In this document: positions 1 through 64,000 of the stretch, one piece after another
Position numbering within the stretch: position 1 is the first letter of the stretch
How the letters are laid out: the number at the start of each line of letters is the position of its first letter
Origin: a phage
DNA: 64,000 nt
Strand: one strand, 5' to 3'
Sequence record: PV467749.1
Notes under the pieces: generated by a model
Database searches by the model: none
The model's input: the letters and a program-made list of their open reading frames with translations, nothing else
What the model was told of the DNA's origin: nothing
Program-made: the position numbers and the translations under genes

Positions 1-880
1 GAGCTTGTGGAGCAGGTTTGTTTTCACTAATAGTACCAGTTGTTGGTTTTTGTACACCTGCTGGACGGTAAGCGAAAGCCCAACGTGCAGGGTCATAAGG
101 TTTACCATCAACAGATGCTTCGAACATTTCTTCGATAGCTTTTAGTTCTTCTGGAGTTGGTTGTTTTGGCATAAAATCATTTAGATTATATAGACCAAAC
201 TTTTCAATCGCTGCCAGTTCTTCTTCATTGAGTGGACGCTCGGACATGGAGAATTGAGACATGTCATAGCTATTGTAACCACCACCATTCTTAGTTTTAA
301 CAATACCAAAATCACGACCGTGAATGTAGTGAGTTGGTAGTTCTTTGATGCCTGGGTTTAGCAGGATAGATTTAACTTTATCAAAGATATCTTTGTTAGC
401 TAGGATACGACGGATTGGGTTTTCTGGAGCAATATCGTCTTTTACTGCTACGCTATCAGGAGCAACGAAACATTGCATTAGATAGGTTTTCTTTTTCCAG
501 TAACGACCAGCCATTGCTTTCAGTTCTTCGTTTCCAGTTTCATTCGCACTTTGGAACCATTGACGTACTTCTTTAAGAATTGGACATGATTTAGGAACCC
601 ACATTTCGTTACATGGTACTTGAACGGTAACTTTATCGGTGTGCATACCAACAATACCTTGGAACGTTAGGTTGATCATATCACGTTCACGCCAGAAGAA
701 TGGGTTAGACTCATCAGCATCTGGTAGAAAACGTAGGTTTAGTGGTTCATTGTAAGGGACATTCCAGAAAGCTAGGAAAGAATCGGCTTTACGTTCACCT
801 GTAAATGTACCATTCTTCTGTGCTTCTGCTTTTTCTTGTTCAGCTTTTAGTTTTGCACGAATTTCAGCTAGAGTTTGCAT
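1..880 (-). CDS. gp32: ssDNA-binding protein, gp32-like (partial; C-terminus lies beyond window start)
   Basis: Minus-strand reading frame open from ATG at 880-878 to position 1 (not in ORF track because it has no stop in window). Translation MQTLAEIRAKL...RFLPDADESNPFF...KKTYLMQCFVAPDS...IAPENPIRRIL resembles conserved blocks of T4 gp32; AU-rich leader upstream. Confidence 0.75.
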   Translation of the reverse strand, partial: MQTLAEIRAKLKAEQEKAEAQKNGTFTGERKADSFLAFWNVPYNEPLNLRFLPDADESNPFFWRERDMINLTFQGIVGMHTDKVTVQVPCNEMWVPKSCPILKEVRQWFQSANETGNEELKAMAGRYWKKKTYLMQCFVAPDSVAVKDDIAPENPIRRILANKDIFDKVKSILLNPGIKELPTHYIHGRDFGIVKTKNGGGYNSYDMSQFSMSERPLNEEELAAIEKFGLYNLNDFMPKQPTPEELKAIEEMFEASVDGKPYDPARWAFAYRPAGVQKPTTGTISENKPAPQA

Positions 881-967
881 ATTGGGCTTCCTTGTCATTA
901 GTTTGTTTGTTAAGTTTTAACGGGCTATTAACGTTGATTTGTCTTCATTGACTCATCAACAATTTAC

Positions 968-997
968 ATTATATCATGGGATTTTTAACCGTCCCAA
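968..997 (-). promoter_or_regulatory. candidate sigma70-like promoter upstream of gp32-like gene (-35 TTGGGA, 18-nt spacer, -10 TATAAT)
   Basis: Minus-strand TATAAT (plus 968-973) and weak -35 TTGGGA (plus 992-997); followed by AU-rich leader with UUAA-type repeats before the ATG at 880. Confidence 0.35.
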
Positions 998-1013
998 GGT
1001 TTTTTTACTCTGT

Positions 1014-1040
1014 TTGTCAAGGCTCATTGCCCTGACAAAC
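1014..1040. repeat. inverted repeat / hairpin (TTTGTCAAGGC-N5-GCCCTGACAAA)
   Basis: About 11-bp imperfect stem directly after the stop of the 434-aa gene and upstream of the gp32-like promoter; flanked by A/T runs. Confidence 0.5.
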
Positions 1041-1053
1041 ATCATTATATCAC

Positions 1054-6288
<5,235 letters not shown>

Positions 6289-6421
6289 TCACTTTCCCAG
6301 ATTTGATAAATAATATCATAGAGATCAGGGAATATTGCCTTAAATTTAAATGTGGTTTATATTTTTTGATAAATAATATTAAGCAGGGTGTTCCTGCACA
6401 AAATTTGACAAGGAGATTTTT

Positions 6422-7021
6422 ATGAGTCTTAATTCTTTTAACCGTAACTATGGTATGTCTGCTACTGCTCGTGAATACTGGGGTGGTAACAATGGTTTCG
6501 TAACCATCGTTGTTGATCTACCAGCAGATGTTGAAGTTGGTACTACCGCTGTTACTTCTGACGGTTCCGAAATTCAAGATGAAGCACTACAAACTGCAAT
6601 CAGCAATGCTCAATACAACCAATTCATGATTACCCAACTACTACAACAACGTGCAGTACTAGTTACTACTTCCGTACTAGCTCTAGACACCGCTGTTGTT
6701 ATCCCTGCTGACTTTAAAACCGTTGGTGGTAACGTAATCGCGTTTGGTACTAGTGGTGCTGATGTTACAGGTGGTGCTGGTTCTGTTGCTCTAACCTTCA
6801 TCTGTGAACGTCAAGACGTATTTGACAAACAAGAAGTTCGCCCAGGTGCTGCTTACTCTGTACCAGTTGATCCAACTGTTGAACTAGCTAAAGCTATTGC
6901 ACAAGCTAAATTCTTCCGTACCAAATCTTATGTTGCTCTAGGTACTGATGGTGTTGGTGATGCTGCTGCCGCTGACGCTGTTGCAATTAAAGTTCGTGCT
7001 GCTCTACCAGTACAACTATAA
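6422..7021 (+). CDS. hypothetical abundant protein, paralog A (199 aa)
   Basis: AGGAG RBS 8 nt upstream; Ala/Val/Thr/Gly-rich; shares motifs (QQRAVLV/IIATS, ER-DVFDK) with the next gene; codon usage like the capsid gene (cta Leu, cgt Arg, ggt Gly). Confidence 0.7.
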   Translation: MSLNSFNRNYGMSATAREYWGGNNGFVTIVVDLPADVEVGTTAVTSDGSEIQDEALQTAISNAQYNQFMITQLLQQRAVLVTTSVLALDTAVVIPADFKTVGGNVIAFGTSGADVTGGAGSVALTFICERQDVFDKQEVRPGAAYSVPVDPTVELAKAIAQAKFFRTKSYVALGTDGVGDAAAADAVAIKVRAALPVQL

Positions 7022-7036
7022 TAGGGGGACTACAAT

Positions 7037-7726
7037 ATGTCTAATACTAATACTTCTTTTGAACGTATCAATGGTTATTCCTTTGATAAAATTCTAGGTT
7101 ACTTCTGTGGCAAAAACGCCCTAGCATCTATCGCAATTAGTAAAATTGGTAATGTTAACGTGCGTGTTACTGGTGCAGTTGGTTCTTTCGCTGGTCTACA
7201 ACGTTTCCTAAACACTGATGTAGCTGATGAAATCGTTGCATATCTAAACGAAAAAGGTATCATCCGTATCGATGGTACTCCATTTGAAGCAGCAACTCTA
7301 GAAGCTGATTATAACGCTGCTTACGCTGCACAAACTAACGTTAAACGTATCGTTGATGTTGTTCAACAACGTGCAGTTATCATCGCTACTTCCGAAATCG
7401 CTGGCAACGACGTTGAGCCATTTGCAGTTACTGGTTTTACCAACGCTGCTGACGGTATCCTAAGTGTTGGGTCTGTTGATATCGCTAGTGCTTCAGTAGT
7501 TACTTTCCTCGTTGAACGTGCTAACGTATTTGATAAAGATATTCAATCTTTCCAAGGCGTTCCAAGTACTGAGATCGAAGAAGGCCGTCTACTAATTGAT
7601 GACCTAACCGCAGTTCCACTACTCGCTAAAGATGGTGTTACTGAAGTTGTTCTACGTTCCCAAGCTGCTGATGCTGCTGGTGACTTCGGTATCAAACTAT
7701 TCAAATTCATCCCAGCGATGGTTTAA
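7037..7726 (+). CDS. hypothetical abundant protein, paralog B (229 aa)
   Basis: GGGGGA RBS; paralogous to 6422..7021; same biased codon usage; followed by terminator. Confidence 0.7.
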   Translation: MSNTNTSFERINGYSFDKILGYFCGKNALASIAISKIGNVNVRVTGAVGSFAGLQRFLNTDVADEIVAYLNEKGIIRIDGTPFEAATLEADYNAAYAAQTNVKRIVDVVQQRAVIIATSEIAGNDVEPFAVTGFTNAADGILSVGSVDIASASVVTFLVERANVFDKDIQSFQGVPSTEIEEGRLLIDDLTAVPLLAKDGVTEVVLRSQAADAAGDFGIKLFKFIPAMV

Positions 7727-7747
7727 TAAATTAAAGATAAAAGAAAA

Positions 7748-7773
7748 GGAGAGCTTTTGCTCTCCTTTTTTTA
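7748..7773. terminator. bidirectional rho-independent terminator (A-run, GGAGAGC-TTTT-GCTCTCC, T-run)
   Basis: Perfect 7-8 bp GC-rich stem with 4-nt loop flanked by A-run upstream and T-run downstream; sits between convergent genes ending at 7726 (+) and 7771 (-). Confidence 0.8.
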
Positions 7774-8523
7774 TTTGTATGAACGGAACCCTTCAGGTAA
7801 ACCAGGTAGATTCTCTAACCCTTCGTTCGCATTCACTAGCTTTACGTCATAATCATCACTGAAATCATCCGTAGCTAGTTTACGCCCCATGTCTCTAACG
7901 AAGTTGTCAATAATTTCTTCTTCGTCATTACCTGGATGACCTTCCGCTTTTAACTTTTTCCAAAAGTATTCATTATAATCAAAAACAAATTCAACTTCAT
8001 TTGTTTCTGGATTAAGTACTACATCCAAATCAATCCAAGGTTCTTTACGTAAAGTAAAGATTTCCTTTGAATACTCTTGTTGTGTAATCTCTTCATAACG
8101 ATATGCAAACTCGATAGCTTTAAGACGTTTGTCATCACCATCAGGCATTAGTTCGATTACTTCCATATCATACTCTTTTTGAGTAATTGCACCAGTACTT
8201 AATTTAGCATCAAGTAATTTTACATTATACTCATCACGGGTAATCTTGGAATACTTCAATTGTACATCTGCCTGTGCTATTAGATAATCAAGAGTTTCTA
8301 ATACATTGTATTTCTTTTTGATATCCAACTGTGCTACATCAACTTCATATGGTGTTAGATATGTAAGTTCTGCAACTAACATATCAGCTTCATAATCATC
8401 GTTATAGTAGTATGCTTTCGCAATCTCTTTCGCTTTACCAGAAAGTCCCCAATGAGCGGGGACCATCCAGAAAGGAATAAACCTTTTTTTAGCCATTTGA
8501 TTTCTTACCAAAAATTTCTTCAA
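7771..8523 (-). CDS. hypothetical protein (start uncertain, 241-250 aa)
   Basis: ORF downstream of GroES-like gene on same strand; possible ATG start at 8496. Confidence 0.55.
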   Translation of the reverse strand: MKKFLVRNQMAKKRFIPFWMVPAHWGLSGKAKEIAKAYYYNDDYEADMLVAELTYLTPYEVDVAQLDIKKKYNVLETLDYLIAQADVQLKYSKITRDEYNVKLLDAKLSTGAITQKEYDMEVIELMPDGDDKRLKAIEFAYRYEEITQQEYSKEIFTLRKEPWIDLDVVLNPETNEVEFVFDYNEYFWKKLKAEGHPGNDEEEIIDNFVRDMGRKLATDDFSDDYDVKLVNANEGLENLPGLPEGFRSYK

Positions 8524-8791
8524 TTTTCATCACATAATATGTGTCTTCACCACCACCAAGATCTTCAGTGATAGGAGTGTTTAGTGATGAACGACCGAAT
8601 ACAACCATATCACCAACACAAATATTATGTTCTGCAATTTGCCCATTAGGTAGTACTTTACCTTCACCAACTGAAATCACCATACCAACACATGGTGGTT
8701 CCACGTTTCCTAGGATAATACCACCAGTACTTTTATTCTGTGCTTCAATTTGACGAACCAGTACATAATCGTTAATCATTTTAATTTTCAT
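8489..8791 (-). CDS. groES: GroES/Cpn10-like co-chaperonin (T4 gp31 analog)
   Basis: MKIKMINDYVLVRQIEAQNKSTGGIIL...VGMVISVGEGKVLPNGQ...VGDMVVF matches the GroES pattern; ATG 8791 with GGAGG RBS; start overlaps the stop of the upstream zinc-ribbon ORF (ATGA). Confidence 0.8.
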   Translation of the reverse strand: MKIKMINDYVLVRQIEAQNKSTGGIILGNVEPPCVGMVISVGEGKVLPNGQIAEHNICVGDMVVFGRSSLNTPITEDLGGGEDTYYVMKIEEIFGKKSNG

Positions 8792-8792
8792 A

Positions 8793-8999
8793 TCAGTAAC
8801 CTCCAGTGTTTGCAAACCATTTACCACGGAAATAAAGATTAGCACCTTTATCACCAGGGGTAAAAACTTCCAACTTCATAGTCTTTTCACCATTACATTG
8901 AGGACAATCATGAGGTTCTTCACGATTGGCAATTTTTACAATCTTTTCTAAACTGTGTTTACATTCTTCTTTTTCACAACGATATGTATATAATGGCAT
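8793..8999 (-). CDS. small zinc-ribbon protein (CxxC...CxxC, FmdB-like)
   Basis: 68 aa with YRCEKEECKH...HDCPQCNG cysteine pairs; AAGGAAG RBS; translationally coupled to GroES-like gene. Confidence 0.65.
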   Translation of the reverse strand: MPLYTYRCEKEECKHSLEKIVKIANREEPHDCPQCNGEKTMKLEVFTPGDKGANLYFRGKWFANTGGY

Positions 9000-9020
9000 T
9001 TTTGTCTTCCTTTACTTATT

Positions 9021-9055
9021 TTTAAATCAAAAATTTGGGGAACTCCATGTTCCCC
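9021..9055 (-). terminator. putative terminator hairpin (GGGGAAC-TCCAT-GTTCCCC) after the 243-aa gene
   Basis: 7-bp perfect stem; on minus strand followed by AAAUUUUUGAUUU. A TATAAATA motif sits immediately upstream, so its role is ambiguous. Confidence 0.4.
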
Positions 9056-9057
9056 AT

Positions 9058-9065
9058 TATTTATA
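9058..9065 (-). promoter_or_regulatory. T4-type late promoter motif TATAAATA (minus strand)
   Basis: Exact TATAAATA about 60 nt upstream of the zinc-ribbon/GroES-like operon. Confidence 0.4.
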
Positions 9066-9797
9066 TTAGCAACCAGTTACGTAAATCTTGTATACCGCAA
9101 TACCAGTGTCTAGAGTTACGTTTAGCATACCAGTTTTTGTAATACCAAGGGTAACAGATTCTGCGTTAGAAACGCGGGATAGAGCTTGTAGAACACGATC
9201 AATGTTATAACCAAAACCAAGACCTAGTTCACCTTCAGTTTTAGAGAATGCTAGTGCACCAACGTGGTTACTTTTGTTCTTCTCACCAACGTGGAAGTAA
9301 AGAGTATCACCTTCAGTGTATGGAGTTACTAGAGAACTGAAAGATTTAAACACACCAGAGAAGCTTTTTAGTTCCTGAACTTTAGCTGCACTAGGTGTAA
9401 CCTGTACGTCATATGGTTGTTCGTGGAAACGAGGCTGGGCTGGAATTAGTTTTTCTGGTTGAACCATGAAAGTAGTGCTTGCATCTTCTGCTTTGAATGC
9501 TAGGCTCTTAACTGCACCATCTTTCAAATTAGAAGTGATAGTAGTTCCTTCAGTACTATAAGTTTTTAGAGACATTAGACCCTGTAGAAGACCTATGTTA
9601 CCAAGACCAAAACGACCTTGAACTTCTGGTACGTCTTCTTTAGTGTGAGCACGCATAACTAGGGTGCGGTCATCGGTGTATGCTTCCATGTAAACACGCT
9701 GTCCATCACCACGGTCTTCACTGCTAACTGCGATACAAGAAAAGTCGATGCCGTTGGTAGTGTTAACTAGGTCACGTAGTACGTTGCGTAGATCCAT
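9066..9797 (-). CDS. putative DNA polymerase sliding clamp (gp45-like); otherwise hypothetical
   Basis: 243 aa, similar in size to T4 gp45 (228 aa); weak block similarity (FGLGNIGLLQGLMSL, TTFMVQPEKLIPA) to gp45; downstream of DNA polymerase; highly biased codon usage; GGAG RBS; own sigma70-like promoter. Confidence 0.35.
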   Translation of the reverse strand: MDLRNVLRDLVNTTNGIDFSCIAVSSEDRGDGQRVYMEAYTDDRTLVMRAHTKEDVPEVQGRFGLGNIGLLQGLMSLKTYSTEGTTITSNLKDGAVKSLAFKAEDASTTFMVQPEKLIPAQPRFHEQPYDVQVTPSAAKVQELKSFSGVFKSFSSLVTPYTEGDTLYFHVGEKNKSNHVGALAFSKTEGELGLGFGYNIDRVLQALSRVSNAESVTLGITKTGMLNVTLDTGIAVYKIYVTGC

Positions 9798-9864
9798 TAT
9801 ATAATTCTCCGTTTTATTTGTTAATCAAAAATGTTTTTGTATGCTTCAGATTACTACAAGCACC

Positions 9865-9894
9865 ATTATATCTCGTGAATGATGCTTGTCTCAA
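9865..9894 (-). promoter_or_regulatory. sigma70-like promoter (-35 TTGAGA, 18-nt spacer, -10 TATAAT)
   Basis: Minus-strand TATAAT at plus 9865-9870 and TTGAGA at plus 9889-9894, about 60 nt upstream of ATG 9797. Confidence 0.5.
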
Positions 9895-9901
9895 TTTTTT
9901 A

Positions 9902-10204
9902 TCAGTATTTTGTGTTCCAACGTTTAAGGTACGGCTTATCAGCGTTTGCACCTGCACCAATGTTGAATTTGTAACGTAGATGTTCTAAGTCTTTTAACGT
10001 GTTAACATCTTCAACAATGACAACTTTGCGTTTCTTTTCAATAGAATAGACGTCAACAATCTCACCATCAATTTCAACAGAACCAGTTCTGGTGAAACCA
10101 GCAGACATTAGAACAACTTCATCATCATTATTGTATGCAAGTACTGAATTTACGATAGTACTATCTTCCAGTACTGCACCAACACGCTTATAGATATTTT
10201 CCAT
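9902..10204 (-). CDS. hypothetical protein (100 aa)
   Basis: ATG at 10204 (MENIYKRVG...) with AAGGAG RBS; track ORF extends upstream to a non-ATG start. Confidence 0.55.
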   Translation of the reverse strand: MENIYKRVGAVLEDSTIVNSVLAYNNDDEVVLMSAGFTRTGSVEIDGEIVDVYSIEKKRKVVIVEDVNTLKDLEHLRYKFNIGAGANADKPYLKRWNTKY

Positions 10205-10205
10205 A

Positions 10206-10346
10206 TTACTCTCCTTGGGATGCACTCCATAAAACGTACTGTTCCCACGCCTCGTTAACACTGTCCTCAGACAGTGCTAGTGATTCATCAGAGAATACGT
10301 CATTTACTTCGTCATATTTTAGTTTAGTTTCGTCTGCAATAATCAT
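10206..10346 (-). CDS. small acidic hypothetical protein (46 aa)
   Basis: ATG at 10346 with AAGGAAAA RBS just after the polymerase stop; acidic composition. Confidence 0.4.
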   Translation of the reverse strand: MIIADETKLKYDEVNDVFSDESLALSEDSVNEAWEQYVLWSASQGE

Positions 10347-10356
10347 AATATTTTCC

Positions 10357-13300
10357 TTACCAGGTGAAGAATCCGTTATTAACGGCTGCTGTACTTTTCT
10401 CATGAATACCAATATCCATATCCAGAATACCAAAAATGTTTTCTAATTTTTTAGTTAGAACTATTTCTTCCATTTTCTCTGTATCAAATGGTAGTTCTAG
10501 GAACCATTCAGGTAGATATTCCACACAGTCAATTGGATAACCTACTGCTTTGATACCCATCGGGTTATCTTTTAAGTTACATACAATTACTTTTGTACCG
10601 TCAGTTACTTCAGGTACAGTTTTGTCATCATATACTTCACGTAGACGGTTCCATTGAATACCTGCTAATACATGACCAACTTTACATTTACCAGAAACTT
10701 CATATTCTGCTTCTAAGTTGGTATAGTTCTTAACAGTTTTCGGTGAACCCTTTTCGTGTACTGGCATGTCTTTAAATACCTCTTTAAAGTCACGTACACG
10801 CTGTTTAAGTTGAGCTTCAGACTCACCCACCAGCAATGCAATTAGAGTCTCTTCTAGGAAGTTCTGGATGTATTTTGGCGTATCTGAACGTTTAATTTCA
10901 AGACCCATCGCTTTAATTTCACCAGGTTTACCATCAACATCTTTACGGAAACCATCTTCCCAGTACTTGAGAATTGCATAACGCTTTTTCTTCAGGAATA
11001 GACCACGGGAACCGACCATCTCTAAGTCTGCACCAACAATCTTACCTTTCTCAATACCAGTATTGAACATTTCGTTCATGAATGAAGGGAATGATTCACC
11101 AACTTCATCACCGATTTTGATATACATGTCAACGATTTCTTCTTTAGAAAGATTATATGGAATACCTTGTTCTTTCAGGTAATGAGTTACACTGAAGTAA
11201 ACGGAGTCAGTATCACCGTAAATCACAGAGCCACCTTGATGATTATAAACACCAGTAGTGATTTCATTGATACGGCTTGCCATATGTTTAGTCATAGAAC
11301 GACCAGTTAAGGTAACGGACTGACCTAAACGCTTATCAAAGAAACGTGAACCTTTGTTCAATAGTGCACCATATAGACTGTTTAGAAGAATCTTACGAAT
11401 TTGCTGGTTCTGTTTCCAGAATGCACTTTGCTGTTTGAAGTAATTCTTATCTTCCGGTGCACAGAAAATACGACCATCTTTCAGTACTAAACCATTTTCC
11501 ACAATGAGTTTTGCAACTTCTTCCCATTGACCTTTACCAATAGCAATACGTAATAGATAAACAGGATCATTGTCATGTAAGTTTGTACGGAACATTGTAC
11601 CACTTGTGTAGTTAGATAGCAAAGGTTCAACCTTCTCAGAACCATTGAATTCCCACCCATCACTATACATGTGTTTGTAGTCGATTACCATTTTTTGTTG
11701 TGCTTTACGCTCAGAATACCATTGAGTAAGAATATCTGGAATTACACCATACTTAGACTTATCAAAAAGTGTTCCGTTAGCACTTAGTACAATAGTACTG
11801 TCTTCAGCAAAGATAATATCATACAATTCTTTACCAGTTGCATTGAACGAACTACCATCTTCTAAATCAACAATCAAAGTTTTGTCAGATTTTTCATGAA
11901 CCATTGTAAATTCTACAGCAGCAAATAAACCATGCCATGCAGCGGTCCAATCAGGTTCAAACGCTTTAGATTTGGATTTAGCTTTTTGCTCTTGTACTTT
12001 AGCAGCAAGATATGCATCAGTGTAGTCTTGACGAAGTTGTCCAAGAATACATTCAGTACTCATGCCAAGTGTACGTAGTACAGTTGGATACAATGAGTTA
12101 AAGTCTGTACATCCCAAATCGCTAACAAGGCCAAGAACTGGATCTTGAACCCATGCACCAGCAGCTTTTGCACTGATTTTCTCATCTTCTTCATCACCTT
12201 CTTCACCATAGTACTCCATCTCTGGATCTAACTCAAAATCATCCTTCGGTGCTTTGTTAAAAACAACTTCACCGCGTGAGTGAGCGAGGTTGATAATAGC
12301 AGTGTCGATTAGTGCAACAGAACCCATTGTGGTACTAATTAGTACACATTCTTTATGAGCAAGACGGTTATGCAGGTTGATAAAGTCACATTTAGCATCA
12401 ATTTTCTTTAGAAGAATACTATCCTGCTTAGAATAACGCAAGAATGTAATGTAATCTTCTCGGTATAATTTATCCAAAGAACCTTCATAGGATACTTTGT
12501 TTTCTTTAGTTACTTTTTCAGCAATATAATCTAGTTTGTACGACTGTTCAACTTGACCAGCATGTTTCTTATAAAGAGCAAGATAGTCTAAGTGTACACG
12601 ACCAATAAGATCATATGTTACTACAGTTTTACCAAAGTTATCAGCTTCACGAGCATTTGGTTTTTTATTCCACAAACACCAACGAGCAGTAGTTGCTTCG
12701 TTGAAGATTTTCTTGGTACGGTTTACCATATATGGAATATCAAAGAATTCACTGTTCCAACCTGAAATTACATCAGAGTCATCGATTAGACTAAAGAACT
12801 CCATAAACATTTCTTTCTCATCCGTATAAAGGATGACAGTACTGTTAGGGTCGTTAGTTTCTTCGTTTAACTGACGAACAATATCTTGTGCTTCGTACAT
12901 TTCCATATCTGTTGGTGGCAAAGTAAGTACATAATCCTTACCAGTCCATGATTGATATAGAGAAATTGCAGTTACACGGTTGAATGGATCTGATGGTGGA
13001 GCATAACCAAACTTCTTATGGAAGTCGGTTTCGATATCGAAAAATGCTACGTTCAAATCCGGCGAACCTTTACCCATGTATTCTCTAGCCAACGTTTTGA
13101 AGGTAATGTTGCAATCACTTTCAAAAATACGCAGACCTTCATTTTTATGTTGCTCAACGCTTTTATTCATCTGTGATTGAGTTTCAAACTCCAAATGCTT
13201 TGCGTTAGTTCCATAAATTGTTTTGTGTTCACCAGTAGGACATTCAACATAATATTCATATACTGGGTCCAACTGACGTAGAATACGTTTACCGTTTTTA

Positions 13301-13362
13301 CGTTCTGCTACGTGCAAAATATCACCAGTACGTTTACGTTCCATATAAGCATCGATATACAT
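10357..13362 (-). CDS. gp43: DNA polymerase, family B (T4 gp43-like)
   Basis: 1001 aa; exonuclease motif FFDIETD, blocks ISGWNSEFFDIPYMVNR, DFNSLYPTV, KILLNSLYGAL (motif B), YGDTDSVY (motif C) paralleling T4 gp43; AAAGGAA RBS. Confidence 0.95.
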   Translation of the reverse strand: MYIDAYMERKRTGDILHVAERKNGKRILRQLDPVYEYYVECPTGEHKTIYGTNAKHLEFETQSQMNKSVEQHKNEGLRIFESDCNITFKTLAREYMGKGSPDLNVAFFDIETDFHKKFGYAPPSDPFNRVTAISLYQSWTGKDYVLTLPPTDMEMYEAQDIVRQLNEETNDPNSTVILYTDEKEMFMEFFSLIDDSDVISGWNSEFFDIPYMVNRTKKIFNEATTARWCLWNKKPNAREADNFGKTVVTYDLIGRVHLDYLALYKKHAGQVEQSYKLDYIAEKVTKENKVSYEGSLDKLYREDYITFLRYSKQDSILLKKIDAKCDFINLHNRLAHKECVLISTTMGSVALIDTAIINLAHSRGEVVFNKAPKDDFELDPEMEYYGEEGDEEDEKISAKAAGAWVQDPVLGLVSDLGCTDFNSLYPTVLRTLGMSTECILGQLRQDYTDAYLAAKVQEQKAKSKSKAFEPDWTAAWHGLFAAVEFTMVHEKSDKTLIVDLEDGSSFNATGKELYDIIFAEDSTIVLSANGTLFDKSKYGVIPDILTQWYSERKAQQKMVIDYKHMYSDGWEFNGSEKVEPLLSNYTSGTMFRTNLHDNDPVYLLRIAIGKGQWEEVAKLIVENGLVLKDGRIFCAPEDKNYFKQQSAFWKQNQQIRKILLNSLYGALLNKGSRFFDKRLGQSVTLTGRSMTKHMASRINEITTGVYNHQGGSVIYGDTDSVYFSVTHYLKEQGIPYNLSKEEIVDMYIKIGDEVGESFPSFMNEMFNTGIEKGKIVGADLEMVGSRGLFLKKKRYAILKYWEDGFRKDVDGKPGEIKAMGLEIKRSDTPKYIQNFLEETLIALLVGESEAQLKQRVRDFKEVFKDMPVHEKGSPKTVKNYTNLEAEYEVSGKCKVGHVLAGIQWNRLREVYDDKTVPEVTDGTKVIVCNLKDNPMGIKAVGYPIDCVEYLPEWFLELPFDTEKMEEIVLTKKLENIFGILDMDIGIHEKSTAAVNNGFFTW

Positions 13363-13390
13363 CGTTTGTATTCCTTTACGTTTATTAAGT

Positions 13391-13419
13391 TAAAAATAAA
13401 GCCCCCATTCATTGGAGGC
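13391..13419 (-). terminator. rho-independent terminator (minus strand) between 101-aa gene and polymerase
   Basis: On minus strand GCCUCC-AAUGAAU-GGGGGC (6-bp stem with one G-U pair) followed by UUUAUUUUU; a C-A mismatch on the plus strand makes it strand-specific. Confidence 0.6.
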
Positions 13420-13444
13420 TATAAAGTTTAGTTTTTAGTACTTA

Positions 13445-13750
13445 TTAGTAATCGTCATCTGCTTGTGGCAAATTGTTAGTAACACTTAGGATAGTTTCGA
13501 TGTTATCGAGTTTGTTTTGTTTATCAAAGTAATCGCCTTTGTAGATACGTTGAGCGGCTTGTTTGATATCGGATGCATCAATACCTAGTTCATCAGAGAT
13601 GGAACTAATGAAATCTGCATAGGATGCTTTGGTATCGTCAATAAAAGTAAGTTGTACTACTGCGTTGTTTAGTGCATCACCTAGACGTTTACGTTGTTCA
13701 TCATTTAGGTCACGAATTTCAACTTTAACTTCTTTTTTAGCTTTTGCCAT
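13445..13750 (-). CDS. hypothetical protein (101 aa, acidic C-terminus)
   Basis: ORF with GGAGAAG RBS upstream of the polymerase gene; no assignable motif. Confidence 0.55.
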   Translation of the reverse strand: MAKAKKEVKVEIRDLNDEQRKRLGDALNNAVVQLTFIDDTKASYADFISSISDELGIDASDIKQAAQRIYKGDYFDKQNKLDNIETILSVTNNLPQADDDY

Positions 13751-13774
13751 TTGTTTGCTTCTCCATGTGTTTTG

Positions 13775-13809
13775 AAAAAAATGTCATCTCACAACCGCTG
13801 TAAGATGAC
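13775..13809 (-). terminator. putative terminator (7-bp stem GTCATCT/AGATGAC, 13-nt loop, U-run) after fibre-like gene
   Basis: On minus strand the hairpin is followed by AUUUUUUUC. Confidence 0.4.
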
Positions 13810-13849
13810 TACATTGTATCACTACTTTAAAAGTTGTCTCAATATTTTT

Positions 13850-15559
13850 TTAATAACCAATTGTTGTCCAGTACACGCCCAGTCCACGTGGATTATCATC
13901 ATTTGGGTTAGCTGCACCAACAGCAATCTGTGAGTTACTTAAAATATTACCATGTGATGCCCATGCAGCATCATTATCTGGACGACCTGATACTCTACCA
14001 GTTACTTGTAGATTTAAACAAGCATTTGGGTATGGTATAGGTAATGTTACAGTTACATACGAGTCATCCCCTACTGCCAAGTATCCCCACTGGGTTATCA
14101 TACCAGTATTGTTATCTTTATACCAGCCATTTTGTGTCAACGACGCAGAAGTTGTTGTGGTAGATATAGTTACATTACCACTTGCATCTGCCGCAGTACC
14201 GTTAACTGAACGTACAATGTTTTTACCAGATACTGTTGCAGAGTTAGAACTAACAACCAACGATGGAGAAGTTAGTACACCAGATGAGTTAATTGTAACT
14301 TCCGAACCACCATTACTTCTCAAACGTAATGTATTGTTAGATGAACTATGATAAATTGCTGCACGTTCACCATCAGTAGCGTTACGGAAGTAAAGTACTA
14401 ATGAAGTGTCATTTGAACGTATAGAAGCACTGTTAGCAATAGTCAATGAACCAGTCATTACATCACCAGTTTTAAGTACATAACGGGTGTTTGCAACTTT
14501 TTCACTCAAAGCAACGTTGGACTCAGCAATGTTATATAAGTATGCCACATTGAAGTGTGGTACGTCAATATTACTAATTCCGTGGCTGTGTGCTTGACCA
14601 CTACCAACGGTATTGGTTGAACCACTGAAACTATGCACGTGATCAGGTGCTTCGTTAATGTTATTAATTACAGTTGGGATTCCGTTGTCGTTACTGGATG
14701 TTAACGCATTAAGACCACTTCTGTCCATACCTTTTAGTGCCTGACTATGACCATGACGACCAGCAGCACCAGTAGTTCCACTGAAACTAAATGAGTGCGG
14801 TGGAAGTTGAGCAATTGATATCGCAGTACCACTAATTGATGCACTACTTGCAATCACACTATCAGTTTTAGTTACGCCTGATGTGGTAATGCCTTTCAAG
14901 TATGCTTCTTGGTTAAGATTCGGAACTTGTTTTGTGATTGTACCATTTTCACCAACCCATTGCCACCACATTCCATCAGCAAAACACCAACCATCAGAAG
15001 TTTTCCACGGAGAACCTTGTGAACCATTACGACCACTTTGACCATTGGTTACACCAGACATCTGTTCACGAATACTAGCAACAGTTTGTCCAGAAGTCAA
15101 TGAGTACTGGGTAATTGCACCAGGCTTCATTGAAGTATAAAGACCTGTTGGGCCAGTACCGCTACTTGATGGAGTAGGGAATACGATATTTAAATTCGTA
15201 CCACTAATGCTCGCACTTGGAACAGCACTACTACTATATGTTACAGTTTCAACTTTTAAATTCAGTTTACGGTTCACTTCATCGAGTGAAATACGGATTG
15301 GTTCAAGAATTGTATCAGTATCGTATACTGCAATCCAACTTGTCCCGTTGTGGTATTTTAACACCAACTCATTTCTATCAAATACCATCGCACCTTGCTC
15401 ACCTGCTGGCAATGCCTGTACTGGTAAAATGACAGAAGATGAATTAAAACGAATAGGTCTTGGATTAGTTGGTGTACCACCAAGCACTATTAGTTCTAAA
15501 GATCCATTAGCACCAGTACTAGTCATAGTATCCAGTGGGTTATTAAAACTTATGCTCAT
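13850..15559 (-). CDS. putative tail fibre / receptor-binding protein with HxH motifs
   Basis: 569 aa, Ser/Thr/Gly/Asn-rich; several HxH motifs (GRHGHSQ, PDHVHSF, QAHSHGI) reminiscent of metal-binding HxH motifs in T4 gp12/gp37 fibre tips; AAGGGA RBS. Confidence 0.45.
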   Translation of the reverse strand: MSISFNNPLDTMTSTGANGSLELIVLGGTPTNPRPIRFNSSSVILPVQALPAGEQGAMVFDRNELVLKYHNGTSWIAVYDTDTILEPIRISLDEVNRKLNLKVETVTYSSSAVPSASISGTNLNIVFPTPSSSGTGPTGLYTSMKPGAITQYSLTSGQTVASIREQMSGVTNGQSGRNGSQGSPWKTSDGWCFADGMWWQWVGENGTITKQVPNLNQEAYLKGITTSGVTKTDSVIASSASISGTAISIAQLPPHSFSFSGTTGAAGRHGHSQALKGMDRSGLNALTSSNDNGIPTVINNINEAPDHVHSFSGSTNTVGSGQAHSHGISNIDVPHFNVAYLYNIAESNVALSEKVANTRYVLKTGDVMTGSLTIANSASIRSNDTSLVLYFRNATDGERAAIYHSSSNNTLRLRSNGGSEVTINSSGVLTSPSLVVSSNSATVSGKNIVRSVNGTAADASGNVTISTTTTSASLTQNGWYKDNNTGMITQWGYLAVGDDSYVTVTLPIPYPNACLNLQVTGRVSGRPDNDAAWASHGNILSNSQIAVGAANPNDDNPRGLGVYWTTIGY

Positions 15560-15600
15560 GTATAAATCCCTTTAATGATTAATATATACTATATTTATTA

Positions 15601-15909
15601 CTATAGCAAGTCGTTTTCCATATCGTCAAGAACAGAATCAACGATGTTCGCTGCTATCTTCTTAGGCATCTTGAACCACTCGGTGTTAGGTTGCCTTACT
15701 GCGTTCATTTGTTTTAGTCTTTTGTGAATTTCTTTCTCTGCTAAACGTGCATCTTCAAAGTGTACTTCATGGTATACCACAAAATCTCTAAAAGGTGTAG
15801 CAGTTTGATATGTCCTTAAACGTTCTGTCATTTCAGATTTACTGGTAAATCCTATCTTAACATAATCAGGCCACGCATCATTTACTATAACATAACATAT
15901 CTGTGACAT
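15601..15909 (-). CDS. GIY-YIG superfamily, T5orf172-like domain protein
   Basis: YVIVNDAWPDYVKIGFTS...RLRTYQTATP...ARLAEKEIHKRLK...TEWFKMP fits the T5orf172 pattern; ATG 15909 with GGAGAT RBS. Confidence 0.6.
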   Translation of the reverse strand: MSQICYVIVNDAWPDYVKIGFTSKSEMTERLRTYQTATPFRDFVVYHEVHFEDARLAEKEIHKRLKQMNAVRQPNTEWFKMPKKIAANIVDSVLDDMENDLL

Positions 15910-15948
15910 AGAAAATATCTCCATCAGTAATATGAAGATATTTATTAA

Positions 15949-16299
15949 TCAAGTAATTCGGAAATTTACCCCAGCATCAATTAGGCGTTGGAATGGGTTT
16001 TGTGGCTCGAATTCAGAAGGAGTTTTTGAAATGTTCAGTACTGGAGCATCAGCATGTAACTTTGACATACGTTCTTTGTACTTATCTAAGTATTCTTCAT
16101 ATAACATATCTTCAGTGTTACTATCAAGTATGTCTTCAATAAATGAATCAATACTATAGTCCAGTCTATCATCATTATAATACAAAGTTTCACTAGCTTC
16201 ATCATAACCAACTAAAGTCCCGTATGGAACGTTAATCTCAATTTTTGAGTACTGACTCTTTAAGTACTCTTCTTTCTTAAAAATGTATACAGTTAACAT
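15949..16299 (-). CDS. hypothetical acidic protein (116 aa)
   Basis: ATG 16299 with AAGGAG RBS 9 nt upstream; track ORF starts at an upstream TTG. Confidence 0.5.
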   Translation of the reverse strand: MLTVYIFKKEEYLKSQYSKIEINVPYGTLVGYDEASETLYYNDDRLDYSIDSFIEDILDSNTEDMLYEEYLDKYKERMSKLHADAPVLNISKTPSEFEPQNPFQRLIDAGVNFRIT

Positions 16300-16322
16300 C
16301 CGTGTCAACTCCTTATGGTTGT

Positions 16323-17420
16323 TTACTTAAAAGTATTTACAATTTCTAAAACACTTTCAAGATACTTAGCATCAAAAGTTTCAGTAAATCCTGATGGCAA
16401 CTCTTCAGTACTTACCACACCACTTTCAATGTATTTCTTTATGAACTTTTCCAACAGTAATGGTTGATTGCCATCTTCAAAGTAGCGTTCTATAAGTACT
16501 TCATGCTCGAACTCAGAATTGCGGCTTTGTTCGTTAACACGGCGTTTCATATCACCAGTGATCCCATATTTGTACACCGTCTTGTTATTGTTAGTTAGTT
16601 TTTGTACATAGAAATATCCAGGTTTTGATGGTTGATATCCATATTCACCACATGATGGACATCCTTTACCAGCCATATGTGCTTTTGGTTGTTGGGAGAA
16701 GACACCATGAGTCGGACATACAATATCAATATAATTCTCGCTTAAAGTATATTCAACCAAGCTATAATCATACTTATGGTTATGGATAGGCGACACAAGT
16801 TCAATGAAACGTTCAGTGCTTCTTCCACCTTTACCAGAACATGTACCGCAGCCAGTTTTACCCTTCAATAAAGTTTGGGCTGAAACAGTCCATTCGTGTT
16901 TACCGCGTGTGCAATATACGGTAACTTCCGTTTTATTGTTAACATATTTGGTATTTGGAAATTCAAACGCACCACCATAGTTTTCTTTTACTTTTGCGAT
17001 GAATGATTCAGTACTGTATGCTTCATTTTTATTACAGACAGGACATCCCCTACCAGAAAGAAATTTGTTTGGTGTAATTTCAAAGTAATCGTTATGGTCT
17101 TCATCAGTGCAAAATAGTGTTACTTTTGTTATAGCGTTAGTGTAATTTAGTTTATCAAATTTGAATTTATCTTTACCAAATTTAGTTTCTACAGTACTGA
17201 TGAATGTGTCGTTGTTTGAACGCTGTGACATGTTTGAATAACATGATGCACATGTACATGCAATGTGACGAAGTGCAGACTTGGTGTTTTCTTTCCCACA
17301 CTTGTTACATTTTACTGTTGTTTTACTTGCCTTGAATACTAAAGTACTGAAGTCAAATTCTCCATACTTAGCAGTCATTTGGTTAATAAACTCTTCTTTG
17401 TTGATACTTACGTTTGGCAT
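16323..17420 (-). CDS. homing-endonuclease-like protein: tandem Cys/His zinc-ribbon modules + C-terminal GIY-YIG/T5orf172-like nuclease domain
   Basis: About four repeats of the module (K)YDYSLVEY-x8-IxCPTHGxFxQxPxxHxxGKGCPxC, then GYFYVQKL...VYKYGITGDMKRR...TETF resembling a GIY-YIG/T5orf172 domain; own consensus promoter; sits between capsid gene and downstream genes. Confidence 0.6.
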   Translation of the reverse strand: MPNVSINKEEFINQMTAKYGEFDFSTLVFKASKTTVKCNKCGKENTKSALRHIACTCASCYSNMSQRSNNDTFISTVETKFGKDKFKFDKLNYTNAITKVTLFCTDEDHNDYFEITPNKFLSGRGCPVCNKNEAYSTESFIAKVKENYGGAFEFPNTKYVNNKTEVTVYCTRGKHEWTVSAQTLLKGKTGCGTCSGKGGRSTERFIELVSPIHNHKYDYSLVEYTLSENYIDIVCPTHGVFSQQPKAHMAGKGCPSCGEYGYQPSKPGYFYVQKLTNNNKTVYKYGITGDMKRRVNEQSRNSEFEHEVLIERYFEDGNQPLLLEKFIKKYIESGVVSTEELPSGFTETFDAKYLESVLEIVNTFK

Positions 17421-17452
17421 ATTTTTGTCTCTTTGATAGCGTGTATGTGCGT

Positions 17453-17481
17453 ATTATACATAACCAAAAACATCATGTCAA
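17453..17481 (-). promoter_or_regulatory. consensus sigma70-like promoter (TTGACA, 17-nt spacer, TATAAT) for HEG-like gene
   Basis: Minus-strand TTGACA (plus 17476-17481) and TATAAT (plus 17453-17458) with 17-nt spacer, about 35 nt upstream of ATG 17420. Confidence 0.6.
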
Positions 17482-17491
17482 TGTTTTTAAT

Positions 17492-17526
17492 AAAAAAAGG
17501 GACTCCGAAGAGTCCCTATTGTTTTT
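17492..17526. terminator. bidirectional rho-independent terminator (A-run, GGGACTC-CGAA-GAGTCCC, T-rich)
   Basis: Perfect 7-bp stem; A7 upstream, TATTGTTTTT downstream; immediately after the major capsid gene. Confidence 0.8.
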
Positions 17527-17560
17527 AATTTCTTGATTAAATCTTTTAAATCGATTATAA

Positions 17561-18736
17561 TTACATGAAAGTAACGTTTTTGATAGCGATTTTGCTGTAG
17601 TAGTCAGCAGCGTTACCTAGTGAACTGGTGCTATCGGTCAACTGTACATAGCCATATCTGGTTAGAAAAGTTGTAACGAGTTCCCCAGTGTTAGGGTCCA
17701 TTACAGTACCGGAAGCCATTAGTGGGATGTATGGGCAATAGAACACACCAGCATCAGTTTCAGCGTTACCTTTGTAACCAATTAGGATATCTTCAACATC
17801 ACTTGCATAGGTATCAACGAAGATACGCATGGTGCTGTTTAGAGTACCAACAAATTTAACGTTAGTTGGAGCTTCGAAAGTACCTTCAGTAGTACGTGCA
17901 AAACTAGAAGTAGTTGCAGACTGTAGAATGGTTAGAGCGGTTGGAGAAACAACAGCCCAGTTCGCAGCACCACGTTTGGTACGACGAGCAACTTCGTTCG
18001 CTTGACGGTTGATTAGGGTAGCTAGAGCAGCGTGCTCGTCACCAACGAAGGTCGCAACACCAGTAACTTTAGATTGGTCATAAGTTACAGCAGCAGCACC
18101 AGGTAGTGCACGTAGACGGCTTAGTAGCTCTTGGTCGATTTCAACGGTAACTTCTTGAGCGATTGCAGCCATTAGTTCAGCTTCAACGTCAATACCATGT
18201 TGGGATTGTGCATCTTGTGCAGATTCAACAGTCCAACGTGCAGATAGACGACGAGATTTCGCTTCAACAGTTTCACGTAGAATACGGATGTTAACGCGAC
18301 GACCCATAGTACCTTCTAGTTGGCTAGTAGGAGCAGCTTGTGGGTTGCTGTTGTCTGCGTTTAGGTCACCAGTATAAGACTTAGCGATTTTGTATGGAGA
18401 AAGCATTTCTTCACCAGCGATAACACCAGGAGCGTTGTCAGCATATTGAACACGTAGGGTGTGGATCTGACCAACTGGGCCAGTCATTGGCTGAACACCG
18501 ATGATTTCGTTAGCGATTACGGTTGGCATAACACGACGCATAATTGGTAGAATCACTTTGTTTAGAGTAGCGATGTTACCAGCGGTGGTTGCACCAGAAG
18601 TAGCAGATTCGTTTAGCATTAGTTTACGATGGTTATCAAGTACGGTTTCCATTACGGACTTACGAGTACCTTGTAGACCTTCAACTAGTTTCTCTTTAAC
18701 TGCTACCCATTTGGATTCATTTAGTAGTTGTGACAT
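17561..18736 (-). CDS. gp23: major capsid protein (T4 gp23-like)
   Basis: Blocks IGVQPMTGPVGQIHTLRVQY, EAKSRRLSARW, RGAANWAVVSP, GYKGNAETDAGVFYCPYIPL parallel T4 gp23; synteny portal-core-protease-scaffold-capsid; AAGGAG RBS; TATAAATA upstream; biased codon usage. Confidence 0.9.
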   Translation of the reverse strand: MSQLLNESKWVAVKEKLVEGLQGTRKSVMETVLDNHRKLMLNESATSGATTAGNIATLNKVILPIMRRVMPTVIANEIIGVQPMTGPVGQIHTLRVQYADNAPGVIAGEEMLSPYKIAKSYTGDLNADNSNPQAAPTSQLEGTMGRRVNIRILRETVEAKSRRLSARWTVESAQDAQSQHGIDVEAELMAAIAQEVTVEIDQELLSRLRALPGAAAVTYDQSKVTGVATFVGDEHAALATLINRQANEVARRTKRGAANWAVVSPTALTILQSATTSSFARTTEGTFEAPTNVKFVGTLNSTMRIFVDTYASDVEDILIGYKGNAETDAGVFYCPYIPLMASGTVMDPNTGELVTTFLTRYGYVQLTDSTSSLGNAADYYSKIAIKNVTFM

Positions 18737-18769
18737 TATTATCTCCTTAAAGATGTTATATTCGTTTTT

Positions 18770-18826
18770 CAGTATGATATTATTTATAGAACTGAAAAAT
18801 TTGATTATTAAAATGCTTTAAAATGT
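18770..18826 (-). repeat. conserved ~55-nt intergenic element, copy 1 (contains late promoter)
   Basis: Near-identical to 21510..21566: shared AGTATGATATTATTTA...ACTGAAAAATTT...TTAAAA(T/A)GCTTTAAAA. Confidence 0.6.
18781..18788 (-). promoter_or_regulatory. T4-type late promoter TATAAATA (minus strand) for major capsid gene
   Basis: Exact TATAAATA about 45 nt upstream of ATG 18736, embedded in the extended motif TTTCAGTTCTATAAATAATATCATACTGAAAAA. Confidence 0.65.
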
Positions 18827-19942
18827 TTATTTTTTATTGATACCAGAAAGAACATCGAGTTCTTTTAGGAATGCCATATCGTCAGCGGTCATTTCTTCGC
18901 TTTCAACAATAGCCTGACGGTTGCCAGTGATTACTTTACCTTCTGCAAGAGTTCTCTTAGCGGAAGACTGAACTGCTTGACGAGTGGTAGCAGATTCATT
19001 TACTTTAGTACCGTTAAGTACTGACTTATGGTACTTGCTGAAATCGTCTTTAAGCTTTTCTGTAGGAGAAGTAGCTAGAAGGGATTCCATAATTTGTTTC
19101 TGTTGTGTAGTTAGTGGCTTAACTAGTTCAGACATAATCGCATTACGAGCTTGTGAATCTTCCATAATACGTAGTTTGGTTTTAGCAGCTTTAACTTCAC
19201 TTACAGTTTCATTTAGTTCTTGTTTAACTTGTGCAATTTCGTCTTCTTTAGACTTAATTGATTCAGTTAGGGAACGTAGTAGTGAATTCTCATTAAATTG
19301 TTTGACATTAAACTCTTGAGCAAACGCTTCAAAGATTTTACGACCAAACATATTTTGTTTTGCTTCAACAAGATCTTCTTTCAAAGCGTATAGGTTTTTC
19401 TGAGTAGTTTCTGCAATATATTTAGCAGCACTTTCAGATGTACGTTTGATGAAGTTGTTACGTGCTTCAGCAATTTGACGGGAGCCTTCAGCTAGTAGTT
19501 TAACGCGAGTTTCAACTAGTTGACGTTTCTCGATGTGGAATTCTTTTAGCTCTTCTGCTAGGATACCGTTAGAGAAATTAACGAATTTACCCATGCATTC
19601 TTGAAGATGCTTACGTTCTTTACGCATTTGTTTAACTTCTTCAGCCAAAACAGAGTTAGAAAACGCAGAGAAATTACTTAGGGTTTTACGGAGAGTTACA
19701 CGATCTTCTACAAGACGTTTTTTCTCTTCATATACTGCACCCATTTCTTCAGCGATAACTTGAGTAACCATAGTATTTAGACCTTCGGTTAGCTCAGACA
19801 AATCTTGTTTGTAGCGGCCTTTCATTTCTTCACGCATTTCTGCGGCAAGTGTGTTTTTTTCTTCATTCCATGCTTCCTGAATTAGCTGTTTTGCCTCATC
19901 AGAAAGAGATGATTCTTTTAGAAGCTTTTCTAATTTAGACAT
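18827..19942 (-). CDS. prohead scaffold/core protein (gp22-like by position and composition)
   Basis: 371 aa, E/K/Q-rich, predicted coiled-coil; directly upstream of the capsid gene; AAAGGAGAG RBS. Confidence 0.6.
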   Translation of the reverse strand: MSKLEKLLKESSLSDEAKQLIQEAWNEEKNTLAAEMREEMKGRYKQDLSELTEGLNTMVTQVIAEEMGAVYEEKKRLVEDRVTLRKTLSNFSAFSNSVLAEEVKQMRKERKHLQECMGKFVNFSNGILAEELKEFHIEKRQLVETRVKLLAEGSRQIAEARNNFIKRTSESAAKYIAETTQKNLYALKEDLVEAKQNMFGRKIFEAFAQEFNVKQFNENSLLRSLTESIKSKEDEIAQVKQELNETVSEVKAAKTKLRIMEDSQARNAIMSELVKPLTTQQKQIMESLLATSPTEKLKDDFSKYHKSVLNGTKVNESATTRQAVQSSAKRTLAEGKVITGNRQAIVESEEMTADDMAFLKELDVLSGINKK

Positions 19943-19989
19943 TCGTTCTCTCCTTTAAGTACTGAAATATCTGTACTTCAACATACAAA

Positions 19990-19997
19990 TATTTATA
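19990..19997 (-). promoter_or_regulatory. T4-type late promoter TATAAATA (minus strand) for scaffold gene
   Basis: Exact TATAAATA about 50 nt upstream of ATG 19942; TTTCAGTACT motif lies between it and the RBS. Confidence 0.55.
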
Positions 19998-20008
19998 TTT
20001 TTAAAATG

Positions 20009-20629
20009 TTAACCTTTTAATTTCTTGAAAAAATCGTAAATTTCAGAATCTACATTATTTACTGTTTTAGATTCTGTGATTTTTTTAGGACTATTACAAG
20101 GTGATCCGTACTTACTCATCAGAGATTCAAAAACCGCAGTAGGGTATGCCTCTGGAGCACTAGGTTGAGCAACAATATCAATTGTGATAATTTCAAAATC
20201 AGAAACTATTCCATTGTAATCCACGTTACCGGAACCACGAGAACTTACACCAAGTTTCACACCAGCTTCTAGCATTTTACGAATATTAGTACCATGAGCA
20301 GTATCAAGTAGTTTGATTTCTGCCATGCCGTTAGCACCTTCCATCCAGACCTTAGTAATCATTGCTGCTACACGGTCAAGGTTAATTGTTAGTGTTTCAG
20401 GGTGGTCACATTCAACTAGAATACTTTCACCTTTAGCCAAACGTTGAGCCATATTATTAACAGCTTTAGTAATTTCGGCTAAAGGGTAAATTCTCTCATT
20501 TAAATTTCTTTGATCGGCTTGAATAGCAATACCACGAAGATAGCAATCACGCCCACCAAGTCCATTATCACGATGTTCCAAAACAACTTTAGAATCATTG
20601 AATGAAGACCATTCACGAATCATACTCAT
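20009..20629 (-). CDS. gp21: prohead core protease (T4 gp21-like)
   Basis: 206 aa with CDHPE and GVSSRGSG motifs as in the T4 gp21 family; positioned between core-protein and scaffold genes. Confidence 0.7.
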   Translation of the reverse strand: MSMIREWSSFNDSKVVLEHRDNGLGGRDCYLRGIAIQADQRNLNERIYPLAEITKAVNNMAQRLAKGESILVECDHPETLTINLDRVAAMITKVWMEGANGMAEIKLLDTAHGTNIRKMLEAGVKLGVSSRGSGNVDYNGIVSDFEIITIDIVAQPSAPEAYPTAVFESLMSKYGSPCNSPKKITESKTVNNVDSEIYDFFKKLKG

Positions 20630-20660
20630 AATGATCTCCTTTCCTTTTCTTTATTTAGTG

Positions 20661-21476
20661 TTAGATTTTTGGTTGTGATTTTGGTAGTGGAGAACGAGAT
20701 TTAGAAGCGGTATTTTTTGGCTTCGCAACATCTTTCATTTCGCCACGAGCATTTTTACCTAGGTCTTCATCAGTGTGGGACATAGCATCTTCGTTTTCAA
20801 AATCATAATCTACTTGTTTTTCGGAAGCTTTAGCGAATTTCACTGGAGCAACACCTTGAACTGGAGATTTAGCTTCTGGTGCAACTGGGGACTTGGTATT
20901 AACGCCAGCTTTTTCTTTCTTATCAACCGCAGCAACTTGCTTAAGTTTGAAAGACTCACCAACTTTCTCATCACCGAATTGTACATCAGCAAATTCGTCT
21001 TCAGATTCTTCACCATCAGCACCAACTTCAACTTCTTCGTCGTCAGAACCTAGGTCAACTTCATCACCACCGATTTCGTCAAACATTTGTTGTAGGCCAC
21101 GGAAAGCATCTTGAATAGATTCCCATTGGTCTTCGGAAGGAACTTCTGCACCAACTTCTGCTTCAGCGTCAACTTCTTCGCCATCAGCATCAGCAGAGAA
21201 TTCAACTTCTTCTTCTGCACTTTCATCTTCTTCACCTAGGGTGTATTCGATTTCAGCATTTAGACCAGCGTCTGGTTGAACATCAAAGTCTTCGTCAAGT
21301 TTTTCTTCGTCTTTGACTTCAACTTCACATTCTTCTTCGTCCATGCTTTCTTCTAGTTCTTTATTGATTTCTTGAGCTTGCTCAACAAAGTACTTACGCA
21401 TTTTTTTATCAGCAACATCTTGTTCGCCGTTTGCAAACGCTTCAATTGCTTCTTGTAGTAGTTTTAAATTCGCCAT
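20661..21476 (-). CDS. highly acidic prohead core/internal protein (gp68-like by position)
   Basis: About 271 aa, extremely Asp/Glu-rich; between portal and protease genes; ATG 21476 with GGAGGA RBS. Confidence 0.5.
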   Translation of the reverse strand: MANLKLLQEAIEAFANGEQDVADKKMRKYFVEQAQEINKELEESMDEEECEVEVKDEEKLDEDFDVQPDAGLNAEIEYTLGEEDESAEEEVEFSADADGEEVDAEAEVGAEVPSEDQWESIQDAFRGLQQMFDEIGGDEVDLGSDDEEVEVGADGEESEDEFADVQFGDEKVGESFKLKQVAAVDKKEKAGVNTKSPVAPEAKSPVQGVAPVKFAKASEKQVDYDFENEDAMSHTDEDLGKNARGEMKDVAKPKNTASKSRSPLPKSQPKI

Positions 21477-21509
21477 TATATCCTCCATAGATATATTACA
21501 TTCATATAA

Positions 21510-21566
21510 AGTATGATATTATTTAGTACTGAAAAATTTCGCCATTTTTAAAAGCTTTAAAAAGTG
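21510..21566 (-). repeat. conserved ~55-nt intergenic element, copy 2 (late-promoter-like, TAAATA variant)
   Basis: Matches 18770..18826; promoter core reads CAGTACTAAATAAT (lacks the TA of TATAAATA). Confidence 0.55.
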
Positions 21567-21576
21567 CGATTTTTGT

Positions 21577-21804
21577 TTACATTAATCCTGAACCATCACC
21601 GGATGGTGCTGCTGCATAAACAACAGCGACAACATTTTTGCGTCGTTGTTCTTCATTAGCTTTAAATTCACGGTACTTTCTTAAATTATTAAGTACTTGT
21701 AATGTTAGTTTTGGTTTTCTGGAATCAGTAATTTTATATACGTTCTGATCATCTTCAGGGTCGTATAAAGAATCACTGCTAGATTCAAAGATGTCCTTTA
21801 ACAT
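21577..21804 (-). CDS. small prohead core protein (gp67-like by position)
   Basis: 75-aa ORF between portal and acidic core-protein genes. Confidence 0.4.
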   Translation of the reverse strand: MLKDIFESSSDSLYDPEDDQNVYKITDSRKPKLTLQVLNNLRKYREFKANEEQRRKNVVAVVYAAAPSGDGSGLM

Positions 21805-21877
21805 TTCATCTCCTTTGAATATGCATTATAATGAGGGCAACTAATGTACCCTCATTCTTATACATTGTTATTTATGA

Positions 21878-23614
21878 TTAAAAAGAATCGCCTAAATTAT
21901 TCGGGTTAAAACCTGCACTTCCTTGTTGTTCTTGGTATTCAGCATCGGCACTTTCTAAGTTACCGTCATCATCAATACCCAAATCCATACCAGGATCGTT
22001 AGGAGCATCTATACCAACAGATTGCAACCCAGCAGCATCTTCTTCACCACTTGACGGAGCGGAACCATCTTGTGGATTTTCTTGGAGCCACATTTGCTCA
22101 TTCTTAACAATATCAGCTTTAGAGAAGCCCATTTTTTCAAGAATAGTTTGTTTTGCCATATATGGCAGATCGTTAAGTGGGAGATAGGTGTTAATTAGTT
22201 TAGCATCTAGTTCCGCTTTACGATAAGAAGCCAAGTTAATAGGTGGATTCATAATTACTTCAAAAGATGAAGTACTAATGTTATATCCATTTTTAACCAT
22301 AAAACGTTTAAATTCTGCATCAAATAGTTTTGCAACTAAACGTTGATAACGCATACATTGGTTATTAAAACGTAATTCACTTGCCATTGCTTGTGTTGCA
22401 CCATCACCAAATAGTGATACACCACCATCATCTGGACCTTGCGGTAGATATGAAGCTGGGATTTGCAAACCACGAATCAATTTATTGTTGAAGTAACGCA
22501 AGTCATCAATCTGACCTAAGTTATCACCACCAGGAAGTGTTTGTACATCTGAACCACGACCTTCAGAAGTTTGTGGGAAGAAGTAATCTTCTAGAATACT
22601 TAATGGATTATATGCTGCATCCATTAGTGAAGTACTGCCACCTTTATTTGAAGGAATACGTCTTTGGTGAATTTCATTTTTGAATCGTTCTACGTATGCC
22701 ATTGCTTGGTGAGTTTGCATATCACCAACGTCGATTTTAAATACACGACGCTCTGGAGCACGTTGAACACGATAGATAATAATACTATCTTCAAGTAATT
22801 CTTTTTGTTTATAGACTTTGAAAACATCTTCAAGTATACTAGTACCAAAAGGCCAAACTCCATCTTGTCCTGTATTTAGGGTTAGATGAATTACATGTTC
22901 TGCACCAACTGGAATAACATCAAGACGACCGTTAGTACTGAATGGGTCAGCAGAGTTTCCTTGGTTAGTAAAGCCAGATGCACCACCTGCTGCTACTGAA
23001 CCACCGCCACCTAATGTGGTAGGGATTGCACCAGGATATGCAGTTTTGTCAAAACCAACTTGCAAGTTACTAAACACTTTATCTTTAAGATTCAAAGATA
23101 CGTCACGGATATAATAAATTACAGGGGTTTTTCCGGTTGCTTCGTTAACGAATACTTGTTCAACGTTTTTTGGGCTTACCCAGTACCAGTCAAATGTTTC
23201 TGGGTCACGAATGAAGAATTGGTCACCGTATTTTAATAGGCCACGTACAATTTCATACATTCTGGTTTTAAAATCATTTTGTTCTGTCCATGCATCCAAA
23301 CGGTCTTCAATAGTAGTTACTTCTGTATCACCAATATCATCTTTATATTTGATTTTATATGGAAGACCAAAATCTTCAGTACTTTGTGTACAGAAGTCAG
23401 CAATGATATTAAGTGCTGTTCTAATTTCAGGATCTTGGTCCATCTGTTCATACTGACTATAACGTTCAGTACGGTTAGCTAAACCATTGTATACTACTGG
23501 AAGATAGGAAGCGAAATTGGTTTTCGTTCCTGTTGATTTGTTGCTATTACTGGACTGATTAGGGACGACCGATAACTTCGATCTCCCCATTGTCATATGT
23601 CGTTTCCAACTCAT
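21878..23614 (-). CDS. gp20: portal protein (T4 gp20-like)
   Basis: Blocks SIIIYRVQRAPERRVFKIDVGDM and TLPGGDNLGQIDDLRYFNNKL parallel the T4 gp20 conserved core; 578 aa. Confidence 0.9.
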   Translation of the reverse strand: MSWKRHMTMGRSKLSVVPNQSSNSNKSTGTKTNFASYLPVVYNGLANRTERYSQYEQMDQDPEIRTALNIIADFCTQSTEDFGLPYKIKYKDDIGDTEVTTIEDRLDAWTEQNDFKTRMYEIVRGLLKYGDQFFIRDPETFDWYWVSPKNVEQVFVNEATGKTPVIYYIRDVSLNLKDKVFSNLQVGFDKTAYPGAIPTTLGGGGSVAAGGASGFTNQGNSADPFSTNGRLDVIPVGAEHVIHLTLNTGQDGVWPFGTSILEDVFKVYKQKELLEDSIIIYRVQRAPERRVFKIDVGDMQTHQAMAYVERFKNEIHQRRIPSNKGGSTSLMDAAYNPLSILEDYFFPQTSEGRGSDVQTLPGGDNLGQIDDLRYFNNKLIRGLQIPASYLPQGPDDGGVSLFGDGATQAMASELRFNNQCMRYQRLVAKLFDAEFKRFMVKNGYNISTSSFEVIMNPPINLASYRKAELDAKLINTYLPLNDLPYMAKQTILEKMGFSKADIVKNEQMWLQENPQDGSAPSSGEEDAAGLQSVGIDAPNDPGMDLGIDDDGNLESADAEYQEQQGSAGFNPNNLGDSF

Positions 23615-23626
23615 TATTGTTCGTCC

Positions 23627-25825
23627 TTAACTGTTTCTCTCACCTTGGGTGTTTTCAGAGATAGTTCTTAGATAATTATTTGTCTGTTGTACAGCAGATA
23701 GTGATTGTTCATTAACATCGGCAAGCTTTTTGAGTATTTCTTTCATTTCATCAGAAATCGGTGCTGGTGGTCCAGTTCTCGATGTCACTGCACTACCATT
23801 ATTTATCATCTTCTTAATTGCCTCTGTATCGTCAGGTTTTGGCGGTACTGGTGGTTCACCTGGTGCCCATGCAGTTTTATCAAAATCTTTACGAGATACA
23901 GTTATTTCTGGAGCAACGTTATTGGTTTTTTCAATAACAGGACGAATACGTTCTACTCCTGGACGGTTGAATAAACTGTCAGCATAATCAGATGGTAGTG
24001 GTTTTGGTTCTTTGTAGTTACGTGAGGTGTTCCATTTGTTGAACTTATCCCACATCCCTGCAAAATAATCACTAACACTATTTACACCGTTGTCAATGAT
24101 GTTGTTTACGCTTTCTGCTGGGGTTTCAGTACTGTTATTGAGTTTTATATCATTATCAGAACCACCACCGAACCAACTTTTAACAGAATTCCATAGGTTA
24201 CCAGGTAAATCCATTAAGTTATTCATAAAGGTATCAAATGCTTCTGACACTTTAGAGTAACCTGAACCGAATATATCTGCACCCAATCCATCCAACCAAG
24301 CTGTAAATTCAGCACCAATACGATCAAGGTAAGCAATTGCATCTTTAGCAATAGGTACTAACCCAAATCCATCAAGAGCCAATTCCCCAATAAACTCCCA
24401 TGCACCATCAGTTCTGTCTGCAATGTCTGAAAGATAATCCACAATTGAATTTTGTGTATTAGCATACATTGTATTAAATGGTTCAGTGAATTCTTTACTA
24501 ATCCACATATTGAAGCGGTTAGTAAATTGAGTTAATTTATCAGCGGGATTATTTTTAGGTTCATTTACGGTTGCTTCCATATCCAATAGTTGTTGGTAGA
24601 AGGTTGCAGCAGTTGTGTTTCCTAATTGAATCTGGTTAAGCAAATCTTGCTTAATTAATTCTTTATTCTTTTTAACGAATTCTAATTGTTGGCGACGAAT
24701 TTCTTGTGAATCAGTTACCCCACTACGTACAAGATTTTCACCTAAATCAGCGAACTGGTTCAGTACTGGAGTGAGTAGGTCATCCGGTACGCCACCAATA
24801 GACAATCTGTGTGATATCAAACGGAGGAAATCTGCACCTGCATCACCCATTGCACCCGCAGCTTCGTTGAACGCCTTAGATGTTGCTACAGCAGCTTTAC
24901 TGGATAGTCCAGAGTAGTTCTGCAATGCAATTTGCATAGAACGCGTATCGAGTGATTTATCTAGGTTTTGTGTTTTGTTTAGTAATGCATCTACGGATTC
25001 ACCCATGCTTTTACTGAATTTAGTCATGCTCATGATGAATTGTTCAGTACTTTTAGCTTGGTCCATACTACGAAGAGCTTCACGACCACCATATTGTTTT
25101 TGGAACTTAATGTTTCTTGCAGTTAAATCAGTTAATGTTTTTTGAGAAATACCATAAAGGCCAAGTTCATTTTGAGCTTGTTGAACAGTTCCTAATAATT
25201 TACCAAAGGTAGCAACACCATCACCATATGCACCATCCAATTGAGCTACTACAGAACTATGTGTTTGTAGAGCTTCACTGAATGCATCCATACTCAACAT
25301 AGATGCACCTGCACCTTTCAGTACTGAGCCATAACCTTCAGCCAATGCAACACCAGCACTGTTAATTCTGGTATAAACTTCCAATTGTGCATTAAGGGCA
25401 TTGTATACCGCAAGACCAGCACCAGTAACGAGTTTAAACGCTGCTGCCGCTGCACCAATTGGACCTGGCATCATTGCTAATGAACCAGCAAATGATGATG
25501 CACTAACGCCTAATGAGTTTACTACAGTACTTACGTTGGTACTGGAGTTCATCATTGTTTTGCTTACATTAGAAACTTCAGAAGATAGTGATTTGAACAA
25601 TTTACCAAATGCTTTCCCATCATCGGCTTGTGCACTTCCACGATTTCCACGATTACTGGAAGAACTGGAACTGGAACCATTCTTTTTACTATTTGAACCT
25701 GATTTTTTCTTATCATTCTTTATATTTTCAGCTAATAACTCACGGATAGCAGTCAAACTATCATTGTTATCTTTAGTTTGATTAACCAACTGCTGTAGTA
25801 GGTAATCACTTGTATTGACAGCCAT
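23627..25825 (-). CDS. putative tail tape-measure / large helical virion protein (733 aa)
   Basis: Long low-complexity helical protein with Ser-rich N-terminal stretch; ATG 25825 with AAGGGAA RBS (track ORF extends upstream over likely non-coding sequence); CATAAATA-like motif upstream. Confidence 0.4.
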   Translation of the reverse strand: MAVNTSDYLLQQLVNQTKDNNDSLTAIRELLAENIKNDKKKSGSNSKKNGSSSSSSSNRGNRGSAQADDGKAFGKLFKSLSSEVSNVSKTMMNSSTNVSTVVNSLGVSASSFAGSLAMMPGPIGAAAAAFKLVTGAGLAVYNALNAQLEVYTRINSAGVALAEGYGSVLKGAGASMLSMDAFSEALQTHSSVVAQLDGAYGDGVATFGKLLGTVQQAQNELGLYGISQKTLTDLTARNIKFQKQYGGREALRSMDQAKSTEQFIMSMTKFSKSMGESVDALLNKTQNLDKSLDTRSMQIALQNYSGLSSKAAVATSKAFNEAAGAMGDAGADFLRLISHRLSIGGVPDDLLTPVLNQFADLGENLVRSGVTDSQEIRRQQLEFVKKNKELIKQDLLNQIQLGNTTAATFYQQLLDMEATVNEPKNNPADKLTQFTNRFNMWISKEFTEPFNTMYANTQNSIVDYLSDIADRTDGAWEFIGELALDGFGLVPIAKDAIAYLDRIGAEFTAWLDGLGADIFGSGYSKVSEAFDTFMNNLMDLPGNLWNSVKSWFGGGSDNDIKLNNSTETPAESVNNIIDNGVNSVSDYFAGMWDKFNKWNTSRNYKEPKPLPSDYADSLFNRPGVERIRPVIEKTNNVAPEITVSRKDFDKTAWAPGEPPVPPKPDDTEAIKKMINNGSAVTSRTGPPAPISDEMKEILKKLADVNEQSLSAVQQTNNYLRTISENTQGERNS

Positions 25826-25970
25826 AACATTCCCTTTTAATAGATGTATTATAGAAATATTTATGAATCTATAACGAATAAAAAAGACCCATCTATAACA
25901 TTTGTCCAATTTGTCCCATTTTTTGGTAATAAATACTACAGAGACATTTATTACATGGAGATTTAATAAA

Positions 25971-26807
25971 ATGGCAATGAACCCACTAGCTAAGTATACT
26001 AAAATTGAAGAACTTGGTACAAAATTGGTCACAAATGGCGTGATTCCTTATAAAGAAGGAGTTCTTGGCTCTAAAGGTATCAAATGTGGCATTTGTGCTC
26101 GTAGTGCACGCGATGAAATGACACTCAATACACCAGATATGCTTCTAAATGGTGATGCAATTGCTCGTGTTATTGAAAACTGCGTACCTAACGTACTTGA
26201 TGCAGATGAACTTTATGTAAATGACGTAGAGCAACTACTTATCGCTATTAAAGTAGCTTCTAAAGAAGAATCATATGATATTAATGTGACATGTCCTGAA
26301 TGTAACAAAGAAGGCCGTTTTGAGCGTAGCTTATCATATCTACTAGAAACAGCACATACTTTCAGTGAAGTTCCTACTGTACAATTGGATAATGGACTAA
26401 GTTTAGAGTTTAGACCACTTACTTGGAAGGAATATTCTAACTTCGCAGAAAGAATGTTTACAGAACAACAAAAAACTAAATTCCTTGAAACTGCCGAAAT
26501 GGAGCAGGAAGAAAAAGTTAAAGTGTTTGGTGAAGTATTTGAAAGTATGGCACAACTCAACTTTGATATGATCGCAGGAGTTATTGCTAAAGTAATTACT
26601 CCTGAAGGTGATGAAGTAACTGAAAACGAATTCATTTCTGAATGGCTAGGTCAGCAGTCCAAAGGAACACTTAAAATAATTCGTGAAAAAATGGATGAAG
26701 TACTTGAAATTGGTGTTTCCCATACTATGGAAGTTGAATGCAGTGACTGTAATCATCAATGGGAAATTAATGGACTGAAATATGACCCAAGTCATTTTTT
26801 CGCATAA
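25971..26807 (+). CDS. hypothetical protein with two CxxC zinc-ribbon motifs (279 aa)
   Basis: ATG 25971 with GGAG upstream (track ORF starts at TTG 25902); CGIC...CPEC and CSDC motifs. Confidence 0.6.
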   Translation: MAMNPLAKYTKIEELGTKLVTNGVIPYKEGVLGSKGIKCGICARSARDEMTLNTPDMLLNGDAIARVIENCVPNVLDADELYVNDVEQLLIAIKVASKEESYDINVTCPECNKEGRFERSLSYLLETAHTFSEVPTVQLDNGLSLEFRPLTWKEYSNFAERMFTEQQKTKFLETAEMEQEEKVKVFGEVFESMAQLNFDMIAGVIAKVITPEGDEVTENEFISEWLGQQSKGTLKIIREKMDEVLEIGVSHTMEVECSDCNHQWEINGLKYDPSHFFA

Positions 26808-27016
26808 TGCTTCTCCACTCATCTCCTGAAGAAATACAAGAAGTACTTAAGGAATTTGAGTTGAATAAGTCAGATATTAAAACTGCATTAATGGAGTGTT
26901 CTGTTTATATGGAAAGTGTTGATTACGGAACACTACTTAATATGCCACTAATTGATAGAGACTTATTAGTTAAGTCTTTTAATAAGAAAATTAAAAAACA
27001 AAACGAGAAGCACTAA
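26807..27016 (+). CDS. hypothetical small protein (69 aa)
   Basis: Start overlaps upstream stop (TAATG); followed by a strong terminator. Confidence 0.45.
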   Translation: MLLHSSPEEIQEVLKEFELNKSDIKTALMECSVYMESVDYGTLLNMPLIDRDLLVKSFNKKIKKQNEKH

Positions 27017-27025
27017 CTCACAAGG

Positions 27026-27054
27026 AGCCAGCACATTGTTGCTGGTTTTTTTTT
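27026..27054 (+). terminator. rho-independent terminator (stem CCAGCA/TGCTGG, T9 run)
   Basis: Hairpin followed by nine T residues immediately after the 69-aa ORF. Confidence 0.8.
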
Positions 27055-27055
27055 G

Positions 27056-27854
27056 GTTTTAAACTACAGAATTGATTGAATTGAATTATGAAAGGAATTA
27101 ATTATTTTATAGTGAACTCATCTAACTCATTTCATTCGTTAGCTGAAGAATATTCGTTACTACGTAACTCATATTCATTTCTTATAATTAATTATAAAGA
27201 ACTTTAAAAGATTTAATACTTGACGGGATTTGTTGAAGACATTTTCATCCCCCCGCAGGGGAATGAAGACAATAAAAAAGAGACAATTAAGTCTCTTAAT
27301 TCTTGACGCTGATGGTTTCAGCATTTATTGTATTGCGAATTTCTTAAAATTCATTAAGAACGAAAGCGGGTTGCTCTGTTTCTCTCTATCGCAGTCATGT
27401 GCAACGGTCGTCAGTCTTAATCATCCTGACACTCACCTGAAAGTCTATACAATCAAACTTCAGGCTGTTTATTAAATCACTTAATAAACTCCCTTAGCAA
27501 ATCTGGTAAGGTGCGATCCTTATACATCTATCGAGGAACTCTCTGTATGCTTATCGGAGTTCTTTATTGAGCCGTGTCGCCGTGAGGGGTTCAAACTATG
27601 CCCACATCTAACGGGTTTCTTCTGCTCATCGCACTGTTGAACTGCTCATCTGCCATCTACATTTTCGATAGGATCAGGTTCTAATTTATATGCATTTCTG
27701 CATTCAACAGGATTGTCATCACTACAATTAACATTATAGCACCAAATTCAAAAGTGTCTCACTATTATGATAAAAAATTTATAAAAAGTACATAATTCTT
27801 GAACATTGAAGTAACGCATAAATATTTTGATAAGAATTAGTTTAGTGGGGATTT
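27056..27854. other. 0.8-kb non-coding island; core (about 27230-27720) noticeably more GC-rich than surrounding genome; function unknown
   Basis: No ORF over 81 aa in any frame; stops in all frames; local GC about 48-50% versus about 38-40% elsewhere; strong hairpin TTCATCCCC-CGCAG-GGGGAATGAA at about 27246-27269; TTGACG repeats; no tRNA cloverleaf found by eye. Confidence 0.4.
27071..27180. repeat. cluster of short direct repeats (ATTGA x3; AACTCAT x3) in AT-rich spacer
   Basis: ATTGATTGAATTGAATT at 27071-27087 and AACTCAT at 27115, 27124 and 27166. Confidence 0.35.
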
Positions 27855-28340
27855 ATGAAGAAAAGATTAAAAGATAGTAAAGAAGCTGCAAACTATCGAA
27901 ATGAATTACTAAAGAAGCAAAAAGGAATTGATCCTATAATTAAGGAACCAATAACTAAGCCAGTACTTGATCACTATCACTTCGAGAATCAACATTGTCG
28001 CGGAGTACTCCAGAATGAGATAAACGCCTTTGAGGGTAAGGTTTCCAACGCATGGAACCGATATGGAAAGCATTTAACTGATATGCCATTACATGAAGTA
28101 CTAAGAAACCTTGCAGATTATCTTGAAAAGAACAATAATATCCCACTGGAAGAACAGGTGATTCATCACACGGCACTAACTGTGGATGTAAACAAGTTTA
28201 AAAGGCTCCCTGCAACGCGTCAGAACGAGATATTGGGGTTATGCGGTATAGAGCCATTACCTAATACAAAAGAACGCTCAAAGAGAGCTAGAGAGCTTAT
28301 TAAGAAAGGAATTCTCAATATAAATGAATACAAAAAATGA
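27855..28340 (+). CDS. endonuclease VII-like nuclease (T4 gp49 family), Cys-poor variant
   Basis: VLDHYHFENQHCRGVLQNEINAFEG parallels the T4 endonuclease VII catalytic core (LDHDHELNG...RGLLCNLCNAAEG) but the zinc-ligand cysteines are replaced; GGGGA RBS. Confidence 0.6.
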   Translation: MKKRLKDSKEAANYRNELLKKQKGIDPIIKEPITKPVLDHYHFENQHCRGVLQNEINAFEGKVSNAWNRYGKHLTDMPLHEVLRNLADYLEKNNNIPLEEQVIHHTALTVDVNKFKRLPATRQNEILGLCGIEPLPNTKERSKRARELIKKGILNINEYKK

Positions 28341-29028
28341 TATTTTTATAGATAAAGCAAATATAAAACATAACAACAAATATGAATATACATTAGTTGA
28401 GTATGTAAATAATTACACTAAAGTTAAAATTATATGTAAGAAACATGGTATGTTTTCACAAACTCCAAATCACCATTTAAAAGGAAGTGGATGTAATGAA
28501 TGTTACTTAGAAAGCAAGCACGATACTAAAGATGACTTCATAAAAAAATCCATGAAAGTTCATGGTGAATTATATGATTACTCAAATGTGATATATAAAT
28601 CTTCAAAGAAAAAAGTTGAAATTATATGCAATAAACATGGTTCTTTTTATCAGAGGCCACATGAACATATATCAGGTAAAGGTTGTTCAGAATGTGGAGT
28701 TGGTGGTTACAAGAGAAGTAAACCAGGTCGTTTATATGTATATGAAGTTTTACAAGACGACAAAACTATAGCATACAAATACGGAATAACTAATGGTACT
28801 ATTAATAATAGAAAATATTACCATGAGTATCACTCTAACTTAAAATTTAATTGTGTTTATGAACTATATGATGAAGATGGTAATGTTCCATATAATATAG
28901 AAAAAGCAATAAAAGCTGGCATGAAAAGTGTTTTTTTATCAAAAACTATTTTAGAAGTTGGGTATACCGAAACGATAGAACCGTCTTTATATGAAGATTT
29001 GATTAATATAATAAAAAAAGGGAGCTAA
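28324..29028 (+). CDS. homing-endonuclease-like protein: two Cys/His zinc-ribbon modules + GIY-YIG/T5orf172-like domain
   Basis: Modules KYEYTLVEY...IICKKHGMFSQTPNHHLKGSGCNEC and LYDYSNVIY...IICNKHGSFYQRPHEHISGKGCSEC, then GRLYVYEV...AYKYGITNG...NNRKYYHEY (GIY..YIG..R); overlaps Endo VII-like gene by 17 nt. Confidence 0.6.
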   Translation: MNTKNDIFIDKANIKHNNKYEYTLVEYVNNYTKVKIICKKHGMFSQTPNHHLKGSGCNECYLESKHDTKDDFIKKSMKVHGELYDYSNVIYKSSKKKVEIICNKHGSFYQRPHEHISGKGCSECGVGGYKRSKPGRLYVYEVLQDDKTIAYKYGITNGTINNRKYYHEYHSNLKFNCVYELYDEDGNVPYNIEKAIKAGMKSVFLSKTILEVGYTETIEPSLYEDLINIIKKGS

Positions 29029-29044
29029 GGCTCCCTTTCCTTTT
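29013..29044. terminator. bidirectional terminator (A-run, GGGAGC-TAAG-GCTCCC, T-rich) between convergent genes
   Basis: 6-bp GC stem whose loop contains the stop codon of the + gene; flanked by A7 and TTTCCTTTT. Confidence 0.7.
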
Positions 29045-29046
29045 AA

Positions 29047-31194
29047 TTAGAAAACATCATCCAGAGTTGTATACTCAACAGTACTGAAACCATCCTCTTT
29101 AACTACTTTTAGGATTTTCTCAGTCTTAGAAAGCAATTCTTCTCTGTGAGAAATGGCATATACATTCTTACCACGCACAGCAGCCATATCTTGGAAGATA
29201 GACCACACGCGAAGAACACCACTTGAATCAAGACCTTGGTCAATCATCTCATCAATGATAAGAATATTGATACTTTGATACAATGACTCATATGTATCAC
29301 GGAAAGCACAAGATAAAGCAATGTTTACCCTTGTACGCTCACCACGACTAAGCTGTTTATAGTCAAAGTACTGACCACTTTTCTCAATTTCTACACTCAA
29401 ATCATTCAAGAACACAACATTATGTTCAGAACCACACATATCAATGTAATATTGAAGACGTGTATTCAGATACGAAATGTTTTGTTCAATAATACGCTTA
29501 CGGACATAAGAATCCTTGTTTAACAACAATTTAACCAAGAAATCTTGGTGATTTGCCATCTTATCAAGGTTATTATAGTCACTATAGTCGATTGGTACTA
29601 ATGAATCGGTCGTAAGTGTATTAATTTGTCCAATAAATGTGTTAGTAGTTTTCAATTCACGATCTAATTGCTGTGATAATGAAGTTACTGTCATTTCTAA
29701 CTCTTTTACTTCAGATTTATTCAATGTATCTGGTACTTCTTGAAGAACATGTGCGTTCAGTTCTTCATATGATGACATAAGTTCATTAGCATAGATGTTA
29801 ATTTGCTCTTCTTCACTCTTTTTAATAAGTTCTTGAAGCTTATGCTCATGCATTTGTGCTTCAGTTAGTGTAGAATAGAATGTCACAGGCTTAGGTGGCA
29901 TATCAAAAATCTCAATACTATCAATTTCCTGAAGTATTGTTTCAATTTCAGAAGTGGAACTATCAATTTTCGATTGAAGTTCATTAATAGTATTTTGAAT
30001 TTTATCTTTAATAGACGAAGTATGTTCATTATGTTCTAATTCGGACATACAAAGTGGACATTTACTACTCTCCACTGTTGCTAATTTGTCCACCTCAGCA
30101 CGTAACGAACTCTCATGACCATTTAAAGCCACCTTTAATGCGTTAAGTTTTTGTTCTTTGAAACGTTTTTGGTTATTATTCTCTTTTAGAATACCCTCCA
30201 ACTGTTTCCATATCTCCAACTCATTGTGATTTTCTAATTCAGTACTGATATCAATAGTTTTTAGCTTATCAATACTTACATTTAATGCTAATTTTGCTGT
30301 TGCTAGTTCACGGTCATATGCATCATACTTCAAAGCTAACTCTTGCACACGTCTTTCTATTTGATCACGAGCAGCATTATGAATAAGAGCTTTCTCTTTC
30401 ACTTCTGCCAAATCATAGAGATCGTTGAAGTCTAAAGTTTTGTAGATATTCAATTCTTCAGTCAACTTAGATACTCTATTATTTTTATCAATCTCAAATT
30501 GGTTAGCTTGTTCTTGTAATGATTCAATACTTTTTTGAATACGTTCATTACTTGCAGCCACAGTTTCAATTTTGAACTTTTCTTGTTCAGCTAAACGTTT
30601 AGAATCTTTATACATATCCTTTAATAGTTCAGCTTTCTCTGTTAATTGTGTGATGCCCAGAAGTTCCTCAATCATATCACGTTGTTTCTGTGATGATAAT
30701 GCAAGAAACGGCTCTACGTTAGCATTAAGTACTACAATATGTTCAAATAGTAGTTGAGAAATCCCAAGAATCTCGTTTAGATCTTCTTGTGTATCTTTCT
30801 TCTCCCCTCTTGACTCATCTTCGACCTTATTATCTTTACCTAATGTAATAAAGTTGAAATACGTGGGACTTCTCCCACGCTCGACGAGATATTGTACACC
30901 ATCTTTCTCGAACTCAACAGATACTTCACAGTTTTTAGCATTAGTTTTATTAACTAAGTTTGGAATTTTGATATCGTTACCAATACTTTTTCCAAACAAA
31001 CCAAAAACTAAACCTTGAATGATGGCACTTTTACCAACACCATTACGGCGACCGGAACTATCACCACCTTCAATAACTGCATCATTGTTTTGACCAAGAA
31101 CTAACGATATATCAGCACCAGACAAATCAATTACTTGTGGTGCATTGCCAAATGAAAAGAAGTTCCTCATTGATATACGTGTAATGTTTAGCAC
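29047..31194 (-). CDS. gp46: recombination ATPase, SbcC/Rad50-like (T4 gp46-like)
   Basis: N-terminal P-loop NGVGKS, long coiled-coil with CPLC zinc-hook-like motif, C-terminal QLSRGERTR signature and ILIIDE Walker B. Confidence 0.85.
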   Translation of the reverse strand: MLNITRISMRNFFSFGNAPQVIDLSGADISLVLGQNNDAVIEGGDSSGRRNGVGKSAIIQGLVFGLFGKSIGNDIKIPNLVNKTNAKNCEVSVEFEKDGVQYLVERGRSPTYFNFITLGKDNKVEDESRGEKKDTQEDLNEILGISQLLFEHIVVLNANVEPFLALSSQKQRDMIEELLGITQLTEKAELLKDMYKDSKRLAEQEKFKIETVAASNERIQKSIESLQEQANQFEIDKNNRVSKLTEELNIYKTLDFNDLYDLAEVKEKALIHNAARDQIERRVQELALKYDAYDRELATAKLALNVSIDKLKTIDISTELENHNELEIWKQLEGILKENNNQKRFKEQKLNALKVALNGHESSLRAEVDKLATVESSKCPLCMSELEHNEHTSSIKDKIQNTINELQSKIDSSTSEIETILQEIDSIEIFDMPPKPVTFYSTLTEAQMHEHKLQELIKKSEEEQINIYANELMSSYEELNAHVLQEVPDTLNKSEVKELEMTVTSLSQQLDRELKTTNTFIGQINTLTTDSLVPIDYSDYNNLDKMANHQDFLVKLLLNKDSYVRKRIIEQNISYLNTRLQYYIDMCGSEHNVVFLNDLSVEIEKSGQYFDYKQLSRGERTRVNIALSCAFRDTYESLYQSINILIIDEMIDQGLDSSGVLRVWSIFQDMAAVRGKNVYAISHREELLSKTEKILKVVKEDGFSTVEYTTLDDVF

Positions 31195-31206
31195 AATAAA
31201 TTTCCC

Positions 31207-32238
31207 TTATAGTGATCTGTAAATTTGGATTAGAAGATTTTTATCGAACATAGGTGAATCAATTTCCATGATTTGTTGTAACACAATCTCATCAACTGAC
31301 TCAGTACTTTCAAAGCTTTCACCATCTTCAATAAGTTCTTTGATACTTTGCTTGCTAGTAACAACGTTAAACTCACGAATGTTATAAAGTTTAGTAAAAG
31401 TATCACGAATAAAACTAATCTCATCAGTAGTGATAGCAATATCAACTTGAACCTTTGAAATAGTATTGTCTTGAAGATAATAACTTGGATCTGTTAATAG
31501 TTCTGAAAGTGTAAATGTTCTATATTTTGGTGCTTCTGACCAAGAATGGAAAGTTGGTTCTTTACCATGTTCTAAAATCATCACACCTCTTGCATCATCC
31601 CATGTATCAGAAAAGTTATGTGGGAAACAGTTACCTGTGTAAATTACACGAGTTCCTTTGGATGTTGTTTTTGCTTGTCTCTTGTGGAAATGCCCACTAA
31701 AAACATACTCACAACCACCAAAAGAACCTTCAGTCTCTTTACCATGATCTGGCATCTCAACCATTTTATTGAGCAAGTAGCCAGGTAACTCTAAGTGACC
31801 AAAAACATACTTACTTTTAAGTTGAGGTAGAACTTTGTATTCATCTTCAATCATAAATGGAATGAAAGTACAATCATCAAATGTTGTGATTTCATTAATG
31901 AACTCGATGTTCTCATAAACTTGTGCCATATTAATACTAGTAATGTCACGTTTATTTTTATGATACATGTCATGGTTCCCAACTAAGAAGTAAACCTTAT
32001 CAAAGTTGTCATTTAGTAATTGTAGAATTTGTAAACCATAGTTTAATGTTTGAATGTTAATATTACTGCGGTTATGGAAGTAATCTCCCATAAACACGCA
32101 TACAGTAATACCATTTTTCTTAGCAAGTTCAATCATAAACTTGATGAAGTTCAAACAATCTTCGTTGTGCTGCTTGCTGTTATTCTTTAATCCTAAATGA
32201 ATATCAGTAAATGTAATTGCTTTATCAAATAGAGCCAT
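31207..32238 (-). CDS. gp47: recombination nuclease, SbcD/Mre11-like (T4 gp47-like)
   Basis: Metallophosphatase motifs DIHLG, GDYFH, GNHD; ATG 32238 with AAAGGAAAAA RBS; overlaps stop of gp55-like gene; track ORF uses an upstream TTG. Confidence 0.85.
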   Translation of the reverse strand: MALFDKAITFTDIHLGLKNNSKQHNEDCLNFIKFMIELAKKNGITVCVFMGDYFHNRSNINIQTLNYGLQILQLLNDNFDKVYFLVGNHDMYHKNKRDITSINMAQVYENIEFINEITTFDDCTFIPFMIEDEYKVLPQLKSKYVFGHLELPGYLLNKMVEMPDHGKETEGSFGGCEYVFSGHFHKRQAKTTSKGTRVIYTGNCFPHNFSDTWDDARGVMILEHGKEPTFHSWSEAPKYRTFTLSELLTDPSYYLQDNTISKVQVDIAITTDEISFIRDTFTKLYNIREFNVVTSKQSIKELIEDGESFESTESVDEIVLQQIMEIDSPMFDKNLLIQIYRSL

Positions 32239-33064
32239 CTTCGTTTTTCCTTTCAATCATGTTCATTTCAATTTCGATTTGACGAGTGTGTGATGGTGTA
32301 AAACCATGCATCTCAAGTAAATCGTCTCGGATGTTACGAACATTTTTCTCACTATTAAGAATCGAACGGAAACTATTGTTAACGAACGAAGTATAGTAAG
32401 AGAAAGGATTCAACTGTACTGCTGGTTTATCTTTTTTGTAAAGAATACTCTCTTTAAAGAGAAGTGCGTTTTTAACTAATTGTATTCTGGCATCACCCAT
32501 CATTTCATCCAAATATGTATAGTTTCTATAGTTGGATTTGTGTGAGATTTCCTCTGCCAGTTTAATGAACATTTTACCTAGTTCATTAGTGATTTTACCA
32601 TGAACAGTGCTGAATTCTCCGTCTTCAAGATCACCTTTCCAGTGAGAACGAACGACTTCGTACAGAATACCTTCTTCATCTACAATGTAATGTTTGAATG
32701 GTTCAAAATTAACTCTTGTATCTGCTGGGATATGTTCATCGGTAATTACACGAATAACCACCTCATCGATAGGTACATCAGTCAGTACTAAATTGTGCTC
32801 ATCTGCGTATTCCTTCGCTTTCTTCGCACTCATACCTTCTTTTTCACGAATTGCATCAAGCATTTCATTGTTGAGACGTTTAATACGTGCTGCTTTAGCT
32901 TTATCTAAAAGTTCTGCTGTGATTTCGGATTCATCAAAAACGATATAATCGTACATACTGTAGCACTTATCAAGTAACCAGCAATATGAGATTTTACTTT
33001 TTTGTATCTCACGAAGTAAATCAGCATTGTTAAGATACTTTTTACGCTTCGGCCTATTTGTCAT
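32225..33064 (-). CDS. gp55: late-transcription sigma factor, gp55-like, with large internal insertion
   Basis: N-terminus MTNRPKRKKYLNNADLLREI and C-terminal NPFSYYTSFVNNSFRSILNSEKNVRN parallel T4 gp55 ([38 protein letters not shown]); about 110 extra residues between; ATG at 33064. Confidence 0.6.
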   Translation of the reverse strand: MTNRPKRKKYLNNADLLREIQKSKISYCWLLDKCYSMYDYIVFDESEITAELLDKAKAARIKRLNNEMLDAIREKEGMSAKKAKEYADEHNLVLTDVPIDEVVIRVITDEHIPADTRVNFEPFKHYIVDEEGILYEVVRSHWKGDLEDGEFSTVHGKITNELGKMFIKLAEEISHKSNYRNYTYLDEMMGDARIQLVKNALLFKESILYKKDKPAVQLNPFSYYTSFVNNSFRSILNSEKNVRNIRDDLLEMHGFTPSHTRQIEIEMNMIERKNEDGSI

Positions 33065-33152
33065 TATTTCAACTCTCCATGTTTTAAATCCAATAGGTAC
33101 ATTCCTTGTACCATCAATGTTATTATAGCACCAAAAACGTCTTTGTCCCACG

Positions 33153-33160
33153 TATAAATA
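33153..33160 (+). promoter_or_regulatory. T4-type late promoter TATAAATA for baseplate gene cluster
   Basis: Exact TATAAATA 36 nt upstream of ATG 33196 in the divergent region between gp55-like and baseplate genes. Confidence 0.55.
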
Positions 33161-33195
33161 CATCAAATGTTCCCTTCTTATGGAGAATCAAAAAG

Positions 33196-33927
33196 ATGAT
33201 TGATCGTAGAATCCGATTAAGACCTAAAACCGCAGGTGCTAACTATGTGTATGGTGATTTTGGCAACAGTTCAGAGCCAACATTGCTGTCGTTTCTGCGT
33301 CCAACAAATGGTTTGGTTTGGACTGTAACCCCAACTGTAACTGAACAAAGGTCGGTTCAATATGAAACACAGTCCCCTATACATACTAACAGTAACTACA
33401 ACAACTACAAGAATACAACAAACACAATTTTCACTATCCAAGGTGAGTTTTATGCAAACACTGCTGCTGAAGCAATGTATGCATTGGCTTGTGTTCATTT
33501 TATTCGTTCCGTGTCCTTAATGGACTTTGGTCGTCAAGCAGCATCTGCTAATAATCCCGAACTAGCAATTGCAGGTGCACCACCGCCAATTTTACTATTA
33601 AGTGGGTATGGTCGTTATACATATAATGATATTCCTGTTATTTTGAAAGCATATAATTTTACATATCCAAATGATGTTTCTTACATTCAGGTTCCATTGA
33701 ATAGTAGTGATAGTACTTTTAATTTATCTGATATGGATAGTCGTCAATTCTTCGAACAGCTTAGAAGTACTGGATATATGAATCCACAAGATGAGGTATG
33801 GGTTCCACAGAAAATATCTGTAATGCTTCAACTTGAAGAACAACCAACATCTGATTACATGACTAAAAAGTTCAACCTAAATGCATTTAAGCGTGGTGAA
33901 CTATTACGTAATGGAGGATTTATCTAA
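33196..33927 (+). CDS. putative baseplate / tail-tube-family structural protein (243 aa)
   Basis: ATG 33196 with GGAGAA RBS; first gene of a + strand array ending in gp5-, gp25- and gp6-like genes; family assignment tentative. Confidence 0.45.
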   Translation: MIDRRIRLRPKTAGANYVYGDFGNSSEPTLLSFLRPTNGLVWTVTPTVTEQRSVQYETQSPIHTNSNYNNYKNTTNTIFTIQGEFYANTAAEAMYALACVHFIRSVSLMDFGRQAASANNPELAIAGAPPPILLLSGYGRYTYNDIPVILKAYNFTYPNDVSYIQVPLNSSDSTFNLSDMDSRQFFEQLRSTGYMNPQDEVWVPQKISVMLQLEEQPTSDYMTKKFNLNAFKRGELLRNGGFI

Positions 33928-34241
33928 TGTCCAATTATAGTCAATACTCTCCTTATGCAAAGGTTAAACAAACGTGGTATCTTGGTTACAATTTACCACG
34001 TGATATGGTTCCTGCTGATACTGACGACTTCTATGTAATTCCATTGAAGTATGAGCATCAACCTTGGCGTTTAGCATACGAAATGTATGGTAATGAACGT
34101 CTGTATTATGTATTTGCCCTATTGAATCCTGATATATTAGGAGAAGACCCAATATACAATTTTAATAGTGGTATCACAATTCGTGTTCCCTCAAATCAAC
34201 GAGTGCAAAACTATTTGAACGGTACTCGTAACATAGGTTAA
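33927..34241 (+). CDS. putative small baseplate protein, possibly LysM-like (104 aa)
   Basis: Start overlaps upstream stop; DDFYVIPLKYEHQPWRLAYEMYG...ITIRVP loosely resembles LysM-like tail protein X / gp53-type proteins. Confidence 0.35.
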   Translation: MSNYSQYSPYAKVKQTWYLGYNLPRDMVPADTDDFYVIPLKYEHQPWRLAYEMYGNERLYYVFALLNPDILGEDPIYNFNSGITIRVPSNQRVQNYLNGTRNIG

Positions 34242-34252
34242 TGGAGTAAAGT

Positions 34253-36508
34253 ATGGCAGATTTACAAAGTTCTGTTGATAATTTTAAAAATGATATTTCA
34301 AACATCACAAGTTCTGCAAAGGCAGCAAAAGAAACTGCAACAAGTACTATTGAAAGCTTAAAAGCCACTGCTAATACTTTGCAAAATGATCTTGAAAAAG
34401 TAAAAAACAATTTTAAAGCTAAGGTTAGTAACGTACAGTCTTTACCAAAGCAAAGTGCAAGCGTTGACCAAGTGTATGAAGACTTGGATCTAAGTGAGTT
34501 TGTTATTCCTTATGACAATAAATTGTTAAAGTATGACAATCCAACTTGGCACTTTTCCCTTTTCGCATTAGACAAGGATGATTTCAAAAACTTCTGGCTT
34601 TACCCAGATGCTGAAGTTCAACGTCATGTCATCTCTGAAAGTGGTGTAACTGGAAAGTATAATATCACAAGTGTTCAGATGACACAAGCTGGTCCTTCAA
34701 CTCCAGGGATGACAACCAACTATTGCTTCAACACAGCAGTACTGAACCTTTCAGAAAACAATAGTATGAGTTTATATGATGAACTAATTTCTTTAAGTAA
34801 TAAACTAAGGTATCATAAGTTCATGGACTTACCTTTGATATTAGAATTGAAATTTATTGGATTCAATACTAATGGTGTACCTGAAACTATACCAGAAACA
34901 ACTCGTAGATGGTCCGTGAAGATTAACAGTGTTACCGCTAGTGCATCACAAAGTGGTAGTACTATGCTGTATTCTATGAGTCTTGTTCATAACCGTGCGG
35001 CTCTAGTGGATAATGTGGAATGGACTCTTAAAGAACCATTTACCTGCACAGCAGAAAACTTTGGTGATTTTTGTTTTGATTTGGAAGATAAATTGAATCA
35101 AATGGCAGACCAGCAATATGGTTATTTGCGTTATAAATTTGGTGAGTTAGCAGAAGGGAAGTTCTTTGAATTCAAAGTTGCACCAGATTTACAGGATTTG
35201 TTTATAAACTATGATTCTAAACAGATGGCAGAAGCTGGAGCTACAAAAAGTGGTGCACAGGGTTCTAAAAACTTTTCATGGAATCCAAGTACTCCAATTT
35301 CTCGAATTATCGATGACGTAATAGATACCTGTACTGTACAGGCTGATGATAGTACTAGTGTTCGTCAATTTGTTAATATAATCCCACTTAAACAGTATGT
35401 TGGATTTGATAATTACCGAAACACGTCAGTTTATAAAGTTGTTTTCTATATAGTTCGTTTTAAAATTGGTGATATTGTTCATGAATCCGATTTACAGCCA
35501 GAAAACTTTACATTTGAGTATTTCTTTGAAAATGCCGAGAAATATGTAGACCCAAATGACCAAAAACCAAAGATTAACATGAAAACTTACAATTATCAGT
35601 TTAGTGGACTCAATAGTGAGATTCTAGACCTTGATTTGAAGTTTGATCAGCAATTCTTTGTAGCTACAACTCGTAACCCTGGTCCAATACAGGACGTTGC
35701 GAACCATGCTGGTACACACACATCACAAGAATTGAATATCCAAGGTGTTCAGTACAACAGTATACCAGATGCGTGGGCAAAAACAAGTGATTTACGCGTC
35801 ACACGTGATCTTGGTGGTATATTAACACAGGCACAAGAGCAACTTTTAAATCGAGTAGAAACTTTAGCAAGAGAACAAATGCAGGTTGGTAATGCTGAAG
35901 AACAGGATCGTTATAATAACTATCAAGTAAACGTTCTACCACAGTATATTGAAGATTATGTAACCACATATGAAGAAAATGACGGTGGAACCGATGGAAT
36001 TGGTCATCGATATGGTGAAGTATTCACAATGCCAACTGAAGCAACCAATAATGAAACAACATTATCTGCATCATTGAACGATAACAGTAGTACATATGAA
36101 ATGGACCGCCGTAAAATTCGTGACAACTATTACAATCGTCCATTCTTGTGTAAATTGGATATGCGTGTAGTTGGTGACCCATATTGGTTAGGTTGGAGTG
36201 ATTATTCATATATCCAATATCTTGAACAGGTAATTAATGGAGAAGATATGGAAATTAATCCAGAAGATTACCATGTAGCAAACTACATTACATCTGAAGC
36301 ATATCTTTTATTGAAATTACAACCTGTAGTTTCTATAAATGATAACACTGGTGTTCTTGATATTAATACCCCAACTACATTTAACCAAACTGTTTATCGT
36401 GTAAACAAAATTGTTCATGATTTTGGTGCAGGTGGTTCATTTACACAACAAATTCAGGCTGCAATTGTAATTCGTGCACTCAAACGTCACGATAGTATAA
36501 TTGAATAA
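34253..36508 (+). CDS. putative baseplate hub / structural protein (751 aa)
   Basis: Large ORF immediately upstream of gp5-like spike gene; N-terminal coiled-coil-like region; function inferred from position only. Confidence 0.35.
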   Translation: MADLQSSVDNFKNDISNITSSAKAAKETATSTIESLKATANTLQNDLEKVKNNFKAKVSNVQSLPKQSASVDQVYEDLDLSEFVIPYDNKLLKYDNPTWHFSLFALDKDDFKNFWLYPDAEVQRHVISESGVTGKYNITSVQMTQAGPSTPGMTTNYCFNTAVLNLSENNSMSLYDELISLSNKLRYHKFMDLPLILELKFIGFNTNGVPETIPETTRRWSVKINSVTASASQSGSTMLYSMSLVHNRAALVDNVEWTLKEPFTCTAENFGDFCFDLEDKLNQMADQQYGYLRYKFGELAEGKFFEFKVAPDLQDLFINYDSKQMAEAGATKSGAQGSKNFSWNPSTPISRIIDDVIDTCTVQADDSTSVRQFVNIIPLKQYVGFDNYRNTSVYKVVFYIVRFKIGDIVHESDLQPENFTFEYFFENAEKYVDPNDQKPKINMKTYNYQFSGLNSEILDLDLKFDQQFFVATTRNPGPIQDVANHAGTHTSQELNIQGVQYNSIPDAWAKTSDLRVTRDLGGILTQAQEQLLNRVETLAREQMQVGNAEEQDRYNNYQVNVLPQYIEDYVTTYEENDGGTDGIGHRYGEVFTMPTEATNNETTLSASLNDNSSTYEMDRRKIRDNYYNRPFLCKLDMRVVGDPYWLGWSDYSYIQYLEQVINGEDMEINPEDYHVANYITSEAYLLLKLQPVVSINDNTGVLDINTPTTFNQTVYRVNKIVHDFGAGGSFTQQIQAAIVIRALKRHDSIIE

Positions 36509-36521
36509 GGAATAATTTAAG

Positions 36522-39185
36522 ATGGCAGATACAAGTAAGAAATATGCCCAACAACAGTTGGGTCGTTTTGACCCTTCGTATCCACAACTAGCAACCGTGA
36601 TGGATAACCGTGACCCAACTAAATCCGGTAAGCTAAAAGTGTGGATTCAAGGTTCACAAAGTGATAAAAATTCAAAAGAGTCATGGATTGAAGCATCATA
36701 CATGTCTCCATTCGCTGGTAAAACTCCAGGGATACCAAGTGCTGATGCTTATGGTCAATATCCAAAGGGATATGGTTTTTGGGCGGTTCCACCTGATGTC
36801 GGATGTACTGTTGTTGTTATATTTGCACAAGCAAGAACATTCCAAGCGTATTGGATTGGTTGTGTTTATGACCAACGTATGAATACGATGGTTCCTGGGA
36901 TGGCTACTGAAATAAGCAATTATGCAGGTACTGATATGCCATTACCCGTAACTGATTATGACCGTAATACAATTTCTACCAGTACTCAAGACAAATATGC
37001 AAACGTTCCAATTATTGCAGGTCTGAAAAAACAAAACTTACTTTATGATGAGGAAGCGGGTGTTGCTAACCGTAGTAGTACTCGCCAGACCACCAGTACT
37101 GTTTATGGTCTTTCCTCACCTCGTGGTAACAGTTTTATTATTGATGATGGTTACACAGAAGAAGAATTAACAGCACCTACATGGGATCAAGATCCAGATG
37201 GTTATCAGGATACCCAATTCAATAACCCAGTGAACGATACTCGTGTTGGTTCTCGTAAAAATGAAGGCGTTGTAATTAAAACACGTAGTGGTGCACAGTT
37301 GTTGTTATCTGAAGCCTCTGGTGATGTTCTTTTAATTAACCGTGATGGTACTGCACGTATTAAATTCACTGGTGAAGGTGATATTGAAATGCACTGTGAT
37401 AAGAATATTAACATTCGTGCAGGTCAAGATATTAACATGGTTGCTGGACGCTCATATAATATTGAAAGTGGAGCAGACTTCAATGCTCGTGTTGGTGCAA
37501 ACACTAAACTAGATTTGGTTGGTGCATTGGATGCTAAAGTTGGTGGTCAGGTTGTTATTAACGCTGGAGCAGATTTACGTTTAGTAACAGCAGCTTCATT
37601 ACGTATGCAAAGTGGTAGCAGTACTGATATAACTGCTGGTTCTAATGCGTCAATCTCTGCTGCTACCAGTGCTAATCTTATTGGTTCTTCATCAGCTATT
37701 ATTAGTGGTGGTGGTCAAACCCTTACTGTTAACAGTGGTGGTAATAGTGGTACTGCTGAATTTAATGCACCAAACTTCCGCACCCCATCTGCTGGCTTGA
37801 ATGATCATATACATGATATATCGGCTTGGGTTGATGCAGAGAATCACGGCAGTACTGTTGAACCTCCACGTCAAGGTGGTGGTAGTGGGAATAGTGAATC
37901 CCCAGTTCAACCTGAACCTGCTAATGATGTAGCTCCAACTTTAGCTCCAGTACAGGACACTGAAGCAATTCAATATGTAAATTATACAACAGAAACAGAA
38001 CAAGTTCAAACACAAGATTTAATGACTTCTGATCCTAGTATGACTGGTTATAGCATTACTTATGAAGGTCTTCATATGTTCATGCCGTGTAGTGGAACCA
38101 TTCGCCAATACGGTTATTGGGGGAAAGGTGTCCCGACTAGTGGTGGTGGTAAAGCTGATAGAAGTGGCTGGGAAATACAGTGCAAGGGTGATGTTGTAGC
38201 TCCAGATGGCGGTGTAGTTGTTATCACTAATGGTGCTTTATTGGTTCAACATAAGTCTGGATATAAATCTGTATTTTATAATATTCAATCAGATTTGCTC
38301 AATAAAGACGTTGTTCAAAAAGGTCAAGTTATCGGTAAAGCTAATGGTGTTATTCAATTTGAAATAAGAGTCACCTCTGCCAACGTACTAGGATTTAGTG
38401 GTTCTGTTGACCCTGGATTATTCTATGCATCCCAGACTGGTACAGGTTCTGAAGCGGGAAATAAAACATTAATTGCAGGACAAGCAACGAACCAAGCAGC
38501 ACCGAAAGCTGTTGTTCAACCTTCTGTTGATAGTGATGAATTAGTTGTAACAACTAAAATTAAAACTATCGGTACTGGGTATTCTCAACGTGGTTCTCGT
38601 CATGTCCCTCGTCGTAGAAGAACACAACGTTCAGGTGGTACTCCAGCACCTACTGCACAAGAATCATACAATGTGGGTAATGTTGATAAGACTGCAATTG
38701 ATTGGAAAGTTGTTCCGGGTGATTCACAATTTATTTCTGAATTGAAAGAATATGAAGGAACAATGGCGTATCAACAAGCTAAAGGATATTACCGCAATGG
38801 TAAATTTTGGAGATATTTGGATAGTCGTGGATTCCCAACTATTGGTTACGGTCACTTGATTGTTGGTGGTGAAAACTTCTCTGGTGGGATTACCGAACAG
38901 GAAGCCAATGATATGTTGGTGCGTGATAGTAGTAAGGCTATATATGACGCAAAATCCATTTACGCTTCTTATAAGATGAAAACACCTTACATGGCACAAC
39001 AAGTTCTATGTCAAATGGTATTCCAGATGGGTAAAGGTGGTGTAATGAAATTTAAGTCAATGCTATCTGAAATGGCTAAAGGTAACTACAAGCAAGCTGC
39101 TGCTCAAATTCGAAATTCAGCTTGGTATCGTCAAACTACACGCCGTGCTGAATTAATGGCACGTAGATTAGAGGCATGTCAATAA
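36522..39185 (+). CDS. gp5: baseplate central spike, gp5-like, with C-terminal T4-lysozyme (GH24) domain
   Basis: N-terminal gp5/VgrG OB-fold pattern (GKLKVWIQG...GYGFWAVPPDVGCTVVVIF...YWIG); central Gly/Ser/Ala-rich repeats; block GQVIGKANGVIQFEIRV resembling a LytM/M23 fold without His ligands; C-terminal EYEGTMAYQ...PTIGYGH...VFQMGKGG...SAWYRQTTRRAE matching T4 lysozyme. Confidence 0.75.
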   Translation: MADTSKKYAQQQLGRFDPSYPQLATVMDNRDPTKSGKLKVWIQGSQSDKNSKESWIEASYMSPFAGKTPGIPSADAYGQYPKGYGFWAVPPDVGCTVVVIFAQARTFQAYWIGCVYDQRMNTMVPGMATEISNYAGTDMPLPVTDYDRNTISTSTQDKYANVPIIAGLKKQNLLYDEEAGVANRSSTRQTTSTVYGLSSPRGNSFIIDDGYTEEELTAPTWDQDPDGYQDTQFNNPVNDTRVGSRKNEGVVIKTRSGAQLLLSEASGDVLLINRDGTARIKFTGEGDIEMHCDKNINIRAGQDINMVAGRSYNIESGADFNARVGANTKLDLVGALDAKVGGQVVINAGADLRLVTAASLRMQSGSSTDITAGSNASISAATSANLIGSSSAIISGGGQTLTVNSGGNSGTAEFNAPNFRTPSAGLNDHIHDISAWVDAENHGSTVEPPRQGGGSGNSESPVQPEPANDVAPTLAPVQDTEAIQYVNYTTETEQVQTQDLMTSDPSMTGYSITYEGLHMFMPCSGTIRQYGYWGKGVPTSGGGKADRSGWEIQCKGDVVAPDGGVVVITNGALLVQHKSGYKSVFYNIQSDLLNKDVVQKGQVIGKANGVIQFEIRVTSANVLGFSGSVDPGLFYASQTGTGSEAGNKTLIAGQATNQAAPKAVVQPSVDSDELVVTTKIKTIGTGYSQRGSRHVPRRRRTQRSGGTPAPTAQESYNVGNVDKTAIDWKVVPGDSQFISELKEYEGTMAYQQAKGYYRNGKFWRYLDSRGFPTIGYGHLIVGGENFSGGITEQEANDMLVRDSSKAIYDAKSIYASYKMKTPYMAQQVLCQMVFQMGKGGVMKFKSMLSEMAKGNYKQAAAQIRNSAWYRQTTRRAELMARRLEACQ

Positions 39186-39197
39186 ATATTTCAGTAC

Positions 39198-39205
39198 TAT
39201 AAATA
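39198..39205 (+). promoter_or_regulatory. T4-type late promoter TATAAATA for endolysin gene
   Basis: TTTCAGTACTATAAATAATAAT about 18 nt upstream of ATG 39223; same extended motif as upstream of the capsid gene. Confidence 0.6.
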
Positions 39206-39222
39206 ATAATGAGGAAATCTTT

Positions 39223-39711
39223 ATGAGTAAATGGGAAATCAAAAATACCGACGAACAATTTTTTAAAGAAATTAAAGAATTTGAAGGTACTATTGCGTAT
39301 CAGAAAAAACTTGGTTATTTTAAAAATGATAAGTTTTGGGTATATAAAGACAGTCTAGGTCTTGATACCATTGGTTACGGTCACCTTGTACTTAAGGGTG
39401 AAAGTTTCAAAAATGGACTCACTGAAGCAGAAGCTGATGCTCTCCTTATAAAAGATGCTCAGACCGCTTACAATGACGCAAAATCAATCTATGATCAATT
39501 TGGAATGACTGCTCCAGTACAGGTTCAGCGTGTATTGTGGTTTATGGTGTTCCAAATGGGTAAATCAAAAGTTTTAAATTTCAAAAAAGCGATGGCTGCT
39601 CTCGGTCGTGGTGATTATAAAACTGCTGGTAAAGAAATGCGTGATAGTTCGTGGTACAAACAAACCACATCCAGAGCGGAGAAGATGGCTCGCATCGTCG
39701 AATCCGTATAA
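39223..39711 (+). CDS. e: endolysin, T4 lysozyme-like (GH24)
   Basis: EFEGTIAYQ...YKDSLGLDTIGYGH (catalytic Glu/Asp/Thr equivalents), FMVFQMGKS, SSWYKQTTSRAEK; GAGGAAA RBS; close paralog of the C-terminal domain of the adjacent spike protein. Confidence 0.9.
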   Translation: MSKWEIKNTDEQFFKEIKEFEGTIAYQKKLGYFKNDKFWVYKDSLGLDTIGYGHLVLKGESFKNGLTEAEADALLIKDAQTAYNDAKSIYDQFGMTAPVQVQRVLWFMVFQMGKSKVLNFKKAMAALGRGDYKTAGKEMRDSSWYKQTTSRAEKMARIVESV

Positions 39712-39726
39712 TAAAGGAAACACATA

Positions 39727-40122
39727 ATGGCAATTGTTTTTAAAGGTTTTTCAACTCCAGTAGTTGGAAGAACTGAAACATTGTATGACAGTGAATTGGT
39801 TCGTCAGGATTTAATGAATCATTTCAATACAAAAAAAGGTGAACGTGCATTTGATGCTGATTATGGGTTCATTGCGTGGGATTTGCTATTTGAATTGGAT
39901 GGTTATAATACAATCAACCTTTTGGAAGCAGATGCCCGTAGAATTATTAGCTTGGACCCACGTTTAAGCTTAAAGAAACTTCAAATATCAAGAATTGAGT
40001 ACGGTTATCAGATGGATATAGTACTTGAATATGTTGTTCTCAATACTCTTGAAGAATTAACTATAGTTTTTGATGCAAGAAGTAACAACAGAATGGCTAC
40101 CTATTCTGTATCATCTTTGTAA
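39727..40122 (+). CDS. gp25: baseplate wedge protein, gp25-like
   Basis: 131 aa; block RIISLDPRLSLKKLQISRIEYGYQMDIVLEY typical of the gp25/GPW family; AAAGGAAA RBS; upstream of gp6-like gene. Confidence 0.7.
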   Translation: MAIVFKGFSTPVVGRTETLYDSELVRQDLMNHFNTKKGERAFDADYGFIAWDLLFELDGYNTINLLEADARRIISLDPRLSLKKLQISRIEYGYQMDIVLEYVVLNTLEELTIVFDARSNNRMATYSVSSL

Positions 40123-40127
40123 ATTAT

Positions 40128-40157
40128 AAAAGCACTCTTCGGGGTGCTTTTCTTTTT
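40128..40157 (+). terminator. rho-independent terminator with UUCG tetraloop (AGCACTC-TTCG-GGGTGCT, T-run)
   Basis: 7-bp stem (one G-U), UUCG loop, followed by TTTTCTTTTT after the gp25-like gene. Confidence 0.75.
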
Positions 40158-40194
40158 GGATAAATATTTCTATATATAATTTATAGGATGATGT

Positions 40195-40959
40195 ATGAAA
40201 TATGCAACAACCAGATCAACAAAATACAAATTTGTAACCAACGCCATTAGAGTGCATGGTATGCGTTATGATTATAGTATGGTTAAATATCATAATGCTA
40301 AAACAAAGGTGTGGATCGGATGTGAGAAGCATGGGTTTTTCCTACAAACACCAAATGACCATACATGTGGCAAAGGATGCATGGAATGCTCGGTTGAGTA
40401 TAATGCGAATCGTCAGAAAAGTCCACAGAACTTTATAAATTTTCTTAATAAGGCTAATTTAAAGTTTAGAAATAAATTTGATTATAGCACAGTAGAATAT
40501 GTTAATAATAAAACTCACATATCCATAATATGCCCAACACATGGGTCTTTTTTACAAAGACCTGATAATCATTTGTCAAGTAAGTATGGTTGTGAGAAAT
40601 GTATGATTGAATCAACGCAATCAAAAGCAGTAACTGATATTGAAAAAATGATATCTTTCACTAATTATGTTAAAGAAAAGCGTTTTGATGATTGTAGAAA
40701 CATATTAACTTTGCCATTTGATTTTTATATTGAAGATTTAAACTTGTGTATTGAATATGATGGTGAACAACACTTTCGATGTTCTGAACATTGGGGTGGT
40801 GACAAATCGCTAAAACAAACTCAACACAATGATAAAATTAAAAACACGTACTGTGCTGACCATGATATTAACTTACTTCGTATCAAATACGATGAAGATC
40901 ATATCATCGTACTAAAAAAGTACTTTTATGATAATTTTAACATAATATTAAAGGATTAA
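40195..40959 (+). CDS. homing-endonuclease-like protein: two Cys/His zinc-ribbon modules + C-terminal PD-(D/E)XK-like domain
   Basis: Modules RYDYSMVKY...IGCEKHGFFLQTPNDHTCGKGCMEC and KFDYSTVEY...IICPTHGSFLQRPDNHLSSKYGCEKC; C-terminus LPFDFYIEDLNLCIEYDGEQH...KIKNTY resembles DUF559/Vsr-like PD-(D/E)XK nucleases; inserted between gp25- and gp6-like genes. Confidence 0.6.
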   Translation: MKYATTRSTKYKFVTNAIRVHGMRYDYSMVKYHNAKTKVWIGCEKHGFFLQTPNDHTCGKGCMECSVEYNANRQKSPQNFINFLNKANLKFRNKFDYSTVEYVNNKTHISIICPTHGSFLQRPDNHLSSKYGCEKCMIESTQSKAVTDIEKMISFTNYVKEKRFDDCRNILTLPFDFYIEDLNLCIEYDGEQHFRCSEHWGGDKSLKQTQHNDKIKNTYCADHDINLLRIKYDEDHIIVLKKYFYDNFNIILKD

Positions 40960-40963
40960 TACA

Positions 40964-43900
40964 ATGTCACAACAAAAAAGACAGTCTAATTTATATAGTG
41001 GTGAGGATTGGACTCAAGTATATGAAAGTTTCTATAAAATCAATCTTACGGCATATGATTTTGATACCATTCGTCAAAGTATGATTGATTATCTACGTGC
41101 TACGTACCCCGATTCTTTCAACGATTGGATCGAAAACGACCAGTTTATCTTTATTCTAGATACCATTTCTATGCTAGGCCAGAACTTAGCATTCCGCATG
41201 GACTTAAACACCCGTGAGAACTTCCTAGATACTGCTACTCGTCGTGCATCAGTACTGAAACTCGCAAAAATGATTTCTTACTCTCCACGCCGTTCATATC
41301 CAGGTCGTGCAGTTGCTAAATTAACAGAAATAAAAACCAACCAAGACGTTCGTAATAGTTTTAACGAATCACTTAAGGATAAAATCATTCGTTGGAATGA
41401 CCCAATGGACACAAACTGGTATGAGAACTTCATTCTAGTTATGAACAGTTCATTTGTCAGTACTAACCAGTTTGGTAATCCGGTTAAACGTATCGATATC
41501 AATGGTGTTTCTCGTCAGCTATATCGTATGAATACAATTCCAATGTCAGCACCAAGTCTTCCATTCACAGCTACAGTTAATGGTGAATCGATGACATTTG
41601 AAGTTGTCAACCCTGATATTACCGCAGTTGGTGTTGAAGAGCGTCACCCTGAACCACAAGAGCAAAAATATATCGTTTATCAGAATGATGGTAACGGATT
41701 TAGTTCTCCAAATACTGGTTTCTTCGTTTATTTTGTTCAAGGGACATTGACATACCAAGATTACCAATATAATATTCGTGAAGAAAACCGTATCCAAGAC
41801 ATCAACGTAGATAATATCAACGAAACTGATGTTTGGGTTCAGGAAATCAACGAAGATGGTATTGTACGTACTAAATGGACCAAAGTTCCATCTATGGAAA
41901 GTATCGCATACAATACTGTTAACCGTCAACTAAAAACAATCTTTGCTGTCACAACTCGTGATAAAGACCAGATTACTATTAAGTATCCTGATTCTCGTAG
42001 TGGTGTTGTTCCTCGTGGGACATATCGTGTATGGTATCGTGTTAGTAATGGTGAAACATACAACATTAAAACGTCTGAAATCCAGAACAAAAGTGTAAAA
42101 TACACCTATAGAACCAAAACACAATCAAGCTACGAATCCAGTACTTTGGATATTCGTTTCACATTGCAATATGAATCAGATCGTGCACAAAGTGCAGAAA
42201 CAATTGAACAAATTAAGGCTCGTGCTCCACAAATGTATTACACTCAAAACCGTTTTGTTAACGGCGAAGACTATAACATTGCTCCGTTGAGTTTGGGTAA
42301 CACAGTTCTTAAATCTAAAGCAATTAACCGTTTATATAGTGGACAGTCACGATTCATTGATATTAATGATCCAACTGGTAAGTATCAAAACACTGATGTG
42401 TTTAGTGATGATGGATCAATGTATCAAGAAAACACACAATTTAATAAATCTTTACAATTACCAACTACCAAAACAAATGCTAGTATTGTAATTGATAATA
42501 TTCAGCCATTGATTGGTGAGAATGCTGTAATCCAACGTTATCAAGCATATCCACCGAATACAATTGGTATTGAAATTCAACAAAAATGGACACCTGAATA
42601 CAATTCTAATTACGCAACTAATACGTATGGTCGTATTATGGGGGCAACAGGTAACGTATTCGGAAATTATCAAGTTGGTACGTTGATTAAGTTTTCAAAT
42701 GCCGGAACTACTGTGTGGGCTAGTATTGTTAGTGTTCTTGATAATGGATATTACGTTCTAAGTACTTCAGTTTCATCAAATATGCAAGCACAAGAGTACA
42801 TTTTACAATACAGAACACGTTTTAATAGTGTCGAAGTGCAAGCAATCGCCGCAATGCTTGATAAAAAGACAGATTTTGTTATTATTCATGATAAAGAAAC
42901 AACTTCTTGGATTCCATTAGAAATCAGTACTGATGAAGATACTATTTCTTATAATGGAAATGAAGTTCTTGTTATGATTAACATCAAATATACTGCTGAA
43001 ACATGGGAATTTGATGCGAATGGCGTTGAATATGTGTTCGTTGGTGGTGATAAAGTTCGTTTTTACTTCGTTTCTTCTAAAAAGATAACTGATATTAGTA
43101 CTGGTAGTGTTCAAAGTGACAAAATTGAAATTTTATCATCAAATACCACAAGCAATAGTAATGCTGGGTTGACAAGTAACATAGATTTCCAAATTTATGA
43201 CACAATTCAACAAGAAAACGGGTATCTTGATGGTTCTCGTGTGGTTATCACCTCTGAAAACGTTGATAGTAATGGAATCCCACTAGAACCTAATCAATTC
43301 AGAGAAATTGTACCAAATTGGACTGGTGAAGATTCAGTTAAATATGGTGGTATATTGGTTTTCCAAGAAAACGATGATTTCACTATATCAGTACTGTCAT
43401 TACCGAACGATACTTTCACTATTCTTGATTCTTCATGGGCTTATACAATGGATCAGGCACTTGCAGAAACTAATGCGTATAAGAGAAGTGAATTTGTTCG
43501 CAACAATGCTATTCGCTCAACAACATTGAGTGGTATCTATAGTAAAGGTTCAGGCTTTATGGTTGGCTTTAAATATGATGGTAAATATTACTTCATTGAA
43601 CAAACTGTTGGTAATAATAATGACCGTTTAAACCAATTAATTGAGAACTTGACCTATTCTGATGATACAACTGCTGCAACTCCTGAACTTGCGTTTTATC
43701 GTGCTATTGTTAATATCGGTACTAATGCTGATGTTAACCAAAAGTTAGATTATTATGGTTATAAAGATGTAACTTCACAATATACCGTAAAAACGAATGC
43801 AAGAACTGGTATTGATTTCCACTGGAAACATTATGCACCAGATGATAATCGCATTGACCCAAGTAGAACAAACTTGATTGACATGTATGTATTAACCAAT

Positions 43901-44425
43901 TCATACAAAACTGAAGTTGATGTATGGTTGAAGAATGGAACACAAGGTAATATGCCTAAACCGCCAACATCTGTTGAATTGAAAGACATTTTTAAAGAAG
44001 TTGAACAAAAAATAGTCATCAGTGACAGTATTATTTGGCATAGTGCAGAATATCTACCATTATTTGGTGCGAGTGCTGCTGAAGATTATAAAGCAGATTT
44101 CAAAGTCGTCAAATTGCCTAACAGTACAATGAGTGATGATGAAATTCGTCAAAATGTCGTAGCACTAACTAACGAGTATTTTAATGTTGACAACTGGGAT
44201 TTTGGTGAAAGTTTCTATTACACAGACTTGTGTACATACATTCACTCCCAATTAGGACGACATATTAGTACTATTGTTATCGTAGCTCAAAACCCTAACT
44301 CTAAATTTGGTTCACTATTTGAAATACCTTCACGTTCTGACCAGATTTTCTTAAGTACTGCATCAGTTGATAACGTACAGATAGTCAATTCCTTGGCTAA
44401 GAGTAACATTAACATTGGTTCATAA
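40964..44425 (+). CDS. baseplate wedge protein, gp6-like (1153 aa)
   Basis: Large ORF following gp25-like gene (conserved gp25-gp6 synteny); AAGGA RBS; assignment mainly positional. Confidence 0.5.
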   Translation: MSQQKRQSNLYSGEDWTQVYESFYKINLTAYDFDTIRQSMIDYLRATYPDSFNDWIENDQFIFILDTISMLGQNLAFRMDLNTRENFLDTATRRASVLKLAKMISYSPRRSYPGRAVAKLTEIKTNQDVRNSFNESLKDKIIRWNDPMDTNWYENFILVMNSSFVSTNQFGNPVKRIDINGVSRQLYRMNTIPMSAPSLPFTATVNGESMTFEVVNPDITAVGVEERHPEPQEQKYIVYQNDGNGFSSPNTGFFVYFVQGTLTYQDYQYNIREENRIQDINVDNINETDVWVQEINEDGIVRTKWTKVPSMESIAYNTVNRQLKTIFAVTTRDKDQITIKYPDSRSGVVPRGTYRVWYRVSNGETYNIKTSEIQNKSVKYTYRTKTQSSYESSTLDIRFTLQYESDRAQSAETIEQIKARAPQMYYTQNRFVNGEDYNIAPLSLGNTVLKSKAINRLYSGQSRFIDINDPTGKYQNTDVFSDDGSMYQENTQFNKSLQLPTTKTNASIVIDNIQPLIGENAVIQRYQAYPPNTIGIEIQQKWTPEYNSNYATNTYGRIMGATGNVFGNYQVGTLIKFSNAGTTVWASIVSVLDNGYYVLSTSVSSNMQAQEYILQYRTRFNSVEVQAIAAMLDKKTDFVIIHDKETTSWIPLEISTDEDTISYNGNEVLVMINIKYTAETWEFDANGVEYVFVGGDKVRFYFVSSKKITDISTGSVQSDKIEILSSNTTSNSNAGLTSNIDFQIYDTIQQENGYLDGSRVVITSENVDSNGIPLEPNQFREIVPNWTGEDSVKYGGILVFQENDDFTISVLSLPNDTFTILDSSWAYTMDQALAETNAYKRSEFVRNNAIRSTTLSGIYSKGSGFMVGFKYDGKYYFIEQTVGNNNDRLNQLIENLTYSDDTTAATPELAFYRAIVNIGTNADVNQKLDYYGYKDVTSQYTVKTNARTGIDFHWKHYAPDDNRIDPSRTNLIDMYVLTNSYKTEVDVWLKNGTQGNMPKPPTSVELKDIFKEVEQKIVISDSIIWHSAEYLPLFGASAAEDYKADFKVVKLPNSTMSDDEIRQNVVALTNEYFNVDNWDFGESFYYTDLCTYIHSQLGRHISTIVIVAQNPNSKFGSLFEIPSRSDQIFLSTASVDNVQIVNSLAKSNINIGS

Positions 44426-44433
44426 CACATTAA

Positions 44434-44457
44434 GGCGTTCTTCGGAACGTCTTTTTT
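44434..44457 (+). terminator. rho-independent terminator with UUCG tetraloop (GGCGTTC-TTCG-GAACGTC, T6)
   Basis: Stem-loop followed by TTTTTT directly after the gp6-like gene stop. Confidence 0.65.
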
Positions 44458-44461
44458 ATAT

Positions 44462-44469
44462 CATAAATA
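44462..44469 (+). promoter_or_regulatory. late-promoter-like motif CATAAATA upstream of the giant ORF
   Basis: One mismatch to TATAAATA, about 35 nt upstream of ATG 44506. Confidence 0.35.
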
Positions 44470-44505
44470 AATCAAATGAATGAACGAATTATATGGAGTC
44501 CAAAA

Positions 44506-47500
44506 ATGACTAATAATTTTAAGTTTCAACCTACACAGATGGCTGAAGCAGTACAGAAGAAGCTTTTCATAAAAAGATTGCCTGAGTGGATGCAAGGCTT
44601 AGAAGATATTCAGAAAGTCAGTGATGATGTTATCCAACAATGGTTTAATCCGGCTGAAAACGAATTAGTTGACGGCTACATTGGTGACATGGGTTCTCCG
44701 GCAGCAGCAGGGAACATCTTCTTACACGAGTCAACAGTCGCACGTCAACTATATCAGTTGTCCACTGCGTATGTCTCAAGAAATGATGACTCCAGCATTC
44801 GTTCAATTCAATTTTATGATGATCTAGTTGGCTATATGAATCATTACGGGGCACTAACCGAAAATGAAAGCCGTTTGTTTAATGGTAAGTTCTATTCATG
44901 GACCCCACCAATTAACCCTAACAAAATGAACAACTACAGTTCATATCTATGGGATTCCAAGAATAGCTATAATATCGCAACTCCAGATTATATTGTAATG
45001 GAACGTGGTGCAGAAAATGGAAACACTTGGTCACTACAAAACTTCTGGTACACATTAGGTGAAACTTTAGAAGATGGTACAATCCTAACTGAAGAACTAA
45101 TGCAAGATTCCCGTTTTGTTCGTGCTCGTGCTCCAATTATCGAATACAATAAAAATATCGAACTAATGAACTACGGTACTAAATTCCGTGGGACAGTTGA
45201 TTTGTTCTCTGATATTATTAAACCTGAAGATATCGTACAAAAAGATATTAACAGCGGTATACGTATTGATGGTATTATTCCACAAGATGGTATGCGTATT
45301 CTTTTCACCAGTATTGGTAACAATGGTGAAAACAACCGAATTTATAAAGTATATGTTAAACGTATGCAAGATGGAACACGTGTGTATGGTCTAGCATTAG
45401 ACCCAGACGAAGAATCTGAAAGCCGTCCGAGTGGTGAACCACAAGATGGTGACGTAGTTCTTATTATCAAAGGTAATGAATTTGGTAACAGTTCCATGTA
45501 TTGGGACGGTTCTCATTGGATTCAAGCACAGTCTAAAACTTCTGTGAACGTATTTCCACAATTCCAATTGTATGACCGTAATGGTGTTAAACTAAACAAC
45601 ACTACTACCTATCCATCAAGTACTTTTACTGGTTCTTCATTATTTGGTTTTAAAATTAACTATAATTATGCAACCGATAGCGTTTATGGTTATAACATTG
45701 AACTGGGTGATTACAATTATTACACCTATGAGAATTTCCTACAATCAACTCGTTATACCTACGAGCATTTGGGTGTGGAAGTTGAAATTGATGGACTATA
45801 TTACTATAACGTAATTGGTGAAGGTAATACAATGAACCTAGAAACTGATTGGGTTCGTAGTACTGAATACTCCAAACAATATGTTAAACAAACTCCACAG
45901 GTTGAACGTACAGTAATGTTCCGCGTGTTCAGTACTGTTTATGACATGGAAAGTTTCAAAGATCCAGTTGAAGGAATGTATGCTTATGTAATTGAAGTTG
46001 ACAGAACTTATCAATATTACAAAGCAGAACGTGAAACATATCTTGATTGGCATGTTATCGTTGGTGATGGGGTACAAAGCGTTAAGTACAATCATACATT
46101 TGAATTGGCACAAAAAGTACTAGATAATTCTGATGATATTATCGAACTAGTTGTTGATGGTGTGGAAATAAAAGAATACACCAAAACTGTAGTTAATAAT
46201 CAAGTACAAAGTATTACAATTGATAGCTCTGTTGATTTGGATGAAGATTCTGTTGTACAAATAAGAACTTATAGTAGCACTATCACTCCTAATAAAGAGT
46301 TGGGTGCATATGAAGTTCCAATTAACCTACAAAATAACCCATATAATTCAAACATTGAATACATCAATCAAGGTGATTACACCCTGCACTTCCAAGATAT
46401 TATTCAAAAGAATATTACATCTGGTTCTGCTGATGACTTTAACAATTACGAAGAACGTTTGGCTGCTGGTTTGGTTAATAATGGTGTAGGCACTAAAATT
46501 ATTCAAAACGAAGCGTCCATGTTACCACTAATGGCACATACCGCTAATGAAGATATTGATTTGTTTGAATCAATCATGTTTATGCAAGCAGAATACTTCC
46601 GCTTCATTAACAAGTTCAACACTCAAATGCTTCGTTTGTATGAAGAAGACCCAAGTGCTTTTCTTGGTAATAGTGCATCAAACATCGTAGATGCGATTCT
46701 AACAGCTATTAATATGGGACGTGATAGTTCATTCCCATTCTACTATGACAACGTTGCAAGCACTGCTGGGTTTATTCGTGCATTTGTCCCACCAACTCCA
46801 CAGTTCTTGGGTATTTTGCAAGCTTATACACCACAAAAAGCAACATTCTTAACTGCTGGTAGTAAATCTAGCTGTTATAATATCAGTCATACTGGTGTTA
46901 TTTCAAAAGCATACCGTGTTATCAATGGTGTTGATAAAATGGATGACGTAGTTTTTGAATTGGAAAATCGTATCTTTAATAGTATTGACCTTACTTTCAA
47001 GGATATTGATTATAAACCAGTACTAAACAGTGAAGACCTATTCCCAACTCCATATTTCACTGGTACTGATTATAGTGCAGAAGAAAAGAAAACTCTATTA
47101 CTACGTGGTTACATTAACTTCACAGCAACCAATGGTATTAGTAACAGTACTCATGATTATGATGCAAATAACTGGAGAACTTGGAACTATACTGGTAGTT
47201 ATTATGTTGTTGATGGTCAACGTACTGAAATTCCTGCTCGTGGTTCATGGCGTGCAATCTATACTGACCAATATGGCACATATCGTCCAGCAACCCATCC
47301 GTGGGAAATGATGGGCTTCTCTCAACGTCCTACTTGGTGGAACCAAGAATACGAACCAACCGCAGTTCAAGTTGGTGAACGTGAGGGTGATGTTGTTTAT
47401 GTGTATGAAGCACTAGTAATGAATGAAAATGGTGATTTGGTCCCAAGTGGATTGTGGGATATTGATGGTACTATCGGTGACAGCAGCACTGGTACTATTT

Positions 47501-50500
47501 TGTCCGGTGAACGCCGTGGTCAATATGACAAATACAAGCGTTTCGGTGTACAGCCATTTAAAATCACTAAGACTGGCGAGAAAACCAGTACTGGTATTGA
47601 TATTTGTGAAGTTGAGTATATTGCACCTGAAGTTTTAGGTCTTGTTAGTGGTAATTTAGATCATCGTGCAGAACCGTGGGCTTATGGTGACATGGGTGAC
47701 ATGGAATTCACTTACATGAACACTGCGATGTTTGCTTATGACCAAATGCTTCTTCTATACAAAGCAAAACCAGCACAGTTTGCAAACTATTACTGGGATA
47801 CCCGTAATGATAACCTTAAACCAGTTTATACTGATGGTTCACAGTTCCTTTATGGTGAAACCCGTAAGCGTCTAAACTTTGACAGTGCTACATTAGTACA
47901 TGGTGAGAAAAATACCCGTACTATCGGTTATCAAATGTTTGTTAGTGACTATTTGATGTATCAGAATAAGAACATTACCACCAAATACGGTGACGTTGTT
48001 CGTTCTTCTTATGTCAATGTCGCTCACAAAATTGGTGGCTTTACTAAAGCAGACCAATTGACATTCACTGCTAAATCTTTCGGTTTGATTTCACAAGAAA
48101 ACCAAACTATCGGTCTAGTTCGTTCCAATAACATTCGCGATGAGCAAATGAGTGCAGTAAAAATTACTTGGAATGGTAGTGCATATCAAATTGATGGTTA
48201 TGATTTAGTTGGTGCTAAATTTAAATATAAAATTCCAGTTAAAAATGGAAGAAAAGTAACTCTTAAATTGGAAGACAGAACTGTTGTTCATTACAATGAA
48301 TGGAAATCTGAAGGTACATTAGAATATGGTAAAATATTCAATACATACCAAGAAGTTTATACTTTCATTTGTGGATATGGTGAATATCTAAAAGAACATG
48401 GCTGGATTTTTGAAGATGTAAATGATAGTGGTGCTCAACAAGACTGGACAACTATTGCTAAAGACTTTGTTATTTGGAGTCAGAATAATTTAAGTACTGG
48501 TGAGTTCATCTCCTGTACTCCAAGTGCAGCTAATGCTAAATTTGGTGCAGATTTTGGTTCAGTTCAATCTGTTACACAGAACAGTGGTGGTGTTTGGTCA
48601 CTACTCGATGATGAAAACCAAGGTATCCGTCAATATGAAATCGAAACTTCGCGTATCGGTAACGTATTCACAGTGAGAACTACATCTGAATCACAAAAAC
48701 GTATGGCGTTGATTCGTTTGAGCCTAAGTTCATATGAACACGCAGTTGTTTTTGATGATAAAACTATCTTTGGTGATTACATTTACCAACCAACTTATGG
48801 TGCTATTCAAGAATTGATTAAAATGTATGGTTACATTACTGGGGCATGGACTGGTCGCCTACAAGCACCTGGTTTCATTATCCTAGAAGCAGGAACTTTA
48901 CCATCATTTGAAAAATTAGTAACTGATTTTGAATTATATTATAATAGTGAAACTCCTGTGAGTGATGTTCAGCTTCAAGAGTTATCAAATCACTTGATTG
49001 GCTATCAAACTCGTGATTATCTACAACGTATGATTAGTAGTGATGTTAGTCGTGTTGATTTCTATAAAGGATTCATTCATGACAAAGGTACTAACCAAGT
49101 AATGGAAAAAGTACTACGCGTTTCTAAATCTTACGACACTGATGAATATAAAGCACTACAGGAATGGGCATTTAAGATTGGCACTTATGGTAATATCAAT
49201 GGTAAGAAAAATCTACAATTTAAACTAATCAATGACCAATTTAAACAACAACCACAGATGGTTTCGTTTGATGTTAATGCTACATCAAATGGTACTGGTA
49301 ATGGTATTGTTTATTACGGTGAACAAGGGGTTGACTCACGCTGGATTACTCGTCCAAATGGTAAGTTTTCATTCCCAATGCGTAGTGGAAGAAGTGAGAA
49401 TATCCAACTTCCAGACATTGGCCCAGTAACACTAGATGAAATTTCATACGTTACTAAAGATTTCAGTACTGCATATAATGATCGTATCAATTATATGAAT
49501 AACAGTGGTGAAATACCAGATTCTGTATGGATGTTTAAAGATGGTAATGATTTGTGGAATATTTTCGAACTAGTAGACACTGAAGTTGAGATGCTCTCTA
49601 TCGTTCCAATTGAAAATACCGATGTATATGCAGAACAATTCTGTAAAGTAACTCTAAGTGATGATATCCCACTAAATGATGGTGATTATTATTACTTTGT
49701 TGATGAAACTAACTTTATGCCAGATACATTGACTATAGAAAGTCAATATTATACTGCGGGTAATGACCCTAGAGTTATGGTAGTTCCGTTTGACACTTCA
49801 ATAACTATTGACTTCACTGATCCTGATACTCGCCCACGCTTGTATCGTTATGTTTCACGATTCAGTACTGAAGAGATGCGTCAGGAATACATTGACAGAA
49901 AATATAGTTTTAAAGCTCCACAAAGTACTTTGTTTGACCGCCCAACCACATATGATGAGCGTACTAACATTACTGCGTTGTACCTAAACGTGTTTGACCC
50001 AATCAACGGTGTTATTCCTGGTGCAGCGATGCAGAACGTTACCTACACATCTCCAGTTGACCCAGCACAATACAACAGCAATGGTGAATTGATTCAAGCA
50101 TGGGGTGCTGATAAAGTTGGTCAGGTTTGGTGGAACACCAGCACTGCTTTCTACTTAGATTACACTCGTGCAATCTATGATGCTGATGGTAATGTGGATG
50201 TTGATGCAACAAATGAATATAAACGTTATAACTGGGGCAGATTGCTACCGCACAGTACTGTTGATGTTCTTGAATGGGTATGTTCGCCAGTGGAACCATA
50301 TAACTGGGACAAATACTGTAAAGACGTTGCTAACAAAAATAAAAACAATACTATGTACCTACCAAGCGGAACCGCATTGGAAGATAATTATAGTACGTTC
50401 TTAGAATATGATAGCACAACTGATACTTATGTTACAAAATACTATTTCTGGGTTCGTGATACAATCTATGTACCACCATTGCATTCCAGAACTAAATCTT

Positions 50501-53500
50501 GTACTGATATTGCTCGTATTATTAAAGAACCAGCACAGCTTAACATTCCTTGGTTTGCACCAATCAATGAAAGCTCGTTCATTCTAAGTAATATGCAATT
50601 TGAAGTCAACGATGACACAAGTATTTTAACTGTTTCTTATTACATGGATAATACTGAAGTTATTAAACATGACCAGTATCAATTATGTAAAGAAGGTGAT
50701 AGCTATAACTTCAATCCATCAATCTGGACTTCTATGTGGAATTCTATGATTGGTCAAGAAACTACTGAATCAGGAACTGTTATTGATTTACTATATCCTT
50801 TAGTACCAAACGGTTTAGGTTCTAATAAGACTTGGTTCCAAGATGTAATTGAAGCTCGTAGAAACTTTGTAGAAAGTGCAAATAACTATTATCGCTCACA
50901 GAATATAACAACTAACACTGTTCTAATGGACGAAGTGTTTAATGTTAAAACTACTGAAGTTAACCCGAATGAAGTATCATATCGTGTACTAACTTACAAT
51001 AGTGAATTAGTCATTGCACCTGAAAGTGACAAGTTCAAAGAAAACGACGCAGTACTAGTAAGTACTAGTGGTGTATTACCTAACCCACTATCAACTAGCT
51101 CTGTATATTTTGTGCATATTGATGCTAATGGTTATATTCATCTAATGAATAGTCCATCAAGTGCTGGTAGTGTGGTTACCATTACATTGGAAAACCGTGG
51201 TGAAGGTCAACAGAAAATGATTAAACAATCAGACTATGTTGAAGCACTAGGAACTTCATTGGACATGACCCAGTACTGGTCACTAGCAGATTGGTATGAT
51301 ATTGGTTACGATAAAAATACTGCATATACACAAGAATCCAGCCTAGAAGATGCAAACACTAAGAACTATCAAGTTGGTGACATTATCAGAATTACAGATG
51401 TTGATGGCATCTGGACATTGTACATTAAAGCACAATCACGTGATTCAGTTTACTGGAAAGCAATTGGTCGTGAAAATAGTACAGTTGAATTGAATGATAT
51501 GTTATACGCTGACTATACAGTTCGTGATGCTAATGGTTCGTTGAGTAATCGTGAGATTAACGTTCGTAAAGCACTAGCTTTATTGAAGAACTCATTCGAC
51601 TTACATCAGAGTGAAATTGTGTTTGATATGGTTAAGTATGTTCACGTAGAACAAAGCGTTGTTGATTGGGTATTCAAAACATCTTACATTTATATTGTAG
51701 GTTTAGAACAATCATTAGTACAGAACTATTCCAACGACAACTTGATTAATCAAATCGTTGAGTACTTTGAAGAAGTTAAACCATATAGAACTAAGATTCG
51801 TTCCCAGATTGAACAGAAAACATCAGATGATGATTTAATTAAAGGTTTGTGTAATGATTTAGATCCTAATGGCTATATATTTGCAGATGGGACTTGGGTT
51901 AAAACGGAAAAAGACATTTGGGATTATGAATATGCTCAATTCAATGAGGTAACTCAACGTTGGGAGCAAGTTGGTGAATTGCCAAGTGATTTCGTAACAC
52001 CTAATCGCCGTTTCCAAGAAATTGATGTTATCATGCACTACGACAACACTCAATGTAAACCAAATGATAATTTGGCAAGTGTTGATGTATTGGAAGAAGT
52101 GAATAAGAAATATCAATCTAATGCACAAGATGTTGTTAGTAATTTTGAATTACAACGTTACAAATATACATTCCCAGAATACAGTGATGAAGATTTCGAC
52201 CTATTGGTTGCTTATCAGATGCAATTGTATTACCCAGAATTGAACGTAACTCTAGGGATTGCTTACGGTGTTAACCAATGGTATGCAGACCATGCAGATG
52301 ATTTGGTAGCAACCGCAGAATTCACAGAAACGTTGAATCGTGTATATAAAGAATCAACACAAAATGAAATGTTTAATGACGTAAATCATTACGTTCAGTA
52401 TAACACACTCTCTAACCGTTTGAAATTGTACACAGGTGCAGATGATGAAGTAATTCATGATGAAGTTGGATGTGGATTTAGTGGGTTAACCTATGATGAT
52501 AATCCAAGCACCAGACTACCGTTTGGTTATGCATCCAGTACTGATTATAACTTTGGTTACTTTGAAGTTAGTAGTGAGTTGTATAAAAAGTATGTTTCTT
52601 TAATTAAAGAAAACAATACTACTGCAACTGATGATGAAGTTAGAATTATACTTGAAGTTGAATATGGTGTTTATTCATATCGCCATGTAGATGAAGATGG
52701 AAATCAACGATTCTACAATGACGCAATTCATGTATTGTCCGGTATGCGTGGTTTGTATGACAAAGATGCTACCGACCATTATGAAAAGGCTGAAGAAATA
52801 CTAAGTAGAATGCCTATTGATATTCATGCATTTACTATGATGCCACGAAAATATGTTTATGTTAATGTTAATGGTGTATACGAGAGTATCCCAGATGACC
52901 AAAGCATTGATGATTTCATGGAAGACAAATTCATAACTGACGGTCAACTAGTTCAATTGGCAGAAATAAATCTTGATGACTTACCTCTTGATAGAAATAA
53001 CCCAATGTACAGTGATTATCAGCACATCCTAGATAGCATCACCGATGCTAAGTACTACGATGATATGAATGCATTTGATAACCTAGCACTTGAATCACAA
53101 ACTTCCGAGTTAAAATGGGAAGTTGAAGGTGACGAAGTAGATCCGTACATAATCGACATTTCTGATATTAACCCATCAGGAAGAAAGATTGGTCAGATTC
53201 GCTTCACAGTTGATGGTTATGGATTCAATAGTGTTTCACTAGTTCAATTGAGAGACAATAGTAGATATAAAACTGAAGGTATGGTTATTATCAACCCTTA
53301 TAAAACAACAGAAGCAATTGTTAGTATTCCTTCTTACGCTAAGATTGAAAATGATATTAGTAAATCATACAGTAAGTATGATGAAAAATACTTCTATAAA
53401 ATTAAATCAATTGTTAGTGATACAGAAGCTGAAGTAATTGACAATACCCTATCTGATGGTGATAAGGTTATGATATTCACAACTGATGGTGAAGATTATG

Positions 53501-54477
53501 TGAGATACCAAAACAATGCATGGGAAACCATCTTGAGTGTATCAAAAATCAAAACTGACACCACACCAACCTTGTACACAGTAAGAAACACTGCGAACGG
53601 AACTGTAGAACTACTAGATAGTACTGGAGTTGTACTTCGTTATGATAACATCACTAAACAACAACAAAATGAACCAGCAATACCTCTAGCATTGAACATC
53701 GTTCGTATTAGAACCTTTGCTGATCCAGAATTCTTGGTTGATGGTGTTAAGTTGTATGAAACAAATAGAAACTATGCTATCGACGCAATGAACTATGAAG
53801 TATTCTACGACACAACACTATACGGTGGTTCTTATAATGATGGAATTACACCAGATGACGTTGATGTTTGGGTAGTGTCTAACGAGATATTTGAAGTTGA
53901 TGGTGTTACCATTGATAACGGATATAACTTACCAATTACTGGTGCAGGTGTTCTTAGTGAGTTAGTGAGAACCAAAATGACTGATAGTGTGGAAATTAAC
54001 GTGTTCGAGTATGATGTTGGTATTATTCAACCAGTACTGAATACTGAAGGGGTATGGGAATATGCATATCCACTAGTTAGTGATACATATATTGGTGTAG
54101 TTGGTGGAACAGTAACTAACATTACTGCTATCAGTGAAGAAAATGCTACTTATGTTTCACAACCAGATTCAGTTAGTCCATATAGTGTTACTAATAATGT
54201 TCTATCTGGTGCTGGTGCAAGTATGAATGATATTATTTCTCTTGGTTTTGAAAAAGTTGAAGTACGATTTGCAAATAACTTACTCCGTGGGGTAATGTAT
54301 AGTGCAGAACACGACTTTAAAGAGAATGTGACATATTCATTTAATGGCTTGAACTTAGGTAAAGTTAATTTACTAAAACGTTATAGTGTTAACAGTTATC
54401 CAATCGAACTATCTGTTTACTCCGATAGTTTGCAAATAAGTGGTAATGACATTAAAAATCTATTAGAAGTTAAATAA
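44506..54477 (+). CDS. giant virion structural protein (about 3323 aa), putative baseplate/fibre component
   Basis: Uninterrupted 10-kb ORF; ATG 44506 with GGAG RBS (alternative in-frame ATG at 44476); Asn/Tyr/Asp/Thr-rich; follows gp25- and gp6-like genes; ends at a strong terminator. Confidence 0.6.
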   Translation: MTNNFKFQPTQMAEAVQKKLFIKRLPEWMQGLEDIQKVSDDVIQQWFNPAENELVDGYIGDMGSPAAAGNIFLHESTVARQLYQLSTAYVSRNDDSSIRSIQFYDDLVGYMNHYGALTENESRLFNGKFYSWTPPINPNKMNNYSSYLWDSKNSYNIATPDYIVMERGAENGNTWSLQNFWYTLGETLEDGTILTEELMQDSRFVRARAPIIEYNKNIELMNYGTKFRGTVDLFSDIIKPEDIVQKDINSGIRIDGIIPQDGMRILFTSIGNNGENNRIYKVYVKRMQDGTRVYGLALDPDEESESRPSGEPQDGDVVLIIKGNEFGNSSMYWDGSHWIQAQSKTSVNVFPQFQLYDRNGVKLNNTTTYPSSTFTGSSLFGFKINYNYATDSVYGYNIELGDYNYYTYENFLQSTRYTYEHLGVEVEIDGLYYYNVIGEGNTMNLETDWVRSTEYSKQYVKQTPQVERTVMFRVFSTVYDMESFKDPVEGMYAYVIEVDRTYQYYKAERETYLDWHVIVGDGVQSVKYNHTFELAQKVLDNSDDIIELVVDGVEIKEYTKTVVNNQVQSITIDSSVDLDEDSVVQIRTYSSTITPNKELGAYEVPINLQNNPYNSNIEYINQGDYTLHFQDIIQKNITSGSADDFNNYEERLAAGLVNNGVGTKIIQNEASMLPLMAHTANEDIDLFESIMFMQAEYFRFINKFNTQMLRLYEEDPSAFLGNSASNIVDAILTAINMGRDSSFPFYYDNVASTAGFIRAFVPPTPQFLGILQAYTPQKATFLTAGSKSSCYNISHTGVISKAYRVINGVDKMDDVVFELENRIFNSIDLTFKDIDYKPVLNSEDLFPTPYFTGTDYSAEEKKTLLLRGYINFTATNGISNSTHDYDANNWRTWNYTGSYYVVDGQRTEIPARGSWRAIYTDQYGTYRPATHPWEMMGFSQRPTWWNQEYEPTAVQVGEREGDVVYVYEALVMNENGDLVPSGLWDIDGTIGDSSTGTILSGERRGQYDKYKRFGVQPFKITKTGEKTSTGIDICEVEYIAPEVLGLVSGNLDHRAEPWAYGDMGDMEFTYMNTAMFAYDQMLLLYKAKPAQFANYYWDTRNDNLKPVYTDGSQFLYGETRKRLNFDSATLVHGEKNTRTIGYQMFVSDYLMYQNKNITTKYGDVVRSSYVNVAHKIGGFTKADQLTFTAKSFGLISQENQTIGLVRSNNIRDEQMSAVKITWNGSAYQIDGYDLVGAKFKYKIPVKNGRKVTLKLEDRTVVHYNEWKSEGTLEYGKIFNTYQEVYTFICGYGEYLKEHGWIFEDVNDSGAQQDWTTIAKDFVIWSQNNLSTGEFISCTPSAANAKFGADFGSVQSVTQNSGGVWSLLDDENQGIRQYEIETSRIGNVFTVRTTSESQKRMALIRLSLSSYEHAVVFDDKTIFGDYIYQPTYGAIQELIKMYGYITGAWTGRLQAPGFIILEAGTLPSFEKLVTDFELYYNSETPVSDVQLQELSNHLIGYQTRDYLQRMISSDVSRVDFYKGFIHDKGTNQVMEKVLRVSKSYDTDEYKALQEWAFKIGTYGNINGKKNLQFKLINDQFKQQPQMVSFDVNATSNGTGNGIVYYGEQGVDSRWITRPNGKFSFPMRSGRSENIQLPDIGPVTLDEISYVTKDFSTAYNDRINYMNNSGEIPDSVWMFKDGNDLWNIFELVDTEVEMLSIVPIENTDVYAEQFCKVTLSDDIPLNDGDYYYFVDETNFMPDTLTIESQYYTAGNDPRVMVVPFDTSITIDFTDPDTRPRLYRYVSRFSTEEMRQEYIDRKYSFKAPQSTLFDRPTTYDERTNITALYLNVFDPINGVIPGAAMQNVTYTSPVDPAQYNSNGELIQAWGADKVGQVWWNTSTAFYLDYTRAIYDADGNVDVDATNEYKRYNWGRLLPHSTVDVLEWVCSPVEPYNWDKYCKDVANKNKNNTMYLPSGTALEDNYSTFLEYDSTTDTYVTKYYFWVRDTIYVPPLHSRTKSCTDIARIIKEPAQLNIPWFAPINESSFILSNMQFEVNDDTSILTVSYYMDNTEVIKHDQYQLCKEGDSYNFNPSIWTSMWNSMIGQETTESGTVIDLLYPLVPNGLGSNKTWFQDVIEARRNFVESANNYYRSQNITTNTVLMDEVFNVKTTEVNPNEVSYRVLTYNSELVIAPESDKFKENDAVLVSTSGVLPNPLSTSSVYFVHIDANGYIHLMNSPSSAGSVVTITLENRGEGQQKMIKQSDYVEALGTSLDMTQYWSLADWYDIGYDKNTAYTQESSLEDANTKNYQVGDIIRITDVDGIWTLYIKAQSRDSVYWKAIGRENSTVELNDMLYADYTVRDANGSLSNREINVRKALALLKNSFDLHQSEIVFDMVKYVHVEQSVVDWVFKTSYIYIVGLEQSLVQNYSNDNLINQIVEYFEEVKPYRTKIRSQIEQKTSDDDLIKGLCNDLDPNGYIFADGTWVKTEKDIWDYEYAQFNEVTQRWEQVGELPSDFVTPNRRFQEIDVIMHYDNTQCKPNDNLASVDVLEEVNKKYQSNAQDVVSNFELQRYKYTFPEYSDEDFDLLVAYQMQLYYPELNVTLGIAYGVNQWYADHADDLVATAEFTETLNRVYKESTQNEMFNDVNHYVQYNTLSNRLKLYTGADDEVIHDEVGCGFSGLTYDDNPSTRLPFGYASSTDYNFGYFEVSSELYKKYVSLIKENNTTATDDEVRIILEVEYGVYSYRHVDEDGNQRFYNDAIHVLSGMRGLYDKDATDHYEKAEEILSRMPIDIHAFTMMPRKYVYVNVNGVYESIPDDQSIDDFMEDKFITDGQLVQLAEINLDDLPLDRNNPMYSDYQHILDSITDAKYYDDMNAFDNLALESQTSELKWEVEGDEVDPYIIDISDINPSGRKIGQIRFTVDGYGFNSVSLVQLRDNSRYKTEGMVIINPYKTTEAIVSIPSYAKIENDISKSYSKYDEKYFYKIKSIVSDTEAEVIDNTLSDGDKVMIFTTDGEDYVRYQNNAWETILSVSKIKTDTTPTLYTVRNTANGTVELLDSTGVVLRYDNITKQQQNEPAIPLALNIVRIRTFADPEFLVDGVKLYETNRNYAIDAMNYEVFYDTTLYGGSYNDGITPDDVDVWVVSNEIFEVDGVTIDNGYNLPITGAGVLSELVRTKMTDSVEINVFEYDVGIIQPVLNTEGVWEYAYPLVSDTYIGVVGGTVTNITAISEENATYVSQPDSVSPYSVTNNVLSGAGASMNDIISLGFEKVEVRFANNLLRGVMYSAEHDFKENVTYSFNGLNLGKVNLLKRYSVNSYPIELSVYSDSLQISGNDIKNLLEVK

Positions 54478-54478
54478 C

Positions 54479-54512
54479 AAAAAGGAGAGCATTTGCTCTC
54501 CTTTTCTTTTTT
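54479..54512. terminator. bidirectional terminator (A-run, AGGAGAGC-ATTT-GCTCTCCT, T-run)
   Basis: 8-bp stem nearly identical to the terminator at 7748..7773; between convergent giant gene and ClpA-like gene. Confidence 0.8.
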
Positions 54513-56799
54513 ACGCAATAACTTTTTCTACTGCTTTAGTTCGTTTAGGTTTGATAGCCAATTTACCATCAATCACATCAAACGTTACGTTACCACCATT
54601 AACCAGAGAACCACACAACATCTCTTTAGCTAGTGGAACACGGATGTTTTGCTCAATAGTGCGTTTCATTGGACGTGCACCCATCCCAACTTTAACACCA
54701 TTTGTTGCCAACCACTCACGTGCCGCTTTGGTTAGTGAAACTTTAACTTTGCGGTCTTTGATTTGTTCATTCAAACTTCCCATGAACTTATCAATGATGC
54801 TGTCAATCGCTTCGCTGCTTAGGTCTTTGAATGTCACAATACTATCGATGCGGTTGATGAATTCAGGTGGCAAGAATGCTTTAATCGCTTTATCTTGTGC
54901 TGTATCACTACCGCTCATCCCAATACTACGCTTGGTTGAATCTGCTGCACCAAGGTTAGTTGTCATAATAACAGTTACGTTATTGAAGTAAACAGTTTTA
55001 CCTTGTGAACCAGTCAAACGTCCTTCGTCCAGAACCTGTAGGAAGGTTAGTAGTACTTTACGATCAGCTTTTTCGATTTCATCAAGCAACAGTACTGCAT
55101 TCGGGAACTGCTCAATCTTGTCGAGTAGCAGACCGTTACCGGAATCGTGACCAACATAGCCTGGAGGTGAACCAATCAGTTTAGCAACAGTATGTTCCTG
55201 TGAAAACTCGGACATATCGAAACGAATCAGTTCAGAGCCAGTTGCATCAGCCAGTGCTTTGGTAATTTCAGTTTTACCAGTACCAGATGGCCCAACAAAC
55301 ATGAATGCACCTTGAACACTTGATTTATCACGCAGACCAGCACGAGCTACCATCACGTTATCAACCAGTTTCTGTACTGCTTCTTCTTGACCGTATACAC
55401 GAGAACGTAGTGCATCTGGTAGATTACGCATACGCTCACTTTCAGTGCAAGCAACCACGTTAATATCTAGGTTTGCGATACCTGCAACAACTTCTTGAAT
55501 CAGTGCAACAGTGATGATGTTATCATCAGTTTCACGAGAACGTACTTTCGCTGCCGCCGCATCCATTAGGTCGATTGCTTTGTCAGGGAAGTGTTTGTTC
55601 TTCAGGAACTTATCACTTAGTGTAATAACTGCATCCATTGCTTCAGTACTGAACTCTACGTTATGGAAAGTTTCATAAGTAGATTTCAAACCATTCACAA
55701 TCGCACGGGTTTCATCAATTGTTGGCTCAACTACATCAATTTTCATGAAACGGCGAGTTAGTGCACTATCTTTTTCGATGTTTTTACGATATTCATCGTA
55801 AGTTGTTGCACCGATTACACGAATCTCACCACGAGATAGTGCAGGTTTGAGCATGTTACTCATATCCATAGAACCGTTGCTTGCTGAACCAGCACCAACC
55901 ATAATATGGATTTCATCGATGAACACAATAGTGTTTTCACGTTTCTTCAGTTCTTTGAGTAGGTTATCGATACGTTCTTCGAACTCACCACGGTACTTAG
56001 TACCAGCAGTCAGTGCACCTACGTTCAGAGACAGAATTTCAACATCTTTAAGATGCTCTGGTACTTCACCATCAGCGATTGCCTGTGCTAGACCATCAAT
56101 GATTTGAGTTTTACCAACACCAGCTTCACCAGTCAGGATGGCATTCTTCTTAGTCTTACGGGCCAGAGTTTCAATCAGTGCAGAAAGCTCTTTCTGGCGA
56201 CCAATCATTGGGTCAAGTTTACCTTCTTTTGCAAGTGCGGTTAGGTTAGTGGTGTAATCTTCTAAACCTTTTTGTTTGGACGATGGTTGCTGTTGTGCCA
56301 CTTTTTTCTCCCCAGTTGGCTCATCACTAATGCTTTGAAGGTTGATTCCGTTGTCGATTGCTTCTACGTGCTTCTGTAGAGTTCGTGCTGCTTCAGTACA
56401 AGTGATACCCTCTTCACGCAATGCTGCTTCTAGTGCAGTATTTGGGAAGGACAAACACTCAAACAGTACAAAATAAGCATCAATTGAGAAATCATCACGT
56501 TTAAGTTGCTCAATTACTGATTTCTTAGAAAGTTCCTGAACTACACGGTTCACGAGAAGTGATGTGCGGTTCGCTTCATCACCATCAGCACTTTTAGGTG
56601 CATGTGGGAATGTTGTATTCTTCAGATATGCAATCAAACGACTGTGTAGGTTGTCTGCATCGATGTTCATATCTTCAAATACTGCTTTGATGCTATCGAT
56701 TGTCAGTACTGTAGCACTTAGATGGTCAATAGTCAAGAATGTATGACCCAGAGAAGTTGCCAGTTCGTCGCTTTTTTTGAATAATTGGGTAAGATTCAT
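54511..56799 (-). CDS. clpA: ClpA-like AAA+ unfoldase (two AAA+ modules plus Clp N-domain)
   Basis: 762 aa; D1 Walker A GEAGVGKT and Walker B IVFIDEIH; D2 Walker A GPSGTGKT and Walker B LLLDEIEKA; conserved VYGQEEAV, RFDMSEF, GSPPGYVG blocks; no ClpB-type middle domain; IGM tripeptide at the ClpP-docking loop position; ATG 56799 with AGGAGA RBS (track ORF starts at upstream GTG). Confidence 0.9.
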   Translation of the reverse strand: MNLTQLFKKSDELATSLGHTFLTIDHLSATVLTIDSIKAVFEDMNIDADNLHSRLIAYLKNTTFPHAPKSADGDEANRTSLLVNRVVQELSKKSVIEQLKRDDFSIDAYFVLFECLSFPNTALEAALREEGITCTEAARTLQKHVEAIDNGINLQSISDEPTGEKKVAQQQPSSKQKGLEDYTTNLTALAKEGKLDPMIGRQKELSALIETLARKTKKNAILTGEAGVGKTQIIDGLAQAIADGEVPEHLKDVEILSLNVGALTAGTKYRGEFEERIDNLLKELKKRENTIVFIDEIHIMVGAGSASNGSMDMSNMLKPALSRGEIRVIGATTYDEYRKNIEKDSALTRRFMKIDVVEPTIDETRAIVNGLKSTYETFHNVEFSTEAMDAVITLSDKFLKNKHFPDKAIDLMDAAAAKVRSRETDDNIITVALIQEVVAGIANLDINVVACTESERMRNLPDALRSRVYGQEEAVQKLVDNVMVARAGLRDKSSVQGAFMFVGPSGTGKTEITKALADATGSELIRFDMSEFSQEHTVAKLIGSPPGYVGHDSGNGLLLDKIEQFPNAVLLLDEIEKADRKVLLTFLQVLDEGRLTGSQGKTVYFNNVTVIMTTNLGAADSTKRSIGMSGSDTAQDKAIKAFLPPEFINRIDSIVTFKDLSSEAIDSIIDKFMGSLNEQIKDRKVKVSLTKAAREWLATNGVKVGMGARPMKRTIEQNIRVPLAKEMLCGSLVNGGNVTFDVIDGKLAIKPKRTKAVEKVIA

Positions 56800-56837
56800 G
56801 TATTCTCCTAAATGAGTAGTCACTCTAATTAATAAAC

Positions 56838-56865
56838 ATTATATCACATTCTTTGCGTTTGTCAA
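56838..56865 (-). promoter_or_regulatory. consensus sigma70-like promoter (TTGACA, 16-nt spacer, TATAAT) for ClpA-like gene
   Basis: Minus-strand TTGACA (plus 56860-56865) and TATAAT (plus 56838-56843), about 40 nt upstream of ATG 56799. Confidence 0.6.
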
Positions 56866-56907
56866 CAAGGTAAATAAAGATATACCCGATTTATTTTGGA
56901 GACAAAC

Positions 56908-58404
56908 ATGGCATATAGAATGTGGAAAAAAGGTAGAACCAATGATTACAAGTTCATTGACTCTGCCATAGCAGAACAATACAACATCGGTGGTGTTGAC
57001 ATGTGGCTTTATGCCTATGTCGGACCAAAACAAGTCGCTGATAACACTGATTTATCATACGGCGGTGATTATTATGGATCAGATAGTACCGTTGTGTCAA
57101 GCATTGGTGATTTAATTTTTGGTGACACTCCAAGTCGTAACTATAATCTCGAAGCTATCACCTTAAGTTGCGTCTACCAAGTCCAAGAAGCAACTCCTGA
57201 CTTGAAAATCCCAGGATTGTTCTTCAATTTTAACACAATGGACATCACAATTCATTATAACACAATGATTCAGCGTTTGGGAAGAAAAATTATGCCAGGT
57301 GACGTAATCGAACTTCCTAACTTACGTGATTTTGATGTACTTGGTAAAGATTCTGGTTTAAACCGCTTCTATGTAGTACAAGATGGGTTTAGAACGTCAG
57401 AAGGTTACTCAGTTACATGGCAACATCACATTTACAAACTCCGTGTTAAACCTCTTACTGATTCACCAGAGTACTCTGACCTTCTAGGTAACAATAACTA
57501 CCCTGATGACCCAGATGATCCAAACAACGGCAATGGTAATACTGATGATGGCTCTTCAGAGAACAGCAGTTATGGTAATGAAATGGATATTATGAACCGT
57601 ATCATTATGCAAGCTGATGATGAAGTACCATACATTCATTTTACTAACGAACACTTGTTCGATGACAGACCAGATACTGTTGATTTGTCTAAGTATATGC
57701 TAAATGGATACGAATTACCAGAGGAACCGGCAAATAAAATGTATTTCCTCAAGAAAACTTACCCAGTACTGAAAGAACTATCTAATGATACATGGATTTC
57801 TGTAGAAGTCAAGCGTGGAACAATCTTTCCTCGCAAACCGATGGATGGTGACTTCTTCTTTAAAGAAAACGAGGCTGATGTCACTGGCTTCTCATTGTAT
57901 CAATACGATAAATCTGCCAAAAAGTGGCTAAATTGTGATGTTGAGTATACTACAGAAAGCACACCACCACAAGGGGTTGATGATTTTTATATTGAATACA
58001 AAGAACCACACATTTATCAGTACTTAAATGGTAAATGGGGAGAACCAGAAGTAACTTACGTTAATGACCCATTCACTTCTAATAGTGTTTATGGAAATAT
58101 CGATTCACAACAAGATTATCGTCCTAAGATTCCTCCAGCACGAGGTACAGTTCCTGAAGGTAACATGTTCCCAAGTGATGCAGTTGATGGTGATTACTAC
58201 TATCGTACCGATTATACACCAGTAACCCTATGGGAATACAGTGCGTCCAAGAATTCTTGGGTGATTTTCGATTACGGTGGTAGAAAACCGTGGGAAGGTG
58301 CAGATCTTGCTCTAACAGAATTTGTTAATAGCCCGAACCGTGTGCCATTACATGATGCAGTTAAACCTAATACAGTGTATCGTATACATAAGGATTCAGA
58401 ATGA
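56908..58404 (+). CDS. hypothetical protein, probable virion/tail component (499 aa)
   Basis: ATG 56908 with GGAG RBS (track ORF starts at upstream GTG/TTG); internal DGDFFF/DGDYYY repeat; acidic Asn/Asp-rich linker. Confidence 0.6.
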   Translation: MAYRMWKKGRTNDYKFIDSAIAEQYNIGGVDMWLYAYVGPKQVADNTDLSYGGDYYGSDSTVVSSIGDLIFGDTPSRNYNLEAITLSCVYQVQEATPDLKIPGLFFNFNTMDITIHYNTMIQRLGRKIMPGDVIELPNLRDFDVLGKDSGLNRFYVVQDGFRTSEGYSVTWQHHIYKLRVKPLTDSPEYSDLLGNNNYPDDPDDPNNGNGNTDDGSSENSSYGNEMDIMNRIIMQADDEVPYIHFTNEHLFDDRPDTVDLSKYMLNGYELPEEPANKMYFLKKTYPVLKELSNDTWISVEVKRGTIFPRKPMDGDFFFKENEADVTGFSLYQYDKSAKKWLNCDVEYTTESTPPQGVDDFYIEYKEPHIYQYLNGKWGEPEVTYVNDPFTSNSVYGNIDSQQDYRPKIPPARGTVPEGNMFPSDAVDGDYYYRTDYTPVTLWEYSASKNSWVIFDYGGRKPWEGADLALTEFVNSPNRVPLHDAVKPNTVYRIHKDSE

Positions 58405-59744
58405 AAATAGATTATTATTATGATGGTCAATTTCGTCGAGTACTGAAACATCTTATCAGAGTGTTTGGTGAATTTCAAGTACAAAATGGTGTTGATGCTG
58501 ACGGAAAACCAAAATATAAGAAAGTTCCTTGCCGCTATGCAGATATTTCACGTATGGCAGCAGCAATTATTAATGGTAACAGTGAGAACGTGCTTCCAAC
58601 AGCACCAATCATGACCATTAGTGTAAACCAACTTAAACTAGATCGCAAGTCAGTTCGTTCAAACGCAAATGAAACATTGGTTATGGGGACTAACAAGTCC
58701 CCTGGAATTAACGAATATACTAAAGACTTAGATAAACAGTATAAAGTAACTCGTCATAACCCAGTACCTTGGACATTTACTTTTGATGTTAATATTTGGG
58801 TTACACAAACACAAACCAAAATGGAACTATTTGAGCAAATTTCAACATTGTTTGCTCCTAGTATTCAATTACAACTCTCCGAGAACCCATTGGATTGGAC
58901 ATCATTGAGTGATGTGGAGTTAATTGACTGTCAATTTACTACTCGTGGTTTCCCACAAGGAACCGATAGTGATTTGGATATAATGGTTTTGACATTTGAA
59001 ACAACAATTTGGTTCTCTTTGCCAGCTATTGTTGAGAAACCAAAACTTATTCAACAAATTACCACCAATATTAAAGGTGCTCGTGATGAACTTGATTTTG
59101 AAATTGGTAATTACTCGGATATCATTACTGATGTATTCACACCAAAGAACTTATGTATTAAAGTTGATGAAATAACAAACTCTGAACTTAATATTCCAGA
59201 TACTTACCAACTCACTCTTGTTAGTCAATCACTATCAGAAACATCACCAAATGGTGGAATTTATTCATGGGAAAAATACCTTAAGTACTTGGACCCAGAA
59301 TATGAAGACAAGACGGTTGGTATCAAATTCCAACAAGCTATAGAAGAGGACAACCCACTAAAAGGACACATCTCTTCATTTGGTGAAGGTGCTGAATCTA
59401 ACAAGATTGTAGTTCAGCTTGATAATAGTAATTATACTGTTGATTATACAATACATGGATTCATTAGTAAAAGCTCTTTGTTATATAACGCACTGCCTGA
59501 ACAATATTATGTAAATAATAGCATACATAACATCATTTACAAAGAGACTGAAATCCCAGCGAACTATTTGTTTAAAATTACCAATGATGGAGCAGAACTT
59601 ATTGAGCCATCACTAGTACACAACTATGTTTATAATATGGAAGATAGTGGGTATTATAGATATAATGACAAATTCAAATGGCATAAGAGTATTATGTCAG
59701 TATATCGTCAGGGGTATTGGAAAATAACTTTCACTGACAAATAA
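58401..59744 (+). CDS. hypothetical protein, probable virion/tail component (447 aa)
   Basis: Start overlaps upstream stop (ATGA), suggesting translational coupling. Confidence 0.6.
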   Translation: MKIDYYYDGQFRRVLKHLIRVFGEFQVQNGVDADGKPKYKKVPCRYADISRMAAAIINGNSENVLPTAPIMTISVNQLKLDRKSVRSNANETLVMGTNKSPGINEYTKDLDKQYKVTRHNPVPWTFTFDVNIWVTQTQTKMELFEQISTLFAPSIQLQLSENPLDWTSLSDVELIDCQFTTRGFPQGTDSDLDIMVLTFETTIWFSLPAIVEKPKLIQQITTNIKGARDELDFEIGNYSDIITDVFTPKNLCIKVDEITNSELNIPDTYQLTLVSQSLSETSPNGGIYSWEKYLKYLDPEYEDKTVGIKFQQAIEEDNPLKGHISSFGEGAESNKIVVQLDNSNYTVDYTIHGFISKSSLLYNALPEQYYVNNSIHNIIYKETEIPANYLFKITNDGAELIEPSLVHNYVYNMEDSGYYRYNDKFKWHKSIMSVYRQGYWKITFTDK

Positions 59745-59756
59745 GGAGGTGTTGTT

Positions 59757-60221
59757 ATGAATGAAGCAGTAGGTGCTATATTTTTATCTAAAAGTACTGG
59801 ACACATGATGTTAAACTTGAGATCAGAAAGAAGTACGTATTCTAACAACTGGGCATTTGTTGGTGGGAAGCTTGAGTATAATGAAACTCCTTTACAGGGT
59901 CTTATGCGTGAGATTAAAGAAGAACTAGGTGATTCTATTCCAACGATAATAGATATTATACCATTTGATGTGTTCTGCACTAAGAATGGTAAATTTAAAT
60001 ACTATTCATTTGTCATTGTAGTTGAAAATGAATTCGTACCTACTTTAAATCATGAGAGTTCTGGTTATGCATGGGTTAAGATTGGCTCATGGCCTAAACC
60101 GTTACATCCTGGTGCAAAAAACACATTACTCAACGCAAATTTAATGAAGGATTTTTATTCATTGTGGGAAAGTATACGACAAGGTACACAGTTTGTCAAC
60201 AGCTTACCATATCGATATTAA
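59757..60221 (+). CDS. NUDIX hydrolase
   Basis: Nudix box GGKLEYNETPLQGLMREIKEELG (GX5EX7REUXEEXGU); AAGGAGG RBS. Confidence 0.85.
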   Translation: MNEAVGAIFLSKSTGHMMLNLRSERSTYSNNWAFVGGKLEYNETPLQGLMREIKEELGDSIPTIIDIIPFDVFCTKNGKFKYYSFVIVVENEFVPTLNHESSGYAWVKIGSWPKPLHPGAKNTLLNANLMKDFYSLWESIRQGTQFVNSLPYRY

Positions 60222-60252
60222 TAAAAAAAGGAGCCATTGGCTCCTTTTTTCT
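60222..60252. terminator. bidirectional terminator (A-run, GGAGCC-ATT-GGCTCC, T-run)
   Basis: GC stem flanked by A7 and T6; between convergent NUDIX gene and minus-strand 366-aa gene. Confidence 0.7.
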
Positions 60253-60254
60253 TT

Positions 60255-61355
60255 TTATACCCCAATCAGTGGGATACCTGTTATATTAAGTAGAACAGAT
60301 GCTTGAAGCTTAACTGACTCACCTGCCGAAAGGTTGTTTACTATACCATCGACGCGGAACCCTAAGTTTTTATTAGAGTTGAGAGAGTTAATCACCCAGT
60401 TTTCGTAATCCGCTTTTGTAATACCATTCGGATTTGGGAGAGTTGGGTCAACATCATTAATTACCATAGAAACATCCCAATTCGGGCGACTACTTGTAAT
60501 TACATCCTTGATTGATTCTAGTTGTGTAATGCGACGTGGATCTGGAATCTGACTTGCACCAATTGAACCAGGAACAAATGTACCTTGATTATCAACATAG
60601 AACTGACCTTTAATGAAAAATGTTTTTGAATTATACGGAAGAGAAACAATTTCACCTGATGAATCACTAACTTCACGAATCATAATTTTCAATTCATAAA
60701 AATAGTTACTACCAAATTCAAACACACCAGTACCATTTGTGAATGTTGTCCAGTTATTTGAATCAACCTGTGAAGTACCACCCATATTGAAGTACGCTAA
60801 TGGCTTAGTACTGTTACTTTGTGTAAATTCAATATATTTCTTACCTGTATCATAGTTGATATCAAGTAGTGTGGAGTACTCTTTATTTTCTGGACGAGAT
60901 GTTTGAATTTCACGCCATTCTTTATTTTTCATTAGGACACGAAGGGAATCACCATTACTGGTAAGAACCATACGACCCATAATACTATTTTCACCATCTG
61001 GTACTGTGTTGAAAATTGAAATCATTGGGATAGATGCCCAGTCAGCTTCAGATGCAGTATCTACTGGCTGACGAGCATTATCAACTAATGCAAGAAGTAG
61101 TTCGCCAGTGTTGCCAGTATTTCTGTACCAAATCTGACCATTAACGTTACCACGAGGTGCAGTAGCTCCACTGAAGTTCTCAACCAAGTGGAGGAAGTTT
61201 TCGTTCCATGCTTGACCGTAACCAACTTTATTTCGACCTGCAAAGTTTAACGGTACTGGGTTACTACCAGGTTGGTTTGGTCCTAATATTACGTTATTTG
61301 GAATGGTAGCATAAACGCTACCATTACTTCTATAAATTGTATAACTTACACTCAT
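60255..61355 (-). CDS. hypothetical protein, possibly tail fibre/baseplate-associated (366 aa)
   Basis: Ser/Asn/Gly/Thr-rich ORF, last in a three-gene minus-strand array. Confidence 0.5.
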   Translation of the reverse strand: MSVSYTIYRSNGSVYATIPNNVILGPNQPGSNPVPLNFAGRNKVGYGQAWNENFLHLVENFSGATAPRGNVNGQIWYRNTGNTGELLLALVDNARQPVDTASEADWASIPMISIFNTVPDGENSIMGRMVLTSNGDSLRVLMKNKEWREIQTSRPENKEYSTLLDINYDTGKKYIEFTQSNSTKPLAYFNMGGTSQVDSNNWTTFTNGTGVFEFGSNYFYELKIMIREVSDSSGEIVSLPYNSKTFFIKGQFYVDNQGTFVPGSIGASQIPDPRRITQLESIKDVITSSRPNWDVSMVINDVDPTLPNPNGITKADYENWVINSLNSNKNLGFRVDGIVNNLSAGESVKLQASVLLNITGIPLIGV

Positions 61356-61367
61356 ATCATCACCTTA

Positions 61368-61976
61368 TTATTGTAGTTGGACACGAACTGTGTATTTGAT
61401 TTGCAAAACACGGTTAGCACTTTTCTCAACTGGGTGAAAAATAATATGGGTAAGTGGAATACCGCTATCACCATTTGTATATAAACCCAATTCGTCAAAT
61501 ACATATGTCCCATCCATGCTAGTACCAGAGCTAACACCTTGGTCAGATGGCTCACCTAAACCTAATGTACAAATACAGACGATATCAGTGTAAGCTTGAC
61601 CTGGAATGTGAACAGTTGTAATGTTGTTATATTGTGAATCAATACCAGCAGAGATACGTGGGTTGATTTTTTTCAGATAAGTCTGAGAATATAGACCACC
61701 GAAAGAAGTAACGCGTGGTTTCTTGTATGTGATACGACCAGTACTCAAAACTACTGTTCCACCATTACCAAAACGCATCTCACTAATAGATCCAATAGGA
61801 ATACCAGTACTATCTTGATTATAAGCCAACGCATTAGCAATAGCAGTACTCATATTTTCAGGGTGAATTGCGTTTGATTTATCCAAAACGATTTTTTGGT
61901 TAGATGGATCAGTAACGTCAGTAATTAGTACATGACCCTTAACAAATAGTTTTGGTTGTTCTGTTTCTAATTTCAT
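61368..61976 (-). CDS. hypothetical protein (202 aa)
   Basis: ORF tightly packed between neighbours. Confidence 0.5.
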   Translation of the reverse strand: MKLETEQPKLFVKGHVLITDVTDPSNQKIVLDKSNAIHPENMSTAIANALAYNQDSTGIPIGSISEMRFGNGGTVVLSTGRITYKKPRVTSFGGLYSQTYLKKINPRISAGIDSQYNNITTVHIPGQAYTDIVCICTLGLGEPSDQGVSSGTSMDGTYVFDELGLYTNGDSGIPLTHIIFHPVEKSANRVLQIKYTVRVQLQ

Positions 61977-61985
61977 TTCTAATCC

Positions 61986-62483
61986 TTAGTAGTTAATTAA
62001 AATTTGTTCTAACTTACCAGCTAAACTTTTTTGTACATCAGATGGATACTTGCTAATGTAATCACGGTCAATACCAACTTTCAGATAGGTAAAGTTTCCG
62101 GTTAAGGTTTCAGCGAATGTACCAGTTGTACCTTGTTCTCTAATAAGGTCGCCGCCATTTGGGTTAAGAATGACATTATCAGTAAATTCAAGATAGAAGT
62201 TGCAGCTTTCGGTAAATTTAATTGGGAACCAATCATCGTCAGATGGATTACTTGCCAGTGTAGCGAGTACGTAAATTCTACCAATGAAGTTACGTAGGGT
62301 AAAGGATATTGTATGTAATCCTGTAGTACTACCATAATAGCCGCCACTAGCTAATGGTAATGTTTGTTCGTTCCAATGATAATCTAAGTTAGCAGGATAC
62401 CAGCTATCTGATTCAGGAAATTCTTGCCATGAACCATCTTTAGTTTTTCTTTTGAAGAGGAAGTCTTTTGATCTTAATGCCAT
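61986..62483 (-). CDS. hypothetical protein (165 aa)
   Basis: First gene of the minus-strand array; ATAAATAAAT late-promoter-like motif upstream. Confidence 0.5.
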   Translation of the reverse strand: MALRSKDFLFKRKTKDGSWQEFPESDSWYPANLDYHWNEQTLPLASGGYYGSTTGLHTISFTLRNFIGRIYVLATLASNPSDDDWFPIKFTESCNFYLEFTDNVILNPNGGDLIREQGTTGTFAETLTGNFTYLKVGIDRDYISKYPSDVQKSLAGKLEQILINY

Positions 62484-62592
62484 TGTTAAGCCCTTTTAGT
62501 AGTGAACTTTCATTTATTTATTAATGGCAACGAAATGTATTTTGTACTGATAAATATTGGTATATGACATTAACTCATACAAGGGAAATATT

Positions 62593-63720
62593 ATGACAAT
62601 TTCATTCAACAATGGGTCAGGTGGTTCATGTAATAATTCTGGCATCAAAAGTTTAGTTATTAACGCTGCTGGACATTTAATTGTAACCTATTCCGACAAT
62701 ACAATCCAAGACCTAGGTCTAGTGGTTGGACAAAATGGTGCTAACGGTAGAAACTTTTATCCAAATGAGATAGGTTTTGAAGTTCCTAATGAACTCTTCC
62801 GTGTTGGTGAAGAACTAGGGTGGTGTTATCTTAGTCTTGCAAACGGCACTAGTACTTTATATTTTAAATCAAACGATGCCCAAGAAACAATTAGTACTTG
62901 GAACCGTGTAGAGTTTGGTAAAGGTGATACTGGTGAAGCTGGTAAACCATTCCACATTGACAGTTCTGGTACGGCGTTTCCAACAACTGGTCTTTTCGAT
63001 AATTACACATTCTATAATACTGAAGATGGTAAATTATATTTCTATCAAAGCGTAACTGCAACATGGAGTGATGGTATTCCTTTCCGTGGTGAACAAGGTC
63101 TACGTGGTCGTTTCCATATTGATAGTACTGGTAGTCAATTCCCAAGCATTGATAATCTACCACAAGATTATTGCTTCTATAACACGACAGATGGTAATTT
63201 GTATTATGTCGATATCGTAACTACATCATCAACCCCAACTAAAGAGTGGAGTGCTGGTATCTTATTCCGTGGAAAAGACGGTGAAGAAGGTAAGCAAGGT
63301 GAACAAGGTATTCAGGGTGAACCAGGTAAAGATACAGTTGTTATTATCAACACTATTGATCATTCATGGACTAACGCATTGTTAGTTATTGGTACATGCC
63401 CTGCTGGATACCTAGTAACTAATATCGAAGTTGATATTAACCAAGCATATGATGAACCAGTAAATGAAATGTTTGTACGTTTCGGTGGTGAAGCACAAGA
63501 AGATATTGGTGGTACTGTAATTGCACCTGTTGATTATTTCGATATCAACCGCAAAATGCGTTACATTGTTAACGAAACCAACCACGAAGTATCAAGTAAA
63601 GATGAAATCATTTCTTGTGTATTCAATGATTCCGTAAACAACAGTTCATTTGGTGAAATGAAGATCGTTTGTACTTTATCATGGCAAGCACCTATTCAGC
63701 CTATTCAAGATAACATTTAA
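62593..63720 (+). CDS. putative fibre-like protein with short collagen-like Gly-X-Y repeats
   Basis: ATG 62593 with AAGGGA RBS (track ORF starts at TTG 62557); GKDGEEGKQGEQGIQGEPGKD; two tandem ~45-aa modules (GEAGKPFHIDSSGTAFP...FYNTEDGKLYF / GLRGRFHIDSTGSQFP...FYNTTDGNLYY). Confidence 0.6.
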   Translation: MTISFNNGSGGSCNNSGIKSLVINAAGHLIVTYSDNTIQDLGLVVGQNGANGRNFYPNEIGFEVPNELFRVGEELGWCYLSLANGTSTLYFKSNDAQETISTWNRVEFGKGDTGEAGKPFHIDSSGTAFPTTGLFDNYTFYNTEDGKLYFYQSVTATWSDGIPFRGEQGLRGRFHIDSTGSQFPSIDNLPQDYCFYNTTDGNLYYVDIVTTSSTPTKEWSAGILFRGKDGEEGKQGEQGIQGEPGKDTVVIINTIDHSWTNALLVIGTCPAGYLVTNIEVDINQAYDEPVNEMFVRFGGEAQEDIGGTVIAPVDYFDINRKMRYIVNETNHEVSSKDEIISCVFNDSVNNSSFGEMKIVCTLSWQAPIQPIQDNI

Positions 63721-63734
63721 AAGAGGGTTGATAA

Positions 63735-64000
63735 ATGGCAGTTTTTTCCAATTTAGAAGGGACCATGATGCCAACATTCAAGTTGGGTAAACGTGGTGCT
63801 TCTATTAATTTTGTAAACGATTCTGTCGCAATCAAAGACTTTTTAGGCGAAACGTTCCTACCTGTTAAGGTGGGAACTCCTAATGACGATGATTCCGCAG
63901 TAAACGTTAGGTATCTTGAAGATAACCCAAATGCTTTATTTGGCGTACTTCCACCAACAAATGACATTGGTAAAAATAACAACACTTATTTTCAAGTTGA
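63735..64000 (+). CDS. hypothetical protein (partial; continues beyond window end)
   Basis: ATG 63735 preceded by AGAGGG RBS; frame open to window end; not in ORF track because it has no stop. Confidence 0.5.
   Translation, partial: MAVFSNLEGTMMPTFKLGKRGASINFVNDSVAIKDFLGETFLPVKVGTPNDDDSAVNVRYLEDNPNALFGVLPPTNDIGKNNNTYFQV

Follow-up and report, generated by a model that had tools for sequence, protein, structure and literature searches.

A Predicted Baseplate Spike With a C-Terminal Lysozyme Domain Beside a Paralogous Stand-Alone Lysozyme in a Rak2-Like Jumbo Phage

Introduction

The locus considered here raises two linked questions: how a predicted tail spike that ends in a lysozyme would work, and how that terminal domain is related to the free lysozyme encoded by the next gene. 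It lies in a 64,000-nt stretch of phage DNA (the window; sequence record PV467749.1) with 99.7% DNA identity to vB_Ec-M-J. The phage is a Rak2-like jumbo myovirus of the genus Asteriusvirus with E. coli as its host.

As a discovery the locus has little weight, since the descriptions of RaK2 (2013) and CBB (2017) had each published the unusual spike domain order and the lysozyme paralogy, and purification of an orthologous lysozyme (2025) also precedes this work. For Rak2-like phages the C-terminal lysozyme, a possible M23 domain, the set of three lysozyme paralogues and the difference from T4 gp5 have all been noted, and gene pair, domain order and paralogy are already known there. What is added here is a predicted fold likeness of the M23-like domain to the inactive regulators EnvC and DipM, an H-x-H motif that sequence alignment finds common to all full-length spike homologues, and more divergent relatives that encode a fused spike with no stand-alone copy at that position. 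The locus has value as a pointer to a phage spike carrying enzymes beyond the needle tip, a kind for which there is no structure, to the fate of a cargo of ~450 residues during membrane piercing, and to the question of which of three lysozymes lyses the cell.

Architecture of the Spike Protein

The spike gene and its parts are as follows.

36522..39185, + strand: baseplate central spike gene, gp5/VgrG type (ORF, 887 aa, 95.6 kDa)
36588..36869, + strand: OB-fold domain (aa 23-116), predicted to dock the spike on the hub (Pfam Phage_base_V and AF2 model matches)
37284..37766, + strand: triple-beta-helix repeat region (aa ~255-415; Pfam DUF2345, phmmer, pLDDT)
37806..37814, + strand: conserved H-x-H (His429-Ile-His431), candidate histidine cage or apex motif (homologue alignment)
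37818..38036, + strand: linker 1 (aa 433-505), rich in Gly/Ser/Pro/Thr/Gln/Glu and predicted to be disordered (composition, pLDDT)
38061..38483, + strand: degenerate LytM/M23-fold domain (aa 514-654) without metal ligands (AF2, Foldseek)
38484..38702, + strand: linker 2 (aa 655-727) with a conserved ELVV..K...IG.GYSQRGS.H.PRR(RR) segment (homologue conservation, low pLDDT)
38703..39185, + strand: C-terminal GH24 (T4-type) lysozyme domain (aa 728-887; Pfam PF00959, alignment with T4L and T4 gp5)

The order along the chain is OB fold, beta-helix, H-x-H, linker, LytM/M23-fold domain, second linker and C-terminal GH24 lysozyme. An OB fold followed by a beta-helix needle, as predicted from sequence profiles and structural models, places the 887-aa protein among central spikes of the gp5/VgrG type. 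A Pfam search found Phage_base_V (PF04717) on residues 23-116 with 29.8 bits (cut-off 23.8), and an AF2 model of residues 1-445 matched the spikes of VgrG, eCIS, P1, phiKZ, T4 gp5, R2 pyocin and P2 gpV (E about 1e-8), which upholds the gp5-like N-terminus proposed in the first-pass annotation. DUF2345 (VgrG beta-helix) matched residues 278-329 with 30.9 bits (cut-off 30.7), and phmmer aligned the helix region to the C-terminal beta-helix of VgrG1 (4uhv, 4mtk; E 2-3e-4) as well as to the S. coelicolor CIS spike (9gtr). The pLDDT was above 90 over residues 260-370 of the AF2 model, which is of a monomer and is silent on beta-helix register, trimeric intertwining and the metal site. The architecture is not that of T4 gp5 specifically: the lysozyme (residues 728-887) follows the helix (~255-415), whereas T4 gp5 runs OB fold, lysozyme, beta-helix, and the domain positions agree with this earlier observation.

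The spike orthologues phAPEC6 gp241 and CBB_240 were detected in virions by MS at low coverage (4-10%). The spike was absent among the proteins detected in the RaK2 virion proteome.

The H-x-H motif was found at the same position in all full-length spike homologues (85/85). In P2 gpV the apex motif is HTH197-199, within an Apex domain where Fe is bound by six His. The window spike shares with that domain a conserved H-x-H directly after the beta-helix and departs from it in that the motif is not near the C-terminus as a tip. About 455 residues lie beyond the motif, so the likening to an "apex" may be mistaken; it is possible that the H-x-H does no more than hold the register of the chains. In the reading preferred here, His429-x-His431 is the probable clamp that fastens the three chains together at the needle end.

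The Two Lysozymes

The gene next to the spike encodes a small, basic enzyme.

39223..39711, + strand: stand-alone GH24 lysozyme, 162 aa, 18.6 kDa, pI 9.2 (ORF, BLASTP, Pfam)

Both proteins can be assigned to the GH24 (T4-type) lysozymes by profile and by catalytic residues. Phage_lysozyme (PF00959, cut-off 22.3) matched spike residues 765-882 with 41.6 bits and the 162-aa protein with 37.3 bits, and alignment with T4L and T4 gp5 placed the equivalents of T4L Glu11, Asp20 and Thr26 at E745, D767 and T773 in the spike and at E21, D43 and T49 in the stand-alone enzyme. Relative to T4L, both have an insert of ~13 residues that separates the catalytic Glu from the catalytic Asp, and one T4L loop is missing. 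The 162-aa protein has no hydrophobic segment and no Pfam domain besides the enzyme. Its UE-S1 orthologue LysUE1, which is 90% identical, has been purified and is muralytic with EDTA (2025).

BLASTP aligned spike residues 728-886 with residues 4-162 of the lysozyme over 80/159 identities (50%) and no gaps (E 7e-57), so the two are clearly paralogous, as had been proposed for the spike domain and its neighbor. The earlier wording, "very similar," overstates the match, since at the DNA level the two regions align in patches only (69.7% over 132 nt).

Age and Origin of the Duplication

Synteny of the spike and 162-aa genes extends to at least five lineages (Asteriusvirus, RaK2, Hallingskeid, Munch, BF, CBB, GAP32), covering the genera Asteriusvirus, Alcyoneusvirus, Mimasvirus and Eneladusvirus and also Munch and Hallingskeid. 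Inside each genome the spike domain and the stand-alone enzyme were 40-62% identical (9/9 genomes), and orthologues between genera were about as diverged as paralogues inside one genome. In a tree of 34 sequences the stand-alone lysozymes formed one clade (99% bootstrap), and a stand-alone copy paired with its own spike in 0 of 100 bootstrap trees. For comparison, the T4 gp5 lysozyme and T4 endolysin are 44.8% identical on the same alignment, and the divergence of the window pair is therefore comparable to the classical T4 case.

The first-pass annotation had read the adjacent genes as a recent duplication or fusion between an exit and an entry lysin. Within the phage collection neither lysozyme has a closer relative than the other (the 162-aa protein reaches 215 bits with the spike family phrog_13211, and its second-best family gives 87 bits), and the genes are adjacent on the same strand; yet 50% amino-acid identity with patchy DNA similarity, conserved synteny, between-genus divergence about equal to that within genomes, and a stand-alone clade in which no copy joins its own spike contradict a recent event, which we regard as refuted for practical purposes. 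On this sequence evidence the duplication is old. The direction of copying is a separate matter. An ancestral free lysozyme fused to the 3' end of a short spike is a possible course of events, though we consider it doubtful beside the alternative that the spike domain was copied out. Such a fusion would suit the placement of the stand-alone clade in the 34-sequence tree, outside nearly all spike C-terminal domains and not nested in enterobacterial spikes, and enzyme-less short spikes are known (e.g., PA5oct, 477 aa). Against it, the divergent lineages P0076, P0080 and a Vibrio phage have a full fused spike followed by the gp25-like gene without a stand-alone copy, and the only GH24 match in the genome of the Vibrio phage is the spike itself; deep nodes were weakly supported in a smaller tree, and the basal placement could reflect faster evolution after duplication.

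A Degenerate LytM/M23-Fold Domain Between Two Linkers

Linker 1 had pLDDT below 50 at the start of the AF2 segment model and is poorly conserved among homologues. Peptidase_M23 (PF01551) scored 18.1 bits on residues 550-607, below the cut-off of 28.7, so the profile by itself gave no M23 assignment. The AF2 model of residues 514-654 had pLDDT above 90, however, and Foldseek put it among LytM/M23 domains (E about 1e-6), with 56 PDB matches at E <= 1e-3, of which 49/50 among the matches listed were LytM/M23 domains. Because the predicted structure supports the LytM/M23 fold, the assignment stands despite the sub-threshold Pfam score. Best matches were DipM (7qrl) and EnvC (4bh5/8c0j; TM 0.71), followed by PrgK, Csd2, SpoIIQ and active M23 enzymes.

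The fold would be a degenerate one. The positions of the H-x3-D, Y-x-H and H-x-H ligand motifs are occupied by SGWEIQ, FYNIQ and VIQFEIR, in line with the earlier description of an M23-like block lacking its His ligands, and the M23 metal ligands were absent from every full-length spike homologue. The distant relative P0105 retains HPGVD / YGH / HCHFE. Neither the Pfam score nor the residues at the Zn-ligand and catalytic-His positions point to an active metallo-endopeptidase. The domain is most likely a peptidoglycan binder or a positioner of the lysozyme. A far more speculative idea, which we hold to be a long shot based on the modeled fold, is that the dead LytM domain is an activator of the EnvC/NlpD/DipM type, delivered to the periplasm ahead of the tube and switching on host amidases or lytic transglycosylases, or the tethered lysozyme of the spike itself, with the conserved internal His-x-His as an "apex" partway along the chain, clamped by metal and bearing the dangling enzymes. 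If this were true, the wall would be breached at entry partly by hijacking host autolysin control. The likeness to bacterial autolysin activators gives the idea a concrete, experimentally testable form.

Transcription of the Locus

The following elements surround the gene pair.

32225..33163, - strand: gene for a gp55-type late sigma factor, pointing away from the baseplate operon (phrog matches; true start probably near 33064)
33153..33160, + strand: TATAAATA before the first baseplate gene, candidate late promoter of the operon (motif scan)
39198..39205, + strand: TATAAATA, T4-type late-promoter consensus (exact match, 18 nt upstream of the lysozyme ATG)
39211..39215, + strand: GAGGA ribosome-binding site of the lysozyme gene (read from sequence)
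39727..40122, + strand: gp25-like baseplate wedge gene, downstream of the lysozyme and co-transcribed with it (Pfam GPW_gp25 34.7 bits; phrog_43)
40128..40151, + strand: terminator-like hairpin, a 10-bp stem then a T-rich run (CTTTTT), closing the transcription unit (sequence scan)

The late sigma gene matched phrog_12791, "sigma factor for late transcription" (E 1e-152), and phrog_234 (E 1.5e-16), and orthologue annotations agree. A T4-type late promoter has this motif at about -10 and depends on a phage-encoded gp55-type sigma factor; both are predicted here, and the lysozyme gene thus appears to have its own late-promoter motif, as the annotation had proposed. All five copies of the motif in the window were intergenic and 4/5 sit 18-48 nt upstream of a same-strand ATG, with no overall enrichment in the 64 kb (5 found vs 7.8 expected). 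The motif before the lysozyme gene was exact only in Asteriusvirus and RaK2, had one mismatch in Hallingskeid and Munch, and was absent from BF, CBB and GAP32. A (T)ATAAATA motif was present ~36 nt before the first baseplate gene in all nine phages compared. No terminator-like site was found between the spike and lysozyme genes, nor any before 40128. A separate virion protein of 751 aa is encoded upstream of the spike.

Proposed Working of the Spike and Role of Its Neighbor

We consider it likely, at a probability of roughly 0.7, that the large protein is a trimeric central spike with a tethered dead LytM domain and an active-type lysozyme, and that its neighbor is an old lysozyme paralogue, late, soluble, not packaged and with a likely role in lysis. 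The N-terminal OB fold would seat the spike on the baseplate hub, and residues ~255-415 of three chains would intertwine as the beta-helix needle. From the needle end, the dead LytM-fold domain and the intact T4-type lysozyme would hang on flexible linkers of ~70 residues. On sheath contraction the needle would cross the outer membrane, bringing the tethered lysozyme into the periplasm, where local cutting of glycan strands would open a passage for the tail tube. The 162-aa protein would be a soluble, signal-less, active muramidase made late and not packaged in virions.

An endolysin is a non-virion, late-expressed, muralytic protein needed for lysis and usually encoded beside a holin or spanin. 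The "endolysin" label of the first-pass annotation is favored by the active orthologue LysUE1, the late-promoter motif and the absence from a virion proteome; the baseplate operon and the lack of holin or spanin genes near the lysozyme, whose neighbors are baseplate genes, speak against it. The label is uncertain because a third GH24 paralogue in these genomes, a SAR-like protein with membrane anchor, LysM and lysozyme (phAPEC6 gp293c), has been nominated for the task: the CBB paper names its homologue of this protein as the predicted endolysin. Judged by solubility, activity and absence from proteomes, the 162-aa protein most likely has a role in host lysis alongside the membrane-anchored LysM-lysozyme, whose gene lies elsewhere in the genome.

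A less probable view makes it a baseplate-associated factor and not a lysis enzyme, present in virions at low copy number or made with the baseplate as an aid to assembly. Its gene lies between the spike and gp25-like genes inside the baseplate operon, in a position conserved in seven lineages, the LysM-lysozyme could serve as endolysin, and MS easily misses low-copy baseplate proteins, having missed even the spike in RaK2. Among the virion proteins listed for phAPEC6 the counterpart of the 162-aa protein is missing, however, and per the CBB paper it is unconfirmed as structural in any Rak2-like phage; it consists of the enzyme and no other domain, and because the clusters of P0076, P0080 and the Vibrio phage combine a fused spike with the same baseplate genes and no stand-alone lysozyme, it is not a required baseplate part. 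We find it similarly improbable that maturation removes the C-terminal half of the spike, with its LytM-fold domain and lysozyme, the pieces being held non-covalently or released. Two long disordered linkers flank the domains and a strongly conserved basic segment (ELVV...GYSQRGSRHVPRRRR) directly before the lysozyme is a possible processing site; T4 gp5, a precedent, is reportedly cut at Ser351/Ala352 in maturation. Conservation of the segment is equally explicable as a packing or docking strand, and the proteins detected in RaK2 ran at predicted sizes, although the spike was not among them.

Comparison With Known Systems

The direct counterparts of the window genes are the Rak2-like orthologues (RaK2 ORF078/ORF073/ORF029; CBB_240/239/187; phAPEC6 gp241/242/293; UE-S1 LysUE1). 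Their spikes are 57-100% identical to that of the window and alike in length, domain order and gene neighborhood, with no material difference.

In T4 gp5, too, one spike protein unites an OB fold at the N-terminus with a GH24 lysozyme and a triple beta-helix, a paralogous free lysozyme (gpe) is encoded elsewhere (44.8% identity in T4, 50% in the window), and gp55-type late transcription is common to both phages. In T4, however, the order is OB, lysozyme, helix rather than OB, helix, H-x-H, dead LytM, lysozyme, and the paralogues lie far apart instead of adjacent. The T4 helix is capped by the PAAR protein gp5.4, whereas no PAAR protein was found within the window and the spike has H-x-H instead. 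The Glu-Asp insert of ~13 residues and the missing loop also set the window lysozymes apart from T4L.

The spikes of P2 gpV, R2 pyocin and phi92 share the OB fold and beta-helix followed by a universally conserved H-x-H, but in them the motif is the tip, ~12 residues short of the C-terminus, whereas ~455 residues lie beyond it here. EnvC, NlpD and DipM, which activate amidases and lytic transglycosylases in the bacterial periplasm, are degenerate LytM regulators that have likewise lost their Zn ligands; the spike domain is likened to them by fold and ligand loss, the closest being the EnvC LytM domain (TM 0.71, rmsd 3.3 A) and DipM (E 1e-6). Sequence identity to them is only 18-21%, and the likeness is not exclusive, active M23 enzymes scoring almost equally in Foldseek.

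In its overall layout the spike appears to resemble an "evolved" T6SS VgrG with a C-terminal effector and not T4 gp5. V. cholerae VgrG-3 is an evolved VgrG with a C-terminal peptidoglycan hydrolase. Both types have an OB fold, a beta-helix and an enzymatic extension past the needle. The spike helix can be aligned with the VgrG1 sequence, and VgrG structures are among those matched by the N-terminal model. The window spike differs in having no gp27-like N-terminal half and in being a phage virion protein rather than a secretion-system component, and the C-terminal domains are compared by layout alone.

Organization of the spike and lysozyme genes

By Megablast, the window belongs to an Asteriusvirus jumbo coliphage, with vB_Ec-M-J 99.7% identical across the region and PBECO4, 121Q and phAPEC6 each ~84% identical to the window DNA. 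The genes run in the order late sigma factor (minus strand), virion protein, gp53-like, 751-aa virion protein, spike, 162-aa lysozyme, gp25-like, HNH endonuclease, gp6-like (1153 aa) and 3333-aa virion protein, with a gap of 37 nt between the spike and lysozyme genes.

8489-8791 (-), GroES/Cpn10 homologue
36522-39185 (+), gp5/VgrG-type central baseplate spike, 887 aa
37806-37814 (+), His429-Ile-His431 of the spike
38535-38621 (+), conserved basic segment of the spike
39223-39711 (+), stand-alone GH24 lysozyme, 162 aa
40128-40151, strong hairpin 3' of the gp25-like gene
40195-40959 (+), HNH-type homing endonuclease, 254 aa
44476-54477 (+), single ORF of 3333 aa, 3' of the gp6-like gene

The homing endonuclease gene (phrog_559, E 2e-55) lies between the gp25-like and gp6-like genes just past the terminator-like hairpin. 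It is present at the baseplate locus in the window phage and JNE01 and absent there in PBECO4 and phAPEC6, indicating a mobile-element insertion polymorphism within the baseplate operon. MS identified gp245 (382 kDa), the phAPEC6 orthologue of the 3333-aa ORF, as a virion protein. The phage also encodes the GroES/Cpn10 homologue (PF00166, E 1e-16), with the T4-type late-promoter consensus TATAAATA at 9058-9065, 267 nt upstream on the same strand.

Domain architecture of the spike

The spike matched PHROG family 13211 along all 887 profile positions. Three Pfam families scored above threshold: the OB fold (Phage_base_V), the VgrG-type beta-helix repeat (DUF2345) and a C-terminal Phage_lysozyme. 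These matches bear out the first-pass annotation, which had proposed a gp5/VgrG-type N-terminus and a lysozyme domain at the extreme C-terminus, beyond the beta-helix. Structures were predicted for two monomer segments, residues 1-445 and 495-727. The AF2 model of residues 1-445 matched the spikes of T6SS VgrG, eCIS, PVC and AFP as well as those of P1, phiKZ, T4 gp5, R2 pyocin and P2 gpV, and the helix region aligned by sequence with the C-terminal beta-helix of VgrG1.

His429-Ile-His431 directly follows the beta-helix repeats, and each of the 85 full-length homologues from the protein database has an H-x-H there. The Apex domain of P2-type spikes is defined by an iron-binding histidine cage, built from the C-terminal H-x-H of each of three chains; a spike that lacks this motif has a PAAR protein instead. 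When all window ORFs were searched by phmmer with T4 gp5.4 for a PAAR or gp5.4-like tip protein, no credible match emerged (best E 0.037, to an antisense ORF), and PAAR was absent by Pfam from nine small window ORFs, a weak test confined to the window. An alignment to 4uhv that reached the HIH motif was discarded as the match was to the His-tag of that entry.

Beyond the H-x-H follow a ~70-residue low-complexity linker, a dead LytM domain, a second linker of ~70 residues and the lysozyme. Within the otherwise variable and disordered second linker, just before the lysozyme domain, the basic segment ELVVTTKIKTIGTGYSQRGSRHVPRRRR (spike aa ~672-700) is strongly conserved and could be a candidate processing or docking site.

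A degenerate LytM/M23 domain

The Peptidase_M23 profile scored 18.1 bits on the spike, below the Pfam threshold of 28.7. The structure of residues 495-727 was predicted with an alignment of 40 homologues as input; in the model, residues 514-654 had a pLDDT above 90 and the flanks were disordered. Foldseek searches of the PDB with this domain returned almost exclusively LytM/M23 domains, the best being the inactive regulators DipM and EnvC (EnvC TM 0.71, rmsd 3.3 A), with PrgK, Csd2 and SpoIIQ next and active enzymes, lysostaphin and LytM among them, after those. The M23 metal ligands are missing from the spike and from every full-length homologue, including that of a Vibrio phage at 38% identity. 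An M23-like block lacking the usual His ligands, as noted at first pass, thus holds on both counts: the fold is backed by the predicted structure and Foldseek, and the ligands are gone from all full-length homologues.

A distant spike relative with an intact M23 domain was observed on a metagenomic contig (P0105; L016 5001-6860). This 619-aa protein consists of OB fold, helix and M23 with no lysozyme, and its M23 domain retains HPGVD, YGH and HCHFE, with all ligands present, and is apparently an active peptidase as judged from these motifs. Ile588 of the spike lies opposite the catalytic His of P0105 in a weak pairwise alignment. The P0105 gene cluster continues with a DNA ligase gene rather than a gp25-like gene, and the 168-aa ORF after the P0105 spike was rejected as a lysozyme. 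M23-fold modules are common among phage entry proteins generally.

Paralogy, age and direction of the lysozyme duplication

Spike residues 728-886 and residues 4-162 of the stand-alone lysozyme aligned by BLASTP with 50% identity and no gaps (E 7e-57), in agreement with the proposed paralogy. Both copies keep the catalytic Glu/Asp/Thr of T4L (spike E745/D767/T773; 162-aa protein E21/D43/T49). The only lysozyme matches in an NCBIfam search were far below threshold. In the Hallingskeid (L010) and Munch (L005) spikes, Asp replaces the equivalent of catalytic Thr26 (..NDIGYGH and ..QDIGYGH), the Asp20 region is altered and a 4-residue insert is present; identity to the window copies is 48-53% for the spike domain compared to 68-70% for the stand-alone protein. 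The spike enzyme of the two phages may have relaxed or altered activity.

The duplication or fusion had been called recent, which is refuted. The arrangement of spike, 162-aa lysozyme and gp25-like gene is shared by PBECO4, JNE01, Hallingskeid, Munch, BF, CBB, GAP32 and RaK2. Identity between spike domain and stand-alone copy within a genome is 40-62% in all nine genomes, similar to that between orthologues of different genera. In a 34-sequence tree (neighbour-joining was the only tree method used), the stand-alone copies were monophyletic with 99% bootstrap, and no bootstrap replicate paired a stand-alone copy with its own spike. In RaK2 (L004 6842-8335), four small hypothetical ORFs, two per strand, lie between the spike and stand-alone lysozyme genes.

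Synteny and the neighbour-joining tree disagree on the direction of duplication. In the divergent relatives Vibrio phage 2.275.O, P0076 and P0080, a full fused spike is followed directly by the gp25-like gene, the only GH24 match in the Vibrio phage genome is the spike, and PA5oct has a short 477-aa spike without enzymes, all of which favours the fused form as the older. In the tree, the stand-alone clade falls outside nearly all spike domains.

Late-promoter motifs and operon structure

The lysozyme ATG is preceded, at 18 nt, by an exact TATAAATA, in keeping with the earlier proposal that the gene has its own late promoter. The motif is not enriched across the whole window (5 found compared to 7.8 expected), and the information lies solely in where the copies sit: all five fall between genes, and in four cases a start codon on the correct strand follows 18-48 nt downstream. 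One copy precedes the first baseplate gene, where (T)ATAAATA is found in 9/9 phages compared. Upstream of the lysozyme gene, only Asteriusvirus and RaK2 have the exact motif; Hallingskeid and Munch differ from it by one base, and BF, CBB and GAP32 lack it. The RaK2 motif is a fresh copy of TATAAATA, 44 nt upstream of the gene. A sigma-70 promoter scan of the window was at background (29 found, 28.9 expected) and was not used.

No terminator-like site was found between the spike and lysozyme genes, and the strong hairpin lies after the gp25-like gene, making the lysozyme gene part of the late baseplate operon. In the window lineage the gene carries an additional, putative internal late-promoter motif, which by sequence comparison appears to be lineage-specific.

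Role of the stand-alone lysozyme

From its sequence, the 162-aa protein is soluble, without a hydrophobic segment. Its 90%-identical orthologue LysUE1 lysed E. coli in the presence of EDTA. The spike is present in the phAPEC6 virion proteome and the 162-aa lysozyme is absent, and, according to the CBB authors, its status as a structural protein is not confirmed for any Rak2-like phage (PMC5259590). Against these points stands a predicted rival endolysin. These genomes have three GH24 matches. The third paralogue, phAPEC6 gp293c (L003 18101-19027), comprises 308 aa, with a membrane anchor at its N-terminus and LysM and lysozyme domains; its homologues are the predicted endolysin in the CBB paper (PMC5259590). 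Its lysozyme domain and the 162-aa protein share 35% identity and an unusual insert. The annotated gp293c ORF starts at a TTG codon and is adjoined by ribosome hibernation factor-like and 2H-phosphoesterase-like genes rather than lysis genes. A survey of spanins listed those of PBECO4 and 121Q, with no positions tying them to either lysozyme. Weighing activity, solubility and virion absence against the predicted gp293c-type endolysin, we put the odds that the 162-aa protein acts in lysis, possibly sharing this role with the third paralogue, at roughly even.

Comparison with previous work and known systems

Three lysozyme paralogues were described in the RaK2 paper (PMC3622015, 2013), ORF073 being 66% similar to the ORF078 domain, along with an 886-aa baseplate lysozyme of 'very unusual domain composition' in which, unlike in T4 gp5, the lysozyme is C-terminal and comes after a beta-helix. 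The CBB paper (PMC5259590, 2017) further noted the gp5 OB domain and, centrally, a possible M23 domain, and distinguished the baseplate trio from the predicted endolysin. The spike and lysozyme finding is therefore real, mostly described correctly at first pass and already known. What we add is incremental: a predicted structure backing a degenerate LytM domain that resembles EnvC and DipM, an internal H-x-H conserved universally in full-length homologues, relatives whose M23 domain is intact, the demonstration that the paralogy is old, and the observation that the internal late-promoter motif is lineage-specific.

The spike H-x-H is similar to the P2 gpV iron-cage apex motif, but that motif is C-terminal and the one in the window spike is mid-chain, with ~455 residues after it. 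The closest structural matches to the LytM-fold domain, EnvC and DipM, are likewise catalytically inactive. The divergence of the paralogues within each genome (40-62% identity) is similar to that in T4, where gp5 and T4L are 44.8% identical. With a dead LytM domain and a lysozyme beyond the needle, the spike is laid out less like T4 gp5 than like an 'evolved' VgrG bearing a C-terminal effector.

Follow-up and report, generated by a model that had tools for sequence, protein, structure and literature searches.

Homing endonucleases of the EDxHD/Vsr-like family include I-Bth0305I and the free-standing Hef of T-even phages (Dassa et al. 2009, PMC2677866; Taylor et al. 2011, PMC3239194), and the composite motif of I-Bth0305I is formed by E170, D196, N208, H213, and D222. 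Zinc-finger arrays of the DUF723/CapR type have been described as the DNA-binding part of phage homing endonuclease genes (HEGs) (Barth, Nguyen and Seed 2023, PMC10448857). The free-standing HEGs of T4 make use of upstream host promoters and their products cut away from the insertion site (Edgell et al. 2010, PMC2988022). Moreover, such genes can take each other's place, as segH and hef replace mobC and mobE (Edgell, Gibb and Belfort 2010, PMC2988022; Sandegren et al. 2005 cited there).

The window analyzed here is a stretch of 64,000 nucleotides of phage DNA (sequence record PV467749.1) from an Asteriusvirus (i.e., a jumbo phage of E. coli), in which a nuclease ORF is placed between gp25-like and gp6-like baseplate genes (Table 1). 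We assign a probability of roughly 80% to this ORF being a free-standing HEG. The sequence-only reading had proposed such an insertion, and the proposal was supported by the predicted nuclease fold, the presence/absence polymorphism, the conversion tracts, and the purifying selection described below. The protein resembles the EDxHD family in its Asp/His/Asp residues (here D176, H193, and D213) with a D-to-H spacing of 17, in the order of an N-terminal DNA-binding module and a C-terminal nuclease, and in being phage-borne in a family with known free-standing members. It differs from that family in that its N-terminus consists of two CHCC zinc fingers (DUF723/treble-clef) instead of NUMOD2/helix-turn-helix modules, and in that the first motif residue is Val in the window clade and not Glu. 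Unlike the gene of I-Bth0305I, whose PDB entry has no detectable sequence similarity to the window protein, the gene described here lies outside any intron or intein. The T5orf172 HEGs with CapR/DUF723/DUF4397 arrays (PMC10448857) share with it the "beads-on-a-string" zinc-finger repeats of variable number and the insertion beside essential or structural genes, at boundaries of genetic exchange. The nuclease, however, is predicted to be Vsr-like and not T5orf172/GIY-YIG-like, so that the same reading module appears to be joined to another cutting module. Likewise, the locus recalls the seg and mob genes of T4 in its promoter-less cassette, a displaced cut (inferred here), one-sided obligatory co-conversion, a patchy distribution, and the occupation of the same intergenic slot by different HEG families, but the T4 nucleases are of the GIY-YIG and HNH types, whereas the present lineage, whose nuclease activity is predicted, belongs to Rak2-like jumbo phages. 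Finally, E. coli Vsr, a nicking enzyme specific for mismatches, consists of a single domain that has its own structural zinc site, whereas the window protein has two extra zinc-finger domains, is encoded in a phage structural operon, and shows mobile-gene behaviour.

Table 1. Features of the gp25–gp6 junction, in window coordinates.
Feature	Coordinates	Strand	Basis
gp25-like baseplate wedge gene flanking the insertion on the left, 131 aa	39727..40122	+	Pfam GPW_gp25 34.7 bits (cutoff 27.2); PHROG 43 baseplate wedge
Intrinsic terminator ending gp25 transcription; 10-bp stem with UUCG loop, then U-run	40128..40157	+	scan match; folding
ATAAATA, candidate phage late-promoter core (compare T4 TATAAATA)	40160..40166	+	motif positions; conservation
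TATAAT, within native, conserved CTATATATAATT, whose end coincides with the insertion point 40181/40182	40175..40180	+	in gene-less genomes
Insert (DNA missing from gene-less alleles)	40182..40949	+	junction alignments
Putative free-standing homing endonuclease gene, 254 aa, ATG start	40195..40959	+	PHROG 559 E = 2e-55; PHROG 9084 "homing endonuclease" E = 2e-22
Zinc-finger repeat 1, residues ~23-68; ligands C43/H46/C62/C65	40261..40398	+	internal repeat alignment; weak Pfam DUF4379 treble-clef match
Zinc-finger repeat 2 (DUF723), residues ~93-138; ligands C113/H116/C133/C136	40471..40608	+	Pfam DUF723 (PF05265)
Predicted Vsr-like (EDxHD-type) nuclease domain, residues ~143-250; invariant D176, E187, H193, D213, K216	40621..40944	+	
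gp6 Shine-Dalgarno AAAGGA, within the last codons of the endonuclease ORF	40950..40955	+	sequence
gp6-like baseplate wedge gene flanking the insertion on the right, 1153 aa; probable target	40964..44425	+	PHROG 10646 (baseplate wedge subunit) full-length match; PHROG 219
Co-conversion tract at the gp6 5' end; donor-type haplotype, giving way to Ecwhy_1-type backbone after ~41212	40964..41212	+	difference counts vs gene-less relatives
Candidate recognition/immunity site; AGA CAG TCT ... TAT AGT in carriers	40978..40998	+	haplotype comparison

The ORF is far beyond chance, given its PHROG 559 match and 384 homologues at E ≤ 1e-5; it has an SD-like AGGA at 40185..40188, and relatives of the endonuclease are encoded in 531 IMG/VR loci. 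The second zinc-finger repeat scored 31.9 bits against Pfam DUF723 (curated cutoff 20.9), and the zinc ligands of both repeats (C-x2-H...C-x2-C) were invariant in 46 homologues. These two DUF723/CapR-type CHCC fingers are presumably the sequence-reading (i.e., DNA-binding) module, and their number varies within the family, with two repeats here and three in 309-aa orthologues. In the AF2 model (pLDDT 93.8) the C-terminal domain adopts a restriction-endonuclease-like, Vsr-type fold. Residues D176, H193, and D213 are invariant, and with residues mapped by spacing and fold, not by residue-level superposition, the D-to-H spacing equals that of I-Bth0305I and the H-to-D spacing is 20 versus 9. The first EDxHD position is V146 in the window protein and its closest relatives, while it is E in 26 of the 46 homologues and V or I in 17 of them; the replacement of the glutamate could alter activity. 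The link to I-Bth0305I and Vsr is one of predicted fold: neither 3r3p nor Vsr was recovered at E ≤ 10 by phmmer or by a 46-sequence profile against all PDB sequences, and no solved structure is linked to the protein by sequence. Pfam gave no match of the ORF to HNH or to the T5orf172 nuclease domain. The label "HNH endonuclease", used in RefSeq and for PHROG 559, is an apparent misnomer given the missing Pfam HNH match and the Vsr-like fold of the catalytic domain, and we consider this annotation wrong for the Asteriusvirus family (e.g., 121Q gp584). The earlier description of a zinc-ribbon/PD-(D/E)XK nuclease holds for the zinc fingers and for a nuclease of the PD-(D/E)XK-like superfamily, but the predicted domain is Vsr-like (EDxHD-type) and not canonical PD-(D/E)XK.

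All five alleles of the gene were intact, and the orthologues of phages 121Q, JP4, and JNE01 all encode 254 aa. Comparison with these three yielded dN/dS of 0.08-0.12 at dS of 0.8-1.0. The ORF is under purifying selection and its function is maintained; this low ratio, together with the invariant catalytic and zinc-binding residues, points to a working protein.

The distribution of the gene was analyzed in 35 related records, representing 33 distinct genomes. Only 121Q, JP4, and JNE01 carry it, whereas 29 genomes have a spacer of 100-102 bp at the same position, and the remaining one (TH47) has at the same point an unrelated GIY-YIG/I-TevI-like ORF, which matched PHROG 314 "homing endonuclease" (E = 2e-14). 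NCBIfam gave no match for either endonuclease. A comparison at this junction had been suggested as a check, with presence of the gene in all relatives as the outcome speaking against mobility; the observed pattern is that of a mobile element. The five closest gene-less relatives fetched (Ecwhy_1, fEgEco12, BF17, WPEC3, and Turkey3; ~98-99% flank identity) lack the gene, and the gp25-like gene of the window is 100% identical to that of Ecwhy_1. The presence/absence pattern effectively refutes the very improbable reading of the product as a baseplate protein, structural or for assembly, made together with gp25 and gp6, which would suit the position inside the baseplate block and a probable late co-transcription with gp6, because 29 of 33 relatives with otherwise near-identical baseplate genes do without the gene, its domains are zinc fingers and a nuclease, and family members elsewhere adjoin replication and nucleotide-metabolism genes.

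The junction is identical to the base in the junction alignments. On the left the boundary of the insert is exact (40181/40182), and on the right it is imprecise (40909-40949), because the last ~50 nt only modestly resemble the 5' UTR of gene-less gp6. The similarity of the insert 3' end to this UTR reached 23 points (shuffle p ~0.009), and better chance matches occur elsewhere in the window; a reading of the gene-less 5' UTR as a scar left when the HEG 3' end was deleted is at most tentative. The HEG lies in an intergenic region flanked by two complete ORFs, the second of which is labelled T4 gp6-like in the annotation of 121Q. An Rfam search of 39000..42000 found neither a group I/II intron nor any other Rfam family, leaving the note "protein associated with group I intron" in the 121Q record without Rfam support.

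Signs of homing were found on the gp6 side. Specifically, the left flank of the window (39201..40181, 981 bp) showed 0 differences from the five closest gene-less relatives, whereas the right side showed 24-25 differences in 257 bp from the same five and then ~0.3% (~10 in the next 2.3 kb). Within 40981..41212 there were 24 differences from each of four of them and 25 from WPEC3, and at 42001..43111 identity with gene-less relatives was 99.2-99.8%. At the gene-proximal end, 40964..41000 is 100% identical to 121Q, JP4, and JNE01. The backbone of the metagenomic contig L011 is 90-96% identical to the window, whereas the HEG and 40964..41109 (146 bp of gp6) are 99.6-100% identical, the gp6 part being shared exactly. 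The shared haplotype reaches ~40 bp into gp6 in 121Q (versus PBECO4) and ~65 bp in JNE01 (versus Turkey5), so the tract ends at different positions in different backbones. By these comparisons, at least four different backbones have a one-sided co-conversion tract next to the gene, within gp6, although the left flank may look conversion-free simply because the donor had the same sequence there.

The same comparisons bear on the possibility that the ORF is a passive accessory gene or a defunct HEG, spread by ordinary homologous recombination among mosaic genomes, whose product no longer cuts and whose tract is a mere recombination patch. Such a history, which we regard as unlikely, would be in keeping with patchiness elsewhere (e.g., the 10-difference cluster at 38651..38861), with the loss of the first EDxHD glutamate, and with the age of the alleles as judged from dS between carriers. 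It fits poorly with dN/dS of ~0.1 and the invariance of every catalytic and zinc-binding residue, and a random patch would hardly abut the gene in four independent backbones with the same discriminating sites always included. Moreover, ~2 differences would be expected in the 257 bp from the rest of the flanks, against the 24 observed, and the second HEG family at this site, in TH47, has a similar tract.

Between the window, 121Q, and JNE01, 15-19% of the nucleotides of the HEG are different, which argues that most carriers reflect old and not recent acquisitions; a recent shared block was seen only in the pair of the window and L011. At the same junction, other Rak2-like phages have more distant orthologues (47-64% aa), a pattern that also fits long vertical residence with repeated loss. 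Despite the divergence of the HEG, gp6 begins with the same ~60 nt in every carrier. Most gene-less genomes read AGG CAA TCA ... TAC GCT at the candidate recognition/immunity site, UE-S1 keeping TAT AGT, and at positions 40984 and 40987 all carriers of the 254/262-aa gene differ from all non-carriers examined, the distant locus L012 among them. These codons may form the site recognized by the enzyme or confer immunity to it.

The upstream signals attributed to the gene by the sequence-only reading turned out to be present but not its own. The gp25-gp6 pair, supposed to be normally contiguous, is indeed adjacent, but a terminator and a promoter-like motif separate the two genes also in gene-less genomes. 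The hairpin (AAAAGCACUC-UUCG-GGGUGCUUUU followed by a U-run) has a folding energy of -12.4 kcal/mol (z = -4.3), with 0 of 200 shuffles equally stable. Its stem is conserved and its loop variable (TTCG, TCAT, TTCT, ACTT) across gene-bearing and gene-less genomes, and the sequence from the terminator through CTATATATAATT (40170..40181) is nearly invariant in relatives without the gene. Since both the terminator and the TATAAT-containing sequence occur in gene-less genomes, they are native to the spacer and were not brought by the insert. For TATAAT as a sigma-70 -10 element we found no -35 partner; the sigma-70 promoter scan did not report the motif, no scanned promoter used it, and regional matches equalled the shuffle expectation (31 versus 28). 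We rejected this element in favour of ATAAATA, a promoter candidate that may natively drive gp6. Both strands of the window together contain only 20 copies of ATAAATA, and 14 of these are in sense orientation at -70..-11 upstream of 47 crude gene calls, against 0.4 expected and 1 in the antisense control. It is invariant in 10 of 10 aligned genomes and stands at the same place in the distant loci L012, L017, L019, and L020. A 15-nt search for spacer sequence elsewhere in the window revealed no enrichment (9 matches versus 9.4 expected).

Under the homing reading, the enzyme would act during co-infection with a gene-less relative, cutting that relative's allele at the insertion point or slightly to its right, most likely within the first ~40-140 bp of gp6. 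Repair by recombination with the gene-bearing genome would then bring in the HEG along with a variable stretch of the gp6 5' end. The HEG is a promoter-less cassette ~15 nt after the native late-promoter-like ATAAATA, which would serve gp6 in gene-less genomes; it has its own Shine-Dalgarno and holds the gp6 ribosome-binding site inside its last codons. The stop codon of the endonuclease (TAA, 40957..40959) lies 4 nt upstream of the gp6 ATG, and the AAAGGA-N8-ATG layout of gp6 is also found in gene-less genomes. Given the native motif upstream, the HEG's own SD, the close stop, and the position of the gp6 RBS, a single late bicistronic mRNA probably serves both the HEG and gp6, with baseplate expression preserved. 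Here we infer enzymatic activity, cut position, immunity substitutions, and transcript structure.

The same layout could suit a domesticated nuclease or DNA-binding protein that helps the phage, either by binding near the promoter and so regulating gp6 or late expression (as in I-TevI autorepression or satellite CapR) or as a weapon that degrades competing or superinfecting relatives with no need for homing. The gene lies between the late-promoter motif and gp6 with a coupled stop and start, it has resided long at the same junction across Rak2-like phages (47-64% aa) under purifying selection, CapR-type zinc fingers are known repressors (PMC8096241; Barth et al., PMC10448857), and the invariant start of gp6 in carriers would agree with such a role. 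We nevertheless consider it improbable, as 29 of 33 Asteriusviruses do without the gene and one has an unrelated GIY-YIG gene instead, a pure repressor would not need the conserved nuclease residues, the PADLOC defence-system profiles gave no match (0 families at E ≤ 0.01), and exclusion of competitor markers is a normal by-product of homing (Edgell et al. 2010, PMC2988022).

As a case of homing, the locus would be ordinary in kind but unusually well documented, and it leaves general concepts unchanged. It would represent a clean natural example in a jumbo phage of intronless homing with a one-sided conversion tract, and of a single insertion point common to two endonuclease families, in line with the recent picture of nuclease genes marking the boundaries of genetic exchange between phages. 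For annotation, the terminator and ATAAATA are to be assigned to the host operon and not to the insert. The first ~40-140 bp of gp6 also offer a testable target for enzymes combining a zinc-finger array with a Vsr-like nuclease, a class for which we found no biochemical study in the literature searched.

More tentatively, the gp25-gp6 spacer of Rak2-like jumbo phages might be a long-lived landing pad, in which unrelated endonuclease genes compete and replace each other in situ, and the zinc-finger-plus-Vsr lineage a distinct, uncharacterised homing endonuclease architecture that has long tracked the gp6 5' end. This speculative view draws on the GIY-YIG gene of TH47, which has its 17-nt leader and its first two codons in common with the Vsr-type gene; a search of the window for the shared leader (CATGGAGTGATGTATGAAA) gave no match, so it is not generic to the phage. 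At the gp6 5' end the lineage occurs in orthologues with as little as 47% identity, and it is met again in unrelated phages, upstream of gp6-like genes of 615 aa. If this view is true, the array of two to three fingers could encode a readable recognition code that might be re-programmable, gp6 codons 6-8 would bear a self-immunity mark in their three linked synonymous changes, and the endonuclease itself would have imposed the selection that keeps the first ~60 nt of gp6 identical in all carriers.

Beyond this junction, gp25/gp6 homology was absent nearby in 77 of the best 80 of the 531 IMG/VR loci, and ten neighbours sampled among these loci include helicase, UvsX, and DHFR genes as well as another HEG copy. 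Two T5orf172 HEG-like genes in the window itself (16323..17420 and 28324..29028), matching the T5orf172-type PHROG 681, carry the same zinc-finger repeats; only the former has a Pfam T5orf172 match, below threshold (17.9 bits versus a cutoff of 20). Upstream of the left flank, the cluster of 10 differences mentioned above varies among close relatives.

A megablast search with 39200..42000 recovered 35 phage records, none of them identical to the window and all from members of the genus Asteriusvirus, Escherichia/Salmonella jumbo phages such as 121Q and PBECO4 with genomes of about 310-386 kb. The nearest backbones, at ~98-98.5% identity, were those of Ecwhy_1, fEgEco12, EC.P1, BF17, vB_Ec-M-J, WPEC3/5, and Turkey3. 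The 33 distinct related genomes divided into 29 with only a 100-102 bp spacer at the gp25/gp6 junction, three (121Q, JP4, and JNE01) with an orthologue of the homing endonuclease gene (HEG) at exactly the same site (83-87% amino acid identity), and one, TH47, with a different and unrelated 235-aa ORF at exactly the HEG insertion point (2494..3201 of its comparison locus). The TH47 ORF showed weak GIY-YIG and I-TevI DNA-binding-domain matches and matched PHROG 314 'homing endonuclease' (E = 2e-14). Since it has a 17-nt leader plus ATG AAA in common with the Vsr-type gene of 121Q/JNE01, one endonuclease gene seems to have replaced the other in place. The sequence-only reading had proposed a HEG-like insertion, and this interpretation holds in view of the presence/absence polymorphism at the junction. 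Textbook comparative signatures, together with a Vsr-like nuclease and DUF723 zinc fingers, argue for a genuine free-standing HEG with a probability of about 0.8.

Features of the gp25/gp6 junction and other nuclease genes in the window
Feature	Coordinates	Strand	Matches and remarks
HEG ORF, 254 aa	40195..40959	+	between gp25-like and gp6-like genes
gp25-like upstream gene	39727..40122		Pfam GPW_gp25, PHROG 43
gp6-like downstream gene	40964..44425		PHROG 10646 (baseplate wedge), full length; 121Q annotation T4 gp6-like
Terminator hairpin	40128..40157		10-bp stem, UUCG loop, U-run; -12.4 kcal/mol, z = -4.3
TATAAT	40175..40180		
T5orf172/MUG113 ORF, stand-alone, 107 aa	15601..15924	-	
365-aa gene	16323..17420	-	about four zinc-finger repeats + T5orf172-like domain; PHROG 681, E = 1e-76
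Endonuclease VII-like ORF	27855..28340	+	PHROG 423, E = 5e-35; overlaps start of 28324..29028 gene
234-aa gene	28324..29028	+	two zinc fingers + T5orf172-like domain; PHROG 681, E = 4e-50

The elements first described at this locus (ORF, flanking baseplate genes, UUCG hairpin, and TATAAT) were all found in the sequence, and 0/200 shuffles folded as stably as the hairpin. The proposal that the terminator and the -10-like TATAAT are the HEG's own was not borne out. In the junction alignment, the terminator stem and GCTTTTCTTTTTG(G/A)ATAAATATTTC..TATATA were common to all genomes, gene-less ones included, which diverged immediately 3' of CTATATATAATT (40181); both elements are therefore native spacer, not part of the insert. 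The stem of the gp25 terminator was kept among relatives while its loop varied (TTCG, TCAT, TTCT, ACTT), so the UUCG tetraloop itself is not conserved. Two more UUCG-loop terminators were observed, one after gp6 (44432..44453, +) and one after the capsid gene (17517..17498, -). The right boundary of the insert is imprecise. Similarity between the final ~50 nt of the HEG ORF and the gene-less 5' UTR of gp6 is only modest (p about 0.009), and this UTR may be the scar of an ancient deletion.

The motif ATAAATA occurs just 20 times in the 64-kb window, both strands counted. Fourteen of these copies sit 11-70 nt upstream, in the sense orientation, of genes in a crudely called set of 47, as compared with 0.4 expected and 1 in the antisense control. 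They include 40160..40166 and 44463..44469 as well as copies upstream of (+) genes starting at 6422, 25971, 27855, 33196, 39223, and 62593, and of (-) genes ending at 2358, 15559, 18736, 19942, 25825, and 62483. ATAAATA is probably the late-promoter core of this phage, resembling T4 TATAAATA. The copy at 40160..40166 is invariant in the aligned gene-less relatives and recurs after the terminator in four distant gene-bearing loci (L012, L017, L019, and L020), in the last of which it reads TATAAATA, the T4 late consensus. Because of this upstream bias, invariance, and recurrence, we read it as a putative native late-type promoter of gp6, with the transcript structure inferred. The HEG lies about 15 nt downstream of the motif with its own AGGA ribosome-binding site; only 4 nt separate its end from the gp6 ATG, and the AAAGGA of gp6 falls within its last codons. 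Several T4 seg/mob genes have been described as promoter-less cassettes with this same layout (PMC2988022). Beyond gp6 lies a 3333-aa ORF (44476..54477, +), presumably a giant baseplate or tail-fibre protein, with counterparts of 2964-3341 aa in L017, L019, and L020.

Comparison with Ecwhy_1 revealed zero differences across 39201..40181, up to the insertion point, followed by 24 differences within 40981..41212, nearly all at third codon positions, and about 10 in the 2.3 kb beyond 41212. Simple arithmetic from the ~44 differences in ~5 kb of flank gives ~2 expected per 257 bp, and four other close gene-less relatives repeated the pattern. Across 40964..41000 there is 100% identity between the window and 121Q, JP4, and JNE01, the backbones of which are otherwise only 75-92% identical to it. 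L011, a Logan metagenome contig (SRR22071712) whose backbone shows only 90-96% identity, matched the window at 99.6-100% over the HEG and 40964..41109; its return to the Ecwhy_1 haplotype, after ~41100, comes sooner than that of the window. The common gp6 haplotype stops after about 40 bp in 121Q (versus PBECO4) and about 65 bp in JNE01 (versus Turkey5). The corresponding tract of TH47 is also diverged (83-85% to Ecwhy_1 over 40964..41220, with 98-100% on either side). The same small block has thus entered at least four backbones, its right end differing among them. No left-hand conversion was detectable (<74 bp when the window is compared with L011). Such one-sided tracts are expected of intronless homing when the cut lies to the right of the insertion point (Edgell et al., PMC2988022), and the right-only tracts in several backbones fit this prediction. 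The pattern also agrees with the finding of Barth et al. (PMC10448857) that boundaries of genetic exchange are occupied by nuclease genes.

Positions 40984 and 40987 (CAG TCT versus CAA TCA/TCC) split every carrier of the 254/262-aa gene from every non-carrier examined, including the carrier L012, a 70%-identical phage. Furthermore, all five Asteriusvirus carriers have the same first ~60 nt of gp6, although their endonuclease genes differ by 15-19%. We infer that gp6 codons ~5-12 are the best candidate for a recognition/immunity site. The 309-aa three-finger orthologues (L017, L019, and L020) adjoin the other gp6 haplotype, and therefore any such specificity would be clade-specific.

Self-alignment of the HEG protein identified two copies of one module (residues ~23-68 and ~93-138), the second above the Pfam DUF723 cutoff and the first a weak match to the DUF4379 treble-clef finger. 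Alignment of 46 homologues showed invariant ligands in both (C43/H46/C62/C65 and C113/H116/C133/C136). In the work of Barth, Nguyen and Seed (PMC10448857), zinc fingers of the DUF723/CapR type are described as the repeat units with which phage homing endonucleases bind DNA. Within the C-terminal ~110 residues, D176, E187, H193, D213, and K216 were invariant, and the AlphaFold model derived from this alignment was confident (pLDDT 93.8). The EDxHD family is defined by E170, D196, N208, H213, and D222 (Taylor et al., PMC3239194); D176 to H193 keeps its 17-residue spacing, and the position of its first Glu is V146 in the window HEG clade and E in 26/46 homologues. Sequence searches with the protein reached no link to a solved structure, and no PADLOC match was obtained. 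The protein has no HNH signal, which makes the 'HNH endonuclease' label of RefSeq and PHROG a misnomer.

All five HEG alleles are intact, and dN/dS values of 0.08-0.12 at dS 0.8-1.0 show that the gene is clearly under purifying selection, weaker than that on gp25 and gp6 (0.02-0.05). Orthologues with 47-64% identity occupy the same junction in other Rak2-like phages from metagenomes. The age of most alleles implies a long history of occupation, loss, and re-invasion of the site, and a recent transfer is documented by the window/L011 pair only. IMG/VR contained 531 loci encoding relatives; among the best 80, clear flanking gp25 and gp6 homologues were found only in 121Q, and 77 had no gp25 or gp6 homology nearby. 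Among ten neighbours sampled from these loci were genes for a helicase, a UvsX-like recombinase, DHFR, and Sir2, as well as a further copy of the family. Family members with 42-44% identity from smaller, unrelated metagenomic phages again have a gp6-like baseplate wedge gene, of 615 aa, immediately downstream (L032/L034, HEG 46..948 and neighbour 924..2771; L044/L045, 2989..3681 and 3681..5528). This endonuclease lineage may target the gp6 5' end recurrently. Many genomes are multi-copy: the family is present at 14 places in Klebsiella phage KP13-7 and at 8 in TH47. Two zinc-finger/Vsr-like members were also observed back to back in one metagenomic viral contig (L024; 1832..2932, -, and 3001..3897, +), and in at least three copies in the 55-kb contig IMGVR_UViG_3300033146_003625.

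The window itself is rich in nuclease cassettes. Two more genes (365 and 234 aa) carry the same fingers as the HEG, fused to a T5orf172-type nuclease. The 365-aa gene is the immediate downstream neighbour of the putative major capsid gene (17561..18736). A UUCG-loop terminator precedes it, and its sigma-70 promoter (TTGACA-17-TATAAT) is perfect. The gene probably encodes another homing endonuclease and, unlike the HEG, has a promoter of its own.

Palindromes are usually avoided by phage genomes. The palindrome AGTACT is the most over-represented hexamer of the window, with 132 sites (6.6x the order-1 Markov expectation), including 40020, 40919, and 41251. Within the large structural ORFs most sites are in codon frame 0 (AGT ACT). 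Many leaders have the hexamer as well, and the gene-less gp6 5' UTR contains AGTACTgaactAGTACT. Finally, 10 differences from Ecwhy_1 are clustered in about 210 bp (38651..38861), within the C-terminal lysozyme domain of the 887-aa gp5-like hub protein (36522..39185). The patch varies among otherwise near-identical relatives: over 38701..39200, BF17 shows 0 differences, and WPEC3 and Turkey3 show 23. The stand-alone lysozyme at 39223..39711 (PHROG 13211 match) is a paralogue of this domain, and gene conversion between the two is possible.

Follow-up and report, generated by a model that had tools for sequence, protein, structure and literature searches.

A 380-kDa protein encoded in the gp7 slot of a jumbo phage baseplate module is probably a main peripheral building block of the baseplate

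The window analysed here is a stretch of 64,000 nucleotides from a phage (record PV467749.1), whose longest ORF lies on the plus strand at 44476..54477, with an ATG start and 3333 codons plus stop. This is the version given in the initial annotation, which had described a single unbroken frame of about 10 kb covering some 15% of the window. The description was borne out: the frame makes up 15.6% of the window, its translation has no internal stop, and no competing ORF longer than 93 aa was found inside 44476..54477 in any frame. From the base composition of the window, 3333 stop-free codons would arise by chance with a probability of ~2e-102.

Translation likely starts at the ATG at 44506, however, and not at 44476. 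Every homolog aligns beginning at residue 11 of the 3333-aa ORF, i.e., the Met at 44506, and the equivalent codon is the annotated start in both vB_Ec-M-J and 121Q. On reading the sequence, we could find a Shine–Dalgarno motif (GGAG, 44493..44496, +) 9 nt upstream of ATG 44506 and none preceding ATG 44476. Consequently, the probable true CDS, as judged from the homolog alignment and the annotated relatives, is 44506..54477 (+), with a product of 3,323 aa, 380.3 kDa and pI 4.5. Residues of this giant protein are numbered below with the Met at 44506 as residue 1. It contains no transmembrane-like hydrophobic windows.

Upstream of the giant gene lie a gene for a gp25-like wedge/sheath-initiator protein (39727..40122, +; PF04965, E = 1.5e-8) and one for a 1153-aa gp6-like wedge protein (40964..44425, +; phrog_10646; phrog_219 "baseplate wedge subunit", E = 3.4e-21). 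The giant ORF had been placed directly after these two genes; the order holds, but an HNH homing-endonuclease gene (40195–40959) separates the gp25 gene from the gp6-like one. The assignment of the giant gene to the baseplate module, in the slot of T4 genes 7–12, was upheld. A gp6-like gene is found directly 5' of it in the window, in vB_Ec-M-J, RaK2, 121Q and PA5oct, and in two metagenomic phages, so that the giant gene occupies the gp7-type slot, defined as the position directly after the gp6/J-type gene in the wedge module. The gp6-like protein is presumed to be a partner of the giant protein.

A terminator-like hairpin with a T-run (44432..44453, +) follows the gp6-like gene. Three nucleotides past the stop codon of the giant gene, a strong bidirectional terminator hairpin with an 11–12 bp stem (54480..54505) is common to the giant gene and to a convergent ClpB/ClpA-like gene. 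The sequence CATAAATA (about 44462–44470), 3' of the first hairpin, seems to resemble the T4 late promoter TATAAATA. Since the latter shows no enrichment in the window (5 copies vs 7.8 expected), no promoter is claimed; a scan of the window for sigma-70 promoters was likewise at or below expectation.

The giant frame is a genuine coding sequence under purifying selection. Compared with vB_Ec-M-J, the gene shows 49 synonymous and 14 non-synonymous codon differences; compared with 121Q, it has the same length and no indels, with a dN/dS of 0.069 in the core and of 0.109 in the C-terminal region. In the CMSTMSU, K64-1 and SD-6_S16 records the region is annotated as 3–11 small genes, as if the long frame were an artefact, with several conventional genes fused by a sequencing or assembly error. 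However, an unbroken frame of almost the same length is present in at least 35 independent phage genomes and in 230 homolog clusters, and a 382-kDa ortholog product has been identified by MS in the literature. The gene breaks of CMSTMSU come from 16 single-base deletions, most of them in homopolymers, and the record is flagged UNVERIFIED. The split versions in these few public records were thus rejected as artefacts themselves; the comparative data refute the idea of an artefactual giant ORF, to which we assign a practically negligible likelihood.

A search of PHROGs returned a match to phrog_10938 (E = 0, 5477 bits; aa 11–3330 of the 3333-aa ORF on profile positions 1–3324), and this full-length match identifies the family to which the giant protein belongs. 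The family, described as "virion structural protein", comprises the orthologs RaK2 ORF070w, 121Q gp582, phAPEC6 gp245, CBB_236 and PA5oct gp128; according to the literature its members are MS-confirmed virion proteins, with no function attached to the family. In particular, phAPEC6 gp245, CBB_236 and PA5oct gp128 were detected in purified particles, the published MS data being peptide counts. On the basis of these orthologs, the giant protein is very probably a virion protein. The PHROG category of the family, "head and packaging", finds no support in the genomic context. All 230 homolog clusters are giant, the shortest protein among the 120 matches listed having at least 2,780 aa. Database entries have long listed the gene as "hypothetical" or "virion structural protein"; it is therefore a known gene that lacks characterisation rather than a new one.

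Beyond its own family, neither the sequence nor the predicted fold of the giant protein appears to resemble that of any known protein. Domain annotation in segments and self-comparison had been suggested as checks on the ORF, and both came back empty: Pfam gave no match for the whole protein (E ≤ 0.01) or for seven in-frame segments (E ≤ 10), and internal repeats were detected neither by BLASTP self-comparison (word size 2, E ≤ 10) nor by profile self-comparison. PDB chain sequences yielded no match by phmmer or by hmmsearch with a 14-member family profile, at E ≤ 1 and E ≤ 10. When the family profile was compared by hhalign with single T4 gp53, gp6, gp7, gp8, gp9, gp10, gp11 and gp12, all probabilities were below 1% (0.3% for gp7), and profile–profile comparison with a 13-member gp7 alignment gave 0.08%. 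T4 gp7 itself matches the Pfam domains PF21428 (helical), PF21427 (domain V) and PF21456 (domain VI), and all three are absent from the giant protein at E ≤ 10. For Mu gp48 (PF10076), hhalign with an 18-member alignment gave a probability of 0.1%, and Pfam had no match either.

AlphaFold2 (AF2) predicted mixed alpha/beta globular domains over aa 1–2466, with a pTM of 0.77 for aa 1–1200. The N-terminal segment (aa 1–80; 44506..44745, +) is conserved, with helices at aa 14–24 and 32–47 in a low-confidence model (pLDDT 28–55), and is a candidate partner-binding element. The following part of the core (aa 81–1200; 44746..48105, +) is confidently modelled (pLDDT mostly 82–97), with predicted beta-rich domains at ~86–590, a helical bundle at ~606–735 and alpha/beta domains at ~777–1175; it includes a variable beta-sandwich island (aa 471–590; 45916–46275). 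The most conserved stretch of the whole protein, aa ~1400–1540 (48703..49125, +), is the least confidently modelled in the core (pLDDT 35–58). It carries the motifs EHAV.FDN.TIFGD.IY.P, WNGRL.APGFI, LPNFEKLV.DF, HLIGYQ.RDYL and FYKGFI..KGT, and is a candidate hetero-oligomer interface that may form an element of the wedge core.

A variable hinge (aa 1731–1800; 49696..49905, +), with the highest local dN/dS (0.17), is an insertion hotspot: insertions in relatives reach about 1,700 aa (P0108), and FG-GAP repeats map within those of P0094 and P0120. The second half of the core (aa 1801–2466; 49906..51903, +) ends in the near-invariant DWVFKTSYI and EVKPYRTKIR. Conservation of this 2,460-aa core extends from coliphages to marine phages. 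The remaining C-terminal region (aa 2467–3323; 51904..54474, +; 97.8 kDa, pI 4.3) is lineage-specific and 10–25 identity points less conserved than the core, yet its dN/dS of 0.11 indicates purifying selection. Searched against 1.84 billion representatives, these 857 aa gave 8 matches only, all to orthologous giants or fragments of them, meaning that the region is not a shared receptor-binding protein (RBP) module. In other lineages, carbohydrate-binding modules have been acquired around aa 1256, at aa 1731–1800 and in the C-terminal region.

Two further proteins encoded in the window are candidate partners. The first is a 202-aa protein (61368..61976, –) with homologs in a Tara phage (44% identity, E = 5e-48) and in PA5oct (gp126; 35%, E = 8e-32), each of ~200 aa and encoded by the gene that comes straight after the giant one; in the window, the gene for the 202-aa protein lies ~7 kb away on the opposite strand. 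It is presumed to be a baseplate partner, and its size fits the phAPEC6 virion protein gp251c (21.95 kDa). As a homolog of Mu gp48 or of T4 gp7, gp8, gp9, gp10, gp11 or gp53 it was rejected, the best probability being 4%, to the gp9 N-terminus. The second is a 366-aa virion protein (60255..61355, –), presumably a pin or fibre docking on the baseplate periphery. Its first ~77 aa match (E = 2e-12 to 2.5e-5) an adaptor domain of ~75 aa found at the N-terminus of both the gp10-like and the gp12-like pins, whose genes follow the giant gene in PA5oct and the Tara phage; the size of the 366-aa protein fits phAPEC6 gp250c (40.33 kDa, 40% MS coverage).

Among known baseplate proteins, a close parallel in position and general character is T4 gp7, the "wedge initiator". 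Like gene 7, the giant gene stands immediately downstream of a gp6-type gene in a module of the 53-5-(25)-6-7 type; its product is a large, multidomain, non-repetitive virion protein, and relatives encode gp10/gp12-type pins after it. The gp6-binding element of T4 gp7 lies mid-chain (aa 643–689), which is compatible with an internal interface in the giant protein. Also among the close systems are the minimal gp7-type "triplex" subunits of contractile injection systems, namely Mu gp48 (PF10076), P2 gpI, TssG of the T6SS, Algo12 of AlgoCIS, TRI-1 of diffocin and A-1(L) gp32. The peripheral baseplate proteins of phiKZ, PHIKZ087 and PHIKZ027 (PDB 9xqs and 9xqd), belong to an unrelated lineage, have no sequence similarity to the giant protein and are one third of its size, several proteins standing there in place of one chain. 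The N-terminal adaptors of branched tailspikes (CBA120 TSP4, T4 gp10-like XD/anchor; PDB 7rfv and 7rej) show a resemblance at the domain level only, spanning <10% of the modelled segment; besides, CBA120 TSP4 forms a trimeric spike and carries an enzymatic beta-helix, which the giant protein lacks.

Given the lack of any known sequence or fold relative and the gp7 position in the baseplate cluster, the giant protein probably serves as the chief peripheral component of the baseplate, and is probably neither a fibre nor a gene fusion. More specifically, we put at roughly 0.6 the probability that it is the gp7-slot wedge subunit of the RaK2/121Q-type jumbo myovirus baseplate. The initial annotation had proposed either a fusion of wedge and fibre functions or an unusually large fibre or adhesin, and neither proposal fared well. 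A giant tail fibre, tailspike or adhesin serving mainly in receptor binding is improbable: Pfam, PHROGs, self-comparison and the AF2 models of aa 1–2466 disclosed no fibrous or repetitive architecture and no fibre, spike or RBP family or domain; the predicted fold of aa 1–1200 is compact; and, unlike in receptor-binding fibres, conservation across hosts ranging from E. coli to marine bacteria extends over three quarters of the chain. The C-terminus is lineage-specific and less conserved, yet it evolves under purifying selection, and its matches were all to orthologous giants, so that it does not seem to be swapped with other phage RBPs. Moreover, RaK2-type phages encode elaborate fibre proteins apart from the giant protein (PMC10253068).

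That ancestral gp7 was fused with equivalents of gp8, gp9, gp10 and gp11, possibly with cleavage after assembly, would agree with the mass of 380 kDa, of the order of that of T4 gp7+gp8+gp9+gp10+gp11 in one wedge, with the location of the gene in the gp7–gp11 slot, and with Asteriusvirus-type genomes having no recognisable gp8–gp11 genes. Such an origin nevertheless seems very improbable to us. No segment resembles T4 gp7–gp12 or gp53; among the 120 matches listed there is no short family member, and no part was found free-standing, so that no unfused stage was seen; gp10-/gp12-type pins and the ~200-aa partner are separate genes, both in relatives and in the window; and the C-terminal region showed no similarity, by BLASTP or hhalign, to the 200-aa and gp10-like genes that lie after the giant gene in relatives. 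Another alternative, which we deem unlikely, is that the giant protein is an extra peripheral scaffold or outer ring of this supergroup, the true gp7-type triplex partner being another protein, most plausibly the ~200-aa one. The latter is comparable in length to Mu gp48 (180 aa) and to other minimal gp7-type subunits, its gene comes directly before those for pins and fibres, the position of gp48 in Mu, and it is more conserved than the giant protein across the same phages (35–44% vs 24–27% identity), while the giant protein has no homology to any gp7-type family.

If the giant protein is the gp7-slot wedge subunit, one non-repetitive multidomain chain of 380 kDa would be present per wedge, presumably six per virion. 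Contacts with the gp6-like dimer, gp25 and gp53-like proteins would be made through a conserved interface, either internal or N-terminal, and the chain would make up most of the baseplate periphery. The conserved core may serve as a structural platform onto which the ~200-aa protein and the pins or fibres with the ~75-aa adaptor would dock, while exposed loops (near aa 1256 and in the hinge at aa 1731–1800) and the C-terminal ~860 aa would face the host.

It is also conceivable, albeit doubtful, that the universally conserved gp7-type wedge subunit was replaced throughout this supergroup of jumbo phages, its abundant uncultured marine members included, by this 2,460-aa core, made of folds absent from the PDB, either by non-homologous displacement or by divergence past detection, with a single chain standing for gp7 plus much of gp8–gp11. 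With such a replacement, the wedge triplex would be completed through the ultra-conserved aa ~1400–1540, and the giant chain would carry the docking sites for adaptor-bearing pins and let the sheath know of contact with the host.

In contractile phages, the baseplate acts as the decision-making organelle; to our knowledge, its (gp6)2–gp7 core is regarded as universal. A large, ecologically widespread jumbo clade (RaK2, 121Q, PA5oct and Atu_ph07 types, with marine metagenomic relatives) has no recognisable gp7–gp9, and its gp7 slot is filled by a 380-kDa orphan with confident yet unmatched predicted folds. For phAPEC6, 121Q or RaK2, the one tail map available is at 25 Angstrom (PMC7247149). Once located in a baseplate structure, the giant chain would tell how jumbo phages scale up a minimal wedge, and would reveal the docking sites of branched fibres together with several new fold families. 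Members of the group are under evaluation as therapeutic or biocontrol phages (against APEC, Klebsiella, Pseudomonas and Erwinia), and host-range engineering might target the exposed insertion hotspots and the C-terminal region.

The frame at 44476-54477 (+) runs through 3333 codons without interruption. At the window's 36.5% G+C, each codon has a probability of 0.068 of being a stop, and so long a frame would arise by chance with a probability of about 2e-102. No rival ORF listed within the frame exceeds 93 aa. Initiation is likely at ATG 44506, because a GGAG lies ahead of it at 44493-44496, all homolog alignments begin at residue 11 of the longest ORF, and the equivalent codon is the annotated start in vB_Ec-M-J and 121Q; inspection found no Shine-Dalgarno motif before 44476. 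The product would comprise 3,323 aa (computed mass 380.3 kDa, pI 4.5). Residue numbers from here on count from the Met at 44506. Between the gene and the gp6-like wedge gene upstream stands a hairpin resembling a terminator (44432-44453), and a strong bidirectional terminator (54480-54505) lies 3' of the stop codon.

The 10 kb of this giant gene share 99.2-99.5% identity with jumbo coliphages of the Asteriusvirus type (WPEC5, Ecwhy_1, vB_Ec-M-J and others) and 82% with 121Q, PBECO4 and phAPEC6; at least 80% of it is covered in one piece by 35 phage records. Codon differences from vB_Ec-M-J are 49 synonymous and 14 non-synonymous. The 121Q ortholog has exactly the same length, with no indels, and comparison with it gives a dN/dS of 0.069 over aa 1-2466 and 0.109 over aa 2467-3323, with no regional value above 0.17. 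Some public records split the ortholog into small CDSs: 11 in MH494197 (CMSTMSU), 8 in NC_027399 (K64-1) and 3 in OR699182 (SD-6_S16). In CMSTMSU, whose record is flagged UNVERIFIED, the splits are due to 16 single-base deletions, mostly in homopolymer runs. Judging from these comparisons, the split genes are artefacts, and they would mislead automated pangenome or domain analyses. The initial annotation had described a single frame that resequencing might break up by stops or frameshifts. The single frame stands (no internal rival ORF, purifying selection, 35 records in one piece), and we saw no genuine split. That the gene is an assembly artefact is scarcely credible.

The T4 late-promoter consensus TATAAATA has only two exact plus-strand matches, both just upstream of structural genes: at 39198-39205, 18 nt ahead of ATG 39223, and at 33153-33160, ahead of the likely true start of ORF 33106-33927. 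Ahead of the giant gene is a near match, CATAAATA. Over the window as a whole the motif shows no enrichment (5 found vs 7.8 expected). The ortholog of 32225-33166 (-) is annotated as a gp55-like late sigma factor.

The giant product is a virion protein, according to the literature on its orthologs. In phAPEC6, gp245 (381.88 kDa, 17 unique peptides) is listed right after the 131-kDa 'baseplate wedge' gp244 (PMC7247149); CBB_236 (21 peptides) adjoins CBB_237, a 'baseplate wedge' (PMC5259590); and PA5oct gp128 carries an ESI-MS/MS flag in its database record. No function is given for the orthologs in these two papers, the RaK2 papers (PMC3622015, PMC10253068) or the Atu_ph07 paper, and the CBB paper cites its ortholog merely as 'the largest ORF', for orienting genome maps (PMC5259590). 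Our literature search turned up no structural work on RaK2-type baseplates. The gene is thus already in databases and proteomic tables, its function and structure uncharacterised.

At the sequence level the protein is an orphan. Its sole family match is phrog_10938 ('virion structural protein'), over the full length. The segment-wise domain annotation called for initially gave no Pfam match for the whole protein or seven segments up to E=10; PDB sequences gave none either (phmmer; family profile up to E=10), nor did hhalign against T4 gp53 and gp6-gp12. Profile-profile comparison scored 0.08% with the T4 gp7 family and 0.1% with the Mu gp48 family, no match in either case. We do not assign the protein to the gp7 family itself, since a search for the sequence domains that define this family found none of them. 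The repeat check, also called for, revealed no internal repeats (BLASTP; profile self-comparison), and there is no transmembrane-like hydrophobic window.

A search over 5.8 billion proteins yielded 230 homolog clusters; the best 120 of these span 2,780 to 5,638 aa, with identity down to 24%, and many of the matches listed are metagenomic, from marine and other sources. In isolated phages, the core occurs only within the RaK2-like supergroup: Asterius-, Alcyoneus-, Eneladus- and Mimasvirus, CBB, Vibrio 2.275.O, Atu_ph07, Phosso, PA5oct-like phages, SCTP-2, RsoM2USA, XacN1 and RAS14. Their homologs are annotated 'hypothetical' or 'virion structural protein', and as 'chitin-binding type-3 domain-containing protein' in a PA5oct-like record. 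HSP mapping and a 20-member alignment delimited a conserved core (aa ~20-2460) with variable islands (aa 471-590 and 1731-1800) and indel hotspots (about aa 150, 1256 and 1733-1800), followed by a lineage-specific C-terminal region (aa 2467-3323), 10-25 identity points below core conservation. A search of 1.84 billion representatives with the 857 residues of this last region found just 8 relatives, each of them an orthologous giant or a fragment. Marine homologs carry a CBM5/12 module at the ~1256 hotspot and FG-GAP repeats within 800-1,300-aa insertions at the hinge (aa 1731-1800). Both sites must be open to solvent and, in the lineages with such modules, carbohydrate-binding.

AlphaFold2 models, built on 22-sequence alignments, were confident for aa 1-1200 (mean pLDDT 85, pTM 0.77) and moderate for aa 1267-2466 (pLDDT 74.8, pTM 0.46). 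Both predict mixed alpha/beta globular domains rather than a fibre. This segment-wise prediction, again proposed at the outset, bears on the suggestion of a very large fibre or adhesin, which found no support and which we regard as unlikely. For aa 1267-2466, 9 of the 36 top matches were wedge 'triplex' or related baseplate proteins: Algo12 (6.1), diffocin TRI-1 (5.1), phiKZ087 (5.0), A-1(L) gp32 (4.9), All3315 (4.8), two phiCD508 triplex proteins (4.7-4.8), KP1 gp6 (4.7) and Mu gp48 (4.6). Two stretches combine conservation with low model confidence: aa 1-80, which contains two helices, and aa ~1410-1540 (pLDDT 35-58), the most conserved 100-residue window of the entire protein (0.58). We infer that both may be partner-dependent interfaces.

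The strongest evidence on the role is genomic context. The module comprises a gp53-like gene (33927-34241; PF11246, borderline), a 751-aa virion protein (34253-36508), a gp5-like hub with lysozyme (36522-39185, +), a separate second phage lysozyme gene (39223-39711, +; 162 aa), gp25 (39727-40122), an HNH endonuclease (40195-40959, +; 254 aa; phrog_559, E=2e-55; Pfam DUF723), the gp6-like gene (40964-44425) and the giant gene (44506-54477, +). This order matches T4 53-5-...-6-7 and Mu gp46(25)-gp47(J)-gp48(gp7-type)-fibre. The trio of gp25, a ~1,150-1,320-aa gp6-like protein and the giant recurs in RaK2, 121Q and PA5oct, and at 24-27% identity in two metagenomic phages, in which the gp6-like and giant genes are contiguous or overlap. 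The initial placement in a baseplate module after gp25 and gp6-like genes is confirmed. In RaK2-like phages, gp6, gp25 and gp53 are recognisable and gp7-gp12 are not (CBB table). The window's gp6-like protein is linked to gp6 solely through PHROGs (phrog_219, aa 26-125), with no match in the local Pfam copy at E<=1; precomputed annotation places PF27647 (DUF8360) on the gp6-like proteins upstream of distant giants (relatives' loci L004, 5540-8998, and L005, 5607-9008).

Other features of the module deserve mention. The hub is unusually large (887 aa): besides OB (Phage_base_V) and DUF2345 domains it has a C-terminal lysozyme, and it weakly matches M23 peptidase. The HNH gene is an insertion (40182-40947) where vB_Ec-M-J has 28 nt; identity is 100% in the upstream flank but only 89.7% over the first 253 nt downstream (gp6-like start), a pattern suggestive of co-conversion during endonuclease homing. 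A ClpB/ClpA-like double-AAA+ ATPase (54511-56823, -; 770 aa; AAA_2 E=3e-49, ClpB_D2-small) converges on the giant gene and shares the bidirectional terminator; it is also a neighbour in RaK2 (ORF069), 121Q (gp581) and CMSTMSU, and is absent from this place in PA5oct and the metagenomic relatives; that it might aid folding or assembly of the 380-kDa protein is pure speculation. A MutT/NUDIX hydrolase gene (59757-60221, +), named from vB_Ec-M-J and RaK2 ortholog annotation, lies amid structural genes of the tail and baseplate. At 62557-63720 (+) is a 387-aa 'tail protein/tail fibre' (phrog_13565), of which aa 239-257 weakly match a collagen triple helix; in vB_Ec-M-J such a gene precedes two annotated colanidase tailspikes, a position beyond the window's end.

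Directly after the giant, PA5oct and a Tara phage encode a conserved ~200-aa protein (36.5% identity between the two versions) and then paralogs with a common ~80-aa N-terminal domain and C-termini like T4 gp10 (E=2.5e-14) or gp12 (E=9e-7). With the gp6-like gene upstream and these genes downstream, the giant lies between gp6 and gp10/gp12 equivalents, the place that gp7(-gp9) occupies in T4. Both partners are kept in the window, ~7 kb downstream on the other strand: a 202-aa ORF (61368-61976, -; 44% identity, E=5e-48 to the Tara protein; 35%, E=8e-32 to PA5oct gp126) and a 366-aa ORF (60255-61355, -) whose first ~77 aa are the adaptor domain (E=2e-12 to 2.5e-5). They match in size the phAPEC6 virion proteins gp251c (21.95 kDa) and gp250c (40.33 kDa). 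Compared with relatives' loci L009 (19207-24220) and L004 (22702-28750), the pair (60255-61976, -) is inverted, apparently in RaK2 too, with ClpB-like, 502-aa virion, gp15-like and NUDIX genes between it and the giant, which suggests that the baseplate module of the enterobacterial clade has been rearranged. At least six pin/fibre paralogs across these phages have the ~75-80-aa N-terminal domain in common.

We favour, at a probability of about 0.6, a wedge subunit in the position where T4-type modules have gp7, expanded to a 380-kDa platform forming most of the baseplate periphery. Its conserved core would contact the gp6-like dimer and offer docking sites to the 200-aa protein and to the pins that bear the adaptor, and its exposed hotspots and C-terminal region would be turned to the host. 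An internal interface to the gp6-like protein, around aa 1400-1540, would have a precedent in T4 gp7, whose gp6-binding helical domain (aa 643-689) lies mid-chain. Alternatively, the giant could be an extra clade-specific peripheral component and the 200-aa protein the real minimal gp7; homology offers no evidence either way on the latter, and we consider this arrangement rather improbable. A gp7-11 fusion, akin to the fusion of wedge functions in the initial annotation, found no backing in any unfused stage or segment similarity, and is very doubtful.

The giant wedge subunit that we favour is not a categorical surprise, and the role assignment rests mainly on synteny. As a baseplate wedge or peripheral protein of unusual size and unmatched predicted folds, it would be worth a cryo-EM study.

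What the first reader, a model, noticed from the sequence alone, without database searches (positions are those of the whole stretch)
54511..56865. Phage-encoded full-length ClpA-like AAA+ unfoldase with its own consensus promoter
A complete two-ring ClpA homolog (Clp N-domain, both Walker A/B sets, no ClpB-type middle domain) sits between tail/baseplate genes, insulated by a bidirectional terminator and driven by a near-perfect TTGACA-16-TATAAT promoter (early/host-RNAP-like). Clp unfoldases are rare in phage genomes. The tripeptide at the ClpP-docking loop position is IGM rather than canonical IGL/IGF, and no ClpP gene is in this window, so it may dock onto host ClpP (retargeting host proteolysis) or act as a stand-alone unfoldase. 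Together with the GroES-like gene this suggests the phage reprograms host proteostasis.
Basis: partly seen in the sequence, partly recalled or inferred. Interest (0 to 1): 0.8.

Follow-up and report, generated by a model that had tools for sequence, protein, structure and literature searches.

The report
Jumbo-phage ClpA unfoldase with own ClpP
This is an intact ClpA-type protein-unfolding motor carried by a known group of giant E. coli phages, already annotated in public records, and near-identical relatives also encode their own ClpP protease and a ClpS-like adaptor, so it probably serves a phage-made protein-degradation machine rather than hijacking the host's.

Summary
An intact ORF on the minus strand (54511..56799, 762 aa) encodes a ClpA-type AAA+ unfoldase with two ATPase rings. 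It has a divergent N-domain, all ATPase motifs, no middle domain, and IGM at the position of ClpA's IGL. A perfect TTGACA-16-TGnTATAAT promoter sits upstream and a bidirectional terminator downstream.

The window is an Asteriusvirus-like jumbo coliphage, up to 99.7% identical in DNA to phages EC.P1 and fEgEco12. The gene is already annotated there as ClpA-like. It belongs to PHROG 4871, and the literature notes its conservation across Rak2-like phages.

The genomes of all close relatives encode their own ClpP, about 88 kb away, with an intact Ser-His-Asp triad. They also encode a divergent ClpS-like protein. ClpA and ClpP co-occur across the Rak2-like superclade, so the best reading is a phage-encoded ClpS-like/ClpA/ClpP system expressed before the late genes.

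ClpA was not detected in the phAPEC6 virion proteome, although both neighbouring gene products were.

Two details are not in the papers I read. The docking tripeptide varies widely in the phage clade. The phage ClpP docking pocket differs from bacterial ClpP at two positions.

The substrates and the true partner remain untested. Novelty is low and interest modest.

The parts
54511..56799 (-). clpA-like gene, 762 aa: N-domain about residues 1-150, flexible linker about 156-176, D1 ring about 180-440, D2 ring about 450-750, IGM loop at residues 626-628
   Evidence: [quoted passage not shown]
56838..56865 (-). sigma-70-type promoter TTGACA-16-TATAAT with an extended -10 (TGTGATATAAT)
   Evidence: The extended -10 is conserved out to GAP32. 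It belongs to a strand-biased class of such promoters in the relative TH47.
56804..56811 (-). ribosome-binding site TAGGAGAA, a few bases upstream of the ATG at 56799
   Evidence: AGGAGA is invariant across 5 phages
54479..54506 (.). bidirectional intrinsic terminator shared with the convergent 3333-aa virion protein gene
   Evidence: ARNOLD-predicted terminator annotated at the same spot in G17.
44476..54477 (+). convergent neighbour: 3333-aa virion protein (phAPEC6 gp245, detected by mass spectrometry). Context, not part of the Clp system.
56908..58404 (+). divergent neighbour: 498-aa protein, followed by the tail sheath stabilizer / proximal tail protein gene at 58401..59744. Context.
8489..8854 (-).
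   Evidence: phmmer against E. coli GroES 1.5e-10; Pfam Cpn10 1.1e-16

Best explanation
The gene encodes a catalytically competent ClpA-type AAA+ unfoldase with two ATPase rings. It is the ATPase subunit of a Clp proteolytic system that the phage encodes itself.

Shown:
- The ORF is intact and all ATPase and pore-loop motifs are present.
- Its architecture is that of ClpA.
- Near-identical genomes also carry a ClpP with an intact catalytic triad and a ClpS-like protein.
- The ClpA and ClpP genes are co-inherited across the Rak2-like jumbo phages.
- The gene has a sigma-70-type promoter, unlike its late structural neighbours.
- The protein was not found in the virion proteome of a related phage.

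Inferred:
- Host RNA polymerase transcribes the gene before the late genes.
- The protein forms hexamers.
- The hexamers dock through the IGM loops onto the phage ClpP tetradecamer.
- They unfold selected substrates and thread them in for degradation, with the ClpS-like protein modulating substrate choice through the N-domain.

The substrates are unknown. They could be host proteins, early phage proteins that must be removed, or misfolded products of a very large phage proteome.
For: ClpA identity:
- TIGR02639 ClpA matches end to end, E 3.5e-226.
- E. coli ClpA is the best solved structure by sequence, E 4e-178, in one contiguous stretch.
- Identity to E. coli ClpA is 43% over 732 aa.
- The AF2 model has mean pLDDT 79.3 and eight N-terminal helices. 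It aligns to full-length ClpA 1r6b/1ksf over 755-764 columns, and to ClpA chains from ClpAP complexes at TM 0.70-0.80 (normalised to the target) and 46-47% identity.

Motifs:
- Walker A and B of both rings, the KYR and GYVG pore loops, sensor 1 and 2 and the arginine fingers are kept in the window protein and in about 111 phage-clade homologs.

Phage ClpP:
- TH47, a 99.1% DNA-identical relative, encodes a 231-aa ClpP, 36% identical to E. coli ClpP, E 2e-34.
- Pfam CLP_protease scores 1.3e-41.
- The Ser/His/Asp triad is invariant in 65 phage-clade ClpPs.
- The gene is present in all 36 Asteriusvirus-like records found, including EC.P1 and fEgEco12.

Co-occurrence:
- ClpA and ClpP are both found in RaK2, GAP32, XbC2, Eneladusvirus phages, the Salmonella 7t3/Munch group, fHe-Yen9-04, PA5oct-like phages and Atu_ph07, at parallel identity levels.

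ClpS-like protein:
- A 181-aa TH47 ORF is the ortholog of GAP32_314, E 5e-34. GAP32_314 passes Pfam ClpS at 41.8 bits.
- A profile of the two proteins hits E. coli ClpS structures at E 3e-8.
- The gene is present in 37 relatives and is annotated ClpS in 121Q, Sharanji and fEgEco12.

Expression:
- The clpA and clpP promoters share the form GACAAA...TGTGATATAAT with a 16-base spacer.
- TH47 has 109 near-consensus sigma-70 promoters on the clpA strand and 8 on the other.
- Neighbouring structural operons instead carry the late-type ATAAATA motif (PMC5259590).

Virion proteome:
- The phAPEC6 virion proteome detected gp245 and gp248, the products of genes on either side, but not ClpA gp246c (PMC7247149).
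Against: - No experiment bears on partner, substrates or timing.
- The ClpP and ClpS-like genes are not in the window. Their presence in this phage is inferred from genomes 99.1-99.7% identical in DNA.
- The three genes lie 80-90 kb apart and are not an operon.
- The docking tripeptide is poorly conserved in the phage clade. About two thirds keep hydrophobic-Gly-hydrophobic, but MSM, MNM, IGG and IGA also occur. Lineages with MNM still keep ClpP. Docking may therefore be weak, lost, or mediated differently.
- The phage ClpP pocket lacks bacterial-type residues at positions 82 and 114. This could mean a co-evolved interface or no unfoldase docking at all.
- The ClpS-like protein of this clade is below Pfam's cut-off (17 bits) and keeps its N-degron pocket residues only in part.
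- The gene's conserved position next to the giant virion protein gene would also fit an assembly role.
Confidence: 0.6

Rival explanations
1. The phage ClpA docks onto host E. coli ClpP and redirects host proteolysis.
For: The IGM loop is hydrophobic-Gly-hydrophobic, like ClpA IGL, and aligns exactly with it. The D2 ring is the best-conserved part. Host ClpP is abundant early in infection, when a sigma-70 promoter would fire.
Against: The phage lineage keeps its own ClpP with an intact triad in every relative checked. This makes dependence on host ClpP unnecessary. The tripeptide drifts widely in the clade, which is unexpected if it had to fit a conserved bacterial pocket.
Confidence: 0.15
2. 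The protein is a stand-alone unfoldase or chaperone that remodels or helps assemble phage proteins without proteolysis. One candidate substrate is the adjacent 3333-aa virion protein.
For: The gene lies next to the giant structural gene and the tail genes in phages as distant as GAP32, at 61% protein identity. In PA5oct and Atu_ph07 it sits beside DnaJ and upstream of large structural proteins (PMC6102473). The tripeptide is degenerate in some lineages (MSM, MNM, IGG). PMC7824862 suggests a translocase or assembly role. E. coli ClpA has chaperone activity on RepA without ClpP (established knowledge of ClpA).
Against: Its promoter class differs from the late structural genes around it. ClpP and a ClpS-like adaptor are co-conserved with it. 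These genomes are broadly syntenic, so adjacency may carry no functional meaning.
Confidence: 0.2
3. The segment is host-derived: contamination or a recent capture of bacterial clpA, or it is really a ClpB/ClpV-type disaggregase.
For: None beyond family-level similarity. ClpB and ClpV models also score highly.
Against: It is only 43% identical to E. coli ClpA. The phage clade (at least 53% identity, about 110 clusters, many on contigs of about 350 kb) is separated by a clear score gap from bacterial ClpA at about 40%. Thirty-nine phage records carry it in the same context. ClpB and ClpV align in two pieces because the protein lacks their middle domain.
Confidence: 0.02

Closest known systems
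E. coli ClpA (ClpAP protease ATPase; PDB 1KSF, 1R6B, 6UQO, 7UIV)
   Same: The domain order is the same: N-domain, D1, D2. There is no middle domain. Both Walker A and B sets, the KYR and GYVG pore loops, the sensors and the arginine fingers are present. A docking loop sits at the same position. Overall identity is 43%, and 46-47% over D1-D2 in structure alignment.
   Different: The N-domain is divergent: Clp_N scores 24 bits and covers the first repeat only. The protein falls below the NCBIfam ClpA equivalog cut-off. The tripeptide is IGM, not IGL, and the loop after it is shorter. D2 Walker A reads GPSGTGKT, not GPTGVGKT. It is encoded by a virulent phage and driven by a phage early-type promoter.
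ClpA-like proteins of Rak2-like jumbo phages (PHROG 4871; 121Q, PBECO4, phAPEC6 gp246c, RaK2, GAP32_229, Atu_ph07 gp292)
   Same: Same family and same genomic position. Protein identity is 99.9% to EC.P1 and fEgEco12, about 93% to the PBECO4 group, 75% to RaK2 and 61% to GAP32.
   Different: Nothing of substance. The tripeptide differs between subclades: IGM here, LGL in one Asteriusvirus-like subclade, IGV in RaK2, LGM in GAP32.
Phage-encoded Clp components listed for Atu_ph07 (ClpX, ClpA, ClpB, ClpP, ClpS; PMC6102473) and for jumbo phages in general (PMC7824862)
   Same: A phage genome carries several Clp parts, including ClpA, ClpP and ClpS. No function has been tested in either case.
   Different: In this lineage tblastn found ClpA and ClpP and phmmer found a ClpS-like protein, but tblastn with E. 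coli ClpX found no separate ClpX gene.

Membership tests
ClpA (class I Hsp100/Clp unfoldase, ClpP-binding) | Two AAA+ modules (D1 and D2) with Walker A/B motifs, pore loops, sensors and arginine fingers | tested here: met
   Pfam AAA, AAA_lid_9, AAA_2 and ClpB_D2-small. Motif-by-motif alignment with E. coli ClpA.
ClpA (class I Hsp100/Clp unfoldase, ClpP-binding) | No coiled-coil middle domain between D1 and D2 (this separates ClpA from ClpB, ClpC and ClpV) | tested here: met
   One contiguous alignment to ClpA, two separate stretches to ClpB, ClpC and ClpV. No long helical insertion in the AF2 model.
ClpA (class I Hsp100/Clp unfoldase, ClpP-binding) | N-terminal Clp_N double-repeat domain | tested here: inconclusive
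   Pfam Clp_N scores 24 bits against a cut-off of 20.7, and covers the first repeat only. The AF2 model shows eight helices, but the second half has pLDDT 50-65. Foldseek alignment to full-length ClpA spans 755-764 columns.
ClpA (class I Hsp100/Clp unfoldase, ClpP-binding) | ClpP-docking tripeptide [LIVM]-G-[FL] in a D2 surface loop | tested here: inconclusive
   IGM sits at the aligned position. The third residue is Met, which is not canonical. The tripeptide is highly variable in the phage clade. Binding cannot be tested here.
ClpA (class I Hsp100/Clp unfoldase, ClpP-binding) | Score above the curated equivalog threshold (NCBIfam TIGR02639 / NF008263) | tested here: not met
   752.9 bits against a cut-off of 993.15, and 649.5 against 1350. 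It is a ClpA-like homolog and not an equivalog by NCBI's criterion.
ClpA (class I Hsp100/Clp unfoldase, ClpP-binding) | Forms a hexamer that activates ClpP-dependent degradation | not testable with these tools
   Needs biochemistry or a prediction of the complex.
PHROG 4871 (phage 'ATP-dependent protease' ATPase) | Full-length match to the family profile | tested here: met
   E = 0, 1021 bits, residues 2-756 against profile positions 11-761 of 764.
ClpP (partner, encoded outside the window in relatives) | CLP_protease fold with a Ser-His-Asp triad | tested here: met
   Pfam 1.3e-41. The triad is invariant in 65 phage-clade sequences.
ClpP (partner, encoded outside the window in relatives) | Hydrophobic unfoldase-docking pocket of the bacterial type | tested here: inconclusive
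   Position 114 is Gly in 61 of 65 phage-clade sequences, against Leu in bacteria. Position 82 is N/S/G/C, against Y/F. Y62, I90 and M92 are largely kept. The residue list comes from my memory of the ADEP and IGF-loop literature, with the numbering checked against the sequence.
ClpS (adaptor, encoded outside the window in relatives) | ClpS core fold recognised by profile | tested here: inconclusive
   The TH47 protein scores 17 bits on Pfam, below the cut-off of 23. Its ortholog GAP32_314 scores 41.8 bits. A profile of the two hits E. coli ClpS structures at E 3e-8. N-degron pocket residues are only partly kept.

The most novel reading that the evidence does not exclude
The phage clade runs an insulated Clp machine of its own. 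The pieces would be a ClpA whose docking loop has drifted away from the bacterial [LIVM]-G-[FL] rule (IGM here), a ClpP whose docking pocket is remodelled at positions 82 and 114, and a ClpS-like adaptor with extra N- and C-terminal segments and an altered N-degron pocket. Together these would form a degradation pathway that does not cross-talk with host ClpAPS and that picks phage-specific targets during takeover of the host.
Probability: 0.25. Interest if true: 0.6.

Novelty: already known. Interest (0 to 1): 0.3.

Why it matters
Phage-encoded regulated proteolysis is barely studied. If this ClpA works with the phage's own ClpP and ClpS-like protein, then Rak2-like jumbo phages bring a complete, separately evolving degradation machine into the cell. 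Such a machine could remove host defence or regulatory proteins, or time the turnover of phage proteins.

The gene itself is already annotated and already discussed. The value here is a corrected reading, namely that the phage has its own ClpP and adaptor. It also yields two testable details: the variable docking tripeptide and the altered ClpP pocket.

Tried and rejected
- **ClpB/ClpV/ClpC identity.** Rejected, because those families align in two pieces and there is no middle domain.
- **Host contamination or recent capture.** Rejected.
- **GTG start at 56823.** Rejected in favour of the ATG at 56799. The reasons are the ribosome-binding site, the annotation in relatives, and an indel upstream of the ATG.
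- **ClpX, DnaJ or a close ClpS in the relative TH47.** tblastn with E. coli ClpX and ClpS gave nothing beyond the ClpA D2 ring. phmmer with PA5oct DnaJ found nothing. ClpS was found only through the GAP32 ortholog.
- **Covariation between the ClpA tripeptide and ClpP pocket residues.** Across nine phage pairs (some matched only by equal contig length) plus the E. coli reference pair there was no clear pattern, and there are too few lineages to judge.
- **Expression timing in the literature.** I found no RNA-seq for this phage group. The PhageExpressionAtlas preprint mentions only host clpP/clpX. The fEgEco12 and Sharanji papers do not discuss Clp genes.
- **ClpA as a virion protein.** The phAPEC6 proteome does not list it.
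- **Not attempted:** mapping ClpS-contact residues on the N-domain, because I could not recall the residue list reliably.
Full report
**1. What is in the sequence**

The minus strand carries one long intact ORF at 54511..56823, 770 aa from a GTG. Relatives annotate the ATG at 56799, which gives 762 aa. That ATG is preceded by TAGGAGAA. The stretch between the promoter and the ribosome-binding site carries an indel between phage clades, so the upstream GTG is unlikely to be the start.

Upstream lies TTGACA-16-TATAAT with a TG extension at 56865..56838, a 12 of 12 match. The window holds three perfect sites against 0.27 expected, and none of 100 shuffles reached three.

Downstream, a hairpin at 54479-54506 with T-runs on both sides is shared with the convergent gene. 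It folds at -18 and -16.6 kcal/mol on the two strands, z-scores -5.3 and -5.9. A terminator is annotated at the same place in phage G17.

**2. What the protein is**

Pfam finds AAA, AAA_lid_9, AAA_2 and ClpB_D2-small. NCBIfam's ClpA model matches end to end at E 3.5e-226, but at 752.9 bits it is below the equivalog cut-off of 993. ClpB, ClpV, ClpK and ClpG match in two separate stretches.

Among solved structures E. coli ClpA is best, E 4e-178, in one stretch from residue 17 to 741. Identity to E. coli ClpA is 43%.

All catalytic and pore-loop motifs of both rings are present. They are conserved across about 111 phage-clade homologs.

The N-terminal 150 residues give only a weak Clp_N hit, 24 bits on the first repeat.

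An AlphaFold2 model built on 35 homologs has mean pLDDT 79.3. It shows eight N-terminal helices, a disordered linker at 156-176 and a flexible loop at 624-630 that holds IGM. Foldseek aligns it to full-length ClpA over 755-764 columns. It aligns to ClpA chains of ClpAP complexes at TM 0.70-0.80 when normalised to the target.

The protein is therefore a ClpA-type unfoldase with a divergent N-domain and no middle domain.

**3. Where the window comes from**

The region is 99.7% identical in DNA to Escherichia phages EC.P1 and fEgEco12. It is about 84.5% identical to PBECO4, G17, phAPEC6, Sharanji and related Asteriusvirus jumbo phages. [quoted passage not shown] It matches PHROG 4871 over its full length.

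Orthologs at 60-75% protein identity occur in RaK2, the Salmonella Munch/SE_PL group, GAP32 and the Eneladusvirus phages. More distant ones, at about 40%, occur in PA5oct-like phages and Atu_ph07.

In the large protein database the phage clade (at least 53% identity, many members on contigs of about 350 kb) is followed by a score gap. Bacterial ClpA appears only at about 40%. This is an old phage gene and not a recent capture or contamination.

Attai et al. state that ClpA is highly conserved in most Rak2-like phages (PMC6102473). Iyer et al. list ClpA, ClpX, ClpP and ClpS among jumbo-phage genes (PMC7824862).

**4. The partner question**

The window has no ClpP. I assembled the complete genome of TH47, a 99.1% DNA-identical relative, from eight fetched pieces. 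It encodes a 231-aa ClpP:

- It is 36% identical to E. coli ClpP, E 2e-34.
- Pfam CLP_protease scores 1.3e-41.
- The gene is present in all 36 Asteriusvirus-like records found, including EC.P1 and fEgEco12, about 88 kb from clpA.
- It is present across the Rak2-like superclade, in PA5oct-like phages and in Atu_ph07, at identity levels that parallel those of ClpA.
- Ser97, His122 and Asp171 are invariant in 65 phage-clade ClpPs.

These phages also have a separate T4-type prohead protease (phAPEC6 gp227c). ClpP is therefore not their head-maturation enzyme, despite that label in some records.

A ClpS-like gene also exists. E. coli ClpS finds hits in GAP32, fHe-Yen9-03 and fHe-Yen9-04, Kaldavass, PA5oct-like phages and Atu_ph07. 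GAP32_314 passes Pfam ClpS at 41.8 bits. Its TH47 ortholog (phmmer 5e-34) scores only 17 bits. A profile of the two hits E. coli ClpS structures at E 3e-8. The gene is in 37 relatives, next to an IF-3-like gene, and is annotated as ClpS in 121Q, Sharanji and fEgEco12.

**5. Docking interface**

IGM aligns with ClpA IGL. Across the phage clade the tripeptide counts are:

| Tripeptide | Count |
|---|---|
| MGM | 16 |
| IGM | 15 |
| IGV | 11 |
| LGM | 9 |
| IGA | 9 |
| LGL | 8 |
| MSM | 8 |
| IGG | 5 |
| MNM | 5 |
| VGF | 4 |
| IGF | 3 |
| others | 18 |

The bacterial homologs in the same alignment read IGF or MGF (one divergent intermediate, P0113, reads IGY), and E. coli ClpA reads IGL.

In the phage ClpP, position 114 is Gly in 61 of 65 sequences, against Leu in bacteria. 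Position 82 is N, S, G or C, against Y or F. The pocket residue list comes from my memory of the ADEP and IGF-loop literature, and I checked its numbering against the sequence.

Nine phage ClpA/ClpP pairs, some matched only by equal contig length, plus the E. coli reference pair showed no clear covariation. Lineages with MNM still keep ClpP.

These facts fit a co-evolving phage-specific interface. They would also fit weakened docking.

**6. Expression**

The clpP promoter in TH47 is TAGACA-16-TATAAT, with the same TGTGATATAAT extended -10 as clpA. In TH47, near-consensus sigma-70 promoters number 109 on the clpA strand and 8 on the other. By my count of that listing, 28 are perfect on the clpA strand and none on the other. 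Most precede small ORFs in a long one-directional region.

The extended -10 upstream of clpA is conserved out to GAP32, where the -35 reads GGAACG. This resembles the TGAAACG class described for CBB and GAP32 (PMC5259590).

Several structural operons in the window carry ATAAATA 35-55 nt upstream of the start codon, the late-type motif of that paper. clpA does not.

The gene is therefore an island transcribed against the flow of the late module, from a host-polymerase-type promoter. Early or middle timing is inferred, not shown.

**7. Virion association and synteny**

The phAPEC6 virion proteome lists gp245 (the 3333-aa protein) and gp248 but not gp246c, the ClpA homolog.

GAP32 keeps the same gene order: giant protein, clpA, a protein of about 498 aa, tail sheath stabilizer, NUDIX. 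In PA5oct a DnaJ gene lies directly upstream of clpA and structural genes follow it.

**8. Verdict**

The identification as a ClpA-type unfoldase is right.

The functional reading should change. The phage lineage has its own ClpP and a ClpS-like protein, so a phage-encoded Clp protease is the best-supported model (about 0.6). A stand-alone chaperone role (about 0.2) and host ClpP docking (about 0.15) are the rivals.

The gene is already annotated and discussed in the literature. Novelty is low and interest modest. The variable tripeptide and the altered ClpP pocket are the only points not mentioned in the papers I read.

Noticed in passing
TH47 genome (L006-L013); in the window at 56838-56865 (-) and 17453-17481 (-): Near-consensus sigma-70 promoters are extremely strand-biased in the relative TH47: 109 on one strand and 8 on the other. 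Many share a spacer ending in AGTACTG just before TATAAT. A cassette TTGACT-TCGGTCAGCCCTTTTTGC-TATAAT recurs six times (with one or two base differences between copies) between TH47 122.9 and 138.5 kb.
   Followed up: partly
window 44476-54477 (+): A single 3333-aa ORF, homologous to phAPEC6 gp245 (382 kDa), which was detected in virions by mass spectrometry. Its function is unknown. It ends at the terminator it shares with clpA.
   Followed up: partly
window 8489-8854 (-); TH47 194341-194667 (-): A GroES-like gene (Cpn10 E 1.1e-16) lies in the window. A second, weaker Cpn10-like gene (22.6 bits) lies elsewhere in the relative. This matches the two GroES-like genes reported for phage CBB.
   Followed up: partly
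window, upstream of genes starting at 2358 (-), 6422 (+), 15559 (-), 18736 (-), 19942 (-), 27855 (+), 39223 (+), 40195 (+), 62483 (-): An ATAAATA or TATAAATA motif lies 35-55 nt upstream of several structural operon starts. This is the late-promoter-like motif described for CBB and GAP32. It is absent upstream of clpA.
   Followed up: partly
L015 (PA5oct) 5284-8202; Atu_ph07 gp292/gp293: In distant relatives a DnaJ-like chaperone gene sits directly beside clpA. phmmer with the PA5oct DnaJ found no DnaJ homolog in TH47 (PMC6102473).
   Followed up: partly
Pectobacterium phage CBB, gene CBB_104 (literature): The CBB virion proteome lists the phage ClpP with a single peptide at 4.5% coverage. This could be trace carry-over or a minor packaged component.
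   Followed up: no
MH494197.1 (phage CMSTMSU) 319830-322416: In this record the clpA region is annotated as three fragments (ClpA twice and ClpB). The match is 14 bases shorter than the query, which probably reflects indels in that assembly.
   Followed up: no
TH47 204859-205991 (-): The ClpS-like gene directly follows a phage IF-3-like gene, behind a perfect TTGACA-17-TATAAT promoter. The protein has about 65 extra N-terminal and about 40 extra C-terminal residues compared with bacterial ClpS.
   Followed up: partly
window 59757-60221 (+): A NUDIX/MutT-like hydrolase gene lies at the end of the tail gene cluster. It is in the same position in GAP32.
   Followed up: no
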